Shown piece by piece: positions 1-64,000 of a DNA stretch of 64,000 bases; position 1 is the first letter of the stretch; every line of letters begins with the position of its first letter. The position numbers and the translations under genes were made by a program. The notes under the pieces were generated by a model that worked only from the letters and a program-made list of their open reading frames with translations, did no database searches and was not told where the DNA came from. This stretch comes from a virus (Duplodnaviria; Caudoviricetes), in the IMG/VR virus record IMGVR_UViG_3300022921_001344, positions 413 to 64,412 of that record; one strand, given 5' to 3'.

Positions 1-2
1 AA

Positions 3-350
3 ACAAAACGTATGTTTGCATTTCATAGTGATATAGTTTTTAGTCCTATGGCATGGCCTAGACATATATTAGATCGTATTATACATGAAAACTTAGACTA
101 TATACGCCCACGTGCAACAGATAAACAACAAACTCTAATAAATGAATTAGAAAATATGCTCACAGTTCCTAATTTTGAGGAACAATGGCCAGAAGAACAT
201 GAAGAAAATTTCTTTAGAGGCAGAGGGTGGCAAAGAAAAATTGCTGAGATGAGACCAGACCAAAAGTATACAATTGAAGATGTTTATAAACTAGATGATC
301 AATTATATGATTGGTGGATGAAAATAGATAAAAAGCATAACCAAAGATAA
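3..350 (+). CDS. 5'-truncated CDS, probably the C-terminus of another Twitch-type radical SAM paralog
   Basis: Frame is open to the window edge. The pattern F..SP..WP...LD..followed by a helical tail resembles the C-termini of the downstream paralogs; no CxxxCxxC motif is visible. Confidence 0.45.
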   Translation, partial: TKRMFAFHSDIVFSPMAWPRHILDRIIHENLDYIRPRATDKQQTLINELENMLTVPNFEEQWPEEHEENFFRGRGWQRKIAEMRPDQKYTIEDVYKLDDQLYDWWMKIDKKHNQR

Positions 351-370
351 ATTTCTTTATCAAAAAACCT

Positions 371-378
371 GATAAATA
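371..378 (+). promoter_or_regulatory. T4-like late promoter (GATAAATA)
   Basis: Variant of the T4 late -10 element TATAAATA, about 35 nt upstream of the ATG at 414, which has an AGGAG RBS. The same motif recurs before the structural genes. Confidence 0.6.
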
Positions 379-413
379 TAACTGTATTTAATACAACACA
401 ACAGGAGATAAAG

Positions 414-1736
414 ATGGCCTCAGTCGGATTTATCGGTGTAGGTAAGTTAGGACAAGCCTGTGCCGAGATGGTCGCTGAAGTACATGATGTTGTTGGGTAT
501 GATGTTAATCCTGTAGAGCCTGAAAACTTTGCAATGGTAGACAGTATAGCAGATGCTGTACATGGTAGAGATATTGTTTTTATAGCAGTACCTACACCGC
601 ATGACCCACAATATGATGGAAAAGCACCAACCAGCCATTTACCTAATAAGGACTTTGACTATTCATTGGTCAAGCAAGTACTTAGTGAAGTAAATGCGGT
701 TGCAACAAAAGACCAATTAGTAGTCCTTATATCAACAGTACTCCCTGGAACAACCAGACGTGAGTTTATTGATTTAATTCCAAATGCCCGATTCGTTTAT
801 AATCCATATCTTATTGCTATGGGTACAGTAAAGTGGGATATGGTAAATCCAGAAATGGTAATGATAGGAACAGAAGATGGAAGTGAAACAGGTGATGCAA
901 AAGAACTTGTTGACTTTTATAAAACAATAATGCAGAACGAACCAAGATACATTATAGGTACTTGGGACGAAACAGAATGTATAAAAGTATTTTACAATAC
1001 ATTTATTAGTGCTAAAGTAAGTCTAGTAAACATGATACAAGACGTTGCGGAAAACTTAGGCAACATAAACGCAGAAGTAGTTTGCGATGCACTTGCACAA
1101 AGTGACAGACGTATTATGGGACCAGGTTATATGAAACCAGGTATGGGCGATGGGGGTGCTTGTCATCCAAGAGATAATATCGCTTTACGTTGGATGGCTG
1201 AAGAACTTGACCTAGGATATGACTTGTTTGATGCTGTGATGTTATCAAGAGAAAAACAAGCAGAAAACATGGCTAATAGACTTTGCGAACTTGCAGAAGG
1301 AGATTTTCATCCTACAACAAGAACAATGATAGGTGCATTGCCAGTAATTATTGTTGGTAAAGCATACAAACCATTAGTAGAATATGAAGCCGGTTCGGCA
1401 AGTATGTTAGTAGGCCACTATGTACAAAATCGTGGTCATGAATTACATTACTTAGACGAAAAAACCGGAGATATGCCTCCGCAATCAGTATTAGATAAAC
1501 CTGCTGTATATTTACTTGCACATAATCCTGGCATAACATATGGTGATCAATTAGATACTGTACCAGGCTGGTATGGTGATCATAAAGTTACAGACTGTGA
1601 TGATGCATTAGTATCAACAGGTAATGGTACAGAGTTAAACTTTGCTTCAGGTAGTATTGTAGTTGACCCATGGAGAAAAACTCCAGACATAGAAGGTGTT
1701 AAAGTAATTCATTACGGAAATACTAGAGGAAAATAG
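414..1736 (+). CDS. ugd: UDP-glucose/GDP-mannose 6-dehydrogenase family protein
   Basis: Rossmann GVGKLG, FIAVPTP, STVLPGT, KVFYNTF and catalytic GGACHPRD motifs. Confidence 0.9.
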   Translation: MASVGFIGVGKLGQACAEMVAEVHDVVGYDVNPVEPENFAMVDSIADAVHGRDIVFIAVPTPHDPQYDGKAPTSHLPNKDFDYSLVKQVLSEVNAVATKDQLVVLISTVLPGTTRREFIDLIPNARFVYNPYLIAMGTVKWDMVNPEMVMIGTEDGSETGDAKELVDFYKTIMQNEPRYIIGTWDETECIKVFYNTFISAKVSLVNMIQDVAENLGNINAEVVCDALAQSDRRIMGPGYMKPGMGDGGACHPRDNIALRWMAEELDLGYDLFDAVMLSREKQAENMANRLCELAEGDFHPTTRTMIGALPVIIVGKAYKPLVEYEAGSASMLVGHYVQNRGHELHYLDEKTGDMPPQSVLDKPAVYLLAHNPGITYGDQLDTVPGWYGDHKVTDCDDALVSTGNGTELNFASGSIVVDPWRKTPDIEGVKVIHYGNTRGK

Positions 1737-1737
1737 G

Positions 1738-3072
1738 ATGTCAGAACCTAGATATTGCAGTTTACTTTGGGCACATATCAGTAATGAGCCTTTGGGTCAT
1801 GTTAGAACATGTTGTATAGCAAAAGAGCGAGTCAAAGATGACGAAGGTAATGACTTTACACTGGGTTCAACATCTGTAAGAGACATTTTTCATAGTGAAT
1901 TTTATAAAAAAATAAGACAAGACATAAGAGAAGGAAAACTTCCAGAAAATTGTGAACCTTGTTGGCGAGAAGAAGATAACGGAAAAAAATCTAAAAGACA
2001 AATTTATAATGAATATGCTGAATGGAGATTTGACCCTATAGATTATTCTAAAGAACCTGACATGCCTCAAGATATGCAACTTATTTTAAGTACTACATGT
2101 AATTTAAAATGTAGAAGTTGTAATCCAAACTACAGTAGTAAATGGGTTAAAGAAGCAGATGCAAGAGGTCTTCCTTATTTTAAAGAAAAAGTTACAATCC
2201 CAATGGATGACCCTGAAAAGTCAAAGTTTTGGACTGAAATAGATGATTGGTTACCACATATTAGAAATCTAGAAATTATGGGCGGTGAGCCTCTGTACAT
2301 GAAAGAGTTCAAATCCTTTGCAAATAAATTAATAGATCAGAATATTGCACCTAAAGTAGGTTTAAGTTTTAGTACAAATGGAACTATGGCAGGTGGAGAA
2401 TTTTTTGAGAGAATTATAGATAATTTTAAATCTGTATCTTTTAATGTAAGTATAGATGCCGCTGAAAAGAAAAGATTTGACTATTTAAGACACGGTGCTG
2501 ATTGGAACGAAGTAGAAAAAAATTTAGACACAATTCACAGTATGATTGGTCAGGGGAATGTTTTTGCTGGAATCACATGTACAGTAACAGCACTAAATGT
2601 TATGTATCTTACAGAAATGCATAAAGAGTTTAACGAAAGATGGCCTAAATTTCATATATTTCATAATATAGCAAATTTACCTAGTTGGTATAACCCTAAT
2701 GTGTTCCCAAATGAAATGAAAGAAGATATTGTTAAACCGTTAAGGGAAGGATTAGAAAATAATGTTTTTAAAACAGATCATGCTATTTCAGAAATAACAG
2801 GTATAATAAATCATTCCATAGCACCCAGAGAAGATGTAATAAGACCATATGGCAATCAGCCTACAGATACAATAGAAAATGAAATTGCTGTACGTTGGAA
2901 TATGTTTAGAAAGCAAGTAGTTGCTGGTGATGAATATAGAGATGAAGATTTTAGAGATGTATTTCCTGAGCTTTGGGAAATCGTAAAAGAGGATTTCTTT
3001 TATAGTAAATTATATGAAAGAGCAAAGGCAGACCCAATGTACGGTGCAATTGATAAGGGAACATTTATATAA
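1738..3072 (+). CDS. Radical SAM protein with N-terminal Twitch/SPASM-like domain
   Basis: CNLKCRSC (CxxxCxxC), GGEP, and N-terminal C...CC...CxxC. Confidence 0.9.
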   Translation: MSEPRYCSLLWAHISNEPLGHVRTCCIAKERVKDDEGNDFTLGSTSVRDIFHSEFYKKIRQDIREGKLPENCEPCWREEDNGKKSKRQIYNEYAEWRFDPIDYSKEPDMPQDMQLILSTTCNLKCRSCNPNYSSKWVKEADARGLPYFKEKVTIPMDDPEKSKFWTEIDDWLPHIRNLEIMGGEPLYMKEFKSFANKLIDQNIAPKVGLSFSTNGTMAGGEFFERIIDNFKSVSFNVSIDAAEKKRFDYLRHGADWNEVEKNLDTIHSMIGQGNVFAGITCTVTALNVMYLTEMHKEFNERWPKFHIFHNIANLPSWYNPNVFPNEMKEDIVKPLREGLENNVFKTDHAISEITGIINHSIAPREDVIRPYGNQPTDTIENEIAVRWNMFRKQVVAGDEYRDEDFRDVFPELWEIVKEDFFYSKLYERAKADPMYGAIDKGTFI

Positions 3073-4310
3073 TGAGTAATACTTTTTGTCCGCTACCTTG
3101 GATGCATTTAGGAACACACCCACATGGTGGTGTTACTCCTTGTTGTATTTCTGATATGACTGCCGGCAAGAATAGAGCCAGGAACTACACTGATCAAGGT
3201 GATGAGTTCTATAATTTAAATGATCACAATATTGATACACATATGAACAGTGATTATTTTAAAGAAATTAGATTGGAGATGTTAAATGATGTGGAGCCTA
3301 AAGCATGTAAAAGATGCTACGATGAAGAAAGAAAAGGAATTAAGAGCAAACGTGTCCACGAGTCCGAGGTATATAAGGACTTTGACGCCGATTACTCATC
3401 CAGAATTACAAGTGAGGATGGTAGCATACCTATGGATCTTCGCTTTGTTGAGTTGCGTCTTGGTAACGTATGTAATGTCCGCTGTCGCACTTGTAATCCA
3501 GCAAGTAGTTCGAGGTGGGTGGCAGACTATAAAAAGATTGTTGACTCGCTAGATTTTGTAAATGATGGATACAGTTGGTTAGATCACAAACACGATTTTC
3601 AATGGCCAGAAGATGAAAACTTTTATGAGGATTTATTTGAATGTGCACCTAACATGGAAGTTTTATATATAAATGGTGGGGAACCAACACTAATTAAAGC
3701 ACATTGGAATTACTTACGCAAATTAGTTGATAGTGGTCGTAGTAAAAATATTATATTGTGGTATAATATTAATATGACAAACTTACCTAATGAAGCAATT
3801 CCGCTTTGGAAAGAATTCAAAGAGGCCAGAGTCTGTCCTAGTATAGACGATCTGGAACACAGAAACAAATATATCAGATTTCCTACAGAATGGTCAGATG
3901 TAGAAAAGAATTTAGATACTGTAATAAATGTACCTGAACTCACTGTGAGAATAACACAAACAGTAAGTGCATACAGTTACATTTATTTAGACGAGTTTTT
4001 AAACTGGGCACCATGCCCAGTTGATATGAACTTTGTATATGACCCTGATTACCTATCGCCTGGAATATTACCTCCTGTCGTGAGACACGAGGCCCATGCC
4101 AAGTTTAGAAAAACGATGGGTAACAGACATGAACTCGGAACATTGTTGAGCATGTATGATAACGATGATTGGGATGAAGTTAAATGGGAACACTTTTGTC
4201 GGTACAATGACGAGTTAGATAAGATACGCCAACACGAAAATGGTTGGAGAGAAATTTTTCCTGAACTAATAGCACTTTTAGATAAACATGGAGTAAAACA
4301 TGCATATTAG
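3072..4310 (+). CDS. Radical SAM protein with N-terminal Twitch/SPASM-like domain
   Basis: CPLPW..PCC..CKRC, CNVRCRTC, GGEP. Confidence 0.9.
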   Translation: MSNTFCPLPWMHLGTHPHGGVTPCCISDMTAGKNRARNYTDQGDEFYNLNDHNIDTHMNSDYFKEIRLEMLNDVEPKACKRCYDEERKGIKSKRVHESEVYKDFDADYSSRITSEDGSIPMDLRFVELRLGNVCNVRCRTCNPASSSRWVADYKKIVDSLDFVNDGYSWLDHKHDFQWPEDENFYEDLFECAPNMEVLYINGGEPTLIKAHWNYLRKLVDSGRSKNIILWYNINMTNLPNEAIPLWKEFKEARVCPSIDDLEHRNKYIRFPTEWSDVEKNLDTVINVPELTVRITQTVSAYSYIYLDEFLNWAPCPVDMNFVYDPDYLSPGILPPVVRHEAHAKFRKTMGNRHELGTLLSMYDNDDWDEVKWEHFCRYNDELDKIRQHENGWREIFPELIALLDKHGVKHAY

Positions 4311-5502
4311 AATGTCCTTAAATATAGGATCTAAAGTCCTTGAAAATGGAGTAACTGTTTTTTTTAAAGACGAGTTTAGTCCTTGTAGACTATACAATGA
4401 TTTACCAAAAGGAGACTATATTATAATAGATTTTAGTTCCGTCTGGGAACAAGACTTTATGTTTTTTGCTATGAAAACTATAGAAAAAGCAAAAGAAATC
4501 TCCAGAAATGTTATAATGACATATCAAACAGAAGCATTTCATAGTAAATTTTGGGAATTCACGTGCCAAATTTTAGAGGATCAAGGATTCAACAGGGCAA
4601 TGATTATAGATGCCGGAATAAATTTAGGTTTTGAAGGTTATGTTAATACAGGACATAGATTAAAAGTAGTACATGTTCCTGCTTCACAATGGTTTGATTA
4701 TTATACAGATATCGTACCTGATAATTCACTACATATGCAAGAATTTCAAGGAGATAGAAGTAAACATTTTATTTCTCTTGCGAGGTTTGCCAGAGCGGAA
4801 AGAATAGAATTTACAAACGAAATATTAGATAGTTTTTTAAGATACAAAGGCAGATTCAGTTGTGGATGGGGAGATATGCAGGATAACCCTATGGTTTGGC
4901 ATAAAGATTCTACAGTATGGAGTTTAATACCTAATCATCTTAGGAAATATTACCCAATTACATTAGGTGATAGTCTAGATGATCAACACAAATTAATGGA
5001 TCATATTGCCGATAATGTTTTTAATGTTGTATTAGAAGCAGAGACTGGGCATAATCCAGCATGTTATAAAATACAGAGTGACATACGAGCAACATGGGAA
5101 AGAACTGCGGGTAGATTTTTAACAGTTTATAGTGATAGAATAATGGCAACAGAAAAAACCACAAAGGTTTTTGCAATGAATCAGATTCCTTTATTTTTAG
5201 GTCCTCCTGCTATGGTGTTTACACTGGATCATTTAGGATTTGATATGTTTGATGATTTAGTGGATCATGATTATGATAAAAAGGATTCTTTAGAAACAAG
5301 AAGTAAATTATTAATTAAAGAATTAAAGCGACTTTGTACTAAACCTTTATCAGAATTAAACGAGTTTTTAGAAGAAAACAAAGATAGATTAAAAGGTAAT
5401 CAAGATCATTGCAAAGTTTTAGGTAATAGATTACATAGCAGAGCAATAAATTACACAAAAGAGTTTATTATAAATGGAAACTTGGAATATAGAGAATTAT
5501 AA
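4300..5502 (+). CDS. Putative glycosyltransferase-like protein (paralog of 40136-41434)
   Basis: C-terminal FNVVLE...TEKTTK....PLFLG...LGFDMFDD pattern, reminiscent of GT10/exostosin-like nucleotide-sugar-binding domains. Confidence 0.45.
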   Translation: MHIRMSLNIGSKVLENGVTVFFKDEFSPCRLYNDLPKGDYIIIDFSSVWEQDFMFFAMKTIEKAKEISRNVIMTYQTEAFHSKFWEFTCQILEDQGFNRAMIIDAGINLGFEGYVNTGHRLKVVHVPASQWFDYYTDIVPDNSLHMQEFQGDRSKHFISLARFARAERIEFTNEILDSFLRYKGRFSCGWGDMQDNPMVWHKDSTVWSLIPNHLRKYYPITLGDSLDDQHKLMDHIADNVFNVVLEAETGHNPACYKIQSDIRATWERTAGRFLTVYSDRIMATEKTTKVFAMNQIPLFLGPPAMVFTLDHLGFDMFDDLVDHDYDKKDSLETRSKLLIKELKRLCTKPLSELNEFLEENKDRLKGNQDHCKVLGNRLHSRAINYTKEFIINGNLEYREL

Positions 5503-6724
5503 AGACAGTGATGTAATGTGTATCCTACCCTGGATTCACATGCACCCGTGGCCAAACGGCAAAACTATGCTGTGTTGTGATTCTCCTTGGGAAGATCATA
5601 TAGGTGATTTACGAGAAAGTAGTTTACAAGAAGTTTGGAATAGCGAAAAAATGAAGCAAGTTCGCTTAAACATGTTAAACGGTAAAAAGTGTTCGCAATG
5701 TGTACGTTGCTATGAGAAAGAAGAAAAAGGCCATGACAGTTTAAGAGTCAGAAGTAATCGAGATTGGTTAGAACCTCATTGGGATAAAGTTGAAAAAACA
5801 AATGCAGACGGTAGTCTCGATGATCTACACATTGTATACTTAGACTTTAGATTTAGTAATGTATGTAACTTACGTTGTAGATATTGCGGACCTGAACTAA
5901 GCAGTAATTGGTATGCTGATGCTAAAGCAAGTACATTTAATATAAGTCCAACAGAACGTATCATACAAATTCGTAAAGACGTAGACGGCTTTATGGAAGA
6001 ATTTGATCCTATGTTAGAACATATTGAACAAATATATTGGGCTGGCGGCGAACCTATATTAATGGACGAACATTGGGGTATAATGAACAGACTTGTAGAA
6101 ATGGGTAAAACAGATATACGAATATTTTATAATACAAATTTTACAACATTAGAATACAAGGGGCAGAGTGTATTAGATTTATGGAAAAAATTTGAACATG
6201 TATGCATAGGAGCAAGTTTAGATGCAGAAGGTTCAAGAGGGGAATATCAACGAAAAGGTACTGTTTGGTCTGATGTTATAAATAATATGGAAGAATTTAG
6301 AAAAGTCAATCACCTAACTAATAATCCTGCAAAAGACAAAGTTGTAGACTTCTACATAAGTGCAACTGTAAATGCCTATAATGCTTGGCACATAACAGAT
6401 TTTCACAGAAACTGGGTTGATCAGGGGTACATATTACCCGGTGACTGGTATATGAATGTACTATTAAATAATCCACGTTTTAGAATGAGTGTGTTACCTA
6501 AAGAATTTAAAGAAAAAATAAAAGAAAAATGGTTGGCACATTTAGAATGGCTAGAACCTTTAGATCATATAGGTAGAGCAACAGAAGGATATAAAAGTGC
6601 AATTAAATTTTTAGATGATGACGATACTGATCTTTGGCAGGAGTTTAAAGATTTTAATAAAGAGTTTGATAAGTTAAGAAATGAAACATTTGATGAAATA
6701 TTTCCGGAGTTGGCAGAATTATGA
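5474..6724 (+). CDS. Radical SAM protein with N-terminal Twitch/SPASM-like domain
   Basis: CILPW..LCC..IGDL....LQEVWNS..CVRC, CNLRCRYC, GGEP. Confidence 0.9.
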   Translation: METWNIENYKDSDVMCILPWIHMHPWPNGKTMLCCDSPWEDHIGDLRESSLQEVWNSEKMKQVRLNMLNGKKCSQCVRCYEKEEKGHDSLRVRSNRDWLEPHWDKVEKTNADGSLDDLHIVYLDFRFSNVCNLRCRYCGPELSSNWYADAKASTFNISPTERIIQIRKDVDGFMEEFDPMLEHIEQIYWAGGEPILMDEHWGIMNRLVEMGKTDIRIFYNTNFTTLEYKGQSVLDLWKKFEHVCIGASLDAEGSRGEYQRKGTVWSDVINNMEEFRKVNHLTNNPAKDKVVDFYISATVNAYNAWHITDFHRNWVDQGYILPGDWYMNVLLNNPRFRMSVLPKEFKEKIKEKWLAHLEWLEPLDHIGRATEGYKSAIKFLDDDDTDLWQEFKDFNKEFDKLRNETFDEIFPELAEL

Positions 6725-7914
6725 GTAAGTATTTTTGTCCAATGCCGTTTGTAAATTTAGAAGCCAGAACTGATGGCTCAATGTCTATCTGCTGTCAAAT
6801 GGATGAGCTAATCAGTAAAGACGGCCAAAATTTATCTCTTACACACGATGTATTAACCGACGGCTGGAGAAGTGAATGGTTAGCAAATTTAAGAAAAGAT
6901 TTTTTAGATGGTAAAAAACCTGCTTCTTGCTACAGTTGTTGGACTGCCGAGGATGCCGGAATAGACAGTAAACGTCAGAGAGCATTGAGAGACTTCCCTA
7001 CAGCATTAGAAGAAGCATTGGAAAAGAAAGAACACATTAAACCAAAATCTATGGATTTAAAACTTGGTAATGTATGTAATAATAAATGTAGAATTTGTAA
7101 TAGTTTTGCAAGTAGTCTATGGGTACCAGAAGAGAAAAAACGAGATGGTACAAACAATTTGTTTTGGGATAGAATGCGTACAGTGGGTAGATGGCCAGAA
7201 ACAAATGAGGCATTTTGGGAAGACTTTGAAGAACTTAGTGATGACTTAGAAGTATTAGAATTTTATGGCGGTGAACCATTATTAATAAAAAGACATTATG
7301 ATATTTTACAGGATTTAGTTGATTCCGGTAAAAGTAAAGATATAAAATTATTGTATAATACAAATGGTTCAATATATCCTGAGAGAGGATTAGAACTATG
7401 GCCTCACTTTAAACAAGTAATGTTAAGTTGGAGTTTTGATGGAGTAGGAGAGCAATTTGAATACATAAGGCATCCTGCTAAATGGAACGAGGTACAAGAA
7501 AATTTACAAAAAGTATTAGATAAAAATATACCAAATATATTTGTAGACATATGCTATACTGTGGGAATCTTTAACATTTTTTATATGGAAGAAATTTTAG
7601 AATGGAGGGACAATTTTAAACCAGATCTTCCTATATATTTTAATCATGTTTATACGCCAGATCATTTTAGTTGCAAGGTATTACCTAAAGAAATAAAAGA
7701 TAAAATTGTAGACAAGTATAAAGATAATACACATCCTGACATTGTGAGTTCTGTTAAATATTGTACAGATGTAGATTATGATGTAAGTCTTATGGAAATG
7801 TTCTATAAACAGGTTAAGTTTAGTGATGAATTTAGAGGAGAAAATTTTGCTAAAACTTTTCCAGAATTTTATAATTTATTAAAAGAATATGGTAATGCAC
7901 CGGAGGACTTTTAA
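6721..7914 (+). CDS. Radical SAM protein with N-terminal Twitch/SPASM-like domain
   Basis: CPMPF..ICC..CYSC, CNNKCRIC, GGEP. Confidence 0.9.
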   Translation: MSKYFCPMPFVNLEARTDGSMSICCQMDELISKDGQNLSLTHDVLTDGWRSEWLANLRKDFLDGKKPASCYSCWTAEDAGIDSKRQRALRDFPTALEEALEKKEHIKPKSMDLKLGNVCNNKCRICNSFASSLWVPEEKKRDGTNNLFWDRMRTVGRWPETNEAFWEDFEELSDDLEVLEFYGGEPLLIKRHYDILQDLVDSGKSKDIKLLYNTNGSIYPERGLELWPHFKQVMLSWSFDGVGEQFEYIRHPAKWNEVQENLQKVLDKNIPNIFVDICYTVGIFNIFYMEEILEWRDNFKPDLPIYFNHVYTPDHFSCKVLPKEIKDKIVDKYKDNTHPDIVSSVKYCTDVDYDVSLMEMFYKQVKFSDEFRGENFAKTFPEFYNLLKEYGNAPEDF

Positions 7915-8537
7915 TGGATAAATTAATTTTAAAGTCTAAACTTAATAATAAACAACAACATATTTTGGGTAATATTTTTGATTCTAATTTATACGAAGAC
8001 TGGATTTATTATGATGAATCAGAAGCAAATAAAGATATTAAATCTACTGTTGAAGCAAGGGGAAGAAAATATCTAAACTTAAATGATATAGACAATAAGG
8101 AATTACAATCCGTATTAACAGAAATAAAAAAAGAATTATTTGAATCTAATGGATTTGATGAGTCAAAATTTAAATTGATAGAGATTGATGAAGGAAAGGG
8201 TTTATACCCTACTATGCTTTCGTGTATATATAAAGTTGATGGACTACCTAATCATGGTGTACACACTCATAAAGACTGGAGAGGTGCAAATGACGAAATG
8301 CAGGTAAGATTTAATTATCTTGTCAGGAAACCGGAAGAAGGGGGAGAACCTGTAATTAATAGAAGAGTAATTGATTTACAGGAGAAAGAAGGTATGGTAC
8401 TTTTTGCATCAGAATGGCTACATGCAGGTATGCCAGTAGAAGGTAGCAAAACAAGAATATTATTAAGTATTGGTTATCTTGTTGAAAACGAATATGCACA
8501 GGAATTAGAAAAGAGATTTAATTATGGAAGAATATAG
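7914..8537 (+). CDS. 2OG-Fe(II) oxygenase superfamily protein
   Basis: HKD (HxD), EGGEP, distal H (WLHAG) and R (KTRILLS). Confidence 0.75.
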   Translation: MDKLILKSKLNNKQQHILGNIFDSNLYEDWIYYDESEANKDIKSTVEARGRKYLNLNDIDNKELQSVLTEIKKELFESNGFDESKFKLIEIDEGKGLYPTMLSCIYKVDGLPNHGVHTHKDWRGANDEMQVRFNYLVRKPEEGGEPVINRRVIDLQEKEGMVLFASEWLHAGMPVEGSKTRILLSIGYLVENEYAQELEKRFNYGRI

Positions 8538-9831
8538 TAAAACATTTTGTCCTTATCCTTGGATATCGATAATGACTCAACCTACTGGTACTGTTAGTTG
8601 GTGTTGTGTTGCGAGAGACAATTTTAAAAATGATGACAACACTATGTTCGACCTTAATAAGGGAGACAAAATAGAATCTGTCTGGAATAACAATCATATG
8701 CGTAAAATCCGTAAGCAAATGATAGAAGGCGATGTGGTAAAAGGTTGCGAACATTGTTATGATTTAGAAGATATGGGTTTTCCTAGTTATAGAACAAACT
8801 ATATCAGAGACTGGTTTGAATATAGCGGAAGAGGAGAGGAAATACATGAGATTATAGAACGCAGTATAAACAACGACTATAAAGTAGAAGAATCTCCAAT
8901 GTACTTGGATTTTAGGTTAGGCAATATGTGTAACCTGAAGTGTAGAATGTGTCAACCTCAAAATTCAAGTCAAATACAAAAAGAATATAAAAAAATAGAA
9001 ACTGCTGATCCAATGGCAGGAAAATTTATTAAGGACAATTTCACCTGGGGTCAATTTGTTGATCACTTAACGCCATGGCAAGATGATCCGGAGTTTCTGC
9101 GTCAAGTAGAAGAATGGTTACCCAGTGTTAGTAAATTATATTTCACTGGAGGAGAGCCAACTATTATAGAACGTGTATATTGGATCATGGAAAAATGTGT
9201 TGAAATGGGTATAGCCCAAAATATTGAATTGGTATTTAATAGTAATATGACTAACGTTCAAGGAAGATTTTTAAATTTAGTAGAGCAGTTTAAAAATGTT
9301 TTAATGTGTATAAGTGTTGATGCATACGGCAAAGAAAACGAATATATCCGTGGGGCGAGCCATTGGAAACAAGTAGATAAAAATATTAGAAAATATTGTG
9401 AAAGTGAAGTTGTAGGTAGAATTTTATTTTCACCAGTAATACAAGTTTATAATATTTTAACAATTACTAAATTATTAGATTACTGTGAAGAATTAGAAGA
9501 AGAATACGGTAGAGAAATTTTTGTTACGTTTTTAATATGTGATTATCCAACAAGTTTAGATTTTAGAATCTGTCCGGAGCAAGTTAGAGAAGTTGCGGCA
9601 GGAAGATTAGAGCAATGGCTTAAACGCAGTAAAGTACTTGTAAACAGGCCTGAAAATGTACAAAGTATAGAAGCAACAATAAAGGCATTAAAAGAAAATC
9701 GTAAAGAGAATTGGAGACAAGAATTAAAGACTTTTCAAAAGTATACAAATTTATTAGACAAGCAAAGAGACGAATGCATGGAAGATGCATTACCGGAATT
9801 ATATAGATTAATGTATCAATCAAATAGGTAA
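8524..9831 (+). CDS. Radical SAM protein with N-terminal Twitch/SPASM-like domain
   Basis: CPYPW..WCC..CEHC, CNLKCRMC, GGEP. Confidence 0.9.
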   Translation: MEEYSKTFCPYPWISIMTQPTGTVSWCCVARDNFKNDDNTMFDLNKGDKIESVWNNNHMRKIRKQMIEGDVVKGCEHCYDLEDMGFPSYRTNYIRDWFEYSGRGEEIHEIIERSINNDYKVEESPMYLDFRLGNMCNLKCRMCQPQNSSQIQKEYKKIETADPMAGKFIKDNFTWGQFVDHLTPWQDDPEFLRQVEEWLPSVSKLYFTGGEPTIIERVYWIMEKCVEMGIAQNIELVFNSNMTNVQGRFLNLVEQFKNVLMCISVDAYGKENEYIRGASHWKQVDKNIRKYCESEVVGRILFSPVIQVYNILTITKLLDYCEELEEEYGREIFVTFLICDYPTSLDFRICPEQVREVAAGRLEQWLKRSKVLVNRPENVQSIEATIKALKENRKENWRQELKTFQKYTNLLDKQRDECMEDALPELYRLMYQSNR

Positions 9832-9835
9832 TATT

Positions 9836-9958
9836 ATGGAAGAAAATAAAGATAAAAAAGAAATTAATGATGAATTAGAATTGACTCCTGAAGAGGAAGA
9901 ACAACTAAAAAAGAAATTAGAAGAATTAAGAAAAAGAGACCCTTTTATATATAGATGA
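9836..9958 (+). CDS. 40-aa peptide MEENKDKKEINDELELTPEEEEQLKKKLEELRKRDPFIYR (absent from ORF track)
   Basis: Translated by hand. Fills the gap exactly, and its TGA overlaps the carbamoyltransferase ATG (ATGA). Confidence 0.75.
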   Translation: MEENKDKKEINDELELTPEEEEQLKKKLEELRKRDPFIYR

Positions 9959-11469
9959 GAATATTAGGTTTAAGTTTTGGATTTCATGATGCAGGAGTCT
10001 GTATGCTTGATAACGAAACCATAGAATTTGCAAGTCATAGTGAAAGATATAGTAAAATAAAAAACGATCCTTGGCTAAACCATGAAATAATTGCAGATGC
10101 TATTGCAGGCGGTAAACCTGATGTTATAGTCTTACATGAAAAAGCATGGGCCAAACGTGCAAGAAATATATATGCAGGTAATTGGTCGGCATTCAAGGAA
10201 CCTACACAAACAGAATGGATTAAAAAGTTTTATCCAGAACTAAAAGATATACCTATTGTAGATTATTGGCATCACGAAACACATGCGGCCGCAGGTGTAC
10301 TAACAAGCAAGTTTGATAATGCAACGGTAATGGTTATAGATGCTATAGGAGAATTTGATACTGCAACTATTTGGGATTGGAATTGTGGTATACTAGAAAA
10401 GAAAGATAGTGTAAAGTTTCCTAACAGTATAGGATTATTTTATAGTGCCATAACAGCTCTAGTTGGATTGAAACCAATGGAAGATGAATATATACTTATG
10501 GGCATGGCCGCATACGGTGAACCTAAGTATGCCAAATATTTAGAAAAAACTTTGTTTAAAAACAACACATTAAAAACAAGAAAAAATTTACAAAGAGGAT
10601 TACCAAAGAATTTTTTAAATAGAGATCAATACACTACAGTAGATGAATTTGGGCATACAAAAATAGACTACGATATAGCCGCAAGTGCTCAAAAAGTAGT
10701 AGAAGATAAAGTTATGGCATACGCCAGAAAAGCAAAAAAGATTGCAAAACACAAAAATTTAGTTTTTATGGGTGGTGTATCATTAAATTGTGTAGCAAAT
10801 AGTTTGTTACATAATCTTTTTGATAACATTTATATAATGCCTAACCCGGGTGACTGCGGAAGTAGTTTAGGGGCGGCGGCATTGTATCTGTATAACGAAA
10901 CAGGCAAGTTAGTTAATTGGCATGATCCATATTTAGGATATAATATAGAGGGTAAATATCCTATTGAAAAATCACTAGAAAGTTTAAGAGCGGGGGAAAT
11001 ATTTGGTATAGCGAATGGTAGAGCAGAATTTGGGCCTAGAGCATTAGGTAATAGGACATTGTGTTCCGATCCTAGAGGAAGTACAATTAAGGACAAAATG
11101 AATGTTATTAAAAAACGACAAAAGTTTAGACCATTTGCACCAATGATTTTAGAGGAGCATGTACACGAATATTTTGAAATGCCAGGAGGTATTTCACATG
11201 CACCTTACATGCAGTTTGTAGCAAAGTGCAAAAAGCCAGAAGAGTTTCCTGCCATTGTACATAAAGACGGAACAAGTCGAGTACAAACAGTTAGACGCAG
11301 TGAACACCCTGAATTACATAAATTATTAACTCTCTTTTACAAAGAAACTGGTTGCCCTATGCTTGTAAATACAAGTTTAAATATTAAGGGTCAACCTATA
11401 GTTAATGACGAAAAAGATGCAGAAACATTTGCAAAGCATTACGGAGTAAAAGTACATGTCAGAGATTAA
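9955..11469 (+). CDS. O-carbamoyltransferase (NodU/CmcH/TobZ family)
   Basis: HDAG, ERYSKIK, HHETHA, DAIGE, GGVSLNCVAN, EFGPRALGNR, FRPFAP, DGTSRVQTV, NTSLN. Confidence 0.95.
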   Translation: MRILGLSFGFHDAGVCMLDNETIEFASHSERYSKIKNDPWLNHEIIADAIAGGKPDVIVLHEKAWAKRARNIYAGNWSAFKEPTQTEWIKKFYPELKDIPIVDYWHHETHAAAGVLTSKFDNATVMVIDAIGEFDTATIWDWNCGILEKKDSVKFPNSIGLFYSAITALVGLKPMEDEYILMGMAAYGEPKYAKYLEKTLFKNNTLKTRKNLQRGLPKNFLNRDQYTTVDEFGHTKIDYDIAASAQKVVEDKVMAYARKAKKIAKHKNLVFMGGVSLNCVANSLLHNLFDNIYIMPNPGDCGSSLGAAALYLYNETGKLVNWHDPYLGYNIEGKYPIEKSLESLRAGEIFGIANGRAEFGPRALGNRTLCSDPRGSTIKDKMNVIKKRQKFRPFAPMILEEHVHEYFEMPGGISHAPYMQFVAKCKKPEEFPAIVHKDGTSRVQTVRRSEHPELHKLLTLFYKETGCPMLVNTSLNIKGQPIVNDEKDAETFAKHYGVKVHVRD

Positions 11470-11653
11470 TTGGCATAATATACAACGCAAACTAGAAGGC
11501 AGATGTCACATGTGCGGTGGTGAATTACCTGATCATAGAGGCGTATGTCCTGTGTACGGAGAAGAACTTAAGAAAAGATATGACTCCTTAAATGAATCTG
11601 TAAAAAAAATAAGTGATATAGCACAAGATATAATAAAGAAGCATAATGTTTGA
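11456..11653 (+). CDS. Small putative Zn-binding protein
   Basis: CxxC...HxxxC; overlaps both neighbours. Confidence 0.6.
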   Translation: MSEINWHNIQRKLEGRCHMCGGELPDHRGVCPVYGEELKKRYDSLNESVKKISDIAQDIIKKHNV

Positions 11654-14600
11654 TATATTCTATATAGGCAAAAACGAAACATTAGAGAAAGATTTTCCTT
11701 TCGCTAAACAAGTACCGAGCCATGAAGATATAAATCCTATTACAAAGATGTATTGGGTGGTGGAACCTAATATAGAAGTAATAGATTCAGAAGTTTTTAA
11801 TTATAGACCTGAAAGTTTTGATATGGAATATAAACATATATGGAAATGGGACGATCAAAATTATGGTGGTATATCATTAATACCAAAAAATAAAACAGAA
11901 GGTATAAAAGAAATTAATAAAGTAGTTTGTAAAAAATCTTTTACAAAATTAAATACTAAGACACCAGGAAAATACTTTGAAAATAACCCCTACGCAACCC
12001 ATGTTTGGTGTATTGATCCTGAATACAAATTGCCTGAGGATTTAAATTGGGCACCTAACAATTTTGAACCTAACTTTATACATAGTTTTCATTTAAGAGG
12101 ACAATTAGAGCATAAGTATCCTGCAGAAGAAGGAGGTATCAAACTTTATCCTAGAAACTGGAAAGAATGCGATACAAAATATCATAATTTTTTAAATGCA
12201 AGTGCAACATATCCTGTATTTTATGTTAAAGATGTAGAAGATTATTCTCAACGTAAAATATTTACAGATGATTATGTGTGGCTTATTGATTCACAATATA
12301 AGATAAACGCAGGTACTCTAGATTGGGTTCCAAATCCTTTTGAGGACACAATGATACATGTATTTAAAATGCCATATCAATTACAAGAAAAATATCCTAT
12401 GGCAATGGGCGGTATAAGACTCGTACCTAAAAAATGGCATGAAGCAGAAACAAAAATACATCCTGCTTGTCCTGTAGAAGATGAAAGTTATGACGTATTC
12501 TATGTAGATGAAGATGAGTTTACGGCTGAATCATATACAGAATGTGCCGAACGTAGTAAAACAGATTGGTTCTGGGTAGTAGACAGAGAGTTTCAATTTA
12601 ACGGAAAACTATTATATGTACCTGCTATACACGAAAGAGATTATATACATGTATTTAAGGTCCCGGGACATTTAGAAGAAAGATATCCACCCGATTATAC
12701 AGACGCATGGGATAATCGATGTGGCGGTATTAGACTTGTACATAAAGAGTTTGATTTCACTAAACACAAATATCAAAAAGATATTGTGCCTGTTAGGTAT
12801 GATATTTTTTATACAGATAATATAAATGATTATGAATCAGCGGCTAGAAAGAGTAGAACAAAAATGTTTTGGTTAGTTGACAACGAGCACGAACTAAATG
12901 ATGTTTTTAAATATGTTCCTGCTAAGTACGATCAAAAAACAATACAAGTATTTAAAATACCTAACCAGTTAGAACATAAGTATCCAAAAAGTATTACTAA
13001 CATAAGCGACAATAGATGTGGTGGTGTTAAGTTAGTACCTAAAGCATATAATACTGACAGCATTAAATATGTTGCTACTAATCCTACTAGCGATAGAAGT
13101 TACCCAGTTATTAAAGTTGATAACGTTGACGAGTATACAGAAGTATTTCAAGACTGTTGGATTGTTGACCGTGAGTACGAAATAAATCAAAAGATTGAAT
13201 GGGCACCACCATTGTTTCAACAAAATTGCATTCATACATTTCATGTTGGAGATCAACTAAGACATAAGTATCCTGAAAGCATAGGTGGACTTAGATGGGT
13301 ACCAGTAGATTGGAGTGGCGACATAGTCATACATGCAGAAATGCTAAATGCTATACCAGAGTATCCTATTTACTTTGTAGATGACCCCTCAATAAATCCT
13401 AAAAAAGATCACAGTTGTTGGGTAGCAGATAAATCATACCGCTTAGATGAAAGTATAAAATGGGCACCAAGTTCCTTTGACATAGACAAAGTTCATGTTT
13501 TTCATGTACACAATCAATTAACAAACAAATATCCAGAAGAAATGGGAGGCTTATATTGGTATCCTGATAGCAGTACAGAAGAATTAAAAATACATAAAGA
13601 ACCTTTAGTTATAAATGCCAAAACATTCCCGGTATATAGAGTAAGTAATCCAAGTGACTATAACGATATTACAGAAGATTGCTGGTTAGTGGACGAAGAG
13701 TATGTGTTAGATGATAATGATTTTAAATTTATTCCATGGCAGAACGAAAACGAAAAAGACCAAATACATGTTTATCAAGTTAGCGGACAGTTAGAGCATA
13801 AGTATCCAGATGAGATGGGAGGTATATATTGGGTACCTGCTAATCATAAAGATAGCAAATTAAATATTCATAACACAACACCATTTGGAGAACAACTTAC
13901 ATTTCCTGTGTTTGAATCTGAAGAGCAAGGCCGTATAAAAACTTCAACTAGTTGGTTTTGGGTTATAGATCCAGATGTAAATGTACTTGAAACTTTTGAT
14001 TTTAGGTTTGTACCTAAAATTTGGGATAATGGAAAAACACATGTATGGCAAAAACTAAATCCAATTACGGGTAGGCAGTACGATTACGGTGGTGTAATGT
14101 TATGTCCTAAAGTAGCACAGACAAAGGGTAGACCGAAATATATTAGGGAACCTGCATGTACACAAAAAGAATATCCAGTGTATAAGTTACAGGCAGATGA
14201 CTATAAAGACGGCTTACAGAAGGTCTATGAGCGTCTAGCAGGGGATTGTGCAACAGATATGTATTGGATTGTAGATGCTTACACCCAAATAGATCAAGAT
14301 TTTAAATTTGATTATTATCCAACACAATGGGATAAAAAGAACGTTCATATATGGCAAAACGAGGATGGAGAATTTAGAAATATTAGATTAGTACCTAAAG
14401 AAACATTTTTAGATAGACAATATACTGATAAAGAGATTGCTAACAATAGTTTTGAACATCTAAAATTAATAAATACTATAGCAAGCCTTAAGCCTAAATG
14501 GCCAGTTATCCACTTGCAGAGTTTAGAACGCAAAGAGTTTATAAACGCGATAAAGGACATAGAAACCCCCTTTGTTTGGACTGTAGACCCAGATGTCAAA

Positions 14601-15488
14601 GTGGAACAAGACGTGCTTGACCGTGGATTCATGCCTTTGATTACTGACGTAAACAAAATTCATACATGGCAGAAAATAAATTCCAGAACAAAAAAAGTTC
14701 ATGCATACGGCGGCTTAAGATTATGGCCCACTAATTTAGACCTTGATAATATAAAATCTGACGATCTTAAATTTAATAGATTTAAAAATTTACAATATGT
14801 AAAATCCCCAGGCTCTATTACTAATGAATATGATATTGTGTTTTTATCATATAAAGAAAAGGGTGCAGAAGAACGATATAATAATTTAAAAGAAAAATAC
14901 AATATTATATGGATTAAAGACATAGAGGGAATCTTTAATGCACATAAGAAAGCATCTGAAGAAGTAAATAGTAGTATGTTCTGGGTCGTAGATGCTGATG
15001 CAGATATAGTTGACGACTTTGATTTTTCCTATATACCTGATGTATATGATGAAGAAGTTGTACATGTATGGGGAAGTAAAAATCCAGTCAATAATTTAGA
15101 ATATGGTTATGGAGGAGTAAAACTGTTTCCAACTAATATGGTTAGAGAAGCAGACACTTGGGGTATTGATTTTACAACTGGTTTGAGTAGTAGGTTTAAA
15201 TCTATGCCTCAAATCAGTTGTATTACAAACTTTAATGTTGACGAATTTAGTACATGGCGTAGTGCGTTCAGAGAATGTGTAAAATTAACATTAAATAATG
15301 ACGAAGAAAGTAATCAAAGATTAGAGGCTTGGTTAAAATGTGATACTGAAGCACAATTTGTAGAATATGCAAGAAAAGGTGCTGAAGAAGGCAATAAATA
15401 TGCCAAAGAAAATATTAACAACATAGAAAATTTAAATAAAATAAACGACTTTAAATGGTTAAATGAGCAATATAATAAATCTAAATAG
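11646..15488 (+). CDS. 1280-aa protein of about 12 tandem glycosyltransferase-like modules
   Basis: Repeated W(V/L)(V/I)D...P...H.F/W...GG(I/V).L.P units. The last unit has FWVVDADA (DxD) and an extra C-terminal domain. Confidence 0.7.
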   Translation: MFDIFYIGKNETLEKDFPFAKQVPSHEDINPITKMYWVVEPNIEVIDSEVFNYRPESFDMEYKHIWKWDDQNYGGISLIPKNKTEGIKEINKVVCKKSFTKLNTKTPGKYFENNPYATHVWCIDPEYKLPEDLNWAPNNFEPNFIHSFHLRGQLEHKYPAEEGGIKLYPRNWKECDTKYHNFLNASATYPVFYVKDVEDYSQRKIFTDDYVWLIDSQYKINAGTLDWVPNPFEDTMIHVFKMPYQLQEKYPMAMGGIRLVPKKWHEAETKIHPACPVEDESYDVFYVDEDEFTAESYTECAERSKTDWFWVVDREFQFNGKLLYVPAIHERDYIHVFKVPGHLEERYPPDYTDAWDNRCGGIRLVHKEFDFTKHKYQKDIVPVRYDIFYTDNINDYESAARKSRTKMFWLVDNEHELNDVFKYVPAKYDQKTIQVFKIPNQLEHKYPKSITNISDNRCGGVKLVPKAYNTDSIKYVATNPTSDRSYPVIKVDNVDEYTEVFQDCWIVDREYEINQKIEWAPPLFQQNCIHTFHVGDQLRHKYPESIGGLRWVPVDWSGDIVIHAEMLNAIPEYPIYFVDDPSINPKKDHSCWVADKSYRLDESIKWAPSSFDIDKVHVFHVHNQLTNKYPEEMGGLYWYPDSSTEELKIHKEPLVINAKTFPVYRVSNPSDYNDITEDCWLVDEEYVLDDNDFKFIPWQNENEKDQIHVYQVSGQLEHKYPDEMGGIYWVPANHKDSKLNIHNTTPFGEQLTFPVFESEEQGRIKTSTSWFWVIDPDVNVLETFDFRFVPKIWDNGKTHVWQKLNPITGRQYDYGGVMLCPKVAQTKGRPKYIREPACTQKEYPVYKLQADDYKDGLQKVYERLAGDCATDMYWIVDAYTQIDQDFKFDYYPTQWDKKNVHIWQNEDGEFRNIRLVPKETFLDRQYTDKEIANNSFEHLKLINTIASLKPKWPVIHLQSLERKEFINAIKDIETPFVWTVDPDVKVEQDVLDRGFMPLITDVNKIHTWQKINSRTKKVHAYGGLRLWPTNLDLDNIKSDDLKFNRFKNLQYVKSPGSITNEYDIVFLSYKEKGAEERYNNLKEKYNIIWIKDIEGIFNAHKKASEEVNSSMFWVVDADADIVDDFDFSYIPDVYDEEVVHVWGSKNPVNNLEYGYGGVKLFPTNMVREADTWGIDFTTGLSSRFKSMPQISCITNFNVDEFSTWRSAFRECVKLTLNNDEESNQRLEAWLKCDTEAQFVEYARKGAEEGNKYAKENINNIENLNKINDFKWLNEQYNKSK

Positions 15489-16143
15489 TTGGAAGGAAGT
15501 TACAGAATATATTGATAAAGGATTCTGGAAACCTACACCTAGTTATTTTGAACATATAGTCCAGCATGGAAACTATTATCCTGCACACGCATTTAGCAAA
15601 GGACAGTTAGCAAGTAAAAGTTGGTTATTAAACGAACTTTATCACACATATCCTAAAATTCCTAATGTTAATGTAGCAATATTAGGTAGTTGGATAGGTG
15701 CATTAGTTGAACCATTACATCAAAATTTCAATATAGAAAGAATATATGGAATAGATACAGATGCAGAAGCAATAGAAAAATCAGAAAAATTAAATCAACC
15801 TTTTGTACAAGACAGTTGGAAATATAAAGGGATAGTAGCAGATGTAGACATGTTAGATTGCAGTAATATGGAGTTTGAAACGAGTGGAGAACTAATTAAT
15901 GTAAAACCTGATTGGATAATAAACACTAGTTGTGAGCATATGAGTACAGGTTGGTTCGATACTGTGGATTCAGATCAATTAATTATAATGCAAACTAACG
16001 ATTCTCCAGATTTCGAGGGTCACATAAACCCTGTGGCAAGTTTAAAAGACATGGAACTACTCTATCCACTTAGTAATTCAATGTTTTCTGGCCAATTAAA
16101 GACACCTGCATACACTCGTTTTATGCAAATAGGATACAAATAA
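15463..16143 (+). CDS. Class I SAM-dependent methyltransferase-like protein
   Basis: VAILGSWIG motif I, IYGIDTD acidic motif II, WIINTSCEHM. Confidence 0.7.
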   Translation: MSNIINLNSWKEVTEYIDKGFWKPTPSYFEHIVQHGNYYPAHAFSKGQLASKSWLLNELYHTYPKIPNVNVAILGSWIGALVEPLHQNFNIERIYGIDTDAEAIEKSEKLNQPFVQDSWKYKGIVADVDMLDCSNMEFETSGELINVKPDWIINTSCEHMSTGWFDTVDSDQLIIMQTNDSPDFEGHINPVASLKDMELLYPLSNSMFSGQLKTPAYTRFMQIGYK

Positions 16144-18579
16144 TTACAACCTTATATTAAATCCTAATTCGTAAGAATTCATATTATTAGAATTGATCTT
16201 AGCAGAAAAATATAAAAAATTATATCTATGTGTTAAACTAAAACTGGTTACTACCTCATCTCTATTATAATCATATTTTAAAATATCAGCAAATGTAGTT
16301 GTAGTATCATCAAATGTATTATAATAGTCTGCACCAGCAGTAAAAAGTGTTTGTCCTAATTTAGATTTATACAAATAGTTTATATCAGTAAAAACACTAA
16401 ATGTATTCATTGTAAAGTCGTGTACATGAACATTGTATTGGCTACCGTTTTCCTTAAAATCTTTTATAGTTGTAAAGCCTAAAGATGCCCCACTCCTATT
16501 AAAAAATCCGTTTTCAAACTGATATCTATACTCAGTAAATGTTAAAAGTGCAGAATAATCTATATCTGCATAGCCGGTTCCATACCACTTAGTTTTGTTA
16601 TGCCCTTTTACTGTATTATTGATATAAGTTACACCTACATGCATATCACCTAGATCATAATCTATATTAATAAATCCACCTTCAGAATTACCACTGCTTT
16701 TACCTATTGTAACTCCATATTTGTCGCCACTATGCGAATACCCTGTAATTTCCGAGTCTTCAAATTTATTATAAAACAAATTAGTTCCTGTAGTTTGCTT
16801 ACGTAGGTCCTTATAGCGAATAAGATCGTCATAGACAGCATCTATGTGTCCCTTAGGCTTAGTGACTATATCTTGTTGCATTTCAGCAAAAGGGGGATCT
16901 AGTACTTGAAAGAATGTTAATGTTCTACTAGGTATACCATTTACATCTTGTTCACTCCAATTATATCCTATAAAATCATACCAATATTTTCCATCGATTT
17001 CCACAGGGAAATAGGACATTCCTTTATTACCAAATTTAGGAAAGTCATCGTAAAGCCTAAATGTACCATTGTCATTAAGTAGTACATATGTATCCATACT
17101 AGTATCAACAATATCAAGATCTCCGTCGTGATCAAAATCCACAATAACTATATCTCCCTCTCCGTTCCATAAATTAGGATTAGTAATTCCTCCATCAGCA
17201 TACTTTGTAGTTCCATACGTAGATGTCATATCTGTAAAAGATGTGCCACCATTGTTTTTAAAGAACTGTATCATTCTACCTTTATAATAAGGGTCGTGCC
17301 TTGTAGTTGCTAAAACAATATCTATATAGCCATCACCGTCAAAATCAAATGCCTGCATATCATTGGCATTTCCGTTTTCACCAAAATAGTTATCTGGTAA
17401 TTCTACCCATGCTCTATTACTCCAGTCATTATTACCGTCGTTAAAAAATACAGCACCAGCACTATTTTCGTATGTTTCTCCAAATCCATATTCTCTGGCT
17501 AGTGCAGGATTAAACCAACCAACTGCAACATCACCATGCCCATCGTTATCAAAATCAGCAACAGTGGCAGTGGTTGGCCAAAATATTTCAGACTGTCCTA
17601 CTTCATAGGGTTCAGGTATTCTATAAAAATTTTGATTTGCTGTAAAGTTTCCATTGCCGTCATTTATTAACATAGTCCATGGAATCCTGTTATTATCCCA
17701 ATCGTAATCAAAAACCGGTAAAAATATATCAACATCACCGTCGCCTTCAGCATCTCCTATTGCAGTATCATGAAAAAACAGTCTGCCTAATTCTTCGTTA
17801 AAAAATAGATCGTTAGGTAAATTACTGTGACTTACATTTACTATTTTACCATTATCAGATAACATTAATGAAGAACCTAAGAATAAATCAGTAATTCCAT
17901 CGCCGTTAAAATCTGCGGCTTGACCTCCTCTATGAGAATCAGTCCAAGCACAATCACTATATGGATTACCCTGATTATCCCTAGTATGCTCTGTGGCACT
18001 AGAAGAACCTCCATATAAACAAGTAGAGCCCTCAAAAATATCATTAGATAAAATAAAATGCCCATTGCCATCATTAATAAATGCCATTAAATTAGATTCT
18101 GGAACATATTCTGTATCACCATTAAAGTAAGGCATAATGTAAAAATCCATCATACCATCACCATTTAAATCAGCCTCCCATAGGTAACTATGAGATGTAA
18201 AATGTCTTGATTGAACTTCTTCATCACCACAAGTTTCGTTAGGGCACCCATCATGATTACCTGTAATTGTTACTTCAAAAAATCCATAATCTGCAATTTT
18301 AAATTTTTCTGTTGGTGCTGGTAGTCCTGTTGTTGTATAAGGTGTCATACCATATGAAACTGTAATCTCATCACTGTAACCATCAATATTAGGATAATAT
18401 GTAAAAGAAAACTCATCAAAAGGTATTCTTTCATCTGTTGGTGTGGTTGAACCCCCACCATTACTTGGAGGTGGAGTAGGTGTTGCTGTAACTCCTGCAC
18501 TTCCGCCACCACTTGCACAACTGGTTATAGCAAATATTACTACACCAATTAAAAATAAATCAACTAATTTCTTTAACAT
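16144..18579 (-). CDS. Lipoprotein with FG-GAP/VCBS Ca-binding repeats and probable C-terminal outer-membrane beta-barrel
   Basis: Likely start at 18579 (AGGGGGA RBS). Signal peptide with ITSC lipobox, Gly/Pro linker, DLNGDG/DFNGDG/DFDNDG/DFDGDG/DFDHDGD repeats, and an amphipathic beta C-terminus ending YELGFNIRL. Confidence 0.7.
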   Translation of the reverse strand: MLKKLVDLFLIGVVIFAITSCASGGGSAGVTATPTPPPSNGGGSTTPTDERIPFDEFSFTYYPNIDGYSDEITVSYGMTPYTTTGLPAPTEKFKIADYGFFEVTITGNHDGCPNETCGDEEVQSRHFTSHSYLWEADLNGDGMMDFYIMPYFNGDTEYVPESNLMAFINDGNGHFILSNDIFEGSTCLYGGSSSATEHTRDNQGNPYSDCAWTDSHRGGQAADFNGDGITDLFLGSSLMLSDNGKIVNVSHSNLPNDLFFNEELGRLFFHDTAIGDAEGDGDVDIFLPVFDYDWDNNRIPWTMLINDGNGNFTANQNFYRIPEPYEVGQSEIFWPTTATVADFDNDGHGDVAVGWFNPALAREYGFGETYENSAGAVFFNDGNNDWSNRAWVELPDNYFGENGNANDMQAFDFDGDGYIDIVLATTRHDPYYKGRMIQFFKNNGGTSFTDMTSTYGTTKYADGGITNPNLWNGEGDIVIVDFDHDGDLDIVDTSMDTYVLLNDNGTFRLYDDFPKFGNKGMSYFPVEIDGKYWYDFIGYNWSEQDVNGIPSRTLTFFQVLDPPFAEMQQDIVTKPKGHIDAVYDDLIRYKDLRKQTTGTNLFYNKFEDSEITGYSHSGDKYGVTIGKSSGNSEGGFINIDYDLGDMHVGVTYINNTVKGHNKTKWYGTGYADIDYSALLTFTEYRYQFENGFFNRSGASLGFTTIKDFKENGSQYNVHVHDFTMNTFSVFTDINYLYKSKLGQTLFTAGADYYNTFDDTTTTFADILKYDYNRDEVVTSFSLTHRYNFLYFSAKINSNNMNSYELGFNIRL

Positions 18580-18865
18580 GTTTACAATTCCCCCTAAATG
18601 TATATCCTGGACAACTACACTTACCATCTTCTATGGTATATGTATTGCCGTTTGAGCCTTTTACAATTACAACATCAGAAGACAATTCTTCTGGACGTTC
18701 ACCTATTTTAGTAAACTTACGTCTTGCTTTTGAAAACTGTTTTATTGGATTTTTAAATACTTTATCATTATACTGAACAAGTTGCCCTGCACTATTAACA
18801 TGGTATACACCATTAGCAACTGGGTATTTGCCCCAATCAGTTATTTCCTGTAGTATCTCTATCAT
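18560..18865 (-). CDS. SWIM zinc-finger protein
   Basis: GSNGNTYTI...CSCPG....CKH. Confidence 0.8.
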   Translation of the reverse strand: MIEILQEITDWGKYPVANGVYHVNSAGQLVQYNDKVFKNPIKQFSKARRKFTKIGERPEELSSDVVIVKGSNGNTYTIEDGKCSCPGYTFRGNCKHVKEIS

Positions 18866-18895
18866 AAATTACTCCTTACCTTAATTTATATAACT

Positions 18896-18923
18896 ATTAT
18901 AGCAAAAAATGATAATTTGTCAA
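18896..18923 (-). promoter_or_regulatory. Sigma70-type early promoter
   Basis: TTGACA-16 nt-TATAAT with TGn extension. Confidence 0.75.
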
Positions 18924-18933
18924 CCTTAAAAGA

Positions 18934-18963
18934 TAAAAAAAGGGCGCCTAAACACCCTTTTTC
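18934..18963 (-). terminator. Intrinsic terminator
   Basis: AAAGGGCG/CACCCTTT hairpin flanked by A/T tracts, downstream of the gene at 18979-19236. Confidence 0.65.
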
Positions 18964-18978
18964 TAACATAAGTTAAAC

Positions 18979-19236
18979 TTATGAAGTAGCCAATGCTTTA
19001 TAACCAGCGGCAATAACAGCTCTAGAAGGTGTACCTAATCTGTACACATTTCTGCTTCTGTTTTTAGTGTCAGTCACTGTGTTCAAATAGATTGGAAATC
19101 CTTTGAATCTTAGTGATTGAATCACTGCTTGTGGATTACCAGCACCAAATTGTGCTCTAATTTGAGCTGAACTTAAAGTTCTGCCTGATTGTAGTGCTGT
19201 AAGCACTTTCATTTCTTTAGTTGTTGAAGTAGTCAT
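18979..19236 (-). CDS. Small winged-helix-like DNA-binding protein
   Basis: KVLTALQSG..LSSAQI...FG..NP.AVI..LR..G wHTH-like pattern; GGAGG RBS; own promoter and terminator. Confidence 0.65.
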   Translation of the reverse strand: MTTSTTKEMKVLTALQSGRTLSSAQIRAQFGAGNPQAVIQSLRFKGFPIYLNTVTDTKNRSRNVYRLGTPSRAVIAAGYKALATS

Positions 19237-19291
19237 ATGACCTCCTATTTTTCTTCATTAAACAAAGCACTATTTTCATAGTATTAAATAC

Positions 19292-19319
19292 ATTATACAT
19301 TCTTTTTACTTTTTGTCAA
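19292..19319 (-). promoter_or_regulatory. Sigma70-type early promoter
   Basis: TTGACA-16 nt-TATAAT. Confidence 0.75.
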
Positions 19320-19331
19320 CCTTTATATAAG

Positions 19332-19358
19332 AAAAAAGTGCCCTGTTTCCAGGGCACT
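19332..19358 (-). terminator. Intrinsic terminator after the MoxR gene
   Basis: 9-bp stem AGTGCCCTG/CAGGGCACT with GAAA loop, followed by a U-tract on the minus strand. Confidence 0.8.
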
Positions 19359-19360
19359 CA

Positions 19361-19407
19361 CCTTGTGCGTTCTTTAGGTAGGGAGTAACATAGGTAGGCG
19401 CACAAGG
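19361..19407 (-). ncRNA. Candidate 3'-UTR-derived sRNA hairpin with anti-RBS loop
   Basis: Perfect 9-bp stem CCTTGTGCG/CGCACAAGG enclosing a 29-nt loop containing GUUACUCCCUACCU. Confidence 0.45.
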
Positions 19408-19418
19408 ATTTTTAACTA

Positions 19419-20525
19419 TTATACTATGTACTTAATATATTTTTTACTAAATGTATCCCTAAGTTCCTTATCAAGATCAGTTCTCACATTAAATTTAATG
19501 TTATAATCTTTCATTATAGTTCTAAATAAGAACACAACCATTTCTGGTTCAAAGTTATCAAAACTAAATCTTATAACATTATTAAGAGACTTAACAAAAT
19601 CTTTATCTAGACCTTTATCCAAATACTTTTCATTTAGCTCGTATGCAATTCCTACAACCAAACTATATTTTGCACTAAGCTCAGAACTAACCTTGTTATC
19701 AAGTTTCTTTGCTTTTCCGTCTAAAATATCGCTTGGATTAGGAAGATGTTTAGCAACTTTTCTGTGTTCTACAAATTTTATTGACATTCCTTCACCTATA
19801 GCACCTGCAATTTCTGCCTTTTGTTCAAAACTTTCAGCAGTATCAAAGCCTGATGCACCAAGCATTTCACTAACAAAGGTCCAACTTCTTGGTGTAGCAA
19901 AAGCCTGCGAACTAGATTTTGGATCAAAATCAAACAAGTCGCCTTTGCTGTAAGTTAAGTAACCTACAACATCAGGGTGTACGTTGTTATTAACAGCCCA
20001 TTGTTGCCAATCATCAAAATTAACATCCATATTAATGTGTCTAAATCTGTTAGCCAATGGGGCAGGCATTCTAAATGTAACACCTCTATCAGTCTCTCTG
20101 TTACCTGCGGCAACTATTCTGACGTTCTCTGGTAGTCTGTATTGCCCTACTCTTCTGTTTAATACTAGTTGATACGCCGCGGCCTGCACACTTGGAGGTG
20201 CTGAATTAAGCTCATCTAAAAATAAAACAACATTATCATACTGACTAGCGAATTCTTCACTAGGAAGATCTGCTGGGGGCGACCACTCCATAGTATTTGT
20301 TTCTGGATTTCTAAAAGGATATCCTCTTAGATCGGTTGGCTCTAATAATGCTAAACGCATATCAATCATTGTAGCATTACCTAAATCACCACTATTAACA
20401 ATAGACTCAACAAGTTCGGATTTTCCAATTCCTGGAGGCCCCCAAACAAATATTGGTCTATTTACTTTAAATGATCTTAACAGAATTGGTTTAACCTGTG
20501 TTGATCTGACTTTTAATGTTTCCAT
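19419..20525 (-). CDS. MoxR-like AAA+ ATPase
   Basis: Walker A GPPGIGKS, Walker B LFLDE, AAGNR, PLANRF, TPRSW. Confidence 0.9.
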   Translation of the reverse strand: METLKVRSTQVKPILLRSFKVNRPIFVWGPPGIGKSELVESIVNSGDLGNATMIDMRLALLEPTDLRGYPFRNPETNTMEWSPPADLPSEEFASQYDNVVLFLDELNSAPPSVQAAAYQLVLNRRVGQYRLPENVRIVAAGNRETDRGVTFRMPAPLANRFRHINMDVNFDDWQQWAVNNNVHPDVVGYLTYSKGDLFDFDPKSSSQAFATPRSWTFVSEMLGASGFDTAESFEQKAEIAGAIGEGMSIKFVEHRKVAKHLPNPSDILDGKAKKLDNKVSSELSAKYSLVVGIAYELNEKYLDKGLDKDFVKSLNNVIRFSFDNFEPEMVVFLFRTIMKDYNIKFNVRTDLDKELRDTFSKKYIKYIV

Positions 20526-20556
20526 AAATTACTCCTTTACCTTAATTTACTATATT

Positions 20557-20584
20557 AGTATACTACAATTAAAGAGTTTGTCAA
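20557..20584 (-). promoter_or_regulatory. Sigma70-type early promoter
   Basis: TTGACA-16 nt-TATACT. Confidence 0.7.
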
Positions 20585-20602
20585 GTCTTTTTTTAGATTT
20601 TT

Positions 20603-21034
20603 TTACATTTTATCTATAAATGTATGAATGTCATTACCGTTAAGTTTATACCATGCGGCATCTTCCTTGCAATATAAAACAAGTTTCTTTTTTGTAAAAT
20701 AATAAGGCCATTCCATTGCATCATCTAAAAATAAATACATTTTAGGAGTAGGATTTATATCATGAGAAAAATCCCAATATTCAAAGTTTCTTTTTAATAT
20801 TTCATTACCTAAAGATGTAAGTCTTAGACCTTGTGGTACTCCATTTTTTAAACGAAAATTACTAAAAATTTTATATCCTAATTTTTCTTTAGGTATATCT
20901 TTAAACTTTTCATAGAATTTGGAGTTTTTTGGTATGTTTGGTATTCTGGATCTATTATGTAGTAGACCTTCAGAAAGAATAGATTGTATAGAATTAATTA
21001 TTTTATATTGTAAAGACTCTTTTTCATTCATCAT
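20603..21034 (-). CDS. Hypothetical protein
   Basis: ORF coupled to the upstream gene; GLRLT..G and PYY motifs. Confidence 0.7.
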
Positions 21035-21320
21035 CTTCCAATACTACTACACCAGAAGTAAGTTTGATAACCTGAAAATCTTCTGTATCAAATAGTTTAT
21101 TCAATCTTTCTGCAAGATTAAAAGCATGACCACTATTGCTGAAAGAAACTTTTTTGTATTTTGGTCCTGGATAAGAAACTAATTTATTAAGAACTCTTAA
21201 ATTTATTGGTTTTTCTTTATAAAATACACTATAGATAGCATCAGCAGATAGAATCTGTTCTGCTTTGTATGTCTGCTTGTTTATAGATTCTAAAAGTATA
21301 TCTGGCTTAGGTCTGCTCAT
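21024..21320 (-). CDS. Hypothetical phage protein
   Basis: AGGAG RBS; late-type promoter motif at 21344-21351. Confidence 0.75.
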
Positions 21321-21373
21321 ATGTGTAATCTCCTATACACATATATTTATCATTTTTTTATTAAAACAGTTGT

Positions 21374-21823
21374 TTATTTTCCTGGTAATCCTGCTTCAAT
21401 AAAAGCACCAATTGTTTCCATGTCTTTATCACTAAGCATTCCTGCCTGTGCCCACATAGTGCTACTCATTGCACCAACTTGTTCTTTGTTTTTGTATTGT
21501 ACAAGTCTTTGAACAATGTATGCTTTGTCTTTGCCTTGTAAACTTGGGAAAGGTCCCATACCGCCACCGTCTTGTCCGTGACATGCGGCACAACCTGCCC
21601 ATAAACTTCTTATGGAACTAAACTCGTCCAAGTTAGCCAACTCCTTCTTTCTTTGTTCTATTTCAACAACTGTACCGTTAAGAGCCACATATTCTTCGTA
21701 GCATTCTCCTGTACACGACCCCTGACTTGAATATCCTGTATATTCTAAATCTGGGTAAATTTTAAAACCAAAGAACAATGCTATTGCCATTGTTCCTAAT
21801 AATGCCATTCCTAATTCTTTCAT
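21374..21823 (-). CDS. Membrane-anchored class I cytochrome c (c553/c4-like)
   Basis: N-terminal TM segment, haem motif CAACH, P.L.G, distal Met (AMSSTM). Confidence 0.85.
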   Translation of the reverse strand: MKELGMALLGTMAIALFFGFKIYPDLEYTGYSSQGSCTGECYEEYVALNGTVVEIEQRKKELANLDEFSSIRSLWAGCAACHGQDGGGMGPFPSLQGKDKAYIVQRLVQYKNKEQVGAMSSTMWAQAGMLSDKDMETIGAFIEAGLPGK

Positions 21824-22053
21824 TACTTACTTGCTTCTACTAAGGCTTTGTATTCTGTAAAGCCGCCTATCTTCTCGCCGTTTACTATAATTTGTGGGAA
21901 TGTTCTTGCTCCTGGAAAAGTTTCGAATAACTCTTCTCTGCTGAAGTCTTCATCTAACATTTTATATATTAATTCATGTCCTTCTCTTTCTGCTAGACCT
22001 TTTGCTTGTACACAAAATGGACATGCTGGTTTACTGTATATTTCTACTTTCAT
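21823..22053 (-). CDS. grx: Glutaredoxin
   Basis: CPFC, TFPQI, IGGF. Confidence 0.95.
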   Translation of the reverse strand: MKVEIYSKPACPFCVQAKGLAEREGHELIYKMLDEDFSREELFETFPGARTFPQIIVNGEKIGGFTEYKALVEASK

Positions 22054-22268
22054 TATTCGCTTTTAGTTTTAGGTGTGAGATCACACGTTGAGTTAATTTC
22101 CATACCGTTAATTTCCCTATTAAATTCTACTTCCATACCTTTTAATAATTCAGCAGGGGCAGGAGGATTTACAATATGATGTCTTTTAACATACACATTA
22201 TTCTTACCTTCAGATACTACACCGTAATGTTTTCTACTATTCCAAAAATTTAATGTGCCTGTATTCAT
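22053..22268 (-). CDS. Cold-shock-domain-like OB-fold protein
   Basis: Likely start MNTGTLNFWN..KHYGVV...VYV...L..G.EVEF, which mirrors the CspA pattern; a late promoter motif lies just upstream. Confidence 0.6.
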   Translation of the reverse strand: MNTGTLNFWNSRKHYGVVSEGKNNVYVKRHHIVNPPAPAELLKGMEVEFNREINGMEINSTCDLTPKTKSE

Positions 22269-22288
22269 AACTGTATTTATATTTTTAT

Positions 22289-22564
22289 CTAAGGATCTAT
22301 TCTTAATTTGGCATGTATCAAATCCCATTTACTTTCAAATGTTAAAATTAAAGTTTGATCTTTATACCAGTCTTCATTAGAATAGTTCATATTTTTATGT
22401 GGTAAGAAATGCCAACCAAATTTTTTCCTGCAAATCTTTTTTAATTCTCCGATAGCAACACCAGATAAACCATGTTTAGGTGCACAATTCCATTGATATT
22501 TAAATATATGATTGTATCCATAACCTTCTGGTAAAGATAAAGTTTCAGTTAAATTGTCCGCCAT
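22289..22564 (-). CDS. Hypothetical protein
   Basis: ORF within the operon. Confidence 0.65.
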   Translation of the reverse strand: MADNLTETLSLPEGYGYNHIFKYQWNCAPKHGLSGVAIGELKKICRKKFGWHFLPHKNMNYSNEDWYKDQTLILTFESKWDLIHAKLRIDP

Positions 22565-22712
22565 CTAAATTTATTTCTTGAATTTTATTTTCTGCAGTTG
22601 TGTCTATATTATCTAAAATACTTAATAACCAATCAACATTAACATTAAATTCTTTATGCCCTGATTTCTTTAAATTTTTTAAATGAAGAACTAATTCTTG
22701 TAATTCTGTCAT
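22545..22712 (-). CDS. 55-aa hypothetical protein (MTELQELVLH...NLDGGQFN; absent from ORF track)
   Basis: Translated by hand; fills the gap and overlaps both neighbours. Confidence 0.65.
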   Translation of the reverse strand: MTELQELVLHLKNLKKSGHKEFNVNVDWLLSILDNIDTTAENKIQEINLDGGQFN

Positions 22713-23227
22713 TTATTTTTTAATTTATTAAGTTTTTTAACTTCTGTCTTACATTCTATTTCAGTTTTGAAAGGACCTATATATCCATAAGTAGCAAGAG
22801 TAACATACTTAGGACCTTTTGCTCTTTTCCAACCTTTTTCAAAATTAATTCCGTACCAACCAGCGGCATAATAAACATCGCTGTCAGATGTTTTAGTATA
22901 CAATGGAACTCTTTCATCATAATCAGGATGAGATGTATCTAAAGGATATGGATTTTCGTAGTCTATTTGGTACCCTTTTATGAAAAATTCTTCACTTACT
23001 ACAGTAGGCTCATCTACTTGTTCAGTAAATAAATGTACATTGCCAAAATGTTTGACTACAGCAGTTTCGTCTTCAAATTTGACTGATTCTTTTCCAGTAA
23101 TATAAAAAAACTTTTCCTGAATATCTTTATTTAAAATGCCAAGTCTTTTTTCTCCTTGACGTACAAGCCATGCAACATCACTTATTTGTTGTAATTGAGT
23201 TTTACTTTTTCTTTTATTCTTTACCAT
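22709..23227 (-). CDS. Hypothetical phage protein
   Basis: ORF with RBS; YYAAGWY and YIGPFKTE motifs. Confidence 0.75.
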   Translation of the reverse strand: MVKNKRKSKTQLQQISDVAWLVRQGEKRLGILNKDIQEKFFYITGKESVKFEDETAVVKHFGNVHLFTEQVDEPTVVSEEFFIKGYQIDYENPYPLDTSHPDYDERVPLYTKTSDSDVYYAAGWYGINFEKGWKRAKGPKYVTLATYGYIGPFKTEIECKTEVKKLNKLKNK

Positions 23228-23454
23228 GCTTTATTCTCCTTATTTCCGTAATCTTCATCTTTACCTACAATCTTTCCATCAATAGAATATAATTGTTTAT
23301 TTGGTGTGCCTTTAGAATTTTTAAATTCTTCTGGACATACATCTTGTCTCATTTGTCTATATACTTTAATTTGATCTGGACTTGTATATATCCAATGTGG
23401 ATTTGCTGGCCAATCCATTGTTATACGTTTGATAGCTCTATCCAACTTGTCCAT
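23221..23454 (-). CDS. Hypothetical protein
   Basis: ORF overlapping both neighbours. Confidence 0.6.
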   Translation of the reverse strand: MDKLDRAIKRITMDWPANPHWIYTSPDQIKVYRQMRQDVCPEEFKNSKGTPNKQLYSIDGKIVGKDEDYGNKENKAW

Positions 23455-24436
23455 TTAAAAACTCTGCATAGTCACCTGGGTTTTGAGACATTCTTTCTAA
23501 ATTCCACTTAGCACAAAACTTCATAAAATACACACCTACTTGTTGTTTAGGTTCTTGTAGTTTTGCATTTTCAATAATTTGTTTACTTTCTGCTTTTACT
23601 TCATCAGGTTGTTGTGTGAGATCTATAAGAATCTTATTACGTTCAAAGTCATCTCTAACTCTATGTTCTTGTTCTTCATGATCAACCCAACGTTGTAACA
23701 TAAAGTTATTAAAGTTATAACCTCCATTATGTCTATCATCAAATGCTTCAGTAATACCTGTCTTGTTTTTAGTGCCTTTTAGTCTTGCACCAGGATAGGC
23801 ACTAAACACATTATCAGCACTATCTCCTCTTACACACTTCTCAAACAATACCCATTCAGGTACTACTGGTGTTTTCTTTTCGTTTGTCTTTTTATCTATA
23901 ACCCATTCACCTGTTTTTGCATTTTTAAAGCCTTCAAGTGAAACTATTTGATCTGTTGTGCCATTATATTGTATAACATTATCCGCAAGTAATTGATAAA
24001 AGTCACTATCAGTACTAATTATAACATGCTTATCTTCTGGGTGTTCTTGTATCCAAGTAGCAATTAAATCATCTGCTTCTGCATTAGGTTGTTGTATAAC
24101 ACTTACATTAGTACGTTCTTCTAAAAATTTAGTTAAATCATTATATGATTCAAAAAACAATTCGTCATCTTCTTGCTCTTTAACACTTCTTTTGTCCATT
24201 AGAACTTTTCTATTTGCTTTGTAAGGAGGATAAAAGTCTTTACGCCAACTTCTACCTTCTAAACACATAACAACATGATCACCATCAAAGTCGTTCCATA
24301 CTTTCTTAATACTGTTAAACATAATATGCATGGCCATTCCAACACGCATGTCAATATCCTTACCGCCGCCTACATGTTTGGCACGAAAGAACATGTTTAA
24401 ACTATCTACTAATATGTATGTTTTTTTACTCATCAT
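23438..24436 (-). CDS. rnh: T4-type RNase H / 5'-3' flap exonuclease
   Basis: ILVDSLN, SWRK..YP.YKANR, EADDLIA, STDSDFYQL, GDSADNV. Confidence 0.9.
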   Translation of the reverse strand: MMSKKTYILVDSLNMFFRAKHVGGGKDIDMRVGMAMHIMFNSIKKVWNDFDGDHVVMCLEGRSWRKDFYPPYKANRKVLMDKRSVKEQEDDELFFESYNDLTKFLEERTNVSVIQQPNAEADDLIATWIQEHPEDKHVIISTDSDFYQLLADNVIQYNGTTDQIVSLEGFKNAKTGEWVIDKKTNEKKTPVVPEWVLFEKCVRGDSADNVFSAYPGARLKGTKNKTGITEAFDDRHNGGYNFNNFMLQRWVDHEEQEHRVRDDFERNKILIDLTQQPDEVKAESKQIIENAKLQEPKQQVGVYFMKFCAKWNLERMSQNPGDYAEFLNGQVG

Positions 24437-24673
24437 TTATTCCTAAACTATCATTTATTATAGCATCGAAAGGCGATTCTTTCAAGTTCTTTTCTCGAAT
24501 ATTTTCAAAATCTCTAGTAAGATCGTATTTTAAATGTTTACGAAAATTTGCCAATACATACTCTATTTCAGCAGAAGTAAATTCTTCTAACTGTTTTTCA
24601 ACTACGGGTTCTATAGACTTAACTAGGATCGCTAGTTTCGTCTTCGCCTGTGTTTCCAGTTGTTCTGATGACA
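24426..24673 (-). CDS. Hypothetical protein (likely start MSSEQ)
   Basis: AGGAG RBS precedes the ATG at 24673. Confidence 0.6.
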
Positions 24674-25146
24674 TCTGTGGCTCCTGTTTGTTCTTGTAAC
24701 CCATAATCTTGATCTGCAAGTTCCTGTACTAATACGGTTCTGCAAACATCATTAAACCATTTGTTTACTACTGCTTCGTCACTTTCACCCGTATATCCGT
24801 TTTCGTGTAAAAATTTAACAAAGTGATCGTTCCAGTCTAATTCCATATAACCTGCTTTAGCATTTTCTGGATTTACATCTAAATGAAGAACATTTACATA
24901 AGGTAATTCTTTAATATCAGCGATTGCTTTATCATATTCATATTTTCCAATTTTATCATTTTTAAATTGGACATCTAATTTAGCAATTTCTTTATCAACA
25001 TCTGTTTCTGCTTCTAATTGTGCTAAAACTTCTTCTAGTTCTTCACCATCATAGTAATATTCTGCTTCTGCTATTGCTCGAGACTTACCTTTAAGCCCCC
25101 AACTAGCAGGCATCATGCTAAAAGGTAATTTAGTTTTCTTCGCCAT
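24619..25146 (-). CDS. Hypothetical phage protein (likely start MAKKTK)
   Basis: PYVNV..ELDWN..F...L...GY.G..E.VV..WF motif. Confidence 0.7.
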   Translation of the reverse strand: MAKKTKLPFSMMPASWGLKGKSRAIAEAEYYYDGEELEEVLAQLEAETDVDKEIAKLDVQFKNDKIGKYEYDKAIADIKELPYVNVLHLDVNPENAKAGYMELDWNDHFVKFLHENGYTGESDEAVVNKWFNDVCRTVLVQELADQDYGLQEQTGATDVIRTTGNTGEDETSDPS

Positions 25147-25585
25147 CTTCTTTCTCCTCAATAACTTCTGTTATTCTTTTTATAGTACACGGCCATAGTG
25201 CTGTTCTATTTGACCAACTTATAGGCATAATACTATCTCCCTTTCCAATACTGTTAAATCCACCCCACGGTTTAAATTGTAATCCTGTAGCATAAGGCAT
25301 ATCAAAACATCTATTAAAAAATTCTACATCTACTTGTTTTTTCCTGTTAAGTGTAAGTCTTAATGTATCTGTTTCTTCTATCCATTTCCAACTTCTGATA
25401 GAATCAACTCTAACACTTCTAACTTCTAATTCTGCTTTAGTGACCGGTATTCCATGTTCAGTATATCCCATAACTTTATTTTCATCTGCTTTTGTTTCAT
25501 ATGCCACCATTAAAAAGAACATTACAACTGCTGTAATCAAAAGAGGACTCATATTTTTTATAAAATTCCAATCATGTTTATCCAT
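25130..25585 (-). CDS. Exported protein, DUF6491-like
   Basis: N-terminal TM/signal; IRSW...L......C.DM.YA....GDSI....C.I..I pattern. Confidence 0.5.
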   Translation of the reverse strand: MDKHDWNFIKNMSPLLITAVVMFFLMVAYETKADENKVMGYTEHGIPVTKAELEVRSVRVDSIRSWKWIEETDTLRLTLNRKKQVDVEFFNRCFDMPYATGLQFKPWGGFNSIGKGDSIMPISWSNRTALWPCTIKRITEVIEEKEDGEEN

Positions 25586-25805
25586 TATTACAGACTCCTT
25601 CTTTATAAGTTCCTTCCTCTACAATCGTTAAAGTATTTTCTATTACTACACGATACTCAGCATATTTATTTTCACATTCAGCAAATACTTTTTGTTTAAC
25701 TTCTTCTATAGAATTTCCTATAGCATGAGGGTACCAACCCATTTCGTAGGCTCCCCATCCTTTTATAAAAATTTGATATTGTTTACCCTTCATTAAGTCC
25801 CCCAT
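25578..25805 (-). CDS. Hypothetical protein
   Basis: ORF within the operon. Confidence 0.55.
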   Translation of the reverse strand: MGDLMKGKQYQIFIKGWGAYEMGWYPHAIGNSIEEVKQKVFAECENKYAEYRVVIENTLTIVEEGTYKEGVCNNG

Positions 25806-26677
25806 GCATTTCCAAATAAACTAATATGTAATCTAGGACTAAACTTATATCCAGTCTTCATACATATCTCAGCAACATTTTTTTCAGTTAATGTTTGTTG
25901 CTCTAATGTAGCACCCTCAGGCATACAGTAAATAGAATCAAGTTTAACACCTGACTCTTTATAACTATCAACAAACATATCAACTTCATTAAAACATTCC
26001 TCATCTCTAACAACAAACTTTGTATATAGATAACTATTATGAACAGAATTCATTGATAATAATGACTTTGGTATTAGAGCATCATCAGTCTTCTCACCAC
26101 TAATACTTAATTTAGGAGATGTACTCCATGTAACATGTAAATTAGGTTGTGTTAAGTTAAAATATGTTATTAGATCATTTTTAATATCTTGCGTACCATT
26201 TGTTTCAAATGTTACATTTTTTAACCCTACATTCTTACACTTATCTAAAAGTGCTGGCCAAACACGTTGCCACCCTAGTAGCGGTTCACCACCTGTGATC
26301 ACCAAGTGTATGTCTTCACCGTGTTGGCCAGTGAAAGTACCAGTTGGTAGCAATGATGTGATGTGATCAAACACTTCATCTACAGATCGAGTAAACTGTA
26401 AATGTTTATACTTCATTGCCCAACTGGCACTTGAATCACACCCAATGGGTGTGACGGGTAAATCTTCTATGCTTTTATAAGCATCAGGATGGTTTTTATC
26501 TGCTTTAGGATCTAACATATAAGGCATTTGATCAGTTGCAATTAAATTTTCTCTAGGTTGTCCGAACCCAGCACATTCAAAATTACAACCAAATACTCTT
26601 AAGAAGATACTAGGCACACCAACAAATCTGCCTTCTCCTTGTACTGAGTAAAATGCTTCGCTATATCTTAATTTCAT
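25793..26677 (-). CDS. queE: 7-carboxy-7-deazaguanine synthase (radical SAM)
   Basis: EAFYSVQGEG..G.PSIFLR.FGCN, GCDS, ITGGEP, FETNGT, SPKL, SPRLH. Confidence 0.9.
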   Translation of the reverse strand: MKLRYSEAFYSVQGEGRFVGVPSIFLRVFGCNFECAGFGQPRENLIATDQMPYMLDPKADKNHPDAYKSIEDLPVTPIGCDSSASWAMKYKHLQFTRSVDEVFDHITSLLPTGTFTGQHGEDIHLVITGGEPLLGWQRVWPALLDKCKNVGLKNVTFETNGTQDIKNDLITYFNLTQPNLHVTWSTSPKLSISGEKTDDALIPKSLLSMNSVHNSYLYTKFVVRDEECFNEVDMFVDSYKESGVKLDSIYCMPEGATLEQQTLTEKNVAEICMKTGYKFSPRLHISLFGNAWGT

Positions 26678-27170
26678 CTAATTCTACTTGTAATAAATTG
26701 TATAAATCTTCCATTGATATTTGTCCATCTATCATGCTTTCAACAGCATCAAAAACAATGGTATGTAGCTCAGAGTTTTCAAACTGTCTATGTCCGTTAT
26801 GTATATCTTCATAACATTCATATGCTAAATTTAAAAATCCTACATCAAATAATTTATTAAAATCTTCTAAATTATCATTAATGACTTTACCAAATTGAAC
26901 TATTTTTAAAAATAGGTTATCAGTAATGGAAACTGTTTGTATTTGTATGTCCTCATTAGTTCCTATATTTTTACATTTTAACCTGTCTCTAGAAGTAATA
27001 CTATCAAGGTCTGCAATCGCATCTAAACATTCAAATACTTCTTCTTTACTAATTGGATATTTTTTACAAATAACTTCCAACTCGTTACGTTCTACAATAC
27101 AGTCAGTAATTTCCCTAATAGGAACACTAAATTTACCTACAACAAGATACCCGTTTCTATTATTAATCAT
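26661..27170 (-). CDS. Hypothetical protein with DUF433-like N-terminal HTH
   Basis: G..VV....VP...I......I...YP.ISKEEV..CL pattern. Confidence 0.5.
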   Translation of the reverse strand: MINNRNGYLVVGKFSVPIREITDCIVERNELEVICKKYPISKEEVFECLDAIADLDSITSRDRLKCKNIGTNEDIQIQTVSITDNLFLKIVQFGKVINDNLEDFNKLFDVGFLNLAYECYEDIHNGHRQFENSELHTIVFDAVESMIDGQISMEDLYNLLQVELDEIKI

Positions 27171-27171
27171 A

Positions 27172-27858
27172 TTATTTACTTGCGTATTCTTGTTGTAATT
27201 TTATATTATCAAAAAACTCTTTCTTTGTACTTGAATCATCAAAGAAAGAACCTTCTAATACAGTTGTTTGTGTTAAACTACTATGTGCTAACACACCTCT
27301 ATTCTCTACACAACCGTGTGTTGCTTGAATATAAACACCTAAGTTTTTACTACCAGTTGCTTTCATTATTTCTCTAGAGATATCATTAGCAAGTTCTTCT
27401 TGTAATGTACCACGTCTTGCACACCATTGTGCAATTCTTGTATATTTGCTTAAACCAATAAGTGTTTCTCCAGCAATAATACCAATGTATGCTACACCTT
27501 TTACTGGTTGGTGATGATGTGAACACATACTTTGTATTTCACTTCTCACAACCAACATACCTTTATAACCTTCTTCTATATCATTAGGAAATGCTGTGGC
27601 ATTAGGCATACTATTATATCTACCCCACATAAGTTCGTTTATATACATCTTAGCAAGACGTCTTGCTGTACCTTGACTATTAGGATCTGTATGCCTATCA
27701 ATAATAAGTGTGTCTAGCACACCTTCAAAATGAGGAACTAGTTCTTCAATAAGGGCCTGATCGTCTCCCTCTTCCATATATTGTGATACATTATCACTAG
27801 CCCAATATTTACCACCTGCTTGTTTAATCTTTTGTGTGATCTTCTCGCTCGTTTTCAT
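27172..27858 (-). CDS. folE: GTP cyclohydrolase I
   Basis: T..RLAKMY, SMCSHH, IGLSK..R, LQEEL, HGCVENRG. Confidence 0.95.
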   Translation of the reverse strand: MKTSEKITQKIKQAGGKYWASDNVSQYMEEGDDQALIEELVPHFEGVLDTLIIDRHTDPNSQGTARRLAKMYINELMWGRYNSMPNATAFPNDIEEGYKGMLVVRSEIQSMCSHHHQPVKGVAYIGIIAGETLIGLSKYTRIAQWCARRGTLQEELANDISREIMKATGSKNLGVYIQATHGCVENRGVLAHSSLTQTTVLEGSFFDDSSTKKEFFDNIKLQQEYASK

Positions 27859-28057
27859 TCTTCTTTTCCTCGATTTTTATTTTTAATTTTTCTATTTCTT
27901 CTTTTAAAGTTAGTTTTTCTAACTTTAATTTTTTAAGATCAATATCATTTAAATAATGATTATAGTTTCTTTCTATCTTATTGTCAAGTTTTCTATGTAT
28001 TTCTTCTAAATGTTTTAAATGATTCTGTAAACTTTTAACAGTACTCACTTCCACCAT
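27824..28057 (-). CDS. YdcH/DUF465-like coiled-coil protein
   Basis: L...H..LD..I.......LK..KL.LKEEI. Confidence 0.7.
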   Translation of the reverse strand: MVEVSTVKSLQNHLKHLEEIHRKLDNKIERNYNHYLNDIDLKKLKLEKLTLKEEIEKLKIKIEEKKNENEREDHTKD

Positions 28058-28530
28058 TCCTCATACGGAAATACAATCCAAGGGTCATATGAAGGTTCTA
28101 ATTGTCTTCCAACAAAATCAACTCCTCCATATTTACTACCTGTTTTGTTAAATAAAGTAGCACACCTAATATCAGATAGAGATTTTTCTTCTGCAATTAC
28201 TTCAAATATTGCCTTTAATGTTGCACCACTATCGTTTATATCATCTATAACTAATATATTATCGTGATAATGTTTTTGTATAATATGTCTTAATGTTTTA
28301 TCATCCTGAATATTTCCGTCTCTTTGTTGCCATCTTATCCCTTCAAAAGGGACACCAAAATAATGACTTAACATTACACCTGGTATAAACCCGCCTCTAC
28401 CAGGACCTATAATCACTTCAGGCTTAAATCCGTCTACAACCATTTGCTGTATAATACTACTTAAATCTTTTTGTAGTTCTTCAAATGTATAATGTAGTTT
28501 TTCTATCATTTCTTTATACTTTTTTCCCAT
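28045..28530 (-). CDS. Type I phosphoribosyltransferase (xanthine-guanine PRT-like)
   Basis: GRGG..PG, PRPP-binding ILVIDDINDSGATL, WIVFPYE. Confidence 0.9.
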   Translation of the reverse strand: MGKKYKEMIEKLHYTFEELQKDLSSIIQQMVVDGFKPEVIIGPGRGGFIPGVMLSHYFGVPFEGIRWQQRDGNIQDDKTLRHIIQKHYHDNILVIDDINDSGATLKAIFEVIAEEKSLSDIRCATLFNKTGSKYGGVDFVGRQLEPSYDPWIVFPYEEWWK

Positions 28531-29477
28531 TCAAATGCATCTTTGCAAATATCTTCTAATGTATATTGAGCCTCCCAGCCTAATAATTCCCTTGCTTTTG
28601 TAACATCTGCATAAGTGATTGCAGGGTCACCATCTCTTCTTGTACCCATTTCAGTTTTTACTTTTACATCATTTACATTTTCAAAAGTTGAGATTACTTC
28701 TAAAATACTATTGCTATCTCCTCTACCAATATTAAAGGAAGTACTTTTACCACCATCTAATAGATAATTCATAGCAGACAAGTGTGCAGAAGCAATATCA
28801 GAAACATGTGTATAGTCTCTTTGACATGTTCCGTCAGCAGTCTCATAATCGTCACCATTTATGGTAAATACTTCATCATTAAGAACTTTTCTGCTTATAA
28901 TAGGTATAATATGACTAGCAGGATCTTGTACATATCCATGACTACCTTGAGGATCGGCACCTGCGGCATTAAAATACCTCAATGCTGTAAATGTAAAATC
29001 ATGTGCATTAGAATAGTCTCTTAAAATAGTTTCTATCATGGCCTTTGTTCTACCATATGGCGATACAGGATTCATTGATAATTCTTCTGTTGTAGGGAAA
29101 ACTAAAACATCTCCGTATACACTACTTGAACTACTAAAGATAAAATGCTTAACACCTTCTTCTACACAAGCATTTAATAAGTCAATGGTATTTGCAACAT
29201 TATTTTTATAAAAAACTTCCGGTTCAGTTACACTTCTACCAACTTCATGATCTGCCGCTAAATGTATAACAGCATCAGGTTTTGTTAAACTTATAACACC
29301 TTTTAGTTGATTATTGTTTATATCAAAAGGATATTGTGTTACACCTTCTATACTGCATTTAACTCTGTCAATATTAATTACATTATGGCCTGCTTGGACA
29401 AGAAGGCGACAAACCATACCGCCTATAAATCCACTACCGCCAGTAACTAAAATTGTTTTTTGTGTTTCTTTATTCAT
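28506..29477 (-). CDS. galE: UDP-glucose 4-epimerase
   Basis: TGGSGFIG, FSSSSSVYG, YGRTK, LRYFNAAGA, DGTCQRDYTHV, RRDGDP. Confidence 0.92.
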   Translation of the reverse strand: MNKETQKTILVTGGSGFIGGMVCRLLVQAGHNVINIDRVKCSIEGVTQYPFDINNNQLKGVISLTKPDAVIHLAADHEVGRSVTEPEVFYKNNVANTIDLLNACVEEGVKHFIFSSSSSVYGDVLVFPTTEELSMNPVSPYGRTKAMIETILRDYSNAHDFTFTALRYFNAAGADPQGSHGYVQDPASHIIPIISRKVLNDEVFTINGDDYETADGTCQRDYTHVSDIASAHLSAMNYLLDGGKSTSFNIGRGDSNSILEVISTFENVNDVKVKTEMGTRRDGDPAITYADVTKARELLGWEAQYTLEDICKDAFEWEKSIKK

Positions 29478-30672
29478 ATTTTGCTCTTGCTACATGCCTT
29501 CTAAATAAATTATCATTACGTGATAAATGTTCACCAGTACCAATCATAGCATCTAAAGTTCTGTCTATAGTACCGTCCTGATAATCTGATATCTTACCTA
29601 TATTATACTGTGAAACGTCTTCATTGTCAATAGCAGATGTCATCTTTTGTAACTTCTCTATTGCATCTTGTAGACTCCATGGTACATATAGATGATTACC
29701 ATTATTAGCAAATACCTCAGGAAAACTTCTATATGCTGGATATAGTGTAAGTGTACCAAATGTATCTGCTTCACTGACCGTATTACTTACCCAGTCCTGT
29801 AAGGCACAGTTAAATAAAACTTTGCTATCTGCCAGTAGTTCATAATAGTCGTTTTTCTTAAGGCTTGTATAAACCTTAAAGTTAGCAGTATTGCCTTCTT
29901 GTAAAGCCATAGCACGTTCTACATACTCTGGATCATTACTTTTCAGCTCAGGGTGTCCACAAAATATTGCAAACTCCATTGAAGGATCTATCTTATAATA
30001 TGCTTCTGCTAAGTCCATATAAAAGTGCGGTTGTTTCTCATCGTCCCAACGTGCCGCAAAACCAACTCTGTTTGTTCTTTCATTTAAGGGAATGTTGGTA
30101 TCAATTCTACCTCTTACTTCTTCTTTACCATAAGGTAAACCAGTAACATAAATAGGTGCCTTAATACCAGCAATTCTTAAATGTGCAACAAACTCTTCTG
30201 AAGCAACCATTATACCAGTAACAAACTGATCTAACATTTCTTCATACTTACGCATCCAATCAAACATACCCTCTCTAATTAAGAAGTCATCTGGGTCTGT
30301 TGTCTGTGCAAGAAACCTAACAAATACTTTTGGCCTAAACTCAGGAGGTGACTGGTCCATGATGTAGGGTAAACATTCAAGACCTGGTGTAAACATATCT
30401 TCATAAAAGATTACATCATCACTGGTAATTTCACCGTTCTTCATTTTTTGTATTAGGGACATTGTTTGTGATAAACTATAATATGTTCTTCCATGGGCAT
30501 CTAATACACTACCGGTTACTATGGCTTTAGAATTATCTAACTCTTCACCAGTAATAATTTCGTAGTCTATACCTCTTTTGCCAAACACTCTTTCATTCCA
30601 GTCTTGCAACTGTAAAGTGTATCTTGCTTCGTAGGACTCTAGTCCCATGTAATACAATTTACGCATCGTCAT
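29470..30672 (-). CDS. GT-B fold glycosyltransferase
   Basis: FAARWDDEKQP, Y..LLADSKVLFN.ALQD, EA..G...LYP..RSFPE resemble a GT4-type donor-binding domain. Confidence 0.75.
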   Translation of the reverse strand: MTMRKLYYMGLESYEARYTLQLQDWNERVFGKRGIDYEIITGEELDNSKAIVTGSVLDAHGRTYYSLSQTMSLIQKMKNGEITSDDVIFYEDMFTPGLECLPYIMDQSPPEFRPKVFVRFLAQTTDPDDFLIREGMFDWMRKYEEMLDQFVTGIMVASEEFVAHLRIAGIKAPIYVTGLPYGKEEVRGRIDTNIPLNERTNRVGFAARWDDEKQPHFYMDLAEAYYKIDPSMEFAIFCGHPELKSNDPEYVERAMALQEGNTANFKVYTSLKKNDYYELLADSKVLFNCALQDWVSNTVSEADTFGTLTLYPAYRSFPEVFANNGNHLYVPWSLQDAIEKLQKMTSAIDNEDVSQYNIGKISDYQDGTIDRTLDAMIGTGEHLSRNDNLFRRHVARAKYE

Positions 30673-30793
30673 CTCCTAAGCCGCCGTAATCAACCACATC
30701 TGTGATTTCATCATCTAAACTTTGAGCATAATCTTGTTTTTGATCTGCTTCTTCTTTAGATATTTTACTAGGTTTTTTCTTTTTGTCAACCAT
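30659..30793 (-). CDS. 44-aa hypothetical peptide (MVDKKKKPSK...GGLGDDDA; absent from ORF track)
   Basis: Translated by hand; TAATG coupling to the upstream gene and overlap with the GT start. Confidence 0.55.
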   Translation of the reverse strand: MVDKKKKPSKISKEEADQKQDYAQSLDDEITDVVDYGGLGDDDA

Positions 30794-30969
30794 TACATTG
30801 AGTTCTTTTTATCTTGGATTTCAACTCTTCTTGTTTTGCAAAGTTTTGAAATTTCCATTAGGGCCTTTCTTGCTCTTGCGGCTGACGCCTTAACACCTTT
30901 GATTTCAAAGTTGTCTTGCTCTGCTTGATACTCTTCCATCAATGCTTTAAGTTTTAAATGTGTTTCCAT
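30793..30969 (-). CDS. Histone H1-like (Hc1-type) nucleoid protein, 58 aa (absent from ORF track)
   Basis: METHLKLKALMEEYQAEQDNFEIKGVKASAARARKALMEISKLCKTRRVEIQDKKNSM; AAGGAG RBS; KG.KA.A.RARKA..E......R.EIQ signature. Confidence 0.8.
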   Translation of the reverse strand: METHLKLKALMEEYQAEQDNFEIKGVKASAARARKALMEISKLCKTRRVEIQDKKNSM

Positions 30970-30980
30970 TATTTTCTCCT

Positions 30981-31442
30981 TTATTTTAAACTTTCGAATA
31001 CATCAACTAATGCTTGGTCTGGACCATCATTGTCTTCTGTACCCTCCAAATTTGGACCATCCAATTCTTCTACTGGATAATCCATTTCGCAACCGTTTTC
31101 ATTATCTTCGGCTACTGAAATCTTTACAAATCTACCAGGATATCTATCCTGTATTTGTTCTGCTAAATTGTCTGCAATCATTTCGCAGGACTTGTTATTA
31201 AGTTGTATAACTTCTTCGTTATACAAACTTTCAAGCCATCTCTTAAACTGTATAAATTCTATGTCCCTGTCATCGTGGAACACTTCAATCCAAACTTTAA
31301 AGTGAAATATGTGTCTGTGTTTATATCCTAAAAAGGATACATCATATTCATCACCTGTTGCGGTTGCAGGGTTTGTGTCTGCACCAGGGTAGTAATGTAT
31401 ACCCTCTTTACTAAATGTTACCCATATACTTCTCACTACCAA
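30981..31442 (-). CDS. Divergent QueD/6-pyruvoyl-tetrahydropterin synthase-like T-fold protein
   Basis: H..., HRHIFH, D.EF..FK, SCEMIA, V.ED.ENG pattern; lies near folE and queE. Confidence 0.65.
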   Translation of the reverse strand: MVVRSIWVTFSKEGIHYYPGADTNPATATGDEYDVSFLGYKHRHIFHFKVWIEVFHDDRDIEFIQFKRWLESLYNEEVIQLNNKSCEMIADNLAEQIQDRYPGRFVKISVAEDNENGCEMDYPVEELDGPNLEGTEDNDGPDQALVDVFESLK

Positions 31443-31618
31443 CCTCCGTCAATTGTTTCCATTACTTCATTCATATGACCTAACAGTTGTGTGATAGGTT
31501 CATCGTAGTCACCAATCTCATAATCAACGTCATCTTGTTCTTTGAACATTGCTTTTATTTGGTCACCATACTGAACAACCATTTCAAGTTGTTCTCTCAT
31601 TTCATCTGATATAGCCAT
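31436..31618 (-). CDS. Small acidic hypothetical protein
   Basis: RBS and coupling to neighbours. Confidence 0.6.
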   Translation of the reverse strand: MAISDEMREQLEMVVQYGDQIKAMFKEQDDVDYEIGDYDEPITQLLGHMNEVMETIDGGW

Positions 31619-32028
31619 TATGCCTCCTTACTTGGGTCCCACATAACCAAGTTTTTCTTTCTCAGTCTGTTAGTAATAATTGTGTATCTATTTTGTTCTT
31701 CTTTCCATTCTTTTAACCATTTATGTCCATCACGTTCTGCATCAACAAAGATTGCATTAGTAAATGCTAATGGTAGTAAAATAGAAATATGTATAATAAT
31801 ACTTGCTACTGTGCTATACCCAAACCAGCCTAAGTAGTTTGCCGCCAAGAATCCAAAAAACACACTCCATACTGTAAATAGTACTAACATAAAGTATGTT
31901 TGCAAACTTGGATCTTTGATTACTCTTAATGGATTGTATCTCACATCCATTACACGTCTCCAGCCATTTACAAGACCCATTACAGTTCTTCTGAATAGGC
32001 TAGGTTTGTTTATACTTGGTTCTATCAT
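31618..32028 (-). CDS. Membrane protein with two TM segments
   Basis: Two hydrophobic segments; AGGAG RBS. Confidence 0.7.
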   Translation of the reverse strand: MIEPSINKPSLFRRTVMGLVNGWRRVMDVRYNPLRVIKDPSLQTYFMLVLFTVWSVFFGFLAANYLGWFGYSTVASIIIHISILLPLAFTNAIFVDAERDGHKWLKEWKEEQNRYTIITNRLRKKNLVMWDPSKEA

Positions 32029-32037
32029 GTCGTTCTC

Positions 32038-32133
32038 CTATTCTATGTGATTTCTCACAAACTCTTTTATTACATGTAAGCCTACTGACGCCCATGTAAT
32101 TACAATTAAACTCCATATCAGTATCTCAATCAT
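32038..32133 (-). CDS. 31-aa single-TM peptide (MIEILIWSLIVITWASVGLHVIKEFVRNHIE)
   Basis: Translated by hand; fills the gap. Confidence 0.45.
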   Translation of the reverse strand: MIEILIWSLIVITWASVGLHVIKEFVRNHIE

Positions 32134-32344
32134 CTACTTCAGGATCGTAATTGTTGTCATCTTTATGAGGATTACCGCCCTCATACCAACTTCCTTCTTT
32201 TTCAGGAAGTGGATTATCATAATAATCAGTAATTCCTGCTCTTTGTCTTGCTTTCTTTTCGCTAACAAGTATACTACTCATGTATGCAAAATATCCAGCA
32301 CCAATAAATAAAATTAAACCAAAAATAGTATTTAGAATTTCCAT
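32126..32344 (-). CDS. Small membrane protein
   Basis: N-terminal TM segment; GGAGG RBS. Confidence 0.65.
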   Translation of the reverse strand: MEILNTIFGLILFIGAGYFAYMSSILVSEKKARQRAGITDYYDNPLPEKEGSWYEGGNPHKDDNNYDPEVDD

Positions 32345-32490
32345 AAATTTTCCTCCGGATTATTGATAATATCCTGTCTTTCTTTTAAAGACTCTGTTTC
32401 AATATCTTCAAATGTTGTATCACACCAATTACATGGTTCTCCAATAAGAGTTGCAGTTTCTCCTTTTTCTCTGCAATCATGAATCCACAT
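32332..32490 (-). CDS. 52-aa peptide with HxC...CxxC motif
   Basis: Translated by hand (MWIHDC...PCNWCD...LWKF). Confidence 0.5.
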   Translation of the reverse strand: MWIHDCREKGETATLIGEPCNWCDTTFEDIETESLKERQDIINNPEENLWKF

Positions 32491-32494
32491 TTTA

Positions 32495-32668
32495 TTAGAC
32501 ATCTAAATAATCCCTAATTTCTTCAGGTACATCAGCACCGTTTTTTACAAGAAGAATGAAAATTAATTTCATAAAATCAGCATATTCTTCCTCAGTTTTA
32601 AAGCCACTTATGTGACTAGCCGATGTTTCGATACCATGATCGTCTGTAATTTTAATATCTATTTTCAT
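32495..32668 (-). CDS. 57-aa hypothetical protein (MKIDIKITDD...)
   Basis: Translated by hand; ATGA coupling with the gene ending at 32665. Confidence 0.55.
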   Translation of the reverse strand: MKIDIKITDDHGIETSASHISGFKTEEEYADFMKLIFILLVKNGADVPEEIRDYLDV

Positions 32669-33177
32669 TCTACTGGCTTATCGCCTCCATCAGTGTATTT
32701 AGACCAAGGAATAAAATGTTCCTTATCTAATACATCTTGTAATTGCATTGACCAAGTACCTTCATTGGTCTTGTCAAATCCTTTATCAGCAACCTTAAAT
32801 GCTGTATTGAAATTATATTTAGACGAATTAGGTAAAATAGCGACAATAACAGGTATAAAATTACTAAATTCGTGTAGTCCCATTTTATAAATATCTTCTG
32901 CATATTTTACCGCAAACTCTAAAGTTATCTTTACACCATTTTCTAATATATGTAAAAGTAGTTCTTCCCATAATTTCCACTGATCAAATCGTTCAGGATC
33001 AAAGTAGCATATATGTATATGTGTACATTTTTCATTTAATGCTCTACTTAATATTTCATCTACTGGTTGATATCCTGCTACAAACAAAGTAGTCTCACCG
33101 TGTGCAACCGTGTTGTCTACTTCTTGACCTACAAAGAATTTTACATCATTAAAATTAGGTTTATCCTTCACCTTCAA
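32665..33177 (-). CDS. Hypothetical protein coupled to the TGT-like gene
   Basis: Overlaps the TGT-like stop; FFVG.EV..T...G.TTLFV and K..D..F..TN.G.W motifs. Confidence 0.7.
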   Translation of the reverse strand: MKVKDKPNFNDVKFFVGQEVDNTVAHGETTLFVAGYQPVDEILSRALNEKCTHIHICYFDPERFDQWKLWEELLLHILENGVKITLEFAVKYAEDIYKMGLHEFSNFIPVIVAILPNSSKYNFNTAFKVADKGFDKTNEGTWSMQLQDVLDKEHFIPWSKYTDGGDKPVE

Positions 33178-34699
33178 ATTCTCCTGTCATTATTTCATGA
33201 TTCATATCATCATCTCTGTCGCCTTCGATATATTCTTCCTGCTCAAAGAAACTACCAAATGAATTACTCTTACCTGCTTGCCAGCCATTTTGTGTAATCT
33301 CATCTAAGAATAATTTATTCTCATCTAACATTTTATATGGATCTGGATTTGCAGGATCTAAAAGTTCTTCCACAAATTTATCAAACATTAATATAATACC
33401 TGGTACATGAGGACTTCTCTCATTTGTACTAGATGTTTTCTTTTCACCTGTTCTATATTCTCTCCAATCGCATGATGTTCTGTGTTTTTCAACATCAGCA
33501 AGTCTATTTGCTTCTATAAATGCTTCTATATGATTATGTACACTATGTCCCATATATAAACTATAACTTAAAGTGTCCCAACTAGTTCTTGACTCTTTAC
33601 CTGCTTTGTTAAGATCTCCATGTCCTTGTACACAAATATCCCCTACTTTTAATCTATCCATAATAGGACCTTTAAATGGCATTGGCATAGTTGAACCTTT
33701 AAGGTCTTTATTGTCTATAGCCTTATCCATAAAGTAACCAAAACGTTTCTTATCAAAGAAGTTATAGGTATATGTTTGTCCATATGCTGTATTAACAAAA
33801 GGACTGGCCGCATCATAACTTACTTGTATATTAGGACTATCATGTTTTCTTAACTGTCTTTGTATACTGGTTAAATAACAACCCCAATGTAATTTACCTG
33901 TACCTAAACAATGAATCCAACCTTTACCCTCTAATAAACCTTTTTCGCGAAGTTGTAAAAGTCTTTTTAATAGTTGTTCCATTTGTCCAATGTTTATACC
34001 AGCCATTGCATAGCCTTCTAGTGTTCTTGCCTCATCACCGTAATGTTCTTTAACAAATGCTGGATCACTAAATGGTGTAACTAAATCAAACCATTCTTGT
34101 GCCGAGGCATCATCTGCCCCACTAAGAACATTTAGAAACTTAGTTGCACCTGGTACTCTGTTCTTTACAAAGTAATCCAAGTTATACATGCTCATGTCAA
34201 TTGTTTGTTTAACATCAGTAAGACCTGTCTTTTTATTATAAGGAGGTATGGCCGCAAATGCTGGAAAGTCCAATGTCATACTCCAGTCTGCTGTATACTC
34301 CATCCAACGCAACATCTTCTCGCATAGAGCTTCTCTGGCCTTACTATCAGGCTTAATTGCATCTTCCCAGTCCAGTTTAATAACACCTTTAGCAACCTGA
34401 AAGCCACCTGAGTCTCCTAAAATAACTGTTTTAGATCTATCTCTTTTCTGAATCATTGCTTCATGTATATCAGTTTTATCTAAATCTAATTGAGCATGAC
34501 CGGCTGAATATAATCCATATGGATAATAAAAGTATCCATCTTCATCTAAAAAGTTTAATCCCTGTAATCCTTTTTCAAAACCTTCAGGACATCGCATTGT
34601 GTCTTTTTCTTCTTCATATTTCGCTAATTGCCTAGTATAAAAGGCACTTATTGCCGGAAGATATAATGCGTAGTCTTCAGTCTTTTTATTAAAATCCAT
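33161..34699 (-). CDS. tRNA-guanine transglycosylase-fold protein (DpdA-like DNA transglycosylase)
   Basis: GDSGGFQ, MTLDFP, WIHCLG, SYDAASP match TGT catalytic motifs; no CxCxxC Zn site; adjacent to the clamp and polymerase and near folE/queE. Confidence 0.8.
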   Translation of the reverse strand: MDFNKKTEDYALYLPAISAFYTRQLAKYEEEKDTMRCPEGFEKGLQGLNFLDEDGYFYYPYGLYSAGHAQLDLDKTDIHEAMIQKRDRSKTVILGDSGGFQVAKGVIKLDWEDAIKPDSKAREALCEKMLRWMEYTADWSMTLDFPAFAAIPPYNKKTGLTDVKQTIDMSMYNLDYFVKNRVPGATKFLNVLSGADDASAQEWFDLVTPFSDPAFVKEHYGDEARTLEGYAMAGINIGQMEQLLKRLLQLREKGLLEGKGWIHCLGTGKLHWGCYLTSIQRQLRKHDSPNIQVSYDAASPFVNTAYGQTYTYNFFDKKRFGYFMDKAIDNKDLKGSTMPMPFKGPIMDRLKVGDICVQGHGDLNKAGKESRTSWDTLSYSLYMGHSVHNHIEAFIEANRLADVEKHRTSCDWREYRTGEKKTSSTNERSPHVPGIILMFDKFVEELLDPANPDPYKMLDENKLFLDEITQNGWQAGKSNSFGSFFEQEEYIEGDRDDDMNHEIMTGEFEGEG

Positions 34700-34702
34700 A
34701 TT

Positions 34703-35449
34703 TTAACTCTTTGCAGGTAATAGATATGTATATTTTCCAATACCACTATCTACAATAATTTGTAATAACCCCTCATCATTAATACTCATTACACAATTTC
34801 CTGACTCACTTAATTTTAAAATTCTTAAAACTATATCTAAAGGCCATCTCCAGTCTTTAGTAATGCTTCCTTCTATTTCGTTACTGATAGAAATTTTTGT
34901 TCTATCACTAACTCCATCACCTATATGGAAATATAATTGTGTACCATCTGTTTTAGGTGCAAAGTTGGCCTCATAACCACCAAGTACACTATTAAAATAA
35001 CTTAGATCTTTTAGATTCTTTTGTGTAGGAACGATGTTAATATCAAAATCAGCACCTTTAAATTTAATACTTTTAAGTTGTTGATTAATAACATCTGCTA
35101 ACATAAATCTATAATGTGCATCATTACCATCTGAACTCACAAATTTTATTTCAGTAGGAACAGTATCACCGTTTCTATCTTGTTTCACAACCTCAACTTT
35201 TGCAGTCTCATCGTCAAATCCAGGATATTGTAAATACCCTTGTAGAACACCCATCCTACTTAACCCAATAGTTGAATCTACAAAATCAACTACAGGACTA
35301 TGTGTTTGTCCTTTAAAAATTACTGTTTTGTCAGCATCTACAGTTTCAATTTCTGTAGAATCTAATGCTCCTGTAATTTTAACCATTTCAAAAATACCCA
35401 ATCCATGGGTATGTTTTAAAACATCTTTAAATACATCTTTAATTACCAT
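34703..35449 (-). CDS. DNA polymerase sliding clamp (gp45/PCNA-like)
   Basis: 248 aa, directly downstream of the polymerase; PCNA-like C-terminus (GLLQIIVDSG..YTYLLPAK). Confidence 0.7.
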   Translation of the reverse strand: MVIKDVFKDVLKHTHGLGIFEMVKITGALDSTEIETVDADKTVIFKGQTHSPVVDFVDSTIGLSRMGVLQGYLQYPGFDDETAKVEVVKQDRNGDTVPTEIKFVSSDGNDAHYRFMLADVINQQLKSIKFKGADFDINIVPTQKNLKDLSYFNSVLGGYEANFAPKTDGTQLYFHIGDGVSDRTKISISNEIEGSITKDWRWPLDIVLRILKLSESGNCVMSINDEGLLQIIVDSGIGKYTYLLPAKS

Positions 35450-35474
35450 TGTTCAGTCTCCAAGTTATTAAACT

Positions 35475-35502
35475 ATTATACATTACTATTTAGAAAAGTC
35501 AA
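35475..35502 (-). promoter_or_regulatory. Sigma70-type promoter with embedded late-type TAAATAGTA
   Basis: TTGACT-16 nt-TATAAT; the spacer contains CTAAATAGTA. Confidence 0.55.
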
Positions 35503-35526
35503 TTGCTTTTTTACCATTTTTTTAGA

Positions 35527-38211
35527 TTAAAATTCAAAAAACGTAGATAATGTTTTACTTTGTGTTGTTTTATCTAAGTCAAATCCCATAGGACCTATGA
35601 CATTTTTTATCTTTTTATCTAAAATTGTTTCTTCCATCAGTTCTTCATCAAAGGGTAATTCCTTAAACCAGTTGGGCAAGTTGAGTTCATCTGTTGGATA
35701 GGCGACACTTGTATAACCCATTGGATTATTTTTTAATTTGCATACAATTACTTTCATACCATCTGTAATCGGCAAACTATAACTATCACTATTTGCTTGT
35801 TTTAAGTTATTCCAATTTACACTTGCTCTAACATGCCCTGGAATCATTGTGCTTTTACCTTCATTTTCTAATGCTTCTAATTTATGTAATCTGTGACTGG
35901 TTGCAACCTTTGCCTGCGAATTCATTTTTTGTGTATACATAGTCACATTATTTGCTCTCTTAGGAGTTCCTTTCTCCCAAGCAGGCAAATTTTTAAAATA
36001 TTCTTTAAAATCCATAATTTTATTTAGAACTTCATCTTCTGTTTTACCATCCAAGCAATCAAATAAAACATCTTCTAAAAAGTCCTGTATAAATTCAGGA
36101 GTATCTGAACGTTTAATTTCTAAACCCATTGCTTTTAGTTTGCCGCCTTCTGGTTGCCAACCTTCTATATCTAAACATAGTATTGCATATCTTTTCTTGG
36201 TTAAGAACAAACCAGACTTACCAACTACTTCTCTACCAGCAATCATTACAGCACCTTTATCTAAAGGCACATTAAAAGTATCTTTTAAATACTGTGGGAA
36301 AGTATCACTTACTGTATCTGAAATATGATCATATAATTTAATTGCACTATCCATATTCAGTTCTTCACCTTCCGGAAGAGCAGGAACGGCACTAAAATAC
36401 ACAGAGTCTGTGTCACCATATACAATACAGTCTCCTTCATAATCATATGTACCTGTAAGCATACGATTTGTTTCCGCCGCCATATGTTGTGTAATACTTC
36501 TTCCAGTTAGTGTAGTAGATTGTCCTATACGTTTATCATAAAATCTACAACCTGGATTAAGTATTGCACCATACAAACTGTTAAGGATAATCTTTTTAAC
36601 CAACTGTCTTTTATCGTAAAAGGCCTTTTCAGCATCTGTAGTTGCTGATTTTTTCTTAGCCTGTAGTTCTTGCCTTTCTTTATACCAACGTTCCAATAGT
36701 CCTGGAACAACACCCTGTACATCTGTTTTAAACAATGTGCCATTAGCACTTATGTTCCAAGGTTGCCCACTATTAAAGACTAAATTATAAACATCTGCAC
36801 CTGTAACTTCATGTGTAGAACCATCTTCCATATCTAAATGCATCTTATGATCAACATCTTTATTTTTTACAAATTCAAATTCATTAGTAGCAAACTTGCC
36901 ATGCCAAGCATCTGCAAAACTTCTTTTTTCTAATTTTTGTGCATTTGCAATTTCTTCTTCTGTGTAATCCAATCTAAGTTGCCCAACAATAGTTTCAGGA
37001 GCCATATTCAATGCTCTAAACACACTAGGATATAGACTGTTTAAGTCCATACTGCCTACCCATTCATGGAAACCTTTTTTAGGAGTTGCCACAAAGGCAC
37101 CTGCGGCTGTATCACGTTCACGTTCTCCTTTTGCTTTATCAGGAACAACCATACCACGTCTATGTGCTTCATTGATGATTGCAGACTCTGTAGTTGCTAC
37201 AGCACCCATTGTTACAGGTAACAATACAGTATTTTCATGTGCTATAATATTTGCAAGATCTATAAACTGTAACTTCTTATCCATTTTATCTAGTAGCATA
37301 ACATCCTGTATATTATACTCTAAAAACTTTAGGAAGTCATGATTGTAAAGTCTATCTAAACTTCCTTCATATACAACTTTCTTTTCACCTACTTCCATTT
37401 CACCAATGTAGTCTAATCTGTAACTATGTCTTTCTTCATAGTTGTATTTTCTATACAGTTCTAAATAGTCTAAGTGAACACGCCCTACTAGATCAAAACT
37501 TTGTGTTTCTTTACCATATTGCACAAACTTTCTTTCTTTAGGAAGTTTTTTAAGTAGGCACATTCGTCTTGTTTCAGACTTACCTAATGTTCTTGTAATA
37601 CGATTCATTACATAGGGAATATCATAAGATTCACTGTTCCAGCCACTTAGTACATCAGCATCTTCTATAACATCTAAAAATACATCAAGCATCTCCTTTT
37701 CAGTTCTAAAAAGTTTAACCTCTTTTAAAGGACTTGCTACTTCGTGTGCCTGTTCCCAACTCAGTGTTTTAGGCGGAACTGCCAAACAAATCATTGCATC
37801 CATCCATTGTAAATACACACCAATAGATGTAATTGGTGTAAATGGATCTGACGGACTACTAAATCCACGTTCAGGATCAAAGTCAACCTCAATATCAAAG
37901 AATGCTGTTTGTAGTTTAGGGGGTTCAACATTTAAATAATGTTTTGCAAGTGTTTTATTAATAGGACGAATGTCGCTTTCGAAAAGACCGTTATGTGCAT
38001 TTATTCCAACATTTGTTTTAAAGTCTTTCGCATTTTGACAAACAACTTCTGTGACCTTGTCTCCGTAAATACTTTGATGCTTACCTTTTGGATCTTTATA
38101 ATAAAAATTATATTCGGGTTTTATATCTTTGATTATTCGTTTTCCATCGACACGCTCTACGACAGTGACAACATCTTTGCCTTGTTCGTAAAATGCATCA
38201 ACATAACTCAT
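35527..38211 (-). CDS. Family B DNA polymerase (gp43-like)
   Basis: Exonuclease FDIE, GWNS..YD, YNIQD; polymerase DLNSLYP, KIILNSLYG, YGDTDS, KKRY. Confidence 0.97.
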   Translation of the reverse strand: MSYVDAFYEQGKDVVTVVERVDGKRIIKDIKPEYNFYYKDPKGKHQSIYGDKVTEVVCQNAKDFKTNVGINAHNGLFESDIRPINKTLAKHYLNVEPPKLQTAFFDIEVDFDPERGFSSPSDPFTPITSIGVYLQWMDAMICLAVPPKTLSWEQAHEVASPLKEVKLFRTEKEMLDVFLDVIEDADVLSGWNSESYDIPYVMNRITRTLGKSETRRMCLLKKLPKERKFVQYGKETQSFDLVGRVHLDYLELYRKYNYEERHSYRLDYIGEMEVGEKKVVYEGSLDRLYNHDFLKFLEYNIQDVMLLDKMDKKLQFIDLANIIAHENTVLLPVTMGAVATTESAIINEAHRRGMVVPDKAKGERERDTAAGAFVATPKKGFHEWVGSMDLNSLYPSVFRALNMAPETIVGQLRLDYTEEEIANAQKLEKRSFADAWHGKFATNEFEFVKNKDVDHKMHLDMEDGSTHEVTGADVYNLVFNSGQPWNISANGTLFKTDVQGVVPGLLERWYKERQELQAKKKSATTDAEKAFYDKRQLVKKIILNSLYGAILNPGCRFYDKRIGQSTTLTGRSITQHMAAETNRMLTGTYDYEGDCIVYGDTDSVYFSAVPALPEGEELNMDSAIKLYDHISDTVSDTFPQYLKDTFNVPLDKGAVMIAGREVVGKSGLFLTKKRYAILCLDIEGWQPEGGKLKAMGLEIKRSDTPEFIQDFLEDVLFDCLDGKTEDEVLNKIMDFKEYFKNLPAWEKGTPKRANNVTMYTQKMNSQAKVATSHRLHKLEALENEGKSTMIPGHVRASVNWNNLKQANSDSYSLPITDGMKVIVCKLKNNPMGYTSVAYPTDELNLPNWFKELPFDEELMEETILDKKIKNVIGPMGFDLDKTTQSKTLSTFFEF

Positions 38212-38236
38212 AGATAACTCACCTGTAATATACTGT

Positions 38237-38265
38237 ATTATACAGTAATAATATTACTTTGTCAA
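38237..38265 (-). promoter_or_regulatory. Sigma70-type promoter for the DNA polymerase gene
   Basis: TTGACA-17 nt-TATAAT. Confidence 0.75.
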
Positions 38266-38269
38266 TAGT

Positions 38270-38533
38270 TTATAATGTTTTTCCTACTGCTTCTAATATG
38301 GTTTCTAGCTCATCAAATTTGTCATATTCATCTTGGAATTTTGCCTTGTGAGCAAGTTTGATTGCTTTCATTAAAACAGCAGGTTTGAGGTCCATTTCTT
38401 CTGCTATTGCTTTAACAGTTTCTCTAAGACCTGTGTTTAGAGCGTCGACTTCATAAAGTACTTGATCGCCTTCTTGAATTAATTTTTTTAGTCTTGCGAC
38501 TTCTTCTTGATTGAATGTTTTATTAAATGCCAT
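38270..38533 (-). CDS. Small dsDNA-binding protein (T4 DsbA/GapR-like)
   Basis: Helical 87-aa protein with L.E.VKAIAEE.D.KP..L.KAI..AHK pattern. Confidence 0.55.
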   Translation of the reverse strand: MAFNKTFNQEEVARLKKLIQEGDQVLYEVDALNTGLRETVKAIAEEMDLKPAVLMKAIKLAHKAKFQDEYDKFDELETILEAVGKTL

Positions 38534-38608
38534 GTGTTTCCTCTGTGCTCTGTAGTCATATTTATACAGTAAAAAACTAGTATAACAGAAATTTAGGTTA
38601 TGTCAAGA

Positions 38609-39202
38609 TTATGAGTAGATATTTTCTTTTGTCCAAAGCCATGTTACTAAGGCAGTACGCACTCCTTCGGTAACCAAAGAAACTCTATGAGGGAGTTGAG
38701 GTTTAAAGATGACAGCAGAACATTTTTTAAGTTTAGGTGTATTTAGTATATCCTTATCGTCCCAAGAATTTTTGAATTCCATATCACCACCTTTAAATTG
38801 ATCTTCAAGTATAATACTCATACTTAAAGCTCTCCAACCAAATTCAGGATGGGCACCAGGTAAAACATCATCGTGCCAAGTTAAGAATCCTGCATCGTCT
38901 TCAGTATACCTTTTAACATATGACACCGGTGTACAATTATCCCAATCTATATCTAATTTAAAATGTTCATTGTTTGCTTTTTTAAATATATCAATTATTG
39001 TGTCATCATTTAAAATAGGATGATTAATAATTCTACATCTATGATTTACAGAAACTGAATAATTGGTTACAGTAAAGGTGTCATCATGCTCTGTATCGTT
39101 TTCTCTCGGTAAAGCATTTGCTTTTACATAATTGTTTTGAGAAAGTAATCCATCAACGAAAGATTCGTCGACAACATTTTCTTTTATAATAATACTGTCC
39201 AT
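38609..39202 (-). CDS. Prolyl-4-hydroxylase-like 2OG-Fe(II) oxygenase
   Basis: WHDD, R.LSMSIIL..F.GG, HRV..VT.G.R..LV.W. Confidence 0.85.
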   Translation of the reverse strand: MDSIIIKENVVDESFVDGLLSQNNYVKANALPRENDTEHDDTFTVTNYSVSVNHRCRIINHPILNDDTIIDIFKKANNEHFKLDIDWDNCTPVSYVKRYTEDDAGFLTWHDDVLPGAHPEFGWRALSMSIILEDQFKGGDMEFKNSWDDKDILNTPKLKKCSAVIFKPQLPHRVSLVTEGVRTALVTWLWTKENIYS

Positions 39203-39206
39203 ATTA

Positions 39207-39413
39207 TTATTTATTATATAAATTTATGTTAATTGATAATTCTTGTAAGGATACAGGGTTAGAGGTAGTATCTACTTCTATTTTATAAACACTTTTAAAC
39301 CCTGGTGGTTGTATGAATGCTAATTCATTAAGAATATTTCTGTCTGTAATTCTGTTGCCTTTGTCATCATATGCCACATACTGGTCGCCAGTATAATGGA
39401 CTTCTATCATCAT
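39207..39413 (-). CDS. Hypothetical protein
   Basis: ORF coupled to neighbours. Confidence 0.6.
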   Translation of the reverse strand: MMIEVHYTGDQYVAYDDKGNRITDRNILNELAFIQPPGFKSVYKIEVDTTSNPVSLQELSININLYNK

Positions 39414-39721
39414 ATTTCTATACTTGCTTCAAAAGTAAATTGTGTATCATCAAATTCATCAAACAACATTTCAGATATCATATCACCTTCATCTGGTTCA
39501 ATTTCTTCTAACAATACAATTTCATATATCCACATAAGGCCTTCTGAGTCTTCACCCGTATATCCTATGACTTCTATGCCTACTTGTTCTTTTTCTTCGT
39601 CATAGGCGGTAAGCACTTTTGTTGGCACAACACTCTGAACAATGTCATGGTAAACTATAACGTCCTGATCTGTCAGTTCGTCTCTAGTCAACATTCTTAC
39701 AAAGTGTTTTATAAATGCCAT
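39410..39721 (-). CDS. Acidic hypothetical protein (likely start MAFIKH)
   Basis: ATG just after the stop of the upstream gene. Confidence 0.65.
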   Translation of the reverse strand: MAFIKHFVRMLTRDELTDQDVIVYHDIVQSVVPTKVLTAYDEEKEQVGIEVIGYTGEDSEGLMWIYEIVLLEEIEPDEGDMISEMLFDEFDDTQFTFEASIEI

Positions 39722-39725
39722 ATAA

Positions 39726-40052
39726 TTACTTACCTTTACTAAATGCCTGAGCACCAAAGAATGCGGCAACGATACCTGCTACTGCTACAAAGTATGTAGC
39801 CGCCATATCGCCAAGTATTTTACTTGCACTCTCTAATCCGAACAGAACCGCCAATACTACTGCAAATGGGTATAGAAGCATACCACTTAGTGCAAACCAA
39901 GCCATACTTCTTTGTGCATCACGCATTGCATCTAAATCTTCTAGTTCTTTTCGTTTGAACTCAAGATACATATCTTCTTCTGCTTTAGATACTTTACCGT
40001 CTCCATTTGTATCAGCAGGATGAAAAACTTTTTTATCTGTGTCTTCTGCCAT
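39726..40052 (-). CDS. EF-hand-containing two-TM membrane protein (holin-like)
   Basis: DTNGDGKVSKAE loop plus two TM segments and a basic C-terminus; late promoter motif at 40080-40087. Confidence 0.65.
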   Translation of the reverse strand: MAEDTDKKVFHPADTNGDGKVSKAEEDMYLEFKRKELEDLDAMRDAQRSMAWFALSGMLLYPFAVVLAVLFGLESASKILGDMAATYFVAVAGIVAAFFGAQAFSKGK

Positions 40053-40135
40053 TGTAAACTCCCTAATTTGTTATACTACTATTTATCATATTCTTATTTG
40101 TAGTGAAAATAGTATAATTCTTGTTAAATAGTAGT

Positions 40136-41434
40136 ATGTCTAAAATTATATTATTGGTAGAAGAAATATCGGAAGATGGCCATCTATGTGCAAATGGTAT
40201 AGTACATAGAGCCCTTGGTATAGAAACTAAACGTAACGAATTCGATGATGATTTTCTTGTTTTTAATGATACAGATTACTTTGAATTTCATACTATAAAC
40301 ACATATGAAATAACTTCTGATACCAAGGTATTTTATTATGTTGAAGTAAAAGATACACAAGAACATTTGAATCCTGTTTGGGTATACGGAATACAACCAA
40401 ATACTTTAAAAAAACTTAAAAAATTTAATATTCCAATTATTATAAACGAAACACAAGAATTTTTTCTCGATTATATGTCAGAAGGAAGACCACATAGATC
40501 TAGTTCTTCTGCAGACCTATTAGACAAACAACTTACTAAGTTAGGACTTATACGAAATAATATTATAATAAACGGTGTAGCAAACTTAGGTGATTCAACG
40601 CCCAATCTTCAATTTGCAAATCGTACATACCATACGAACTTTTCTTTTTATTTTTTTAATAGAGCTCAATATTTAATCAAAGAAGATCATACTAAAAGCA
40701 TAAATTCCTATGAGGACAATTTTAGTACACCAAAAGAAAAATTGTCTATATGCATAAACAGACAACCGAGAGAACTACGATGTACTTTACTAGCACTATT
40801 GGAACCTTTTAGAAAAAACTCTATTTTTACAATGTTAGGCGAAGAGCCGTTAAATAATAAATTAAATGAGGCAGAAATAAAAGAAAGATTTATTTCAAAT
40901 ATAAATCTTTTAAAAGACGACGACTTAAAAGAACAGGCCCTAGAAAATTTAGATTCATTACTACCAGACTTCCCACACGAATTTGATATAGAAAAAGATA
41001 AAAAGAATCAATCAATGCATACAAACATCAACGAGGAAATAAACCTTGCAAGAAGAAAATGTTTTTTTGAATTAGTGACTGAAACACATGATTCTAAATA
41101 TAAAGATATAGATGTATCTATTATAACAGAAAAAGCTCTGTGGCCAATCATAAATCGTATTCCTTTTGCTATAGTAGGACATAGGGGTAATTATCGTTTC
41201 TTAAAAAAAATAGGGTTCGATCTATTTGAAAAATCACTTTTGTCAGAAGAAGATGCAAGTCATTCATACGAACATAATTTTAGAACTATTAGAGCTGTAT
41301 ACGATAGAATGTCAGGTGACAATCTAGATAATTGGGTCAAAGATCACAAAGATGCATGTGATTTAAACTTTAACGTTTTATTAAATACTGATTGGAAAAA
41401 AGTAGAAGTGGATAGATTGTTATCTTTTATCTAA
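40136..41434 (+). CDS. Putative glycosyltransferase-like protein (paralog of 4300-5502)
   Basis: NRQPR..R, FELVTET, ITEKA..P....PF.IVG....LKKIGFDLF. Confidence 0.5.
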   Translation: MSKIILLVEEISEDGHLCANGIVHRALGIETKRNEFDDDFLVFNDTDYFEFHTINTYEITSDTKVFYYVEVKDTQEHLNPVWVYGIQPNTLKKLKKFNIPIIINETQEFFLDYMSEGRPHRSSSSADLLDKQLTKLGLIRNNIIINGVANLGDSTPNLQFANRTYHTNFSFYFFNRAQYLIKEDHTKSINSYEDNFSTPKEKLSICINRQPRELRCTLLALLEPFRKNSIFTMLGEEPLNNKLNEAEIKERFISNINLLKDDDLKEQALENLDSLLPDFPHEFDIEKDKKNQSMHTNINEEINLARRKCFFELVTETHDSKYKDIDVSIITEKALWPIINRIPFAIVGHRGNYRFLKKIGFDLFEKSLLSEEDASHSYEHNFRTIRAVYDRMSGDNLDNWVKDHKDACDLNFNVLLNTDWKKVEVDRLLSFI

Positions 41435-42250
41435 TCCTCTTAAACTTCCTAGGTGTTTACCTCTGATATCAACAAAGTTTTTATTATTATAAACAGTTTC
41501 ATAAAAATTATTTTGTGTTATATTTTTACTAAAAATATTTAATAAGTCTGCATGACATTGTTCTCCTATATGTTGTACATCTTCGTTGTAAAACTCAGGT
41601 AAAAATTCTTTAACATATTTTAAATACATTTCTATAGTTGGATGTAACTCTTGTTCCAAATTTTCATCTATCCTAAAATTATATAAATCATCTTTAGTAA
41701 ATCCAAATTCTTCAACCATATACCAAACAGGAAAGGCTTCATCTAATAAATCTATATACCTAAACTCTGATACATCATAATCAAAAATATCTAAATCATC
41801 TGTACCTTCTTGTAAATTTCCAGATAAAGGCATAGCATTTAATAATTTATATTTTACACCGGTACTATCTAATAATTGCTTAACAGCATTAACGGAACTC
41901 CAACTATCCATAAGACCCCATTCTAAACTCCAGTGATTTTTCTTCCACATGTCATTGTAAATATCGTTGTTTGTTGGAAGGTAAACAGGTCCTCTGGAAG
42001 GCCATTTAAGATCAGTAAGCCACACATCGTTTCTGAGGAAACTAGTAAACATAACTAATACTGTGTCGTCGGGTGTAAATTTTTTATGATGGTTTGCTTC
42101 ATAAACCATTTGTTGTATAAAACGATTGCCCATACCTGATAGGCCTAGATTATAAAATTCTTTGAATTGTGATCCTACAAGATCAGCCCAAGTGGGGTAA
42201 TGGTAACCTGTACAACTACATCCAAATGTAAATAATCTATTTTTCTTCAT
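41420..42250 (-). CDS. SGNH/GDSL-like hydrolase/acyltransferase-like protein
   Basis: FTFGCS.T block I, N.GLSG.GN block II, ELHP block V. Confidence 0.55.
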   Translation of the reverse strand: MKKNRLFTFGCSCTGYHYPTWADLVGSQFKEFYNLGLSGMGNRFIQQMVYEANHHKKFTPDDTVLVMFTSFLRNDVWLTDLKWPSRGPVYLPTNNDIYNDMWKKNHWSLEWGLMDSWSSVNAVKQLLDSTGVKYKLLNAMPLSGNLQEGTDDLDIFDYDVSEFRYIDLLDEAFPVWYMVEEFGFTKDDLYNFRIDENLEQELHPTIEMYLKYVKEFLPEFYNEDVQHIGEQCHADLLNIFSKNITQNNFYETVYNNKNFVDIRGKHLGSLRGLDKR

Positions 42251-42917
42251 CCAATATATTGATTCTATTAATAATTGTTTCCATACCGTTATGGTACCTT
42301 CCTTTGGACTGTGACTTCACATATCCCTCTATATTTATAACAGAATTTTTATTGATATTCTTTCCATGAAAAAACTTTAATATATGTTTGTCATCAACAC
42401 TACAAGTAATTAGATAACTCATAGTTCTAGGAATATATCTAACAAACTCTACCTTAGCATTAAACTTGCCTCTTTGTTTATACTCTCCTAAAATCTGACT
42501 TGTTCTAGAAAGTTCTGCCTCTCTGGTTGTCCAATTATCTTGTTCTATTTTATTAAGATATACTTTTGGTAAACTTGCTGAAATTCCAATCTTATCTTTG
42601 GTTATAATTTCTGATGATACCAATTTAAGAACATTAGTTTCAAATTCTGTTAGTTCTCTTTCAATTGCCTTAAATGTAAGACCTTTTAGATAATCGATAA
42701 TTTCTATTGCTTCTTTTGTGTCTTCCTCAGTCACATTTAATTTAAAATCACTAAAAAAATGATTATATAATAATTCAGTATTACTTGTAATATCTTTGTA
42801 TTTAAGATCATACTTAGATTGATCCTTTTTTACAAATCCTTTATTATACCTAAATGCAGAACAACTTGCGGATATTACGTCTAGTGTTTTTAAACCTGAT
42901 AATTGATTTGATTCCAT
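42237..42917 (-). CDS. Hypothetical protein, possible C-terminal OB fold
   Basis: Own sigma70 promoter (42940-42968, TTGACA-17-TATCAT); C-terminal I.G.VK......ET.INR. Confidence 0.65.
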   Translation of the reverse strand: MESNQLSGLKTLDVISASCSAFRYNKGFVKKDQSKYDLKYKDITSNTELLYNHFFSDFKLNVTEEDTKEAIEIIDYLKGLTFKAIERELTEFETNVLKLVSSEIITKDKIGISASLPKVYLNKIEQDNWTTREAELSRTSQILGEYKQRGKFNAKVEFVRYIPRTMSYLITCSVDDKHILKFFHGKNINKNSVINIEGYVKSQSKGRYHNGMETIINRINILDEEK

Positions 42918-42968
42918 TTCTACTCTCCTATAAAACTATATGATAACAAAAATATATGTTTTTGTCAA

Positions 42969-43301
42969 CTAGTCTATAAAAACATTTGCAAAAAGTTTTT
43001 GGGTAGTATTATTCATAAATTTTTTTAATTTTCCTAAATCTACAATAATTTCTATAGCATCTATTTCGTCTTTAAATTTTGAAATTTCAACTATTCTTTC
43101 TACTTTATTTAAATTTATATCCTCTTTGAAAAGATTGAGTGGGACTTCAAATATTTGATCTTTATTATATATGATATTAATCATATAGATAAAGTCTATT
43201 GGAATTTGTTTGGGGACTACTTCAAGGAGAAGTTCTCTTAAAGAATCTCCTCCTTTAGTATTTTTTGCTAAGAGCACAATTTTGGTGCCCTTTTCTGCCA
43301 T
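42969..43301 (-). CDS. Hypothetical protein
   Basis: TAATG coupling to the upstream gene. Confidence 0.65.
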   Translation of the reverse strand: MAEKGTKIVLLAKNTKGGDSLRELLLEVVPKQIPIDFIYMINIIYNKDQIFEVPLNLFKEDINLNKVERIVEISKFKDEIDAIEIIVDLGKLKKFMNNTTQKLFANVFID

Positions 43302-43888
43302 TATGATTTCTTTTTAGTTGAAGATTTCTTTGGCTTTAAACTAGGGTCTAGTTTATAGGCCTCTGATTTCTTTGATTCTGCATCATCTAAAAGTGCTTTT
43401 GCATCTTGTTCTAATAATTCTGCTTGAACTAAAAGACTTTCTGCTACACTGGCGTCTGGTGCCACTGCTTCTGCAGACTCACTTATTGGTTGTGTGTCTA
43501 CACTAACAGGATCTGTTTTAGGAGGTGTGTAACCGCCTTCTAGTTTATTGATTTCAGCATTTACTTCTTTAAGTGAAACTTTATCACTTGGTGTAGGTGT
43601 TAAAAATACTAGATCAACTGATACTTTCTGCAATTTTTTACTAAAATGTAAATCATTTAACATATTAGACCCGTCTGTAAATTGTCTTCTTGATAGTACA
43701 TCAGCAATATTGTTGCTTTCTTGTGCTTCAGCACTTTGTACTACATTCATTAAATCATCATGTTTTTGATCAGTTAAAGAATTAGACTCTACAATTAAAC
43801 AGTTTTCAGGTTCATTAGGTACTTCTCTGAAGACAACCACACATGGTTTTTCTCCAATCTTACCTACATGTTTCATTAAATTTGCCAT
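43301..43888 (-). CDS. Hypothetical phage protein
   Basis: KHVG..VVFR..P.E..NCL motif; RBS. Confidence 0.75.
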   Translation of the reverse strand: MANLMKHVGKIGEKPCVVVFREVPNEPENCLIVESNSLTDQKHDDLMNVVQSAEAQESNNIADVLSRRQFTDGSNMLNDLHFSKKLQKVSVDLVFLTPTPSDKVSLKEVNAEINKLEGGYTPPKTDPVSVDTQPISESAEAVAPDASVAESLLVQAELLEQDAKALLDDAESKKSEAYKLDPSLKPKKSSTKKKS

Positions 43889-43890
43889 GA

Positions 43891-44175
43891 TTACTCCTGA
43901 CTTTCTTCGTTTTGCTCAGCCGCTTCTTGCTCAGCTCTTTCTTCTTGTTGTTTAGCAACAAAACCTAAAAATGTTTGTAGTTTATCAAAAACTGCACCCA
44001 CTTGGCTAAGTTCAGCACCTCTAAAGGCACCTCTACCACTTGCTAGGTCAACAATATTTGCAAGTAATTGCAAATCGTTTAGACTAATACTTTCTGGAGC
44101 ACCTGCTTCAGCATCTGCTATTGGTTGCTCAACATTTTCAGTATTAACTTCTTCTGTTTTATTTTCTTTGGCCAT
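43891..44175 (-). CDS. Hypothetical phage protein
   Basis: AGGAG RBS; late motif at 44200-44207; DL....IVD.AS.RGAF..E motif. Confidence 0.75.
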   Translation of the reverse strand: MAKENKTEEVNTENVEQPIADAEAGAPESISLNDLQLLANIVDLASGRGAFRGAELSQVGAVFDKLQTFLGFVAKQQEERAEQEAAEQNEESQE

Positions 44176-44238
44176 TTTAACTCCTAATTTATATGCTACT
44201 ATTTAACATAAGTTTTAATTTTTAATCAATAAAAATGG

Positions 44239-44532
44239 TTATTTTTTTATACGATCTATACCAATTGATGTATTATAGAAAGAAATAAAGTTTTCTTTAT
44301 CTAATGCTGTCTCAAAATACACGTCTATAGTTATATGTCCGTAAGTATTTTCTGTAGTATAATACACTAAGCCTTCTGGAACTTCTTTTATATAATCAAA
44401 AATATCATAGTCTTCACTATTATCTTTTTTTAATTCACATATAACCTTATTTCTTAACATGTTCACAAAGACTTCATTACCATGCAGATTTTTCCAATCA
44501 CTATCATTTAAAACTGTTGTCTTCTTAATCAT
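44239..44532 (-). CDS. Hypothetical protein
   Basis: ORF coupled to the upstream gene. Confidence 0.6.
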   Translation of the reverse strand: MIKKTTVLNDSDWKNLHGNEVFVNMLRNKVICELKKDNSEDYDIFDYIKEVPEGLVYYTTENTYGHITIDVYFETALDKENFISFYNTSIGIDRIKK

Positions 44533-45160
44533 AAAGTCCGTCAGAAGGATAGGTTATATAACCCATTTTGTTATCATCTTTAGCAATACCATACAGCCAA
44601 GATTTTTCTTTATTTTTATCAAGTATGAGATTTGCCATATATTTTGGCCATTGAAAAATGTCTTCAAACTGAGCAGGACACATTCCATACGAATCTATAC
44701 CATACTGTCTTTGTGTTTGTATAATTTGATAATCCAATGCTCTAAGCATTTTATATTGTAACAAATCTTTATCTACAGGATTTTGGTCTCTGGCAACCTG
44801 GCTTGTTATATGACATATTTGTCCTTTAAACTTATTACTAATTAACCAGTCAAACAAATATACTTTAAAAAAGTTTGTATCTAGACTATTGTGGAACCAT
44901 TCCCCAAATATTAGTTTTTGTGTATCTATATTTTGCTTATGGATGGGACGATTCATTTCAAAAGGCATACCAATATTGATATTGAAAACAACTATATCTG
45001 GTATTTTTAAATTGCTTGCCTTTAAATCTATAAATGATTTAGGGTCTTTATAATTTACATTACTTCTGCCAAAAGTATGAACTTCAGTGACATGTTGCTC
45101 GAATTCTGACACCATGGCTTGGCCAAAGTCTGAACTTGTTCCAAATACCCAAACAATCAT
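44525..45160 (-). CDS. Degenerate short-chain dehydrogenase (SDR)-like protein
   Basis: VFGTSSDFG Rossmann-like start, DIVVFN, ITS; the YxxxK position reads YKMLR. Confidence 0.5.
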   Translation of the reverse strand: MIVWVFGTSSDFGQAMVSEFEQHVTEVHTFGRSNVNYKDPKSFIDLKASNLKIPDIVVFNINIGMPFEMNRPIHKQNIDTQKLIFGEWFHNSLDTNFFKVYLFDWLISNKFKGQICHITSQVARDQNPVDKDLLQYKMLRALDYQIIQTQRQYGIDSYGMCPAQFEDIFQWPKYMANLILDKNKEKSWLYGIAKDDNKMGYITYPSDGLYD

Positions 45161-46473
45161 TCGCCTTTTCTTTCATAAGGTACAGTTATACCAAACGGTG
45201 ATTCGGGTGTTTTGCCTCCATATCCACCTCCATGTACAATAAACAATGTATCACAGTAAGTTTCGTCTCCCCAACTGCCCCAAGGATAACCATCTGTAAA
45301 CATCACAAACTTCTTAGGTTGTATGCCTTCTTCTTTCATGTAATCAAAACAGCAATCAAATTCAGTACCACCGCCACCGGCTAATTCGTACTCCATAAAA
45401 TCACCCATATCAGTTTCAGTAAATACTTTAGGATTATGAACCTCAGTATCAAAACAGAATAAATGAATTTTAAAATCAGTATATTGATCCATAATACCTT
45501 TAACTTCACTTAAAAAGTCTCTAGCCATAGCATCATCAATAGACCCTGACATATCTAATGCTAATGCAATATCTATTGTTGTTTCTCTATCTAATCCTGG
45601 TAAATAGAATCCGTCATTTAAACCCTTTCTACTTGGATTCATCCAGGTATAGTCACTTTTAACAACACTCTGTATTTGCATAGCAAGTAACTGTCTCCAG
45701 TCTAATTGTGGATTTATTAAATGGTCTAGTAATCTTTTAACACCACTTGGTAAGTTACCAGCACCAGCCGCCTTTGCGGCTTGCATAGTAGCATTCTGGA
45801 ACTCTTGTTTAATTTGTTCCTTTTCTTCAGCAGTATATTTTTCAGGACCTTTACTGGCTTCCCCTTCTGTGTTTCCCTCTGCTCCTTCACCTGAACCAGG
45901 GTCGTCTCCTTCTTCTCTATCTATATGTATATCCAAAGTAGTTTCAATAATTTGTCCGTTCTTTTCCATTTCTTCAAATAATTGATCGTATATTTCTTCA
46001 GATACCATACCCCTGTATTTCCAATCATGACATATTTGCACTAATTTAATTTCTTCACCAACACGACCATCTATAAGATCTGCATTAATAACATAGTCGT
46101 TTGCAATATTCCAAAGTACAGGGTGTCTGTCGCCACGTCTATCAGCATCCATATGATCATATACACAATGTAATACTTCATGCCCAACAAGGAATACAAG
46201 TTCCTGATCTGATAATGCGGCAATAAAATTTTTGTTATAATAGAAATATTTGCCGTCAGTTGCGGCAGTAGGACACCATTCTGTAGCATCTTTAAGTAAA
46301 AGTCTAGTAGCAAGATTACCAAAGAAAGGTGCTGACATAAGCATTTCTATTCTGGCTTTGATAATTCTATCTACAATTTCTTCGTTTGATAATGTAGTTT
46401 CTGGTATTTCGACAGATAATTTAGGTGCTCTATCTGATGCATTACCTTTTGCTTTAACTTTTGTATCTGTCAT
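45157..46473 (-). CDS. DUF2201-type metallopeptidase-like plus VWA domain protein
   Basis: TAATDG, HEVLH (HExxH), WNIA.D..IN, MIDAS DMSGS, GGGGT.F, FTDGY. Confidence 0.9.
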   Translation of the reverse strand: MTDTKVKAKGNASDRAPKLSVEIPETTLSNEEIVDRIIKARIEMLMSAPFFGNLATRLLLKDATEWCPTAATDGKYFYYNKNFIAALSDQELVFLVGHEVLHCVYDHMDADRRGDRHPVLWNIANDYVINADLIDGRVGEEIKLVQICHDWKYRGMVSEEIYDQLFEEMEKNGQIIETTLDIHIDREEGDDPGSGEGAEGNTEGEASKGPEKYTAEEKEQIKQEFQNATMQAAKAAGAGNLPSGVKRLLDHLINPQLDWRQLLAMQIQSVVKSDYTWMNPSRKGLNDGFYLPGLDRETTIDIALALDMSGSIDDAMARDFLSEVKGIMDQYTDFKIHLFCFDTEVHNPKVFTETDMGDFMEYELAGGGGTEFDCCFDYMKEEGIQPKKFVMFTDGYPWGSWGDETYCDTLFIVHGGGYGGKTPESPFGITVPYERKGE

Positions 46474-46502
46474 TAGTTACTCCTTAATTTAACTATAATA
46501 TT

Positions 46503-46530
46503 ATTATAGCAAAATTATAACTTTTGTCAA
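46503..46530 (-). promoter_or_regulatory. Sigma70-type early promoter
   Basis: TTGACA-16 nt-TATAAT with TGn extension. Confidence 0.75.
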
Positions 46531-47135
46531 GACTTTTTAACTATAATATTGTATATTTCTTCCCAATTTTTTACAACTGTTGCTGAACCCTTATAGTCCA
46601 TATTATGTCCGTGTTCCATTAAAATACCGTTGAGACCGGAATCAATACCCCATTGAACATTTTCTGTTTTATCCTCAATCCAATAATTACCAGGATATTT
46701 TTTGCCGTATTCTAATAAAATCTCATCCTTATCTGCACCTGTATCTAAACAAATCACGTCAATAAATGCATCTCCCATTAATTTTTTAAGATTTCTTTCT
46801 CTTAACTGTTTGGCATAAGGGTCTAAACTTAGACTTGTAATTGCTAAAAAATAATAACCATGTTGTTCGTTTAATTTCTTAATAAAAAACTGTGCATCTC
46901 TTAAAGGAGGTAAAAATCCAATGGCCGCACTTTCGTTAAATTGTTTGACTAATTTGCTCCCTTGTTCATAAGACATACCGTATCTTTCGCCTATGTTATA
47001 CATGTATTGATAGTTATCAACTAATTCATGTCCATGATGTTGCATCCAGACATTGAATCCTTCCTCCCAATCCAAAATAACACCGTCTATGTCTGTTAAA
47101 ATTATTTTATTCTTTCTTATATTCTTAAATTTCAT
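46527..47135 (-). CDS. HAD-family 5'-nucleotidase-like phosphatase
   Basis: DIDGV, ITS, K, IEDK motifs. Confidence 0.8.
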   Translation of the reverse strand: MKFKNIRKNKIILTDIDGVILDWEEGFNVWMQHHGHELVDNYQYMYNIGERYGMSYEQGSKLVKQFNESAAIGFLPPLRDAQFFIKKLNEQHGYYFLAITSLSLDPYAKQLRERNLKKLMGDAFIDVICLDTGADKDEILLEYGKKYPGNYWIEDKTENVQWGIDSGLNGILMEHGHNMDYKGSATVVKNWEEIYNIIVKKS

Positions 47136-47191
47136 GTGTCCATTATACTAGTATTTTGATAAAAAGTCAAGCAAATTTGTTAAATAGTAGT

Positions 47192-47782
47192 ATGGCAATA
47201 AAAAAACATACAGTTTTCCCAAACTACTTATTTGAAAAACAACTTATTTTACCAGAAGAAGTTAAAGAATCTTTGCTATCAGAAAGAAACGAAATATCCA
47301 AAGCAGGTTCAACTATAGAAACAAATTTTGGTTGGGCAACAAATAAGGAATACCCATTAGGAAAGGGACATCAGAAACTTTGTAAACTTGTTAGCCATCA
47401 TTTCATAAGTGAGTGCGATAGCATTCTACCAACAAAGACAAATAATGTTCAAGTATGTAATCCGTATATGTTAAGTATATCACCAGGGCACTCATATAAT
47501 GTAAATATAGAACCCATGAGATGGTATAATGCATTATTCTTTTTACAAACAACAGATAAAGGTTCGCATTTGTATCTAAATAATTTTAGTGAAAAATTAT
47601 ATGCACAACAAAACACACAGGAATCTACCTTTGTTGTAAAACCTAAAACAAATAAAGTTGTTTATTTTCCAAGCCATTTACCATGGGGTATGTCAGCAAA
47701 TATGAGTATGATAGACACGGTAGTACTTTGTTTGACGTTTAGAATTGCTGTCAAAGAACCAGACCCCTCAAGAAAAAATTAG
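47192..47782 (+). CDS. TIGR02466-like 2OG oxygenase-fold protein, metal ligands apparently lost
   Basis: FP start, TN.GW, P....VVYFPS.L pattern; canonical His residues not seen. Confidence 0.5.
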   Translation: MAIKKHTVFPNYLFEKQLILPEEVKESLLSERNEISKAGSTIETNFGWATNKEYPLGKGHQKLCKLVSHHFISECDSILPTKTNNVQVCNPYMLSISPGHSYNVNIEPMRWYNALFFLQTTDKGSHLYLNNFSEKLYAQQNTQESTFVVKPKTNKVVYFPSHLPWGMSANMSMIDTVVLCLTFRIAVKEPDPSRKN

Positions 47783-47784
47783 AT

Positions 47785-47808
47785 AAGAGGGCCGAAGCCC
47801 CCTTAAAT
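47785..47808. terminator. Hairpin between convergent genes
   Basis: AAGAGGGC-CGAA-GCCCCCTT. Confidence 0.55.
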
Positions 47809-47813
47809 TTACC

Positions 47814-47963
47814 TTAAGGATAGTAAGGATTATCTGTAATATATGCAGGTAACTCGCTTTTCTTACTTTCTCTAATACTGTTTTTCACATTATTAGTTAA
47901 GTGTTTTTCCTTAAGAGATTTTTTGACTGCTCTTATAAAGAGCCTTGATTGATATTTAGTCAT
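47814..47963 (-). CDS. 49-aa basic peptide downstream of tandem riboswitch aptamers
   Basis: MTKYQSRLFIRAVKKSLKEKHLTNNVKNSIRESKKSELPAYITDNPYYP; AAGGAG RBS. Confidence 0.7.
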   Translation of the reverse strand: MTKYQSRLFIRAVKKSLKEKHLTNNVKNSIRESKKSELPAYITDNPYYP

Positions 47964-47984
47964 GTCATCTCCTTTTACAAAGAT

Positions 47985-48032
47985 GCGTTCCTTCGGTATC
48001 ATTACCTACTTCCGTCTGTTTCCAGATGAACG
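47985..48032 (-). ncRNA. Glutamine riboswitch (glnA motif) aptamer 2
   Basis: CGUUCA-[UCUG GAAA CAGA]-CGGAAGUA-[GGUA AUGA UACC]-GAAGGAACGC matches the three-way-junction/E-loop consensus. Confidence 0.85.
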
Positions 48033-48040
48033 TAATTAAT

Positions 48041-48099
48041 GCGTTCCTTCGTCACAATTGACTACTTCCGTTCACTGCTACATTTAGAGTGAATGAACG
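48041..48099 (-). ncRNA. Glutamine riboswitch (glnA motif) aptamer 1
   Basis: CGUUCA-[UUCACU...AGUGAA]-CGGAAGUA-[GUCA AUUG UGAC]-GAAGGAACGC. Confidence 0.85.
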
Positions 48100-48144
48100 A
48101 ATGTAACTTGCGTTACATATATTATTTATGTTTTTAGAGTCAAA

Positions 48145-48170
48145 AGAAAGGGCCTAATTAGGCCCCTTCT
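48145..48170 (-). terminator. Intrinsic terminator after the fibre gene
   Basis: AAGGGGCC/GGCCCTTT hairpin followed by a U-rich tract on the minus strand. Confidence 0.7.
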
Positions 48171-48193
48171 AAAGTTTTTATACTAACTTACCG

Positions 48194-51100
48194 TTATACA
48201 AAGTTATAATGTACACTTGCAGTCATAGAACCTGCAGTTACCACTGCTGGTGTGCTACCATCTACTTGCATAAATTGTACTTGTACACTTGCGTTTTTAG
48301 TCAGTGTTTGATCACCATCAAGTTCAACAATATATGAACCAGCCGTTGCCGCATCTGCGTCAATTGCCGCTACTATTGTATCACCTGAACCACCATTCTC
48401 TTTAATAAGAATATGGTTAAATGATCCACCACTAAATGCTGTACCTACTTTGAGAACAATTTTTTCAACATAGTATGTTCTGCTTGAAACATTTGGTACT
48501 GTACCAATATCAAAAGTAGAAGCACTACTATCAGCAGTAAATGTACTTCTTAATAAGAGTCCATCACCACCATTGTTATCAACGTAATCTTTTACAGCCG
48601 CTGATGTTGGGATTGTAGTATCGTTATCGTTACTTGCTATTCCGTCTGCTTCGTCAACAAACTTAGTTACTGCAATGCTTTCGCCACTGTCAGTTAAAGT
48701 TCCAAAACTTACAGCACCTGTAAACGTACCAGTTGCACCTGAAATGCTACCAGTTACGTCACCAGTTACGTCACCAATAAAGTTTGCACTTGCTGTAACA
48801 TTGTTAAATGTAACATCGTCACTTGTTGCAACTGCTTGACCAATGCTAACTACACCGGAACCATCAATGCTTACGCCTGTACCACCACTAAAGTGTGCTC
48901 TTACTTCTGCCGCACTAGGGCCTGTATATGTAAGTACACCAGTAGAACTATTGTAAGCAAGACTTCCGTCTCCGCCTGCATCAGTTACACTTATTGCCGC
49001 TCTGGATCTTGCATCTGTATAGTACATTGTACCACTTGATACTGTTGCACTTGGATCTTCTGAAATATCAGCAGTAGTATGATTACTTACATCACTAACT
49101 TGACCAGTAACATCACCAGTTAAGTCACCTTCAAAAGTACTTGCTTTCACATTTTCTGAACCGAAGTCCCACTCTTGGCCTACAGATGTATATAAGATCT
49201 GCTTAATTGTGCCATTTGCGTTTGCTTCGAAACCAGCGTCTGTATTTGCACCATTGCTGTTTACACGGAAGATTGCATCTGCTGTTTCAACAGTAGTTGA
49301 ATTAACAGTAGTCTGCGTACCTTGTACTGTTAAGTTACCAGTAATAATTGCATCACCATTAACATTAACACTTGCAGAAGTAATATCGTCTGATAAGAAA
49401 CTTCCTGTTACTGTTAAGTTGTTGCCAATTGTTACATCATTTGGTAAACCTATAGTTACAGTATCAGTTGCACCAACTACAACGTCTACTTCGTTTGAAG
49501 TACCTTGTATAGTAAGTGTATCACCACCATTAACAGTTTGGTTATTAGAACCGTCTGATAAAGTAAATGATGTACTAATACTTGCGTTTGAAGCCGCTGT
49601 AATTCTACCTTGTTGGTCTATAGTTAGTACTGGAATTTCAGTTGTACTACCATATGTTTTTGGTGTAACCGCTGTATCATCAAGATCAAGTACACCGTTA
49701 GTATAGGTTAAACCTGTACCACCGCTTACTCTTGCATCAACACCAGCATTAAAGTCACTAACTTGTGAATTTGTAATACTGATTGCAACGTTACTTGCAG
49801 ATGTTAATCTACCTTGTGCATCAACTGTAAATGTTCCTACTGAGCCTGCTGAACCATAGTCACCTGCTGTTACGGCAGTATCGTCTAAAGCAACTGATAT
49901 CTCATTACCAGAAGCAGTAGTTGTAATGCCTGTACCACCAGCAATATCAAGAACTTCACTATCTAAATCAATTGATAATGAGGCACCGTTATCTGCTGTA
50001 AAGTCTAAGTCTTGAGCAGTTACCTGTGAGTCAACATATGCTTTAACAGACTGTTGAGTTGGTACTAAAGTAGCACTATCACTAGCCATGTTATCTTCGT
50101 CAACAAAACCAGTAATTGAAATACTTCCGTCACTTAATGAACCATATTGTACAGTACCACTAAATGTACCGTTAGTTGCACCACTTAATGCACCACTACT
50201 TAATGTTGCAGTACCGTCAGTTAATGAACCACCTTCTACTGCACCACTGAATGTAGCCGCAACTCCACCAGTGATAGAACCACTGCTTAATGTTGCTGTA
50301 CCGTCAGTTAATGAACCACCTTCTACTGCACCACTGAATGTTGCACTTACACCTGATGTAATATTACCAGCATTAATACTTAATGTACCATCTGTTAATG
50401 TTCCACCTGTTAAAGTACCAGTACCAGTTACGTTAACCGCACCTGTTAATGACCCACTACTTAATGATGCTGTACCGTCAGTTAATGTTCCTGCTTGTAC
50501 TTGACCACTAAATGTAGCCGCTACCATATTTGTTAAAGTAGTATCTAGGTTAAATGTTGCTGTATCAGTTGCACCAACTACTGAAGTAATGTTTGTACCA
50601 CCTGCTAGTGTTAAAGTGTCGCCACCGTTAACAGTTTGAGTGTTTGAACCATCACTTAGTGTGAAAGAAGTACTAATAGAAGCATTCGATGCCGCTGTTA
50701 TACGTCCTTGTTGGTCTATTGTTAGTACTGGAATTTCTGTTGTACTACCATAAGATTTTGCTGTAACGGCTGTATCGTCTAGGACAATCTCACCACTTGT
50801 TACAGTAATACCTGTACCGCCTGTTACATAACTGTCGATCTTAGTTTCAACTCTTGCATCTGTGTAATACATTGTACCACTTGATACAGTTGCACTTGGA
50901 TCTTCTGAAATGTCAGCAGTAGTGTGATTGCTCACATCACTTACTTGACCAGTTACGTCACCAGTTAAGTCACCTTCAAAAGATGAAGCCTTAACATTCT
51001 CAGAACCAAAGTCCCATTCTGTGCCAGCCGCTGTGTAAAGAATTTGTTTTACACCACTTGCAGTATTGGCTTCAAAACCAGCATCGGTGTTTGCACCATT

Positions 51101-52159
51101 GCTGTTAGTTCTAAAGATAGCATCAGCAGTTTCAACTGTTGTTGAATTAACTGTTGTTTGAGTACCTTGTACAGTTAAGTTACCAGTAATTGTTGCATCA
51201 CCATCAATGCTAATAGCACTAGATGTGATATCATCAGATAAGAAACTTCCTGTTACTGTTAAGTTGTTTCCAACGGTAACATCATTTGGTAAACCAATTT
51301 GTACTTGGTTGTTTGTTACAGCAGTTTCAATTTCATTAGCAGTTCCTACAAATGCTAATGTATCTGTTCCAACTGTTACATTATCTGTACTACTTCCATC
51401 ACCAATTGTTAGTGTTGAACTTGTTGTTGCTGTAGAAACACTTGTGATTCTACCTTTTGCATCAACTGTGATAACTGGAATAGCACTTGAACTACCATAT
51501 GAACCTGCACTTACACCTGAATCAGCAAGTGTTACTGCAATGTTGGCTTGGTCGCCACCATTTGTAAATGTTGCTGAACCTGTTGCATCAGAGCTAAGGT
51601 TAATTGTGACAGCACTTGATAAACCATCTGCTGTACCTGTTAAATTTCCTACAAAGCCGGAATTTGCTGTAATTGTTGTTCCCGTAATTGCCGCCGCACT
51701 ATTGGCTCCAATAACAGTTCCATCGATAGCACCGCCATCAATATCTACTGCGTTAGAGGCCTGTAAAGCCACATTACCTAAACCTAAGTTACTTCTTGCT
51801 CCTGCGGCATCGGTTGCACCCGTACCACCCTGTGCTACTGGAAGTTGACTAGTACTATCAATAAAGTTTGCATTACTTAAAGATATATTACCAGCACTTG
51901 CCGTACCACTTGAAAAACTAACTAGACCTGTTGAGGAACTAAAATCTTGACCAGTACCACCGTATTGTGCACCTATAGACGTCGCTGTCCAACTACCTGA
52001 TGTTACACTACCAAAACGTATGTCTTCTAGTGTTGATCCATCTGATTGTGTTAAATCAAATCGGTTATTACCAGCATCGTATTTTAAACGACCGCCGCTT
52101 TTACCCATTTGGACGTCTGACGCAATACCTTTGATACCAAAGTTTTTAATGTCAGCCAT
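48194..52159 (-). CDS. Large Gly/Ser/Thr-rich virion fibre/structural protein with internal duplications
   Basis: Fibre motifs (VAQGGTGATDAAGARSNLGL, YGS..IPV.T.D..GR.T, GNLTVQGTQTTVNST); late promoter motif at 52233-52240. Confidence 0.8.
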   Translation of the reverse strand: MADIKNFGIKGIASDVQMGKSGGRLKYDAGNNRFDLTQSDGSTLEDIRFGSVTSGSWTATSIGAQYGGTGQDFSSSTGLVSFSSGTASAGNISLSNANFIDSTSQLPVAQGGTGATDAAGARSNLGLGNVALQASNAVDIDGGAIDGTVIGANSAAAITGTTITANSGFVGNLTGTADGLSSAVTINLSSDATGSATFTNGGDQANIAVTLADSGVSAGSYGSSSAIPVITVDAKGRITSVSTATTSSTLTIGDGSSTDNVTVGTDTLAFVGTANEIETAVTNNQVQIGLPNDVTVGNNLTVTGSFLSDDITSSAISIDGDATITGNLTVQGTQTTVNSTTVETADAIFRTNSNGANTDAGFEANTASGVKQILYTAAGTEWDFGSENVKASSFEGDLTGDVTGQVSDVSNHTTADISEDPSATVSSGTMYYTDARVETKIDSYVTGGTGITVTSGEIVLDDTAVTAKSYGSTTEIPVLTIDQQGRITAASNASISTSFTLSDGSNTQTVNGGDTLTLAGGTNITSVVGATDTATFNLDTTLTNMVAATFSGQVQAGTLTDGTASLSSGSLTGAVNVTGTGTLTGGTLTDGTLSINAGNITSGVSATFSGAVEGGSLTDGTATLSSGSITGGVAATFSGAVEGGSLTDGTATLSSGALSGATNGTFSGTVQYGSLSDGSISITGFVDEDNMASDSATLVPTQQSVKAYVDSQVTAQDLDFTADNGASLSIDLDSEVLDIAGGTGITTTASGNEISVALDDTAVTAGDYGSAGSVGTFTVDAQGRLTSASNVAISITNSQVSDFNAGVDARVSGGTGLTYTNGVLDLDDTAVTPKTYGSTTEIPVLTIDQQGRITAASNASISTSFTLSDGSNNQTVNGGDTLTIQGTSNEVDVVVGATDTVTIGLPNDVTIGNNLTVTGSFLSDDITSASVNVNGDAIITGNLTVQGTQTTVNSTTVETADAIFRVNSNGANTDAGFEANANGTIKQILYTSVGQEWDFGSENVKASTFEGDLTGDVTGQVSDVSNHTTADISEDPSATVSSGTMYYTDARSRAAISVTDAGGDGSLAYNSSTGVLTYTGPSAAEVRAHFSGGTGVSIDGSGVVSIGQAVATSDDVTFNNVTASANFIGDVTGDVTGSISGATGTFTGAVSFGTLTDSGESIAVTKFVDEADGIASNDNDTTIPTSAAVKDYVDNNGGDGLLLRSTFTADSSASTFDIGTVPNVSSRTYYVEKIVLKVGTAFSGGSFNHILIKENGGSGDTIVAAIDADAATAGSYIVELDGDQTLTKNASVQVQFMQVDGSTPAVVTAGSMTASVHYNFV
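49007..51295 (-). repeat. Internal duplication of about 148 aa (about 49007-49450 vs about 50852-51295)
   Basis: GLPNDVT...GTMYYTDAR occurs twice, nearly identical. A second block of about 58 aa (LDDTAVT..GGDTLT) is also duplicated. Confidence 0.85.
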
Positions 52160-52255
52160 TATGTTCTCCTAATACATGTATATTTGTTCTAATTCGAATT
52201 AAACGGTTTGCTTTTGGCTGAACCGTTAATAGTATTTATCTGTTTTTGGGTTTTT

Positions 52256-54265
52256 TTAAACGTAGGTAATAGTGACTGTACAGTTTCCTGCTGTAGAACT
52301 ATAATGGTTACATCTGGCTCTTAATAATTGATCTTGCGTTTCAGTTGCTGGGTAAACAAAGTCAGGTGTACACACATAATCACCTAATTCAGTTAAATCG
52401 TTACTTGGAGAATCACAATAGACATCAGGATCTGACTGTGTCCCAACTTCTATGTTTGGTAATACACTACCAGTATATCCAGTGAAAACTACATCTGTAC
52501 TAACTGTAACGTTAAGTATTTTTCTTCCAGGAGAGATATTACCTAGATTATTTGTTGTGCTTGTACCAAATCCGCCTGCAGGCATTGTGAACGTTGTTGT
52601 TAATGTTTTAGCATCTACTGTAGCACTATCTTGGTTTGAAATTTCAACCCAACTGCTACCAGTATAAAGATATAATCCCCATTCACCATCACCTTTGTTA
52701 GTGACGTATGCCTGATCACCGGCCGCTGGAGTCAAAGCATCTCTGGCACTTGTAGTACCTACCACAGTGGTGCCACCTGTACGCACACCTTGTTCTATAT
52801 TCATTGCTAATGGTACACTACCTGTATGTGCTGAAAAAATACCTGTTTCTGTTTGGAAGTAAGGTGTACTTTCATAGATTAGTATCTCACCACCGTCGCT
52901 TCTGGTAAGTCTTAATTTTTCTTGACCAGTTGCACTAGTTGTTTCAGGCAATCCGGAAGTATTACTTGCACCTACAAAATTATATCCACCGGTATCTGCG
53001 TTACCATTTGATATAGTTATAGAATTTCCATTTAATTCTGTTACTGTTAAAATAGTTGCTGTTGCTGTTGCTGTTACATTGGCAATATTTGCAGAATTTA
53101 TATCTATAGCCATATCTTCTGGTGTACTTACAGTTGCATATTGACTGCCCTCTGTTGTAAACTCAACTAATGTATTTCCACTACCTGTATTAAAATATGC
53201 ACTAAAAGGAACATAGCCGCCTACAATACCGTATATGGTATTAGGAGCATCTGAACTTATAATGTTTTCAAACGGAACAACGTTTGCTACTACACTAGTA
53301 TTACTTGTAACATTATTAATTTGTGTCGCTATCTCATCTACATCTGATGAGCCGCCTGTCCCTGTAAATGTTATACTTTGACTATTAATAATAATACTAT
53401 TTGCATCTAAAATAGTTGGATTACCTTGATCTCCTGTTAATACAGTAGGTACAGCACTTCTAATATTTAAGAATGCAATTTTATTTGTTGATGTCCCAAC
53501 ATTACTTAAATTTCCAGAACTATCAACATATATGAATTCTCCTTGAGAACCTGGAATTGTAGGATCAAAATCTATTATTCTATTATTAGGCAAGATCATA
53601 AAATTATCTGGCCCGGGTCCTGTTTCAGTAACAACACCTATCATTCTATCCGCAGTTTCAGAATTTGCTTTTGCAAAGCCAGAGTTTGTAACACTAATTA
53701 CATCGCCTTTACTAAATCCGTGTGCTGTCTCACTCAAAAGATAATTTAATTGAGGATTCAAATATTGAAATCTGCTGACAACTTCTGCAAAGAATGTACT
53801 CGATACAGTAGGAGGTAGAGGGTCTAACATAGGGACACCGTTCTCATTTAAAGTAAATAAGACAGCATTTCCAGTATTAAAGATACCATTACCAGTTGTT
53901 GATTTGAATGTATTATAACGTAGATAATCTTCTACAATACAAGTTACTGATGATGAAGTTTTAGAACTTATAGATACAATTTTAAGACATTGGCCACTTG
54001 ACTCACCTGCAATCCAATCACCTACTAAAACATCTAATCCGTTATATTTAAAATCATCACGAGTTAAATGTGAACCATGATTTTGATCTGTTATGTTAAA
54101 TGTAATTTCCCAACGATAAAATCTTTTACTTGCGGAACTTTCATACCATATATCACCGCTTCCTGCGGCATGTTCCCAATAAGCATTTCCTGATATGTTA
54201 GTGACCGAGACCGATAAAACCTTATTTGGATAATTTAATCTAATCTGTCTTGAATTATATGACAT
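52256..54265 (-). CDS. Virion structural protein (baseplate/fibre-associated)
   Basis: S/T/G-rich, located between fibre genes; C-terminus resembles that of the 1321-aa protein. Confidence 0.6.
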   Translation of the reverse strand: MSYNSRQIRLNYPNKVLSVSVTNISGNAYWEHAAGSGDIWYESSASKRFYRWEITFNITDQNHGSHLTRDDFKYNGLDVLVGDWIAGESSGQCLKIVSISSKTSSSVTCIVEDYLRYNTFKSTTGNGIFNTGNAVLFTLNENGVPMLDPLPPTVSSTFFAEVVSRFQYLNPQLNYLLSETAHGFSKGDVISVTNSGFAKANSETADRMIGVVTETGPGPDNFMILPNNRIIDFDPTIPGSQGEFIYVDSSGNLSNVGTSTNKIAFLNIRSAVPTVLTGDQGNPTILDANSIIINSQSITFTGTGGSSDVDEIATQINNVTSNTSVVANVVPFENIISSDAPNTIYGIVGGYVPFSAYFNTGSGNTLVEFTTEGSQYATVSTPEDMAIDINSANIANVTATATATILTVTELNGNSITISNGNADTGGYNFVGASNTSGLPETTSATGQEKLRLTRSDGGEILIYESTPYFQTETGIFSAHTGSVPLAMNIEQGVRTGGTTVVGTTSARDALTPAAGDQAYVTNKGDGEWGLYLYTGSSWVEISNQDSATVDAKTLTTTFTMPAGGFGTSTTNNLGNISPGRKILNVTVSTDVVFTGYTGSVLPNIEVGTQSDPDVYCDSPSNDLTELGDYVCTPDFVYPATETQDQLLRARCNHYSSTAGNCTVTITYV

Positions 54266-54273
54266 AGTTATTC

Positions 54274-57200
54274 CTAATCATACATTACAATTTGTACCCA
54301 AGCATGTGTGGCCGCTGGAGGGAATCCAGAACCTTTACTAGAACCAGTTTCGTTTTCACTCATTCTCACATTAAATGAAACTGCTCCAGCACCGTTAAAC
54401 AATGTTGGGGAGCCACTAGAGCCTCCTCCTGCTATTTCTCTAACAGTCATGGTTGTTTCTAATGGTACCATATTGTATTTGTTATTTGTATAATCGTAAC
54501 CATACATAACTACTGATGCTGGTGGATAATTGTATGTACTACTATCAAAGTTTAATGTTAGGTCACCAGTACTAGCACTATCAATTGTTACACTTGTAAT
54601 TCCTGATGTAGTATTACTAATACTAGATACGGAACCTGATGAACTATAATTAATTTTAAATCTTTCTACTGTGGCTCCTGAGCCGCCGCCTCCGCCGGAA
54701 TTATTGTCCGCCGCTGGTGCCCAACTAGAACCATTATATTTTAATACTTGTCCACTTGATACACCTGATGTGCTTACATCTGATAAATCGTCTAATGCTG
54801 TTGCACCACCACCGCCACTTACTGTGGTAAATGAGAACGAACCACTACCGTCTGTTGTTAGTACTTGTCCGTTTGTTCCGTCTGAACCTACGTCTGTTAG
54901 GTTTAGTAAACTTGTTGCTCCACTGGCATTTGCCAACACATCACTTAAATCAATAGTGTTACCACCACTAATAGTAACAACATTTGAAGAATTGTTTACA
55001 CTCAACGTTTGTGAGTCTGTATTTACATAAGCACCTAATAGTGATGTTAAATCAACATTACCACTTTGTCCTGTTAAACTAATTACGTTGCCACTTATAG
55101 ATAAGTCTTGTGCATCTGTATCAACATTGAGGGCACTTGTAAAGTCAACGTTACTGTTACTACCACTTATGGTTAAAACATTACCTACTAAACTTATTGT
55201 TTGTGCATCTTGTCCTGGATTTGCTTGTACCCAAGCACTATCAACGTAAATGTATGTATGTCCGTCATCTGTAGCATACCACATTTGACCTTCACTAGCA
55301 CCACTTGGTGCCGCATTGGCTGTTGTTACTAATACATTACCTGCTGGACCTTGAATACCTTGTGGTCCTTGATCACCACGTACATTACCTGCATCTATAG
55401 TACTTGCATTACTTAATGTTAAAATTAAATTGTCGCCTGATAATGCCGCACTATTAACACTAACACCTTGTGGACCTGTATCACCTTGTGGGCCTGCTAC
55501 TGTACTATCAGCACCTTGTGGTCCCATTGGACCTCTTATATTACCTAAATTCTGTACCGAAGTATTTGAATATGTTAGTATAAGGTCATTACTGGTGACT
55601 GTTGCATTGGTAATTCCTATACCTGTTGCCCCAGTCGATCCAGTATTTCCTTGAGGACCCTGAGGTCCTGTTGCGCCTACTCCTGATAGATCAATAGTTG
55701 TTCCATCGTATGTTAGGTCACTCCCCGCTAAACTAATTGTTGGTCTTGTTTGCAAGTCACTGTATGTTCCAGTGAATGCAACTGTGCTTAATTCTGTATT
55801 ACTATTTGCTAATGCATTTGCTACTTCGCCTAAACTATCTAAGTTTACATTAGCACCGCCTATTAATGTGTTGATTTCTGCATCAACATAGGCTTTCATG
55901 TTTGTATTTGCTGTTGTGGCCTCTGAACTTGTTAGATAAACACTTAATGCTGTTGTAAGATCAACTGTATCATCGTTACCACTAATTGTGATAACGTTAC
56001 CTGAAATGCTTAATGTTTGTTCTAATGCTGATAGATCAACATTGTTACCACTACTGATACTTAAATTAGATGTTGCGGAATCCCAACTTAAATTTTGTGC
56101 ATCACTGTCTACATTACTATAACCTTGAGCATCTAAATATGCTTGAACTTCTGTGTTACCATAATCGCTAGTAACACTACCTAAGGCACTAGTTAAATCT
56201 ACTGTACTTGCATTGCCTGTGATACTAATTACATTTCCTGTAATACTGATTGCCTGAGCATCGTTATCTACGTTGCTATAGCCATTAGTGCTAAGATAAC
56301 TTGCAACATTACTATCGCCATAGTTTCCACTACCGCCACTTTGAGCAACCCAGGCATAGTCTGATCCGTTCCAACTTAATACATCATTAGTACTTGCACC
56401 ACTTACGTTTAAGTGTGCATCAACTCCAGCAGTATCTATTCCGCCTGAACTTGTATCTGCTGGTGTGAATGTAAATACACCTGCATTATCATATGTTAAA
56501 CTACCATTACCACTTGGTGTTGCTGTAGTTACACTAAAGTCTGTTAAAGTAACATTACTGCCACCGCCTGAGCCTGTTTGGTCTCCTGCTTCAAATTTAT
56601 TGGTACTACTATTCCAAACTAAAACTTGTCCGTTTGTAATGCCTGTTGCATCTACATCATTAAGTCCGGATAAATCTAAAAGGCCTGCTAATGCTGTTGC
56701 ATTTGCACTAACTGTTATTTTATCTTCACTTGGAGTTGTTGTCCAGTCAAAGCCTGTACCACCTTCAAAAGTTAAAGTATCTTCGGCTTCGTCTGCACTT
56801 AATGTTGTTTGTCCACTTACTGCAATATTTTTATATGCTAGTTGTACATTGCCTCCGGAACCGCCTGACACATTGCCTGTAACGTTGACCATATCAACGT
56901 TTTGTATTCTACCATAGGTGTCAACTGTAATTTGAGGAATGTGTGTGGTATTACCATACACACCTGATGTTACTCCAGTTGCTACTAAATTTAGTGAAGC
57001 ATTTGAATTTTTACCTGTACCACCACTTACTGTAATTTGTCCTGCTGTACCAATAACATTGCCTACATAGTCTGCATTTAATCCTTGAGCTTCTAAAACT
57101 GTTGCTTCATTTAATGATACAGTTGTTACTTGGCCCTTTTCATTTATTGTTATAGTAGGAATATGTGTGGCATTACCGTAGACGCCGGCTGTTGCAACGT

Positions 57201-57525
57201 CAGTAATAAAGATTCCTGAGGAATTTGCTGTAAGGCCTCCGCCTGAGCCAGCAACTGCGTTTATAACGTATCCAGTGCCGCCTAAATTAATACCGTTTCC
57301 AGCACTATATGGATTATAAGTTTCTGCTTTCCATTTTCCTGAACCTGCACTATATCGTAAAACCTGTCCGCCGCCAGGTGCTGGTAGATTTGTATCTGCT
57401 AAATTAGATAGAGCAATTTCATTAAAAATTACATTGCCTTCATTACCATCTACTTGAAGATATTTTGCACCCTGACCTGTATAAGATGAGGGAGTATCAT
57501 TTAGAGTTATAAAGGTATTTGCCAT
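54274..57525 (-). CDS. Tail fibre-like protein with collagen (Gly-X-Y) repeats
   Basis: GATGPQGPQGNTGSTGATG, GPQGDTGPQG; L.DL.DV...GQVL.W motifs; QxLSISGNVI repeats; late motif at 57557-57564. Confidence 0.8.
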   Translation of the reverse strand: MANTFITLNDTPSSYTGQGAKYLQVDGNEGNVIFNEIALSNLADTNLPAPGGGQVLRYSAGSGKWKAETYNPYSAGNGINLGGTGYVINAVAGSGGGLTANSSGIFITDVATAGVYGNATHIPTITINEKGQVTTVSLNEATVLEAQGLNADYVGNVIGTAGQITVSGGTGKNSNASLNLVATGVTSGVYGNTTHIPQITVDTYGRIQNVDMVNVTGNVSGGSGGNVQLAYKNIAVSGQTTLSADEAEDTLTFEGGTGFDWTTTPSEDKITVSANATALAGLLDLSGLNDVDATGITNGQVLVWNSSTNKFEAGDQTGSGGGSNVTLTDFSVTTATPSGNGSLTYDNAGVFTFTPADTSSGGIDTAGVDAHLNVSGASTNDVLSWNGSDYAWVAQSGGSGNYGDSNVASYLSTNGYSNVDNDAQAISITGNVISITGNASTVDLTSALGSVTSDYGNTEVQAYLDAQGYSNVDSDAQNLSWDSATSNLSISSGNNVDLSALEQTLSISGNVITISGNDDTVDLTTALSVYLTSSEATTANTNMKAYVDAEINTLIGGANVNLDSLGEVANALANSNTELSTVAFTGTYSDLQTRPTISLAGSDLTYDGTTIDLSGVGATGPQGPQGNTGSTGATGIGITNATVTSNDLILTYSNTSVQNLGNIRGPMGPQGADSTVAGPQGDTGPQGVSVNSAALSGDNLILTLSNASTIDAGNVRGDQGPQGIQGPAGNVLVTTANAAPSGASEGQMWYATDDGHTYIYVDSAWVQANPGQDAQTISLVGNVLTISGSNSNVDFTSALNVDTDAQDLSISGNVISLTGQSGNVDLTSLLGAYVNTDSQTLSVNNSSNVVTISGGNTIDLSDVLANASGATSLLNLTDVGSDGTNGQVLTTDGSGSFSFTTVSGGGGATALDDLSDVSTSGVSSGQVLKYNGSSWAPAADNNSGGGGGSGATVERFKINYSSSGSVSSISNTTSGITSVTIDSASTGDLTLNFDSSTYNYPPASVVMYGYDYTNNKYNMVPLETTMTVREIAGGGSSGSPTLFNGAGAVSFNVRMSENETGSSKGSGFPPAATHAWVQIVMYD

Positions 57526-57567
57526 TCAAGTTGTTCCTAAATTAGTGTTATAACACTATTTATCAAC

Positions 57568-58002
57568 TTAGGCGGATAGAATTACTCTGGATATTTGGCC
57601 GTAACTTGAATCGTATGTTTCGCCATCGCCTATATGTGTTCGGTCCATATAAACTCTAACGTATGTGAAATTTCCTTGAACTGTATATGCTTGTGAACCT
57701 TGAGCAGGATCATTAGCATTGAACTGGATGTAACCTAAAGGATTATATGCAACTGCTTGGTTAGTTACACTACCGTATGTGGATGTATCTGCAACTACAT
57801 CAAACCAGTCATTGTCCCCTGGTGTTAAACTTAATGTAGCCTGAATCCTAAATCTACCAACAAATTGGTTATAGGTTACCTGAAATGTATGATAACCATC
57901 ACTGTAGCCATAAAAGGAGTCACCTTTTACTTCAGTGCTATATTTGTTCATGTCAGTGCTGGTAGCACTTAACATGTTTATACTTCTTCTGTTTATTGGC
58001 AT
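57568..58002 (-). CDS. Probable virion structural protein
   Basis: KGD.FYG..DG.HT, IQATL...P...DWF, GNF.YVR; late motif at 58024-58031. Confidence 0.6.
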   Translation of the reverse strand: MPINRRSINMLSATSTDMNKYSTEVKGDSFYGYSDGYHTFQVTYNQFVGRFRIQATLSLTPGDNDWFDVVADTSTYGSVTNQAVAYNPLGYIQFNANDPAQGSQAYTVQGNFTYVRVYMDRTHIGDGETYDSSYGQISRVILSA

Positions 58003-58034
58003 AGTATTCCTTTAATTTAATACTATTTATCTGT

Positions 58035-58679
58035 TTAAATTCTTTCTATGTATTCAATTTGCTGTATGATGTCATCATAACATAGTTTAAGAAAAGGAAC
58101 ATGTTCGTCAAACTCTTCTTTACTGCAATAAAGGTAATTAGAAAAATAACTGTAATTTGTTACATAATTTGAATACCATTGTTTATTTTCAAAATTATTA
58201 TCAATATATTCTATAAAATTTTTAATAGTATCAATGTATTCAGAGCCTGTATTCATATTATGAATAGATAATTTTACATTATACTTTCCATAAAATAATT
58301 TAGGCCTAAAAATATTTTTTATTTTATATCTAGATGGGTCTTTTTTGATTAATACATTAAAATGTGTTTCAGTTACAGGCCCAAAAACTTTTATTACATG
58401 TGTACCATATACATCTAAAAATTTATTTAGAGCATCTTTATTTCTAAAATAGACTCGGAAATTTTTAGAGGAAAATTTTGGTTTAAAGTCTTGATAGGAA
58501 AAATTATCATACAACCAAGAATTTATTTCTGTTATAAGTTTTATATCGTAAAATACATCATTGCCTGGCATGTCAACTCTATAAAAATAATAATCATAAT
58601 AAACTTTATCAGAAGGCTCTAAGTTACAAGTATCCTTACTTAAAATAAAATCCTTACTTTGCAACAACGTATTCATCAT
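58035..58679 (-). CDS. Hypothetical protein
   Basis: ORF overlapping the clpA stop. Confidence 0.6.
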   Translation of the reverse strand: MMNTLLQSKDFILSKDTCNLEPSDKVYYDYYFYRVDMPGNDVFYDIKLITEINSWLYDNFSYQDFKPKFSSKNFRVYFRNKDALNKFLDVYGTHVIKVFGPVTETHFNVLIKKDPSRYKIKNIFRPKLFYGKYNVKLSIHNMNTGSEYIDTIKNFIEYIDNNFENKQWYSNYVTNYSYFSNYLYCSKEEFDEHVPFLKLCYDDIIQQIEYIERI

Positions 58680-60840
58680 CTATATAATCAACAGTAAGTG
58701 ATACATCTTTAAGATCTTCAAATAATATCTTTTTACTTAGTGGCTTTTTAACCTTATCCTCAAATAATCTTTTTAATGGTCTTGCACCCATAGTAGGCTC
58801 ATATCCATCTTCAGATAATTGTTTAATAGCATTCTTTGTAGCAATAATTTTAATACCTGATTTATTTTCTTGTAGTAATTCATTGGTTTCTTTGATAAGC
58901 CTTTTAACAATTTTAACCATAAGTGTTGGCTCTAACTTATTAAATGTTACTGTAGCATCTAATCTGTTTCTAAATTCAGGTGAGAAGAATTTATTTACAG
59001 CAGAACTAATTGCTTTAGTTTTTGTTTGATCTCCAAAACCTATTTTGAGACTTTCGGCATCTGTGGCTCCTAAGTTAGAAGTCATTAATAATATTACATT
59101 GGTAAAATCTACAACTTTGCCTGTTGCACCTGTAAGTCTACCATCGTCCATTACTTGTAGCAACACTTGTAATACTTCTGGTGCGGCTTTCTCTACTTCA
59201 TCTAGTAGCAACACACAATTAGGATTCTCTTCTACTTCAGCAAGTAATTGTCCTTGCCCCATCTTACCTTCAGCATGTCCTACATATCCTGGAGGGGCAC
59301 CAATCAGTTTACTTACACTATGACGTTCTTGATATTCACTCATATCAAATTTAACCAATTTACTCTCCATTTCTTTTGCAAGAGTCTTTGCTGTTTCTGT
59401 TTTACCTGTACCTGTAGGTCCAACTAATAAAAAACTTCCTATAGGTTTATTTGTTTCTCGTAATCCGGATTTACTTACAATTACTGATTCAACAATTTTA
59501 TCAATTGCTTCGTCCTGCCCAAATACAGTTTGTTTCATTCTGTAATCCAAACTTTTAAATGAATCTGTTTTTTCAATATCTATTACCTCTGTGCCTATTT
59601 TAGATATTTTAGAAACAACTGCAACAATATCTTTTATGTCCACGTTTTTATCGTTCCTGAGCTTCACAGACGCTCCTGCGGCGTCTATAACATCTAATGC
59701 CTTATCAGGGAAGTATTTGTTTTTAATATATCTATCACATAATTCTACAGATTTTATGATTGTATCTTTATTATAAGTTACCTTATGAAACTCCTCGTAT
59801 TGTGATTTTAAACCTAAACATATTTCTTTGGTTTCATCTACAGATGTTTCCTCTATATCAATCCTTGCAAATCTACGCATTAAGGCTCTATCTTTCTCAA
59901 AACTATTTGCAAATTCATCTGGTGTTGTTGCACCTATAGTTAAAAGTCTACCACTACCTAATACAGGCTTTAATATATTTGCAACGTCAACACTTCCATT
60001 ACCTGTGCTACCTGCACCCATAATCATGTGTATTTCATCTATAAACAATACTGCATCAGGTGTCTTTTCTAATGTTTTAAGTAACTGCTTAATCCTTTCC
60101 TCAAAGTCACCTCTGTACCTAGTGCCGGCAAGTAAATCAGAAACATTTAAACTATATACAATTTTGTTTTTTAATAACTTAGGAACATCACCATCAACAA
60201 TACGTTTTGCAAGTCCTTCTGCTATTGCTGTTTTACCAACACCAGGTTCACCTACAAGCACACAGTTATTTTTCTTACGTCTAGCAAGTATGTGAACTAA
60301 ATCACTTACTTCTTCAGCTCTACCAATAAGTGGGTCTATCCTTTTGTCCAATGCTTCTTGATTTAAATTCTTTGTAAATTCTTGTAAAATTTCTTTGGAT
60401 TTTTTTGCAACATGAGAATTTTCAAAATAATTTACAATCACTGCTTTTTCTAATCCATTTAGTTCACAATAATACTTTGCATAGGATTCGTTTTGACTTA
60501 ATACACTTAACAGCATATCCATAGGTTCTATAATATCTTTTCCTCTAAAAACAGCATTTGCTAAGGCTCTTTGAATGACTTCCTCTACACCAACAGTTCT
60601 TCTAGGAGCACCTTTAGAACCGTTCTGAGGTATTAAATCGTTTTCTTTAGAAGTTAAATAAGTTTCTAAATCTGATTTTATAAGATCGGATTCTATTTCC
60701 ATATCATTACAAATCTTTTTGACCTGTGTATTGTCAAGTAACATGTACATCACATGTTCAACTGTAACGTATTCATGATTTTGTCTTAAAGCATAATCCA
60801 TTGCTTTTTGTAAAATATTTTCTATTGCTTTGTAATCCAT
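58654..60840 (-). CDS. clpA: ATP-dependent Clp protease ATP-binding subunit ClpA
   Basis: Clp N-domain (HEYVTVEH), GEPGVGKT and GPTGTGKT Walker A motifs, GAPPGYVG, IGF loop, no ClpB middle domain. Confidence 0.92.
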   Translation of the reverse strand: MDYKAIENILQKAMDYALRQNHEYVTVEHVMYMLLDNTQVKKICNDMEIESDLIKSDLETYLTSKENDLIPQNGSKGAPRRTVGVEEVIQRALANAVFRGKDIIEPMDMLLSVLSQNESYAKYYCELNGLEKAVIVNYFENSHVAKKSKEILQEFTKNLNQEALDKRIDPLIGRAEEVSDLVHILARRKKNNCVLVGEPGVGKTAIAEGLAKRIVDGDVPKLLKNKIVYSLNVSDLLAGTRYRGDFEERIKQLLKTLEKTPDAVLFIDEIHMIMGAGSTGNGSVDVANILKPVLGSGRLLTIGATTPDEFANSFEKDRALMRRFARIDIEETSVDETKEICLGLKSQYEEFHKVTYNKDTIIKSVELCDRYIKNKYFPDKALDVIDAAGASVKLRNDKNVDIKDIVAVVSKISKIGTEVIDIEKTDSFKSLDYRMKQTVFGQDEAIDKIVESVIVSKSGLRETNKPIGSFLLVGPTGTGKTETAKTLAKEMESKLVKFDMSEYQERHSVSKLIGAPPGYVGHAEGKMGQGQLLAEVEENPNCVLLLDEVEKAAPEVLQVLLQVMDDGRLTGATGKVVDFTNVILLMTSNLGATDAESLKIGFGDQTKTKAISSAVNKFFSPEFRNRLDATVTFNKLEPTLMVKIVKRLIKETNELLQENKSGIKIIATKNAIKQLSEDGYEPTMGARPLKRLFEDKVKKPLSKKILFEDLKDVSLTVDYIDDEYVVAK

Positions 60841-60841
60841 A

Positions 60842-61636
60842 TTAAATTTCCGATTTAATTATATTTAATGCTTCTATATGCTCTTTTTTTGTAATATCCG
60901 GCATAACAAAATTAACTATTATATATAAATTTCCTATACCTCCAGTTCTAGGATTAGCCATTCCTAATCCTCTCAAAGTAAGTTTATGTCCAGGATATAT
61001 ACCTTGCGGTACCCTTACACTAAACTTTCTTCCGTCCAGATGTGTAATATCAATATCACAACCTGTAAGAGCATCTAATACATTTATATCTTTACGCAAA
61101 TATAAATGATCATCTTCTCTACCCCAATCCTGAGGATAATCTATTAATATCCTAACAATTAAATTTCCTCGAGGCAGTTCCTTAATTCTTTGAGGTCCTT
61201 TACCAGCAACTCTCAATTTGGTTCCTTCTCTTATACCTTGAGGTATATTAAGATTAATTGTAACATCATCTGTATCAATTACAACATCTTTACCAGTATA
61301 TGCATCAAGTAAACTAATTGTAACATTTACAAGCCCGTCAGGATTCTTTGTAGGTTGTCTTCTTACTCCAAAGATATCTCCAAAGATATCTCCAAATGGA
61401 CTTCCCTCACCAAAAGGATCTCCGCCTTGGCCAAACTGTCCAAAAGGATTAGGATTATCATACTGAGCACGTTGTTGTGGATCACTTAGTGTATCGTATG
61501 CCGCCTGAACCCTTTTGAACTGTTCTTGATCACCACCTTTATCAGGATGATGCTTACTCGCTAGTTTGCGGTATGCCTTCTTAATATCCTGTTGACTAGC
61601 GTCTTTGCTTACGCCAAGTGTTTCGTAGTGATCCAT
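60842..61636 (-). CDS. dnaJ: DnaJ-class co-chaperone lacking the Zn finger (CbpA-like)
   Basis: J domain with HPD, G/F region, C-terminal substrate-binding domains. Confidence 0.9.
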
Positions 61637-61642
61637 AATGTT

Positions 61643-61671
61643 ATTATACTGTCTTTTAGTTTAGAAGTCAA
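61643..61671 (-). promoter_or_regulatory. Sigma70-type promoter for dnaJ-clpA
   Basis: TTGACT-17 nt-TATAAT, ending 6 nt before the ATG. Confidence 0.7.
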
Positions 61672-61696
61672 GAAAAAGGGTGCCAAAAACACCCTT
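61672..61696 (-). terminator. Intrinsic terminator after the TonB receptor gene
   Basis: AAAGGGTG/CACCCTTT hairpin followed by a U-tract. Confidence 0.7.
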
Positions 61697-61716
61697 TATT
61701 CTGTTCTTGGTATCGT

Positions 61717-63999
61717 TTAGAAAACGTATTTAAGTCCAAGTTGTAAACGGTAAGTACTTCTATAGTAATTGGTAACTTGGTTATCAATTCTATCTATGTT
61801 CATACCATAAGCAGGTCTGTATTCATAAGACCAACTACCATCACCATTGTTGATAGGAGTTGCTTCTGCAATACTTCTTGCTGTTCCGTTTGCTTTGGTT
61901 TGTTTACCCCAATCGCTATCAAGCAAGTTGAGTAAGTTTTCAACATCAAGTGTAATTATAAATTTATCCTTGTCTGTTAAACCTAACCCAGGAAGTTCCT
62001 GTGTAAATTTAAAGTCAAGTCTATAATTCCAATCTGTTTCAAACTCATTAATTGGTGCAAAACCACCTGCGTATGCTCTCAAGCCTGAAGCATCAAGGTA
62101 CGCATTAAAGTCGTCTGCAAACCAACTTGGTATAATTACGTCAGTTCCAGATCCGTCTGGGACATAGAATGCCGCAGTTTCGTCTCTTGTTGACTCTCTG
62201 TCAAGACCCCATAGAGCACCATCTTTGTATTGTCCTAATGTGTATGAGAAAGGCTCACCACTAATAGCACTTACAATAAATGTAAATCTACTTGGAGAAT
62301 TTTCAAACCAATTAGCAGTATAGTTACCTACAAAACTAAATGTGTGTTCTCTTTCGTAAACTGATCTATGTAGTACATCTTCATTAAAGTCATCATACTT
62401 AGTAGTATACTTAAAGTTAGAAATGTTTCTACTTGAAGTTAAGTTACCAACAGTATCAACATCTTGCCATGTGTAGTTTGCATAAAAATCAAACCCATTG
62501 TCAAATGCTTTACTTACACTAACTGCAAACAATTCGCTTTCGCCTTTGTCTGTGTTAGTTAGTAACATGTCGTAACCTCTATAATCATAGAAACGTTCCA
62601 TTGCTTTACTACATAAACTATAGTCTGCGTATATATCTCTGCCATCTGGTCCAACACCAATTGGTAAGTTGGTAACAGGAATATCACAATTGGCTACACC
62701 GGCAAATGCTGGGTTACCAAGTCTAAGTTGTTTGTAGTGTAAGTCTTTGTCAGTTCTAGTCATTAAGAAGTCTGCACTCATGTAGTATCCATCGCCCATT
62801 ACCCAATCAGCACCTACAGAAAGTTTTAACTCTCTTGGTAACTCAAAGTTTGGATCTAGGATATCTGCAAATGCAGGTCTAAAACCTTCCTGACCAGGTT
62901 GGTAAATGTATTGATCAAATACTGATGTATCAAAACCATCGAACCCTGCGGCCGCTGATAATGGTACGTTAGCATTTTGGATACCGATACCGTCATTACT
63001 GAAAGTACCACCCATCCATACATTTGGTCTACCACCTGTAAAGTATCCAGCACCACCTCTGAACGTTAGTTCTTGGAAAGCACCGAAGTCGTCTGCGTCA
63101 TAAACAAAACTTACTCTAGGTAAAAATACATCTTTACCGTCTAGGCTGACATCATTTCTGATACCATAATAGCCGTTAAGTGTATCATTATACTTAGGTG
63201 CATCGTCCATTGAGATTTTCTCATAACGTGCGCCGTAGTTAAGTGTAAGTCTATCACTGTAATCCCAAGTATCTTGAACATAGTAACTAGTAGTTTCTAT
63301 TTCAAAGAAAGCGGCACCATCGGCTGGATTACCACTTGGGGAGTTTCTATAGTCAATGCTATAAGGATTCTTGTTTTCAAAGTCCTCAATACTTGCGTAT
63401 TCAAGAACACCGTCTGAGTATGCAACGAACCCGTTTGCTACATCAACACCATTTTTAGAAATACCTGCAACCAATTCGTGTGAGCCAATTAAGTATGATA
63501 ATTCAAACTCTAGTTCACTTGATTGTGTTTCTAAAAAGTTGTAATGTCTAAATGGATCAGGTCCTACTAGGACTTGTGGTCCTCTATCGCCTTCTCCTAA
63601 CTCTACGATTGCTCTCATAAAGTCATCGCCACCAACACTTGCTTGTGAAGTTTCAACAAGTCTATCACCATATCTAAATGTAGTAGATAGTTTGTCGTTC
63701 CAGTCACTAAACACTTGGAAACTGTCTGCTGATAAGTCAGTAGTTTTAATATAGTTACCACTTGTAAGTGCTAATACTGTATTTGAACCACCGTACTCTC
63801 TAACGTCATTGTTTTCTGATGTTTGTCTTGTGTAAGTTGCTCTGTGTGAGTCATTAATGTTCCAGTCTAGTTTGATAAGGCTATCTTCATCAAGTAATGA
63901 ATTAACACCACCTGAGGCCGAACCTGCGTCATACCCATACACATCATTTGCAATAGCAATGATTCTGTCTGCGTCTGCTACAGTTACACCATCAACTTC
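61717..63999 (-). CDS. TonB-dependent outer-membrane receptor (Oar-like), 5'-truncated
   Basis: Frame open to the window end; YVQDTW..LTLNYGARYE, PRVSFVYD, RGG.G.F, NLLNL, C-terminal LGLKYVF. Confidence 0.88.
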   Translation of the reverse strand, partial: EVDGVTVADADRIIAIANDVYGYDAGSASGGVNSLLDEDSLIKLDWNINDSHRATYTRQTSENNDVREYGGSNTVLALTSGNYIKTTDLSADSFQVFSDWNDKLSTTFRYGDRLVETSQASVGGDDFMRAIVELGEGDRGPQVLVGPDPFRHYNFLETQSSELEFELSYLIGSHELVAGISKNGVDVANGFVAYSDGVLEYASIEDFENKNPYSIDYRNSPSGNPADGAAFFEIETTSYYVQDTWDYSDRLTLNYGARYEKISMDDAPKYNDTLNGYYGIRNDVSLDGKDVFLPRVSFVYDADDFGAFQELTFRGGAGYFTGGRPNVWMGGTFSNDGIGIQNANVPLSAAAGFDGFDTSVFDQYIYQPGQEGFRPAFADILDPNFELPRELKLSVGADWVMGDGYYMSADFLMTRTDKDLHYKQLRLGNPAFAGVANCDIPVTNLPIGVGPDGRDIYADYSLCSKAMERFYDYRGYDMLLTNTDKGESELFAVSVSKAFDNGFDFYANYTWQDVDTVGNLTSSRNISNFKYTTKYDDFNEDVLHRSVYEREHTFSFVGNYTANWFENSPSRFTFIVSAISGEPFSYTLGQYKDGALWGLDRESTRDETAAFYVPDGSGTDVIIPSWFADDFNAYLDASGLRAYAGGFAPINEFETDWNYRLDFKFTQELPGLGLTDKDKFIITLDVENLLNLLDSDWGKQTKANGTARSIAEATPINNGDGSWSYEYRPAYGMNIDRIDNQVTNYYRSTYRLQLGLKYVF

Positions 64000-64000
64000 T

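What the first reader, a model, noticed from the sequence alone, without database searches (positions are those of the whole stretch)
47814..48130. Tandem glutamine (glnA-type) riboswitch aptamers controlling a 49-aa basic phage peptide
Seen: two aptamers 8 nt apart share CGUUCA, CGGAAGUA and GAAGGAACGC but have different, fully paired P2/P3 stems, which is covariation within one locus. A late-type promoter (CATAAATA, 48123-48130) and a 5' hairpin (48101-48118) precede them. They are followed by AUCUUU-GUAAAA-GGAGAU, which could mask the RBS of a small Lys/Arg-rich ORF. Established: glnA-motif RNAs bind L-glutamine and often occur in tandem; in cyanobacteria one controls gifB, encoding the basic glutamine synthetase inactivator IF17. 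Inference: the phage senses host nitrogen status and expresses a peptide that may modulate glutamine synthetase or infection timing.
Basis: partly seen in the sequence, partly recalled or inferred. Interest (0 to 1): 0.82.

Follow-up and report, generated by a model that had tools for sequence, protein, structure and literature searches.

The report
Phage glutamine riboswitches controlling small peptide
A large marine phage carries two back-to-back glutamine-sensing RNA switches that appear to control a tiny conserved protein copied from small-genome marine bacteria, so the phage probably reads its host's nitrogen status, but what the protein does is still unknown.

Summary
Two Rfam RF01739 glutamine aptamers lie on the minus strand at 48101-48038 (55.2 bits) and 48034-47982 (57.8 bits); the cut-off is 35.

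They sit in a self-contained unit:
- a phage-type promoter motif and a 5' hairpin;
- the two aptamers;
- a hairpin that pairs the tail of aptamer 2 with the Shine-Dalgarno sequence;
- a 49-aa ORF (47963-47814) and a terminator.

The ORF is a real gene. It has at least 30 homologue clusters with invariant N- and C-terminal motifs, and dN/dS is 0.15-0.45.

The tail-to-SD helix recurs, with compensatory changes, in 80 of 118 sampled viral glutamine riboswitches.

The contig is a jumbo-phage fragment, not an evident cyanophage.

The cassette also lies on chromosomes of one order of small-genome Gammaproteobacteria, in 9 of 121 genomes searched. There it has a sigma-70-like promoter and a 61-nt aptamer 1 identical to the phage's. 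The phage copy therefore looks like a captured host gene with a swapped promoter.

The peptide matches no known family, including DUF4278/IF17. The proposed role as a glutamine synthetase modulator remains an untested hypothesis.

The parts
48140..48170 (-). Intrinsic terminator of the upstream 1321-aa fibre-like gene (48194-52159). It isolates the cassette from read-through.
   Evidence: An 11-bp G+C-rich stem followed by a U run, -17.8 kcal/mol, z -3.4; sequence.
48123..48130 (-). Phage promoter-like motif CATAAATA, one mismatch from the T4 late consensus TATAAATA (consensus recalled from memory).
   Evidence: ATAAATA occurs 19 times in the window. Nine occurrences are intergenic although about 96.5% of the window is coding in my crude gene set, and each of the nine lies 6-121 nt upstream of a same-strand gene start. 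Syntenic relatives have TATAAATA at the same place. Cellular copies have a sigma-70-like TTAGACA-17-TTAATAT there instead.
48102..48117 (-). 5'-terminal hairpin of the predicted transcript: 6 bp with a 4-nt loop.
   Evidence: -5.2 kcal/mol, z -4.3. Present with changed but still pairing stems in L003 and L006/L007, absent in L008-L011. Function is inferred (5'-end protection).
48038..48101 (-). Glutamine riboswitch aptamer 1 (type 1, RF01739), with a long P2 hairpin.
   Evidence: 55.2 bits, full length. Its 61-nt core is 61/61 identical in three bacterial chromosomes and 60/61 in a fourth, while the ORF is only 76-81 of 149 columns identical.
47982..48034 (-). Glutamine riboswitch aptamer 2 (type 1, RF01739). 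Its 3' tail starts the expression platform.
   Evidence: 57.8 bits, full length. P2 varies with compensatory changes among relatives: CUG/CAG, CUC/GAG, CUA/UAG, CCU/AGG, CCC/GGG.
47966..47985 (-). SD-sequestering hairpin. The aptamer-2 tail CAUCUUU pairs with GGAGAUG, which contains the Shine-Dalgarno GGAG at 47972-47969.
   Evidence: -6.3 kcal/mol, z -2.7, and kept in the MFE fold of the whole leader. Relatives keep it through changes on both sides: L008 CAAUCUU/GAGAUUG, L011 CAUCUC/GAGAUG, L068 a longer interrupted helix. Survey.
47814..47963 (-). 49-aa basic peptide gene (P0001), the product controlled by the switch.
   Evidence: Translation. Family alignments A1, A3 and A5. dN/dS 0.15-0.45 in 21 pairwise comparisons. 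30 clusters in a profile search of 1.84 billion representatives. In L003 an in-frame TAG four codons upstream of the conserved ATG excludes the longer 62-aa reading.
47774..47805 (-). Intrinsic terminator ending the monocistronic unit. The next gene (47156-47782, +) is convergent.
   Evidence: A 9-bp stem with 5 G-C pairs and a UUCG loop, then a T-rich tail; -14.5 kcal/mol, z -3.3.

Best explanation
This is a self-contained, host-derived regulatory cassette in a jumbo-type marine or estuarine phage.

Proposed mechanism:
1. A phage-type promoter (CATAAATA) drives a short transcript that starts with a small hairpin.
2. Two tandem type-1 glutamine aptamers follow.
3. The tail of the second aptamer, including the C directly after P1, pairs with the Shine-Dalgarno sequence in the ligand-free state.
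4. When L-glutamine binds, that C is drawn into the aptamer's long-range pair. The SD hairpin opens and the 49-aa basic, mostly helical peptide is translated. This makes it a translational ON switch.
5. The tandem arrangement should make the response steeper.
6. A terminator ends the unit, so the peptide is the only output.

The cassette also exists on chromosomes of one order of small-genome marine Gammaproteobacteria, behind a sigma-70-like promoter. Phages of several lineages appear to have captured it and exchanged the promoter.

The peptide belongs to a new small-protein family with the motifs MTKYQ..RAVKK..LPxYITDNP[FY]YP. It most likely acts in trans on a host protein linked to nitrogen status.

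What is shown: the aptamers, the hairpin and its covariation, the conservation of the ORF, and the cellular homologues.
What is inferred: glutamine binding, ON polarity, late timing, direction of gene transfer, and the peptide's target.
For: - Aptamers: two full-length RF01739 matches at 55.2 and 57.8 bits.
- Association: tandem RF01739 precedes the peptide gene in 8 of 8 related viral loci that hold upstream DNA, and in L030, L083, L127 and L129; L068 has a single aptamer.
- SD hairpin: it folds in isolation and in the full leader and is kept by compensatory changes.
- Survey: among 118 sampled viral glutamine aptamers, a tail helix of >=5 bp occurs in 92 and overlaps an SD-like word in 80. 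With the tail shuffled the figures are 36% and 24%. The pairs covary: CACCT/GGGTG 28, CACTT/GAGTG 12, CACTT/AAGTG 10, CATCT/AGATG 6.
- Published model: this matches the model for the Synechocystis gifB riboswitch, an experimentally shown ON switch in which C68 and the following bases pair with the RBS (PMC6212724, sections 15 and 19 read).
- The ORF is a gene: M1, T2, P39, Y41, N45, P46 and Y48 are invariant across 35 sequences. dN/dS is 0.15-0.45 with dS up to 0.9. AF2 predicts helix 3-21 with block-mean pLDDT 90-95.
- Single output: terminators on both sides and a convergent neighbour.
- Promoter motif: 9 of 19 ATAAATA sites are intergenic and upstream of genes.
- Cellular origin: the peptide occurs in 9 of 121 genomes of one gammaproteobacterial order. 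In 8 of 8 with upstream DNA it lies directly behind tandem RF01739 hits. One copy is at 1.57 Mb on a single contig. Conserved neighbours are seen in six of the nine cellular loci. The promoter is sigma-70-like and aptamer 1 is identical to the phage's. The peptide was found in 0 of 400 other genomes sampled across the class.
- Presence in RNA libraries: metatranscriptome contigs from three studies match the leader and ORF with 0-3 differences. This shows presence only, not transcription.
Against: - No experiment or computation here shows glutamine binding, ON polarity or translation.
- Thermodynamic folding of the whole leader does not reproduce the aptamer junction. This is usual for this class but gives no independent support.
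- The ATAAATA motif also precedes small genes next to the DNA polymerase gene, so 'late' is not established.
- RNA-library contigs can contain DNA and cannot show transcript ends.
- The direction of transfer (cell to phage) rests on synteny and promoter type, not on a rooted tree.
- The host of this phage is unknown. The same cassette also sits in HTVC008M/Melnitz-like contigs.
Confidence: 0.78

Rival explanations
1. One reading: the peptide is a functional analogue of the cyanobacterial glutamine synthetase inactivating factors IF7/IF17. Made when glutamine is high, it binds and inhibits host GS.
For: - Same logic as gifB: a type-1 glutamine riboswitch plus a small basic protein (PMC6212724).
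- In the gammaproteobacterial order, RF01739 otherwise precedes GS (468 aa), a 326-aa GS-like protein, and GOGAT.
- The 8 peptide-bearing genomes with upstream DNA have no other RF01739 hit above cut-off, and none of the other 49 riboswitch-bearing genomes has the peptide. This looks like two alternative wirings of the same feedback.
- Some family members carry one copy of the [ILV]YRG[VI] unit typical of DUF4278.
- L125 joins the same aptamer P2 sequence to a YRG peptide.
Against: - Pfam DUF4278 does not match the window's peptide or any of 13 family members, including the two YRG-bearing members L083 and L011 tested again. By contrast, 8 of 8 viral YRG peptides tested do match.
- hhalign gives 0.2% probability.
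- The window's own peptide lacks YRG.
- DUF4278 is the part of IF17 not shown to bind GS; Prochlorococcus IF17-like proteins lack the GS-binding C-terminus (PMC6212724).
- The complementary distribution may simply reflect different clades within the order.
Confidence: 0.25
2. The switch is an OFF switch: glutamine binding stabilises a fold that keeps or makes the SD inaccessible, so the peptide is made under nitrogen limitation.
For: Polarity was not tested here. In the same bacterial order the aptamer precedes GS and GOGAT genes, where repression by glutamine would be the expected logic, so the class may work in both directions.
Against: The hairpin's 5' strand begins with the tail C directly after P1. 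In the published structural model this C is captured on ligand binding, melting the adjoining helix, and the gifB representative with the same layout is ON in vivo (PMC6212724). The GS-linked representatives use a different tail.
Confidence: 0.12
3. The small ORF is not the functional output. Either the RNA itself acts (for example as a glutamine-dependent regulatory RNA), or the ORF is a leader peptide that controls a downstream gene.
For: The 61-nt aptamer 1, including its long P2 loop, is invariant between phage and cell copies whose ORFs are only about 52% identical at the DNA level. This suggests an extra constraint on the RNA.
Against: The peptide's ends are invariant over 35 sequences and dN/dS is well below 1. 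A strong terminator follows the ORF and the next gene is convergent. The cassette keeps the ORF in at least four different genomic contexts.
Confidence: 0.07

Closest known systems
Type-1 glutamine riboswitch in the gifB (IF17) 5' UTR of Synechocystis sp. PCC 6803 (Klahn et al. 2018, PMC6212724; abstract and sections 15 and 19 read)
   Same: Same Rfam family. The aptamer tail pairs with the ribosome-binding site. The regulated product is a small basic protein. The expected logic is glutamine-ON.
   Different: Here there are two aptamers in tandem. The product is not DUF4278. The promoter is phage-type rather than NtcA-regulated. The genome is a jumbo-type phage, and the cellular counterpart is in heterotrophic Gammaproteobacteria, whereas the paper states that the class is exclusive to cyanobacteria among sequenced genomes.
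glnA RNA motif, tandem arrangements, in marine metagenomes (Weinberg et al. 2010, PMC2864571; passages read)
   Same: Tandem aptamers and a marine origin. That paper reports association with GS, GOGAT, PII and ammonium transporters; GS and GOGAT were found again here in the gammaproteobacterial order.
   Different: The passages read do not describe this peptide family. The paper's Additional File 1, which may list downstream peptides, could not be opened.
Glutamine riboswitch of Methylophilales phage Melnitz and pelagimyophages (Buchholz et al. 2022, PMC9004378; passages read)
   Same: An RF01739 aptamer in myophages of streamlined marine heterotrophs. The window's cassette also occurs in an HTVC008M/Melnitz-like contig.
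   Different: That paper assigns the switch to the tmRNA gene. In the Melnitz record the aptamer (46398-46446) lies after the tmRNA and is followed, through the same kind of SD hairpin, by an unannotated 32-aa ORF of a different peptide family.
Glutamine riboswitches listed as non-coding RNA genes of T4-like cyanophages (PMC9964418 and PMC9602691; single passages read)
   Same: A phage-borne RF01739.
   Different: In those passages the element is only mentioned and no output gene is named. The window is not T4-like cyanophage DNA by its best protein matches.
Tandem glycine riboswitch (recalled from memory, not checked here)
   Same: Two aptamers for one ligand share one expression platform, which is thought to sharpen the response.
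   Different: Different fold and ligand. Cooperativity has not been examined for this cassette.

Membership tests
Rfam RF01739 glutamine riboswitch (type 1) | Covariance-model score at or above the gathering score, over the full model | tested here: met
   55.2 and 57.8 bits against 35; model positions 1-53 of 53 for both copies.
Rfam RF01739 glutamine riboswitch (type 1) | Three-stem architecture with conserved junction blocks, and stems that vary by compensatory change | tested here: met
   The CGUUCA, CGGAAGUA and GAAGGAACGC blocks are present. P2 and P3 differ between the two copies and among relatives while staying paired.
Rfam RF01739 glutamine riboswitch (type 1) | Selective binding of L-glutamine | not testable with these tools
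   Needs in-line probing or ITC.
Rfam RF01739 glutamine riboswitch (type 1) | An expression platform that links the aptamer to a downstream gene | tested here: met
   Tail-to-SD hairpin. It is conserved with covariation within the family and across 80 of 118 sampled viral representatives.
DUF4278 / IF17 (gifB) GS-inactivating factor | Match to Pfam PF14105 | tested here: not met
   No hit for P0001, for any of 13 family members at E<=10, or for the YRG-bearing members L083 and L011. As a positive control, 8 of 8 viral YRG peptides hit, 3 of them above the cut-off.
DUF4278 / IF17 (gifB) GS-inactivating factor | Profile-level similarity to YRG-repeat peptides | tested here: not met
   hhalign of A3 against A4: probability 0.2%, 3 aligned columns.
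DUF4278 / IF17 (gifB) GS-inactivating factor | C-terminal IF7-like region with the arginines needed for GS binding | not tested
   No IF7 or IF17 reference sequence was fetched. The requirement itself is taken from PMC6212724.
DUF4278 / IF17 (gifB) GS-inactivating factor | Inhibition of glutamine synthetase | not testable with these tools
   Needs an enzyme assay.
T4-type late promoter | A TATAAATA-like element placed shortly upstream of the transcript start, and used repeatedly by the phage | tested here: inconclusive
   CATAAATA is 21 nt before aptamer 1. Nine of 19 ATAAATA sites are intergenic and 6-121 nt upstream of same-strand genes, several of them fibre-like genes, but others precede small genes beside the DNA polymerase gene. 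Exact TATAAATA is depleted: 5 observed against 13.6 expected. The consensus itself is recalled from memory.
T4-type late promoter | A phage gp55-type late sigma factor | not tested
   Not looked for. The record is only about 18% of the genome.
Host-derived auxiliary gene of a phage | Homologue in cellular chromosomes with conserved cellular synteny and its own cellular promoter | tested here: met
   Found in 9 of 121 genomes of one order. One copy is at 1.57 Mb on a single contig. Zinc-dehydrogenase-like and 5'-nucleotidase-like neighbours recur. The promoter is sigma-70-like.

The most novel reading that the evidence does not exclude
The MTKYQ..YITDNPFYP peptide is the heterotroph counterpart of the cyanobacterial GS-inactivating factors. 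On this reading it is a glutamine-riboswitch-induced small protein that shuts down nitrogen assimilation in an abundant order of streamlined marine Gammaproteobacteria. Within that order, some lineages put the riboswitch directly on GS and GOGAT genes, and others route the signal through this peptide. Jumbo phages and pelagimyophage-like phages have captured the sensor-effector cassette, with an invariant aptamer 1, and re-promoted it to steer host nitrogen metabolism during infection according to the glutamine pool.
Probability: 0.25. Interest if true: 0.8.

Novelty: new variant of a known kind. Interest (0 to 1): 0.6.

Why it matters
Glutamine riboswitches have been described as a cyanobacterial device that controls GS-inactivating factors. 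Phage copies have been noted, but in the papers I could read either no output gene is named or, in one case, the output is assigned to a tmRNA.

This locus makes four points:
- The phage switches have a clear, conserved output: tiny basic proteins behind an SD-masking helix.
- One such protein family is new and under purifying selection.
- The complete sensor-plus-effector cassette is shared between phages and the chromosomes of small-genome heterotrophic Gammaproteobacteria, which also place the same riboswitch on GS and GOGAT genes.
- The phage exchanged only the promoter.

Together these make a concrete question testable: how do phages of nutrient-limited marine bacteria sense and respond to host nitrogen status? 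Short synthetic peptides and RNAs would be enough to start.

Tried and rejected
- **Nucleotide search in cultured phages.** blastn of 1.2 kb around the locus against 50,697 phage records gave no match. tblastn of the peptide gave only chance-level hits at E=7 in Bordetella phages. So I found no cultured-phage relative.
- **Family and structure libraries for the peptide.** Pfam, PHROGs, NCBIfam, the PDB sequence profile and the ESM Atlas gave nothing usable.
- **Complex prediction.** I ran the peptide alignment with two copies of the GS of the peptide-bearing genome G004. The result was 'no answer' (score 0.00, controls not run). I count it neither for nor against binding.
- **Formal pair count on the SD hairpin.** I aligned nine leaders (A6) but did not run the count, because MAFFT put the L008 and L068 helices out of register. 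I relied on per-sequence folds and my own survey instead.
- **Full-leader MFE.** It keeps the 5' hairpin and the SD hairpin but not the aptamer junctions, so I did not use it as evidence for the aptamer fold.
- **Genome-contig scan.** It used the pattern YI[TR][DE]NP[FY]YP and so missed the cellular YVTDNPFYP forms. It found only one true cellular copy and three weak partial ones. The order-wide profile search replaced it.
- **RNA libraries.** The very high depth over 47966-48071 comes mostly from contigs that run on into unrelated sequence, that is, other organisms' glutamine riboswitches. Stretches without cover (48138-48219 and below 47600 in three runs) prove nothing. Runs listed with small word shares that I did not lay are not used as evidence.
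- **Closed or unavailable sources.** Ames & Breaker 2011 is not held, so what I say about it is recalled. Supplementary Table S2 and Figure S3 of PMC6212724 and Additional File 1 of PMC2864571 may list phage or metagenome representatives and downstream peptides that bear on the novelty claim.
- **Literature searches behind 'not described'.**
- **Correction.** A recount gives 19 with 9 intergenic, and the report uses the recount.
Full report
**Observation.** An Rfam scan of the whole window gives exactly two matches. Both are RF01739 (glutamine riboswitch aptamer), both are on the minus strand, and both span the full model: 48101-48038 (55.2 bits) and 48034-47982 (57.8 bits), against a gathering score of 35. 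The full 64,412-bp record holds no further copy.

**Anatomy, 5' to 3' on the minus strand.**
- Terminator of the upstream 1321-aa fibre-like gene, 48170-48140 (-17.8 kcal/mol).
- CATAAATA, 48130-48123.
- A 6-bp hairpin, 48117-48102 (-5.2 kcal/mol, z -4.3).
- Aptamer 1, then aptamer 2.
- A hairpin at 47985-47966 in which the tail CAUCUUU pairs with GGAGAUG, which contains the SD sequence (-6.3 kcal/mol, z -2.7). It is retained in the MFE fold of the whole leader.
- ATG at 47963, a 49-codon ORF, and a stop at 47816-47814.
- A strong terminator, 47805-47784, with a T-rich tail.

The next gene (47156-47782, 2OG-Fe(II)-oxygenase-like by PHROG) is convergent. The peptide is therefore the only possible protein output of this transcript.

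**The ORF is a gene.**
- A word-indexed search found 10 clusters, and a viral-contig scan found 9 loci.
- A profile search of 1.84 billion representatives found 30 clusters at E<=0.001. Twenty-nine are 38-69 aa long; one is a 273-aa repeat protein that I regard as unrelated.
- Across 35 aligned sequences, M1, T2, P39, Y41, N45, P46 and Y48 are invariant. R11, Y4, L38 and I42 are nearly so. The middle of the protein is free to vary.
- Among seven 49-codon members, all 21 pairwise dN/dS values are 0.15-0.45, with dS up to 0.9.
- Gene callers sometimes extend the ORF to 60-66 aa beginning M-x-PKER (P0002, P0006, P0015, P0019, P0022, P0023). That extension is simply the aptamer's GAAGGAACGC block read in frame. 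In L003 an in-frame TAG excludes it.
- AlphaFold2 with the 35-sequence alignment predicts helix 3-21 (block-mean pLDDT 90-95), a weaker helix 24-34 and a short C-terminal turn. Mean pLDDT is 79.

**Expression platform.**
- Within the family the SD hairpin is kept through changes on both strands. L008 has CAAUCUU/GAGAUUG with a UUCG loop, L011 has CAUCUC/GAGAUG, L003 has an interrupted helix, and L068 has a 10-bp helix interrupted by a 2x2 internal loop, with a GAAA loop. All have z between -3.0 and -3.7.
- To test generality I scanned IMG/VR for the aptamer's three conserved blocks.
- In 115 of the 120, an ATG ORF of 15 or more codons starts within 80 nt by a crude call. Four of the five without one are cut by contig ends, and one uses GTG.
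- Of the 118 with enough downstream sequence, 92 have a helix of 5 bp or more that starts in the first three tail bases, and 80 of those helices overlap an SD-like word. When the eight tail bases are shuffled the figures are 36% and 24%.
- The pairs covary: CACCT/GGGTG 28, CACTT/GAGTG 12, CACTT/AAGTG 10, CATCT/AGATG 6, CGCCT/AGGTG 3.
- This is the arrangement proposed for the Synechocystis gifB switch. There, the C after P1 and the following bases pair with the RBS, glutamine binding captures that C, and the switch is ON in vivo (PMC6212724, section 19).
- I therefore infer a translational ON switch. The polarity is inferred, not shown.

**Promoter.**
- ATAAATA occurs 19 times in the window. 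Nine occurrences are intergenic, although my crude gene set covers 96.5% of the window, so about 0.7 would be expected by chance.
- Each of the nine lies 6-121 nt upstream of a same-strand gene start. Six read GATAAATA, including those before the fibre-like genes at 52159 and 57525.
- Exact TATAAATA is depleted: 5 observed against 13.6 expected.
- Syntenic relatives carry TATAAATA before the cassette.
- The motif is therefore very likely this phage's promoter element. It also precedes small genes near the DNA polymerase gene, so 'late' is only an analogy to T4 (consensus recalled from memory).

**Which phage.**
- The record is an IMG/VR contig estimated at 18% complete, which implies a genome of roughly 350 kb.
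- Its family-B DNA polymerase and its DUF2201 protein match jumbo myophages best: Sinorhizobium phage Phosso, Agrobacterium phage Atu_ph07, the PA5oct group and the RaK2 group, at 38-47% identity.
- G+C content is 31-38%.
- Loci L003, L006/L007/L107 and L127 share synteny with the window: fibre gene, cassette, oxygenase (absent in L003), NT5C-like gene. L008/L047, L010, L011, L030, L068, L083 and L129 hold the cassette in other contexts.
- L047's contig is HTVC008M/Melnitz-like. Others carry tail sheath, portal, or ribonucleotide reductase genes.
- The cassette therefore moves as a unit between phage lineages.

**Cellular counterpart.**
- A pattern scan of GTDB genomes found one true copy, at the end of a contig of a MAG titled 'uncultured Gammaproteobacteria bacterium'. 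It lies beside tRNA-Ile, a 260-aa ORF I read by eye as pssA-like, and ORFs I read by eye as ilvC/H/I-like.
- I inspected the twenty best loci. Fifteen lie upstream of a 468-aa GS, a 326-aa GS-like protein, GOGAT, or a Gcw_chp protein. In the other five my script picked only a short spurious ORF.
- A profile of the peptide family matches 9 of the 121 genomes. In all 8 with upstream DNA it lies 18-27 nt behind a tandem RF01739 pair.
- One copy is at 1.57 Mb on a single contig. Six of the nine loci show a 312-aa zinc-dehydrogenase-like neighbour, and three of those also show a 5'-nucleotidase-like gene.
- In G018 the cassette has TTAGACA-17-TTAATAT ahead of the aptamers, the same SD hairpin, a 46-aa peptide and a similar terminator.
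- Aptamer 1 is 61/61 identical to the window's in three genomes and 60/61 in a fourth. Aptamer 2 is 45-46 of 52 identical, with compensatory P2 changes. The ORF is only 76-81 of 149 columns identical.
- In an even sample across the class, 0 of 400 other genomes have the peptide.
- I conclude that phages captured a host sensor-effector cassette and replaced its promoter. The direction of transfer is inferred from synteny and promoter type.

**Peptide function.**
- No library names the family.
- Viral YRG-repeat peptides found behind other phage aptamers do match DUF4278 (8 of 8 tested, 3 above the cut-off). Family members do not, including those that carry one [ILV]YRG[VI] unit. hhalign between the two groups gives 0.2%.
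- The peptide is therefore not a detectable IF17 relative.
- Two observations keep a nitrogen-assimilation role attractive. First, in the order the riboswitch otherwise controls GS and GOGAT genes. Second, the distribution is complementary: the 8 peptide genomes have no other RF01739 hit above cut-off, and the peptide is absent from the 49 other riboswitch-bearing genomes.
- That pattern could reflect clade structure alone. I put GS inhibition at about 0.25.

**Expression.** Metatranscriptome contigs from three studies match the window's ORF and leader almost exactly: X16 at 47841-47999 with 1 difference, X17 at 47802-47997 with 3, X15 at 47856-47969 with 0, and X16 with exact pieces over 48003-48100. 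This shows that the sequence is present in RNA libraries from salt-marsh, aquatic and freshwater samples. It does not prove transcription or define transcript ends.

**Literature.**
- Phage-borne glutamine riboswitches are known in T4-like cyanophages (PMC9964418 and PMC9602691, passages) and in Melnitz and pelagimyophages (PMC9004378, passages).
- RF01739 in SAR86 MAGs is mentioned in PMC12379486 (passage).
- PMC6212724 states that the class occurs only in cyanobacteria among sequenced genomes, and that the taxonomic affiliation of the metagenomic glnA-linked copies was unknown.
- Five full-text searches found no description of this peptide family, of the phage-cell shared cassette, or of small ORFs as the general output of phage glutamine riboswitches.
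- Supplements and Ames & Breaker 2011 could not be read.

**Verdict.** The riboswitch is an ordinary member of a known class in a setting already reported in outline. The new elements are the output (a new conserved small-protein family), its cellular origin in heterotrophic Gammaproteobacteria, the promoter swap, the jumbo-phage host genome and the invariant aptamer 1. Its functional reading of the peptide remains a hypothesis.

Noticed in passing
L134:1501-1670 (Methylophilales phage Melnitz MZ577097.1, 46398-46570): The Melnitz aptamer lies just after the tmRNA (Rfam tmRNA match ends at L134:1493). It is followed, through a CACUU..GAGUG SD hairpin, by an unannotated 32-aa ORF (MTLYQQWCY...). 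The record instead annotates a 33-aa ORF on the opposite strand. The published reading that the riboswitch controls the tmRNA looks doubtful.
   Followed up: partly
L012-L131 (IMG/VR sample of 120 aptamer loci): Phage glutamine aptamers are almost always followed by tiny basic ORFs. My own regular expressions sort these into at least eight sequence classes:
- YRG/DUF4278-like: 24
- NGxGTSGY: 18
- YCR/EIDNYKK: 12
- NILSxDPRLQ: 10
- xWCF: 9
- WQLVLIK: 7
- the window's family: 7
- MTYRPF: 5
- other: 22
- cut by contig ends: 6
. Some frames are miscalled.
   Followed up: partly
L148-L167 (genomes of the order of G004): In this order of small-genome Gammaproteobacteria, RF01739 (57 of 121 genomes above cut-off) precedes a 468-aa GS, a 326-aa GS-like protein, GOGAT and a Gcw_chp protein. 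These copies have a different tail (..CCGUUAAAC..GUUUAAC..). This contradicts 'exclusive to cyanobacteria', and it may be the taxonomic home of the metagenomic glnA-linked copies.
   Followed up: partly
window 48050-48092 (P2 of aptamer 1) and L168-L172, L011, L127, L125: The long P2 hairpin of aptamer 1 (19-nt core) is letter-for-letter identical in phage and cellular copies whose ORFs have diverged to about 50%. Among all loci held it occurs only with this peptide family, except L125, where it precedes a YRG peptide. The reason for this constraint is unexplained.
   Followed up: partly
L176:1368-1662 and L111/L130: Other riboswitch-controlled peptides share the N-terminal MTK..[FI]K[NA]AVKK..LK helix but have different C-termini. 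This suggests modular evolution of these small proteins.
   Followed up: no
window 372, 21350, 38565, 39214, 40086, 52239, 57563, 58030: [G/N]ATAAATA motifs lie 6-74 nt upstream of gene starts. This is a candidate promoter set for this phage.
   Followed up: partly
window 414-11469 (+): The phage contig opens with a run of same-strand genes that includes a UDP-glucose dehydrogenase-like gene and a Nol-like carbamoyltransferase gene. It may be a sugar-modification module.
   Followed up: no
window 58654-60840 (-): A 728-aa ATP-dependent (Lon-like) protease homologue, phrog_4871, E 2e-245.
   Followed up: no
window 48194-52159 (-): The 1321-aa fibre-like protein contains long internal duplications visible in its translation, for example the ..TIDQQGRITAASNASISTSFTLSDGSN.. 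and ..GNLTVQGTQTTVNSTTVETADAIFR.. blocks, each occurring twice.
   Followed up: no
window 47156-47782 (+): A 2OG-Fe(II)-oxygenase-like gene (phrog_81, E 2e-08) converges on the cassette and shares its terminator region. Two nitrogen-status metabolites (2-oxoglutarate and glutamine) thus meet at one locus. The adjacency is kept in L006/L007/L107 and L127 but not in L003.
   Followed up: no
window 47966-48071 in runs X15-X19: Very high summed depth of RNA-library contigs lies over the conserved aptamer core. Most of these contigs continue into unrelated sequence, so many different glutamine-riboswitch leaders are abundant in these metatranscriptomes.
   Followed up: no
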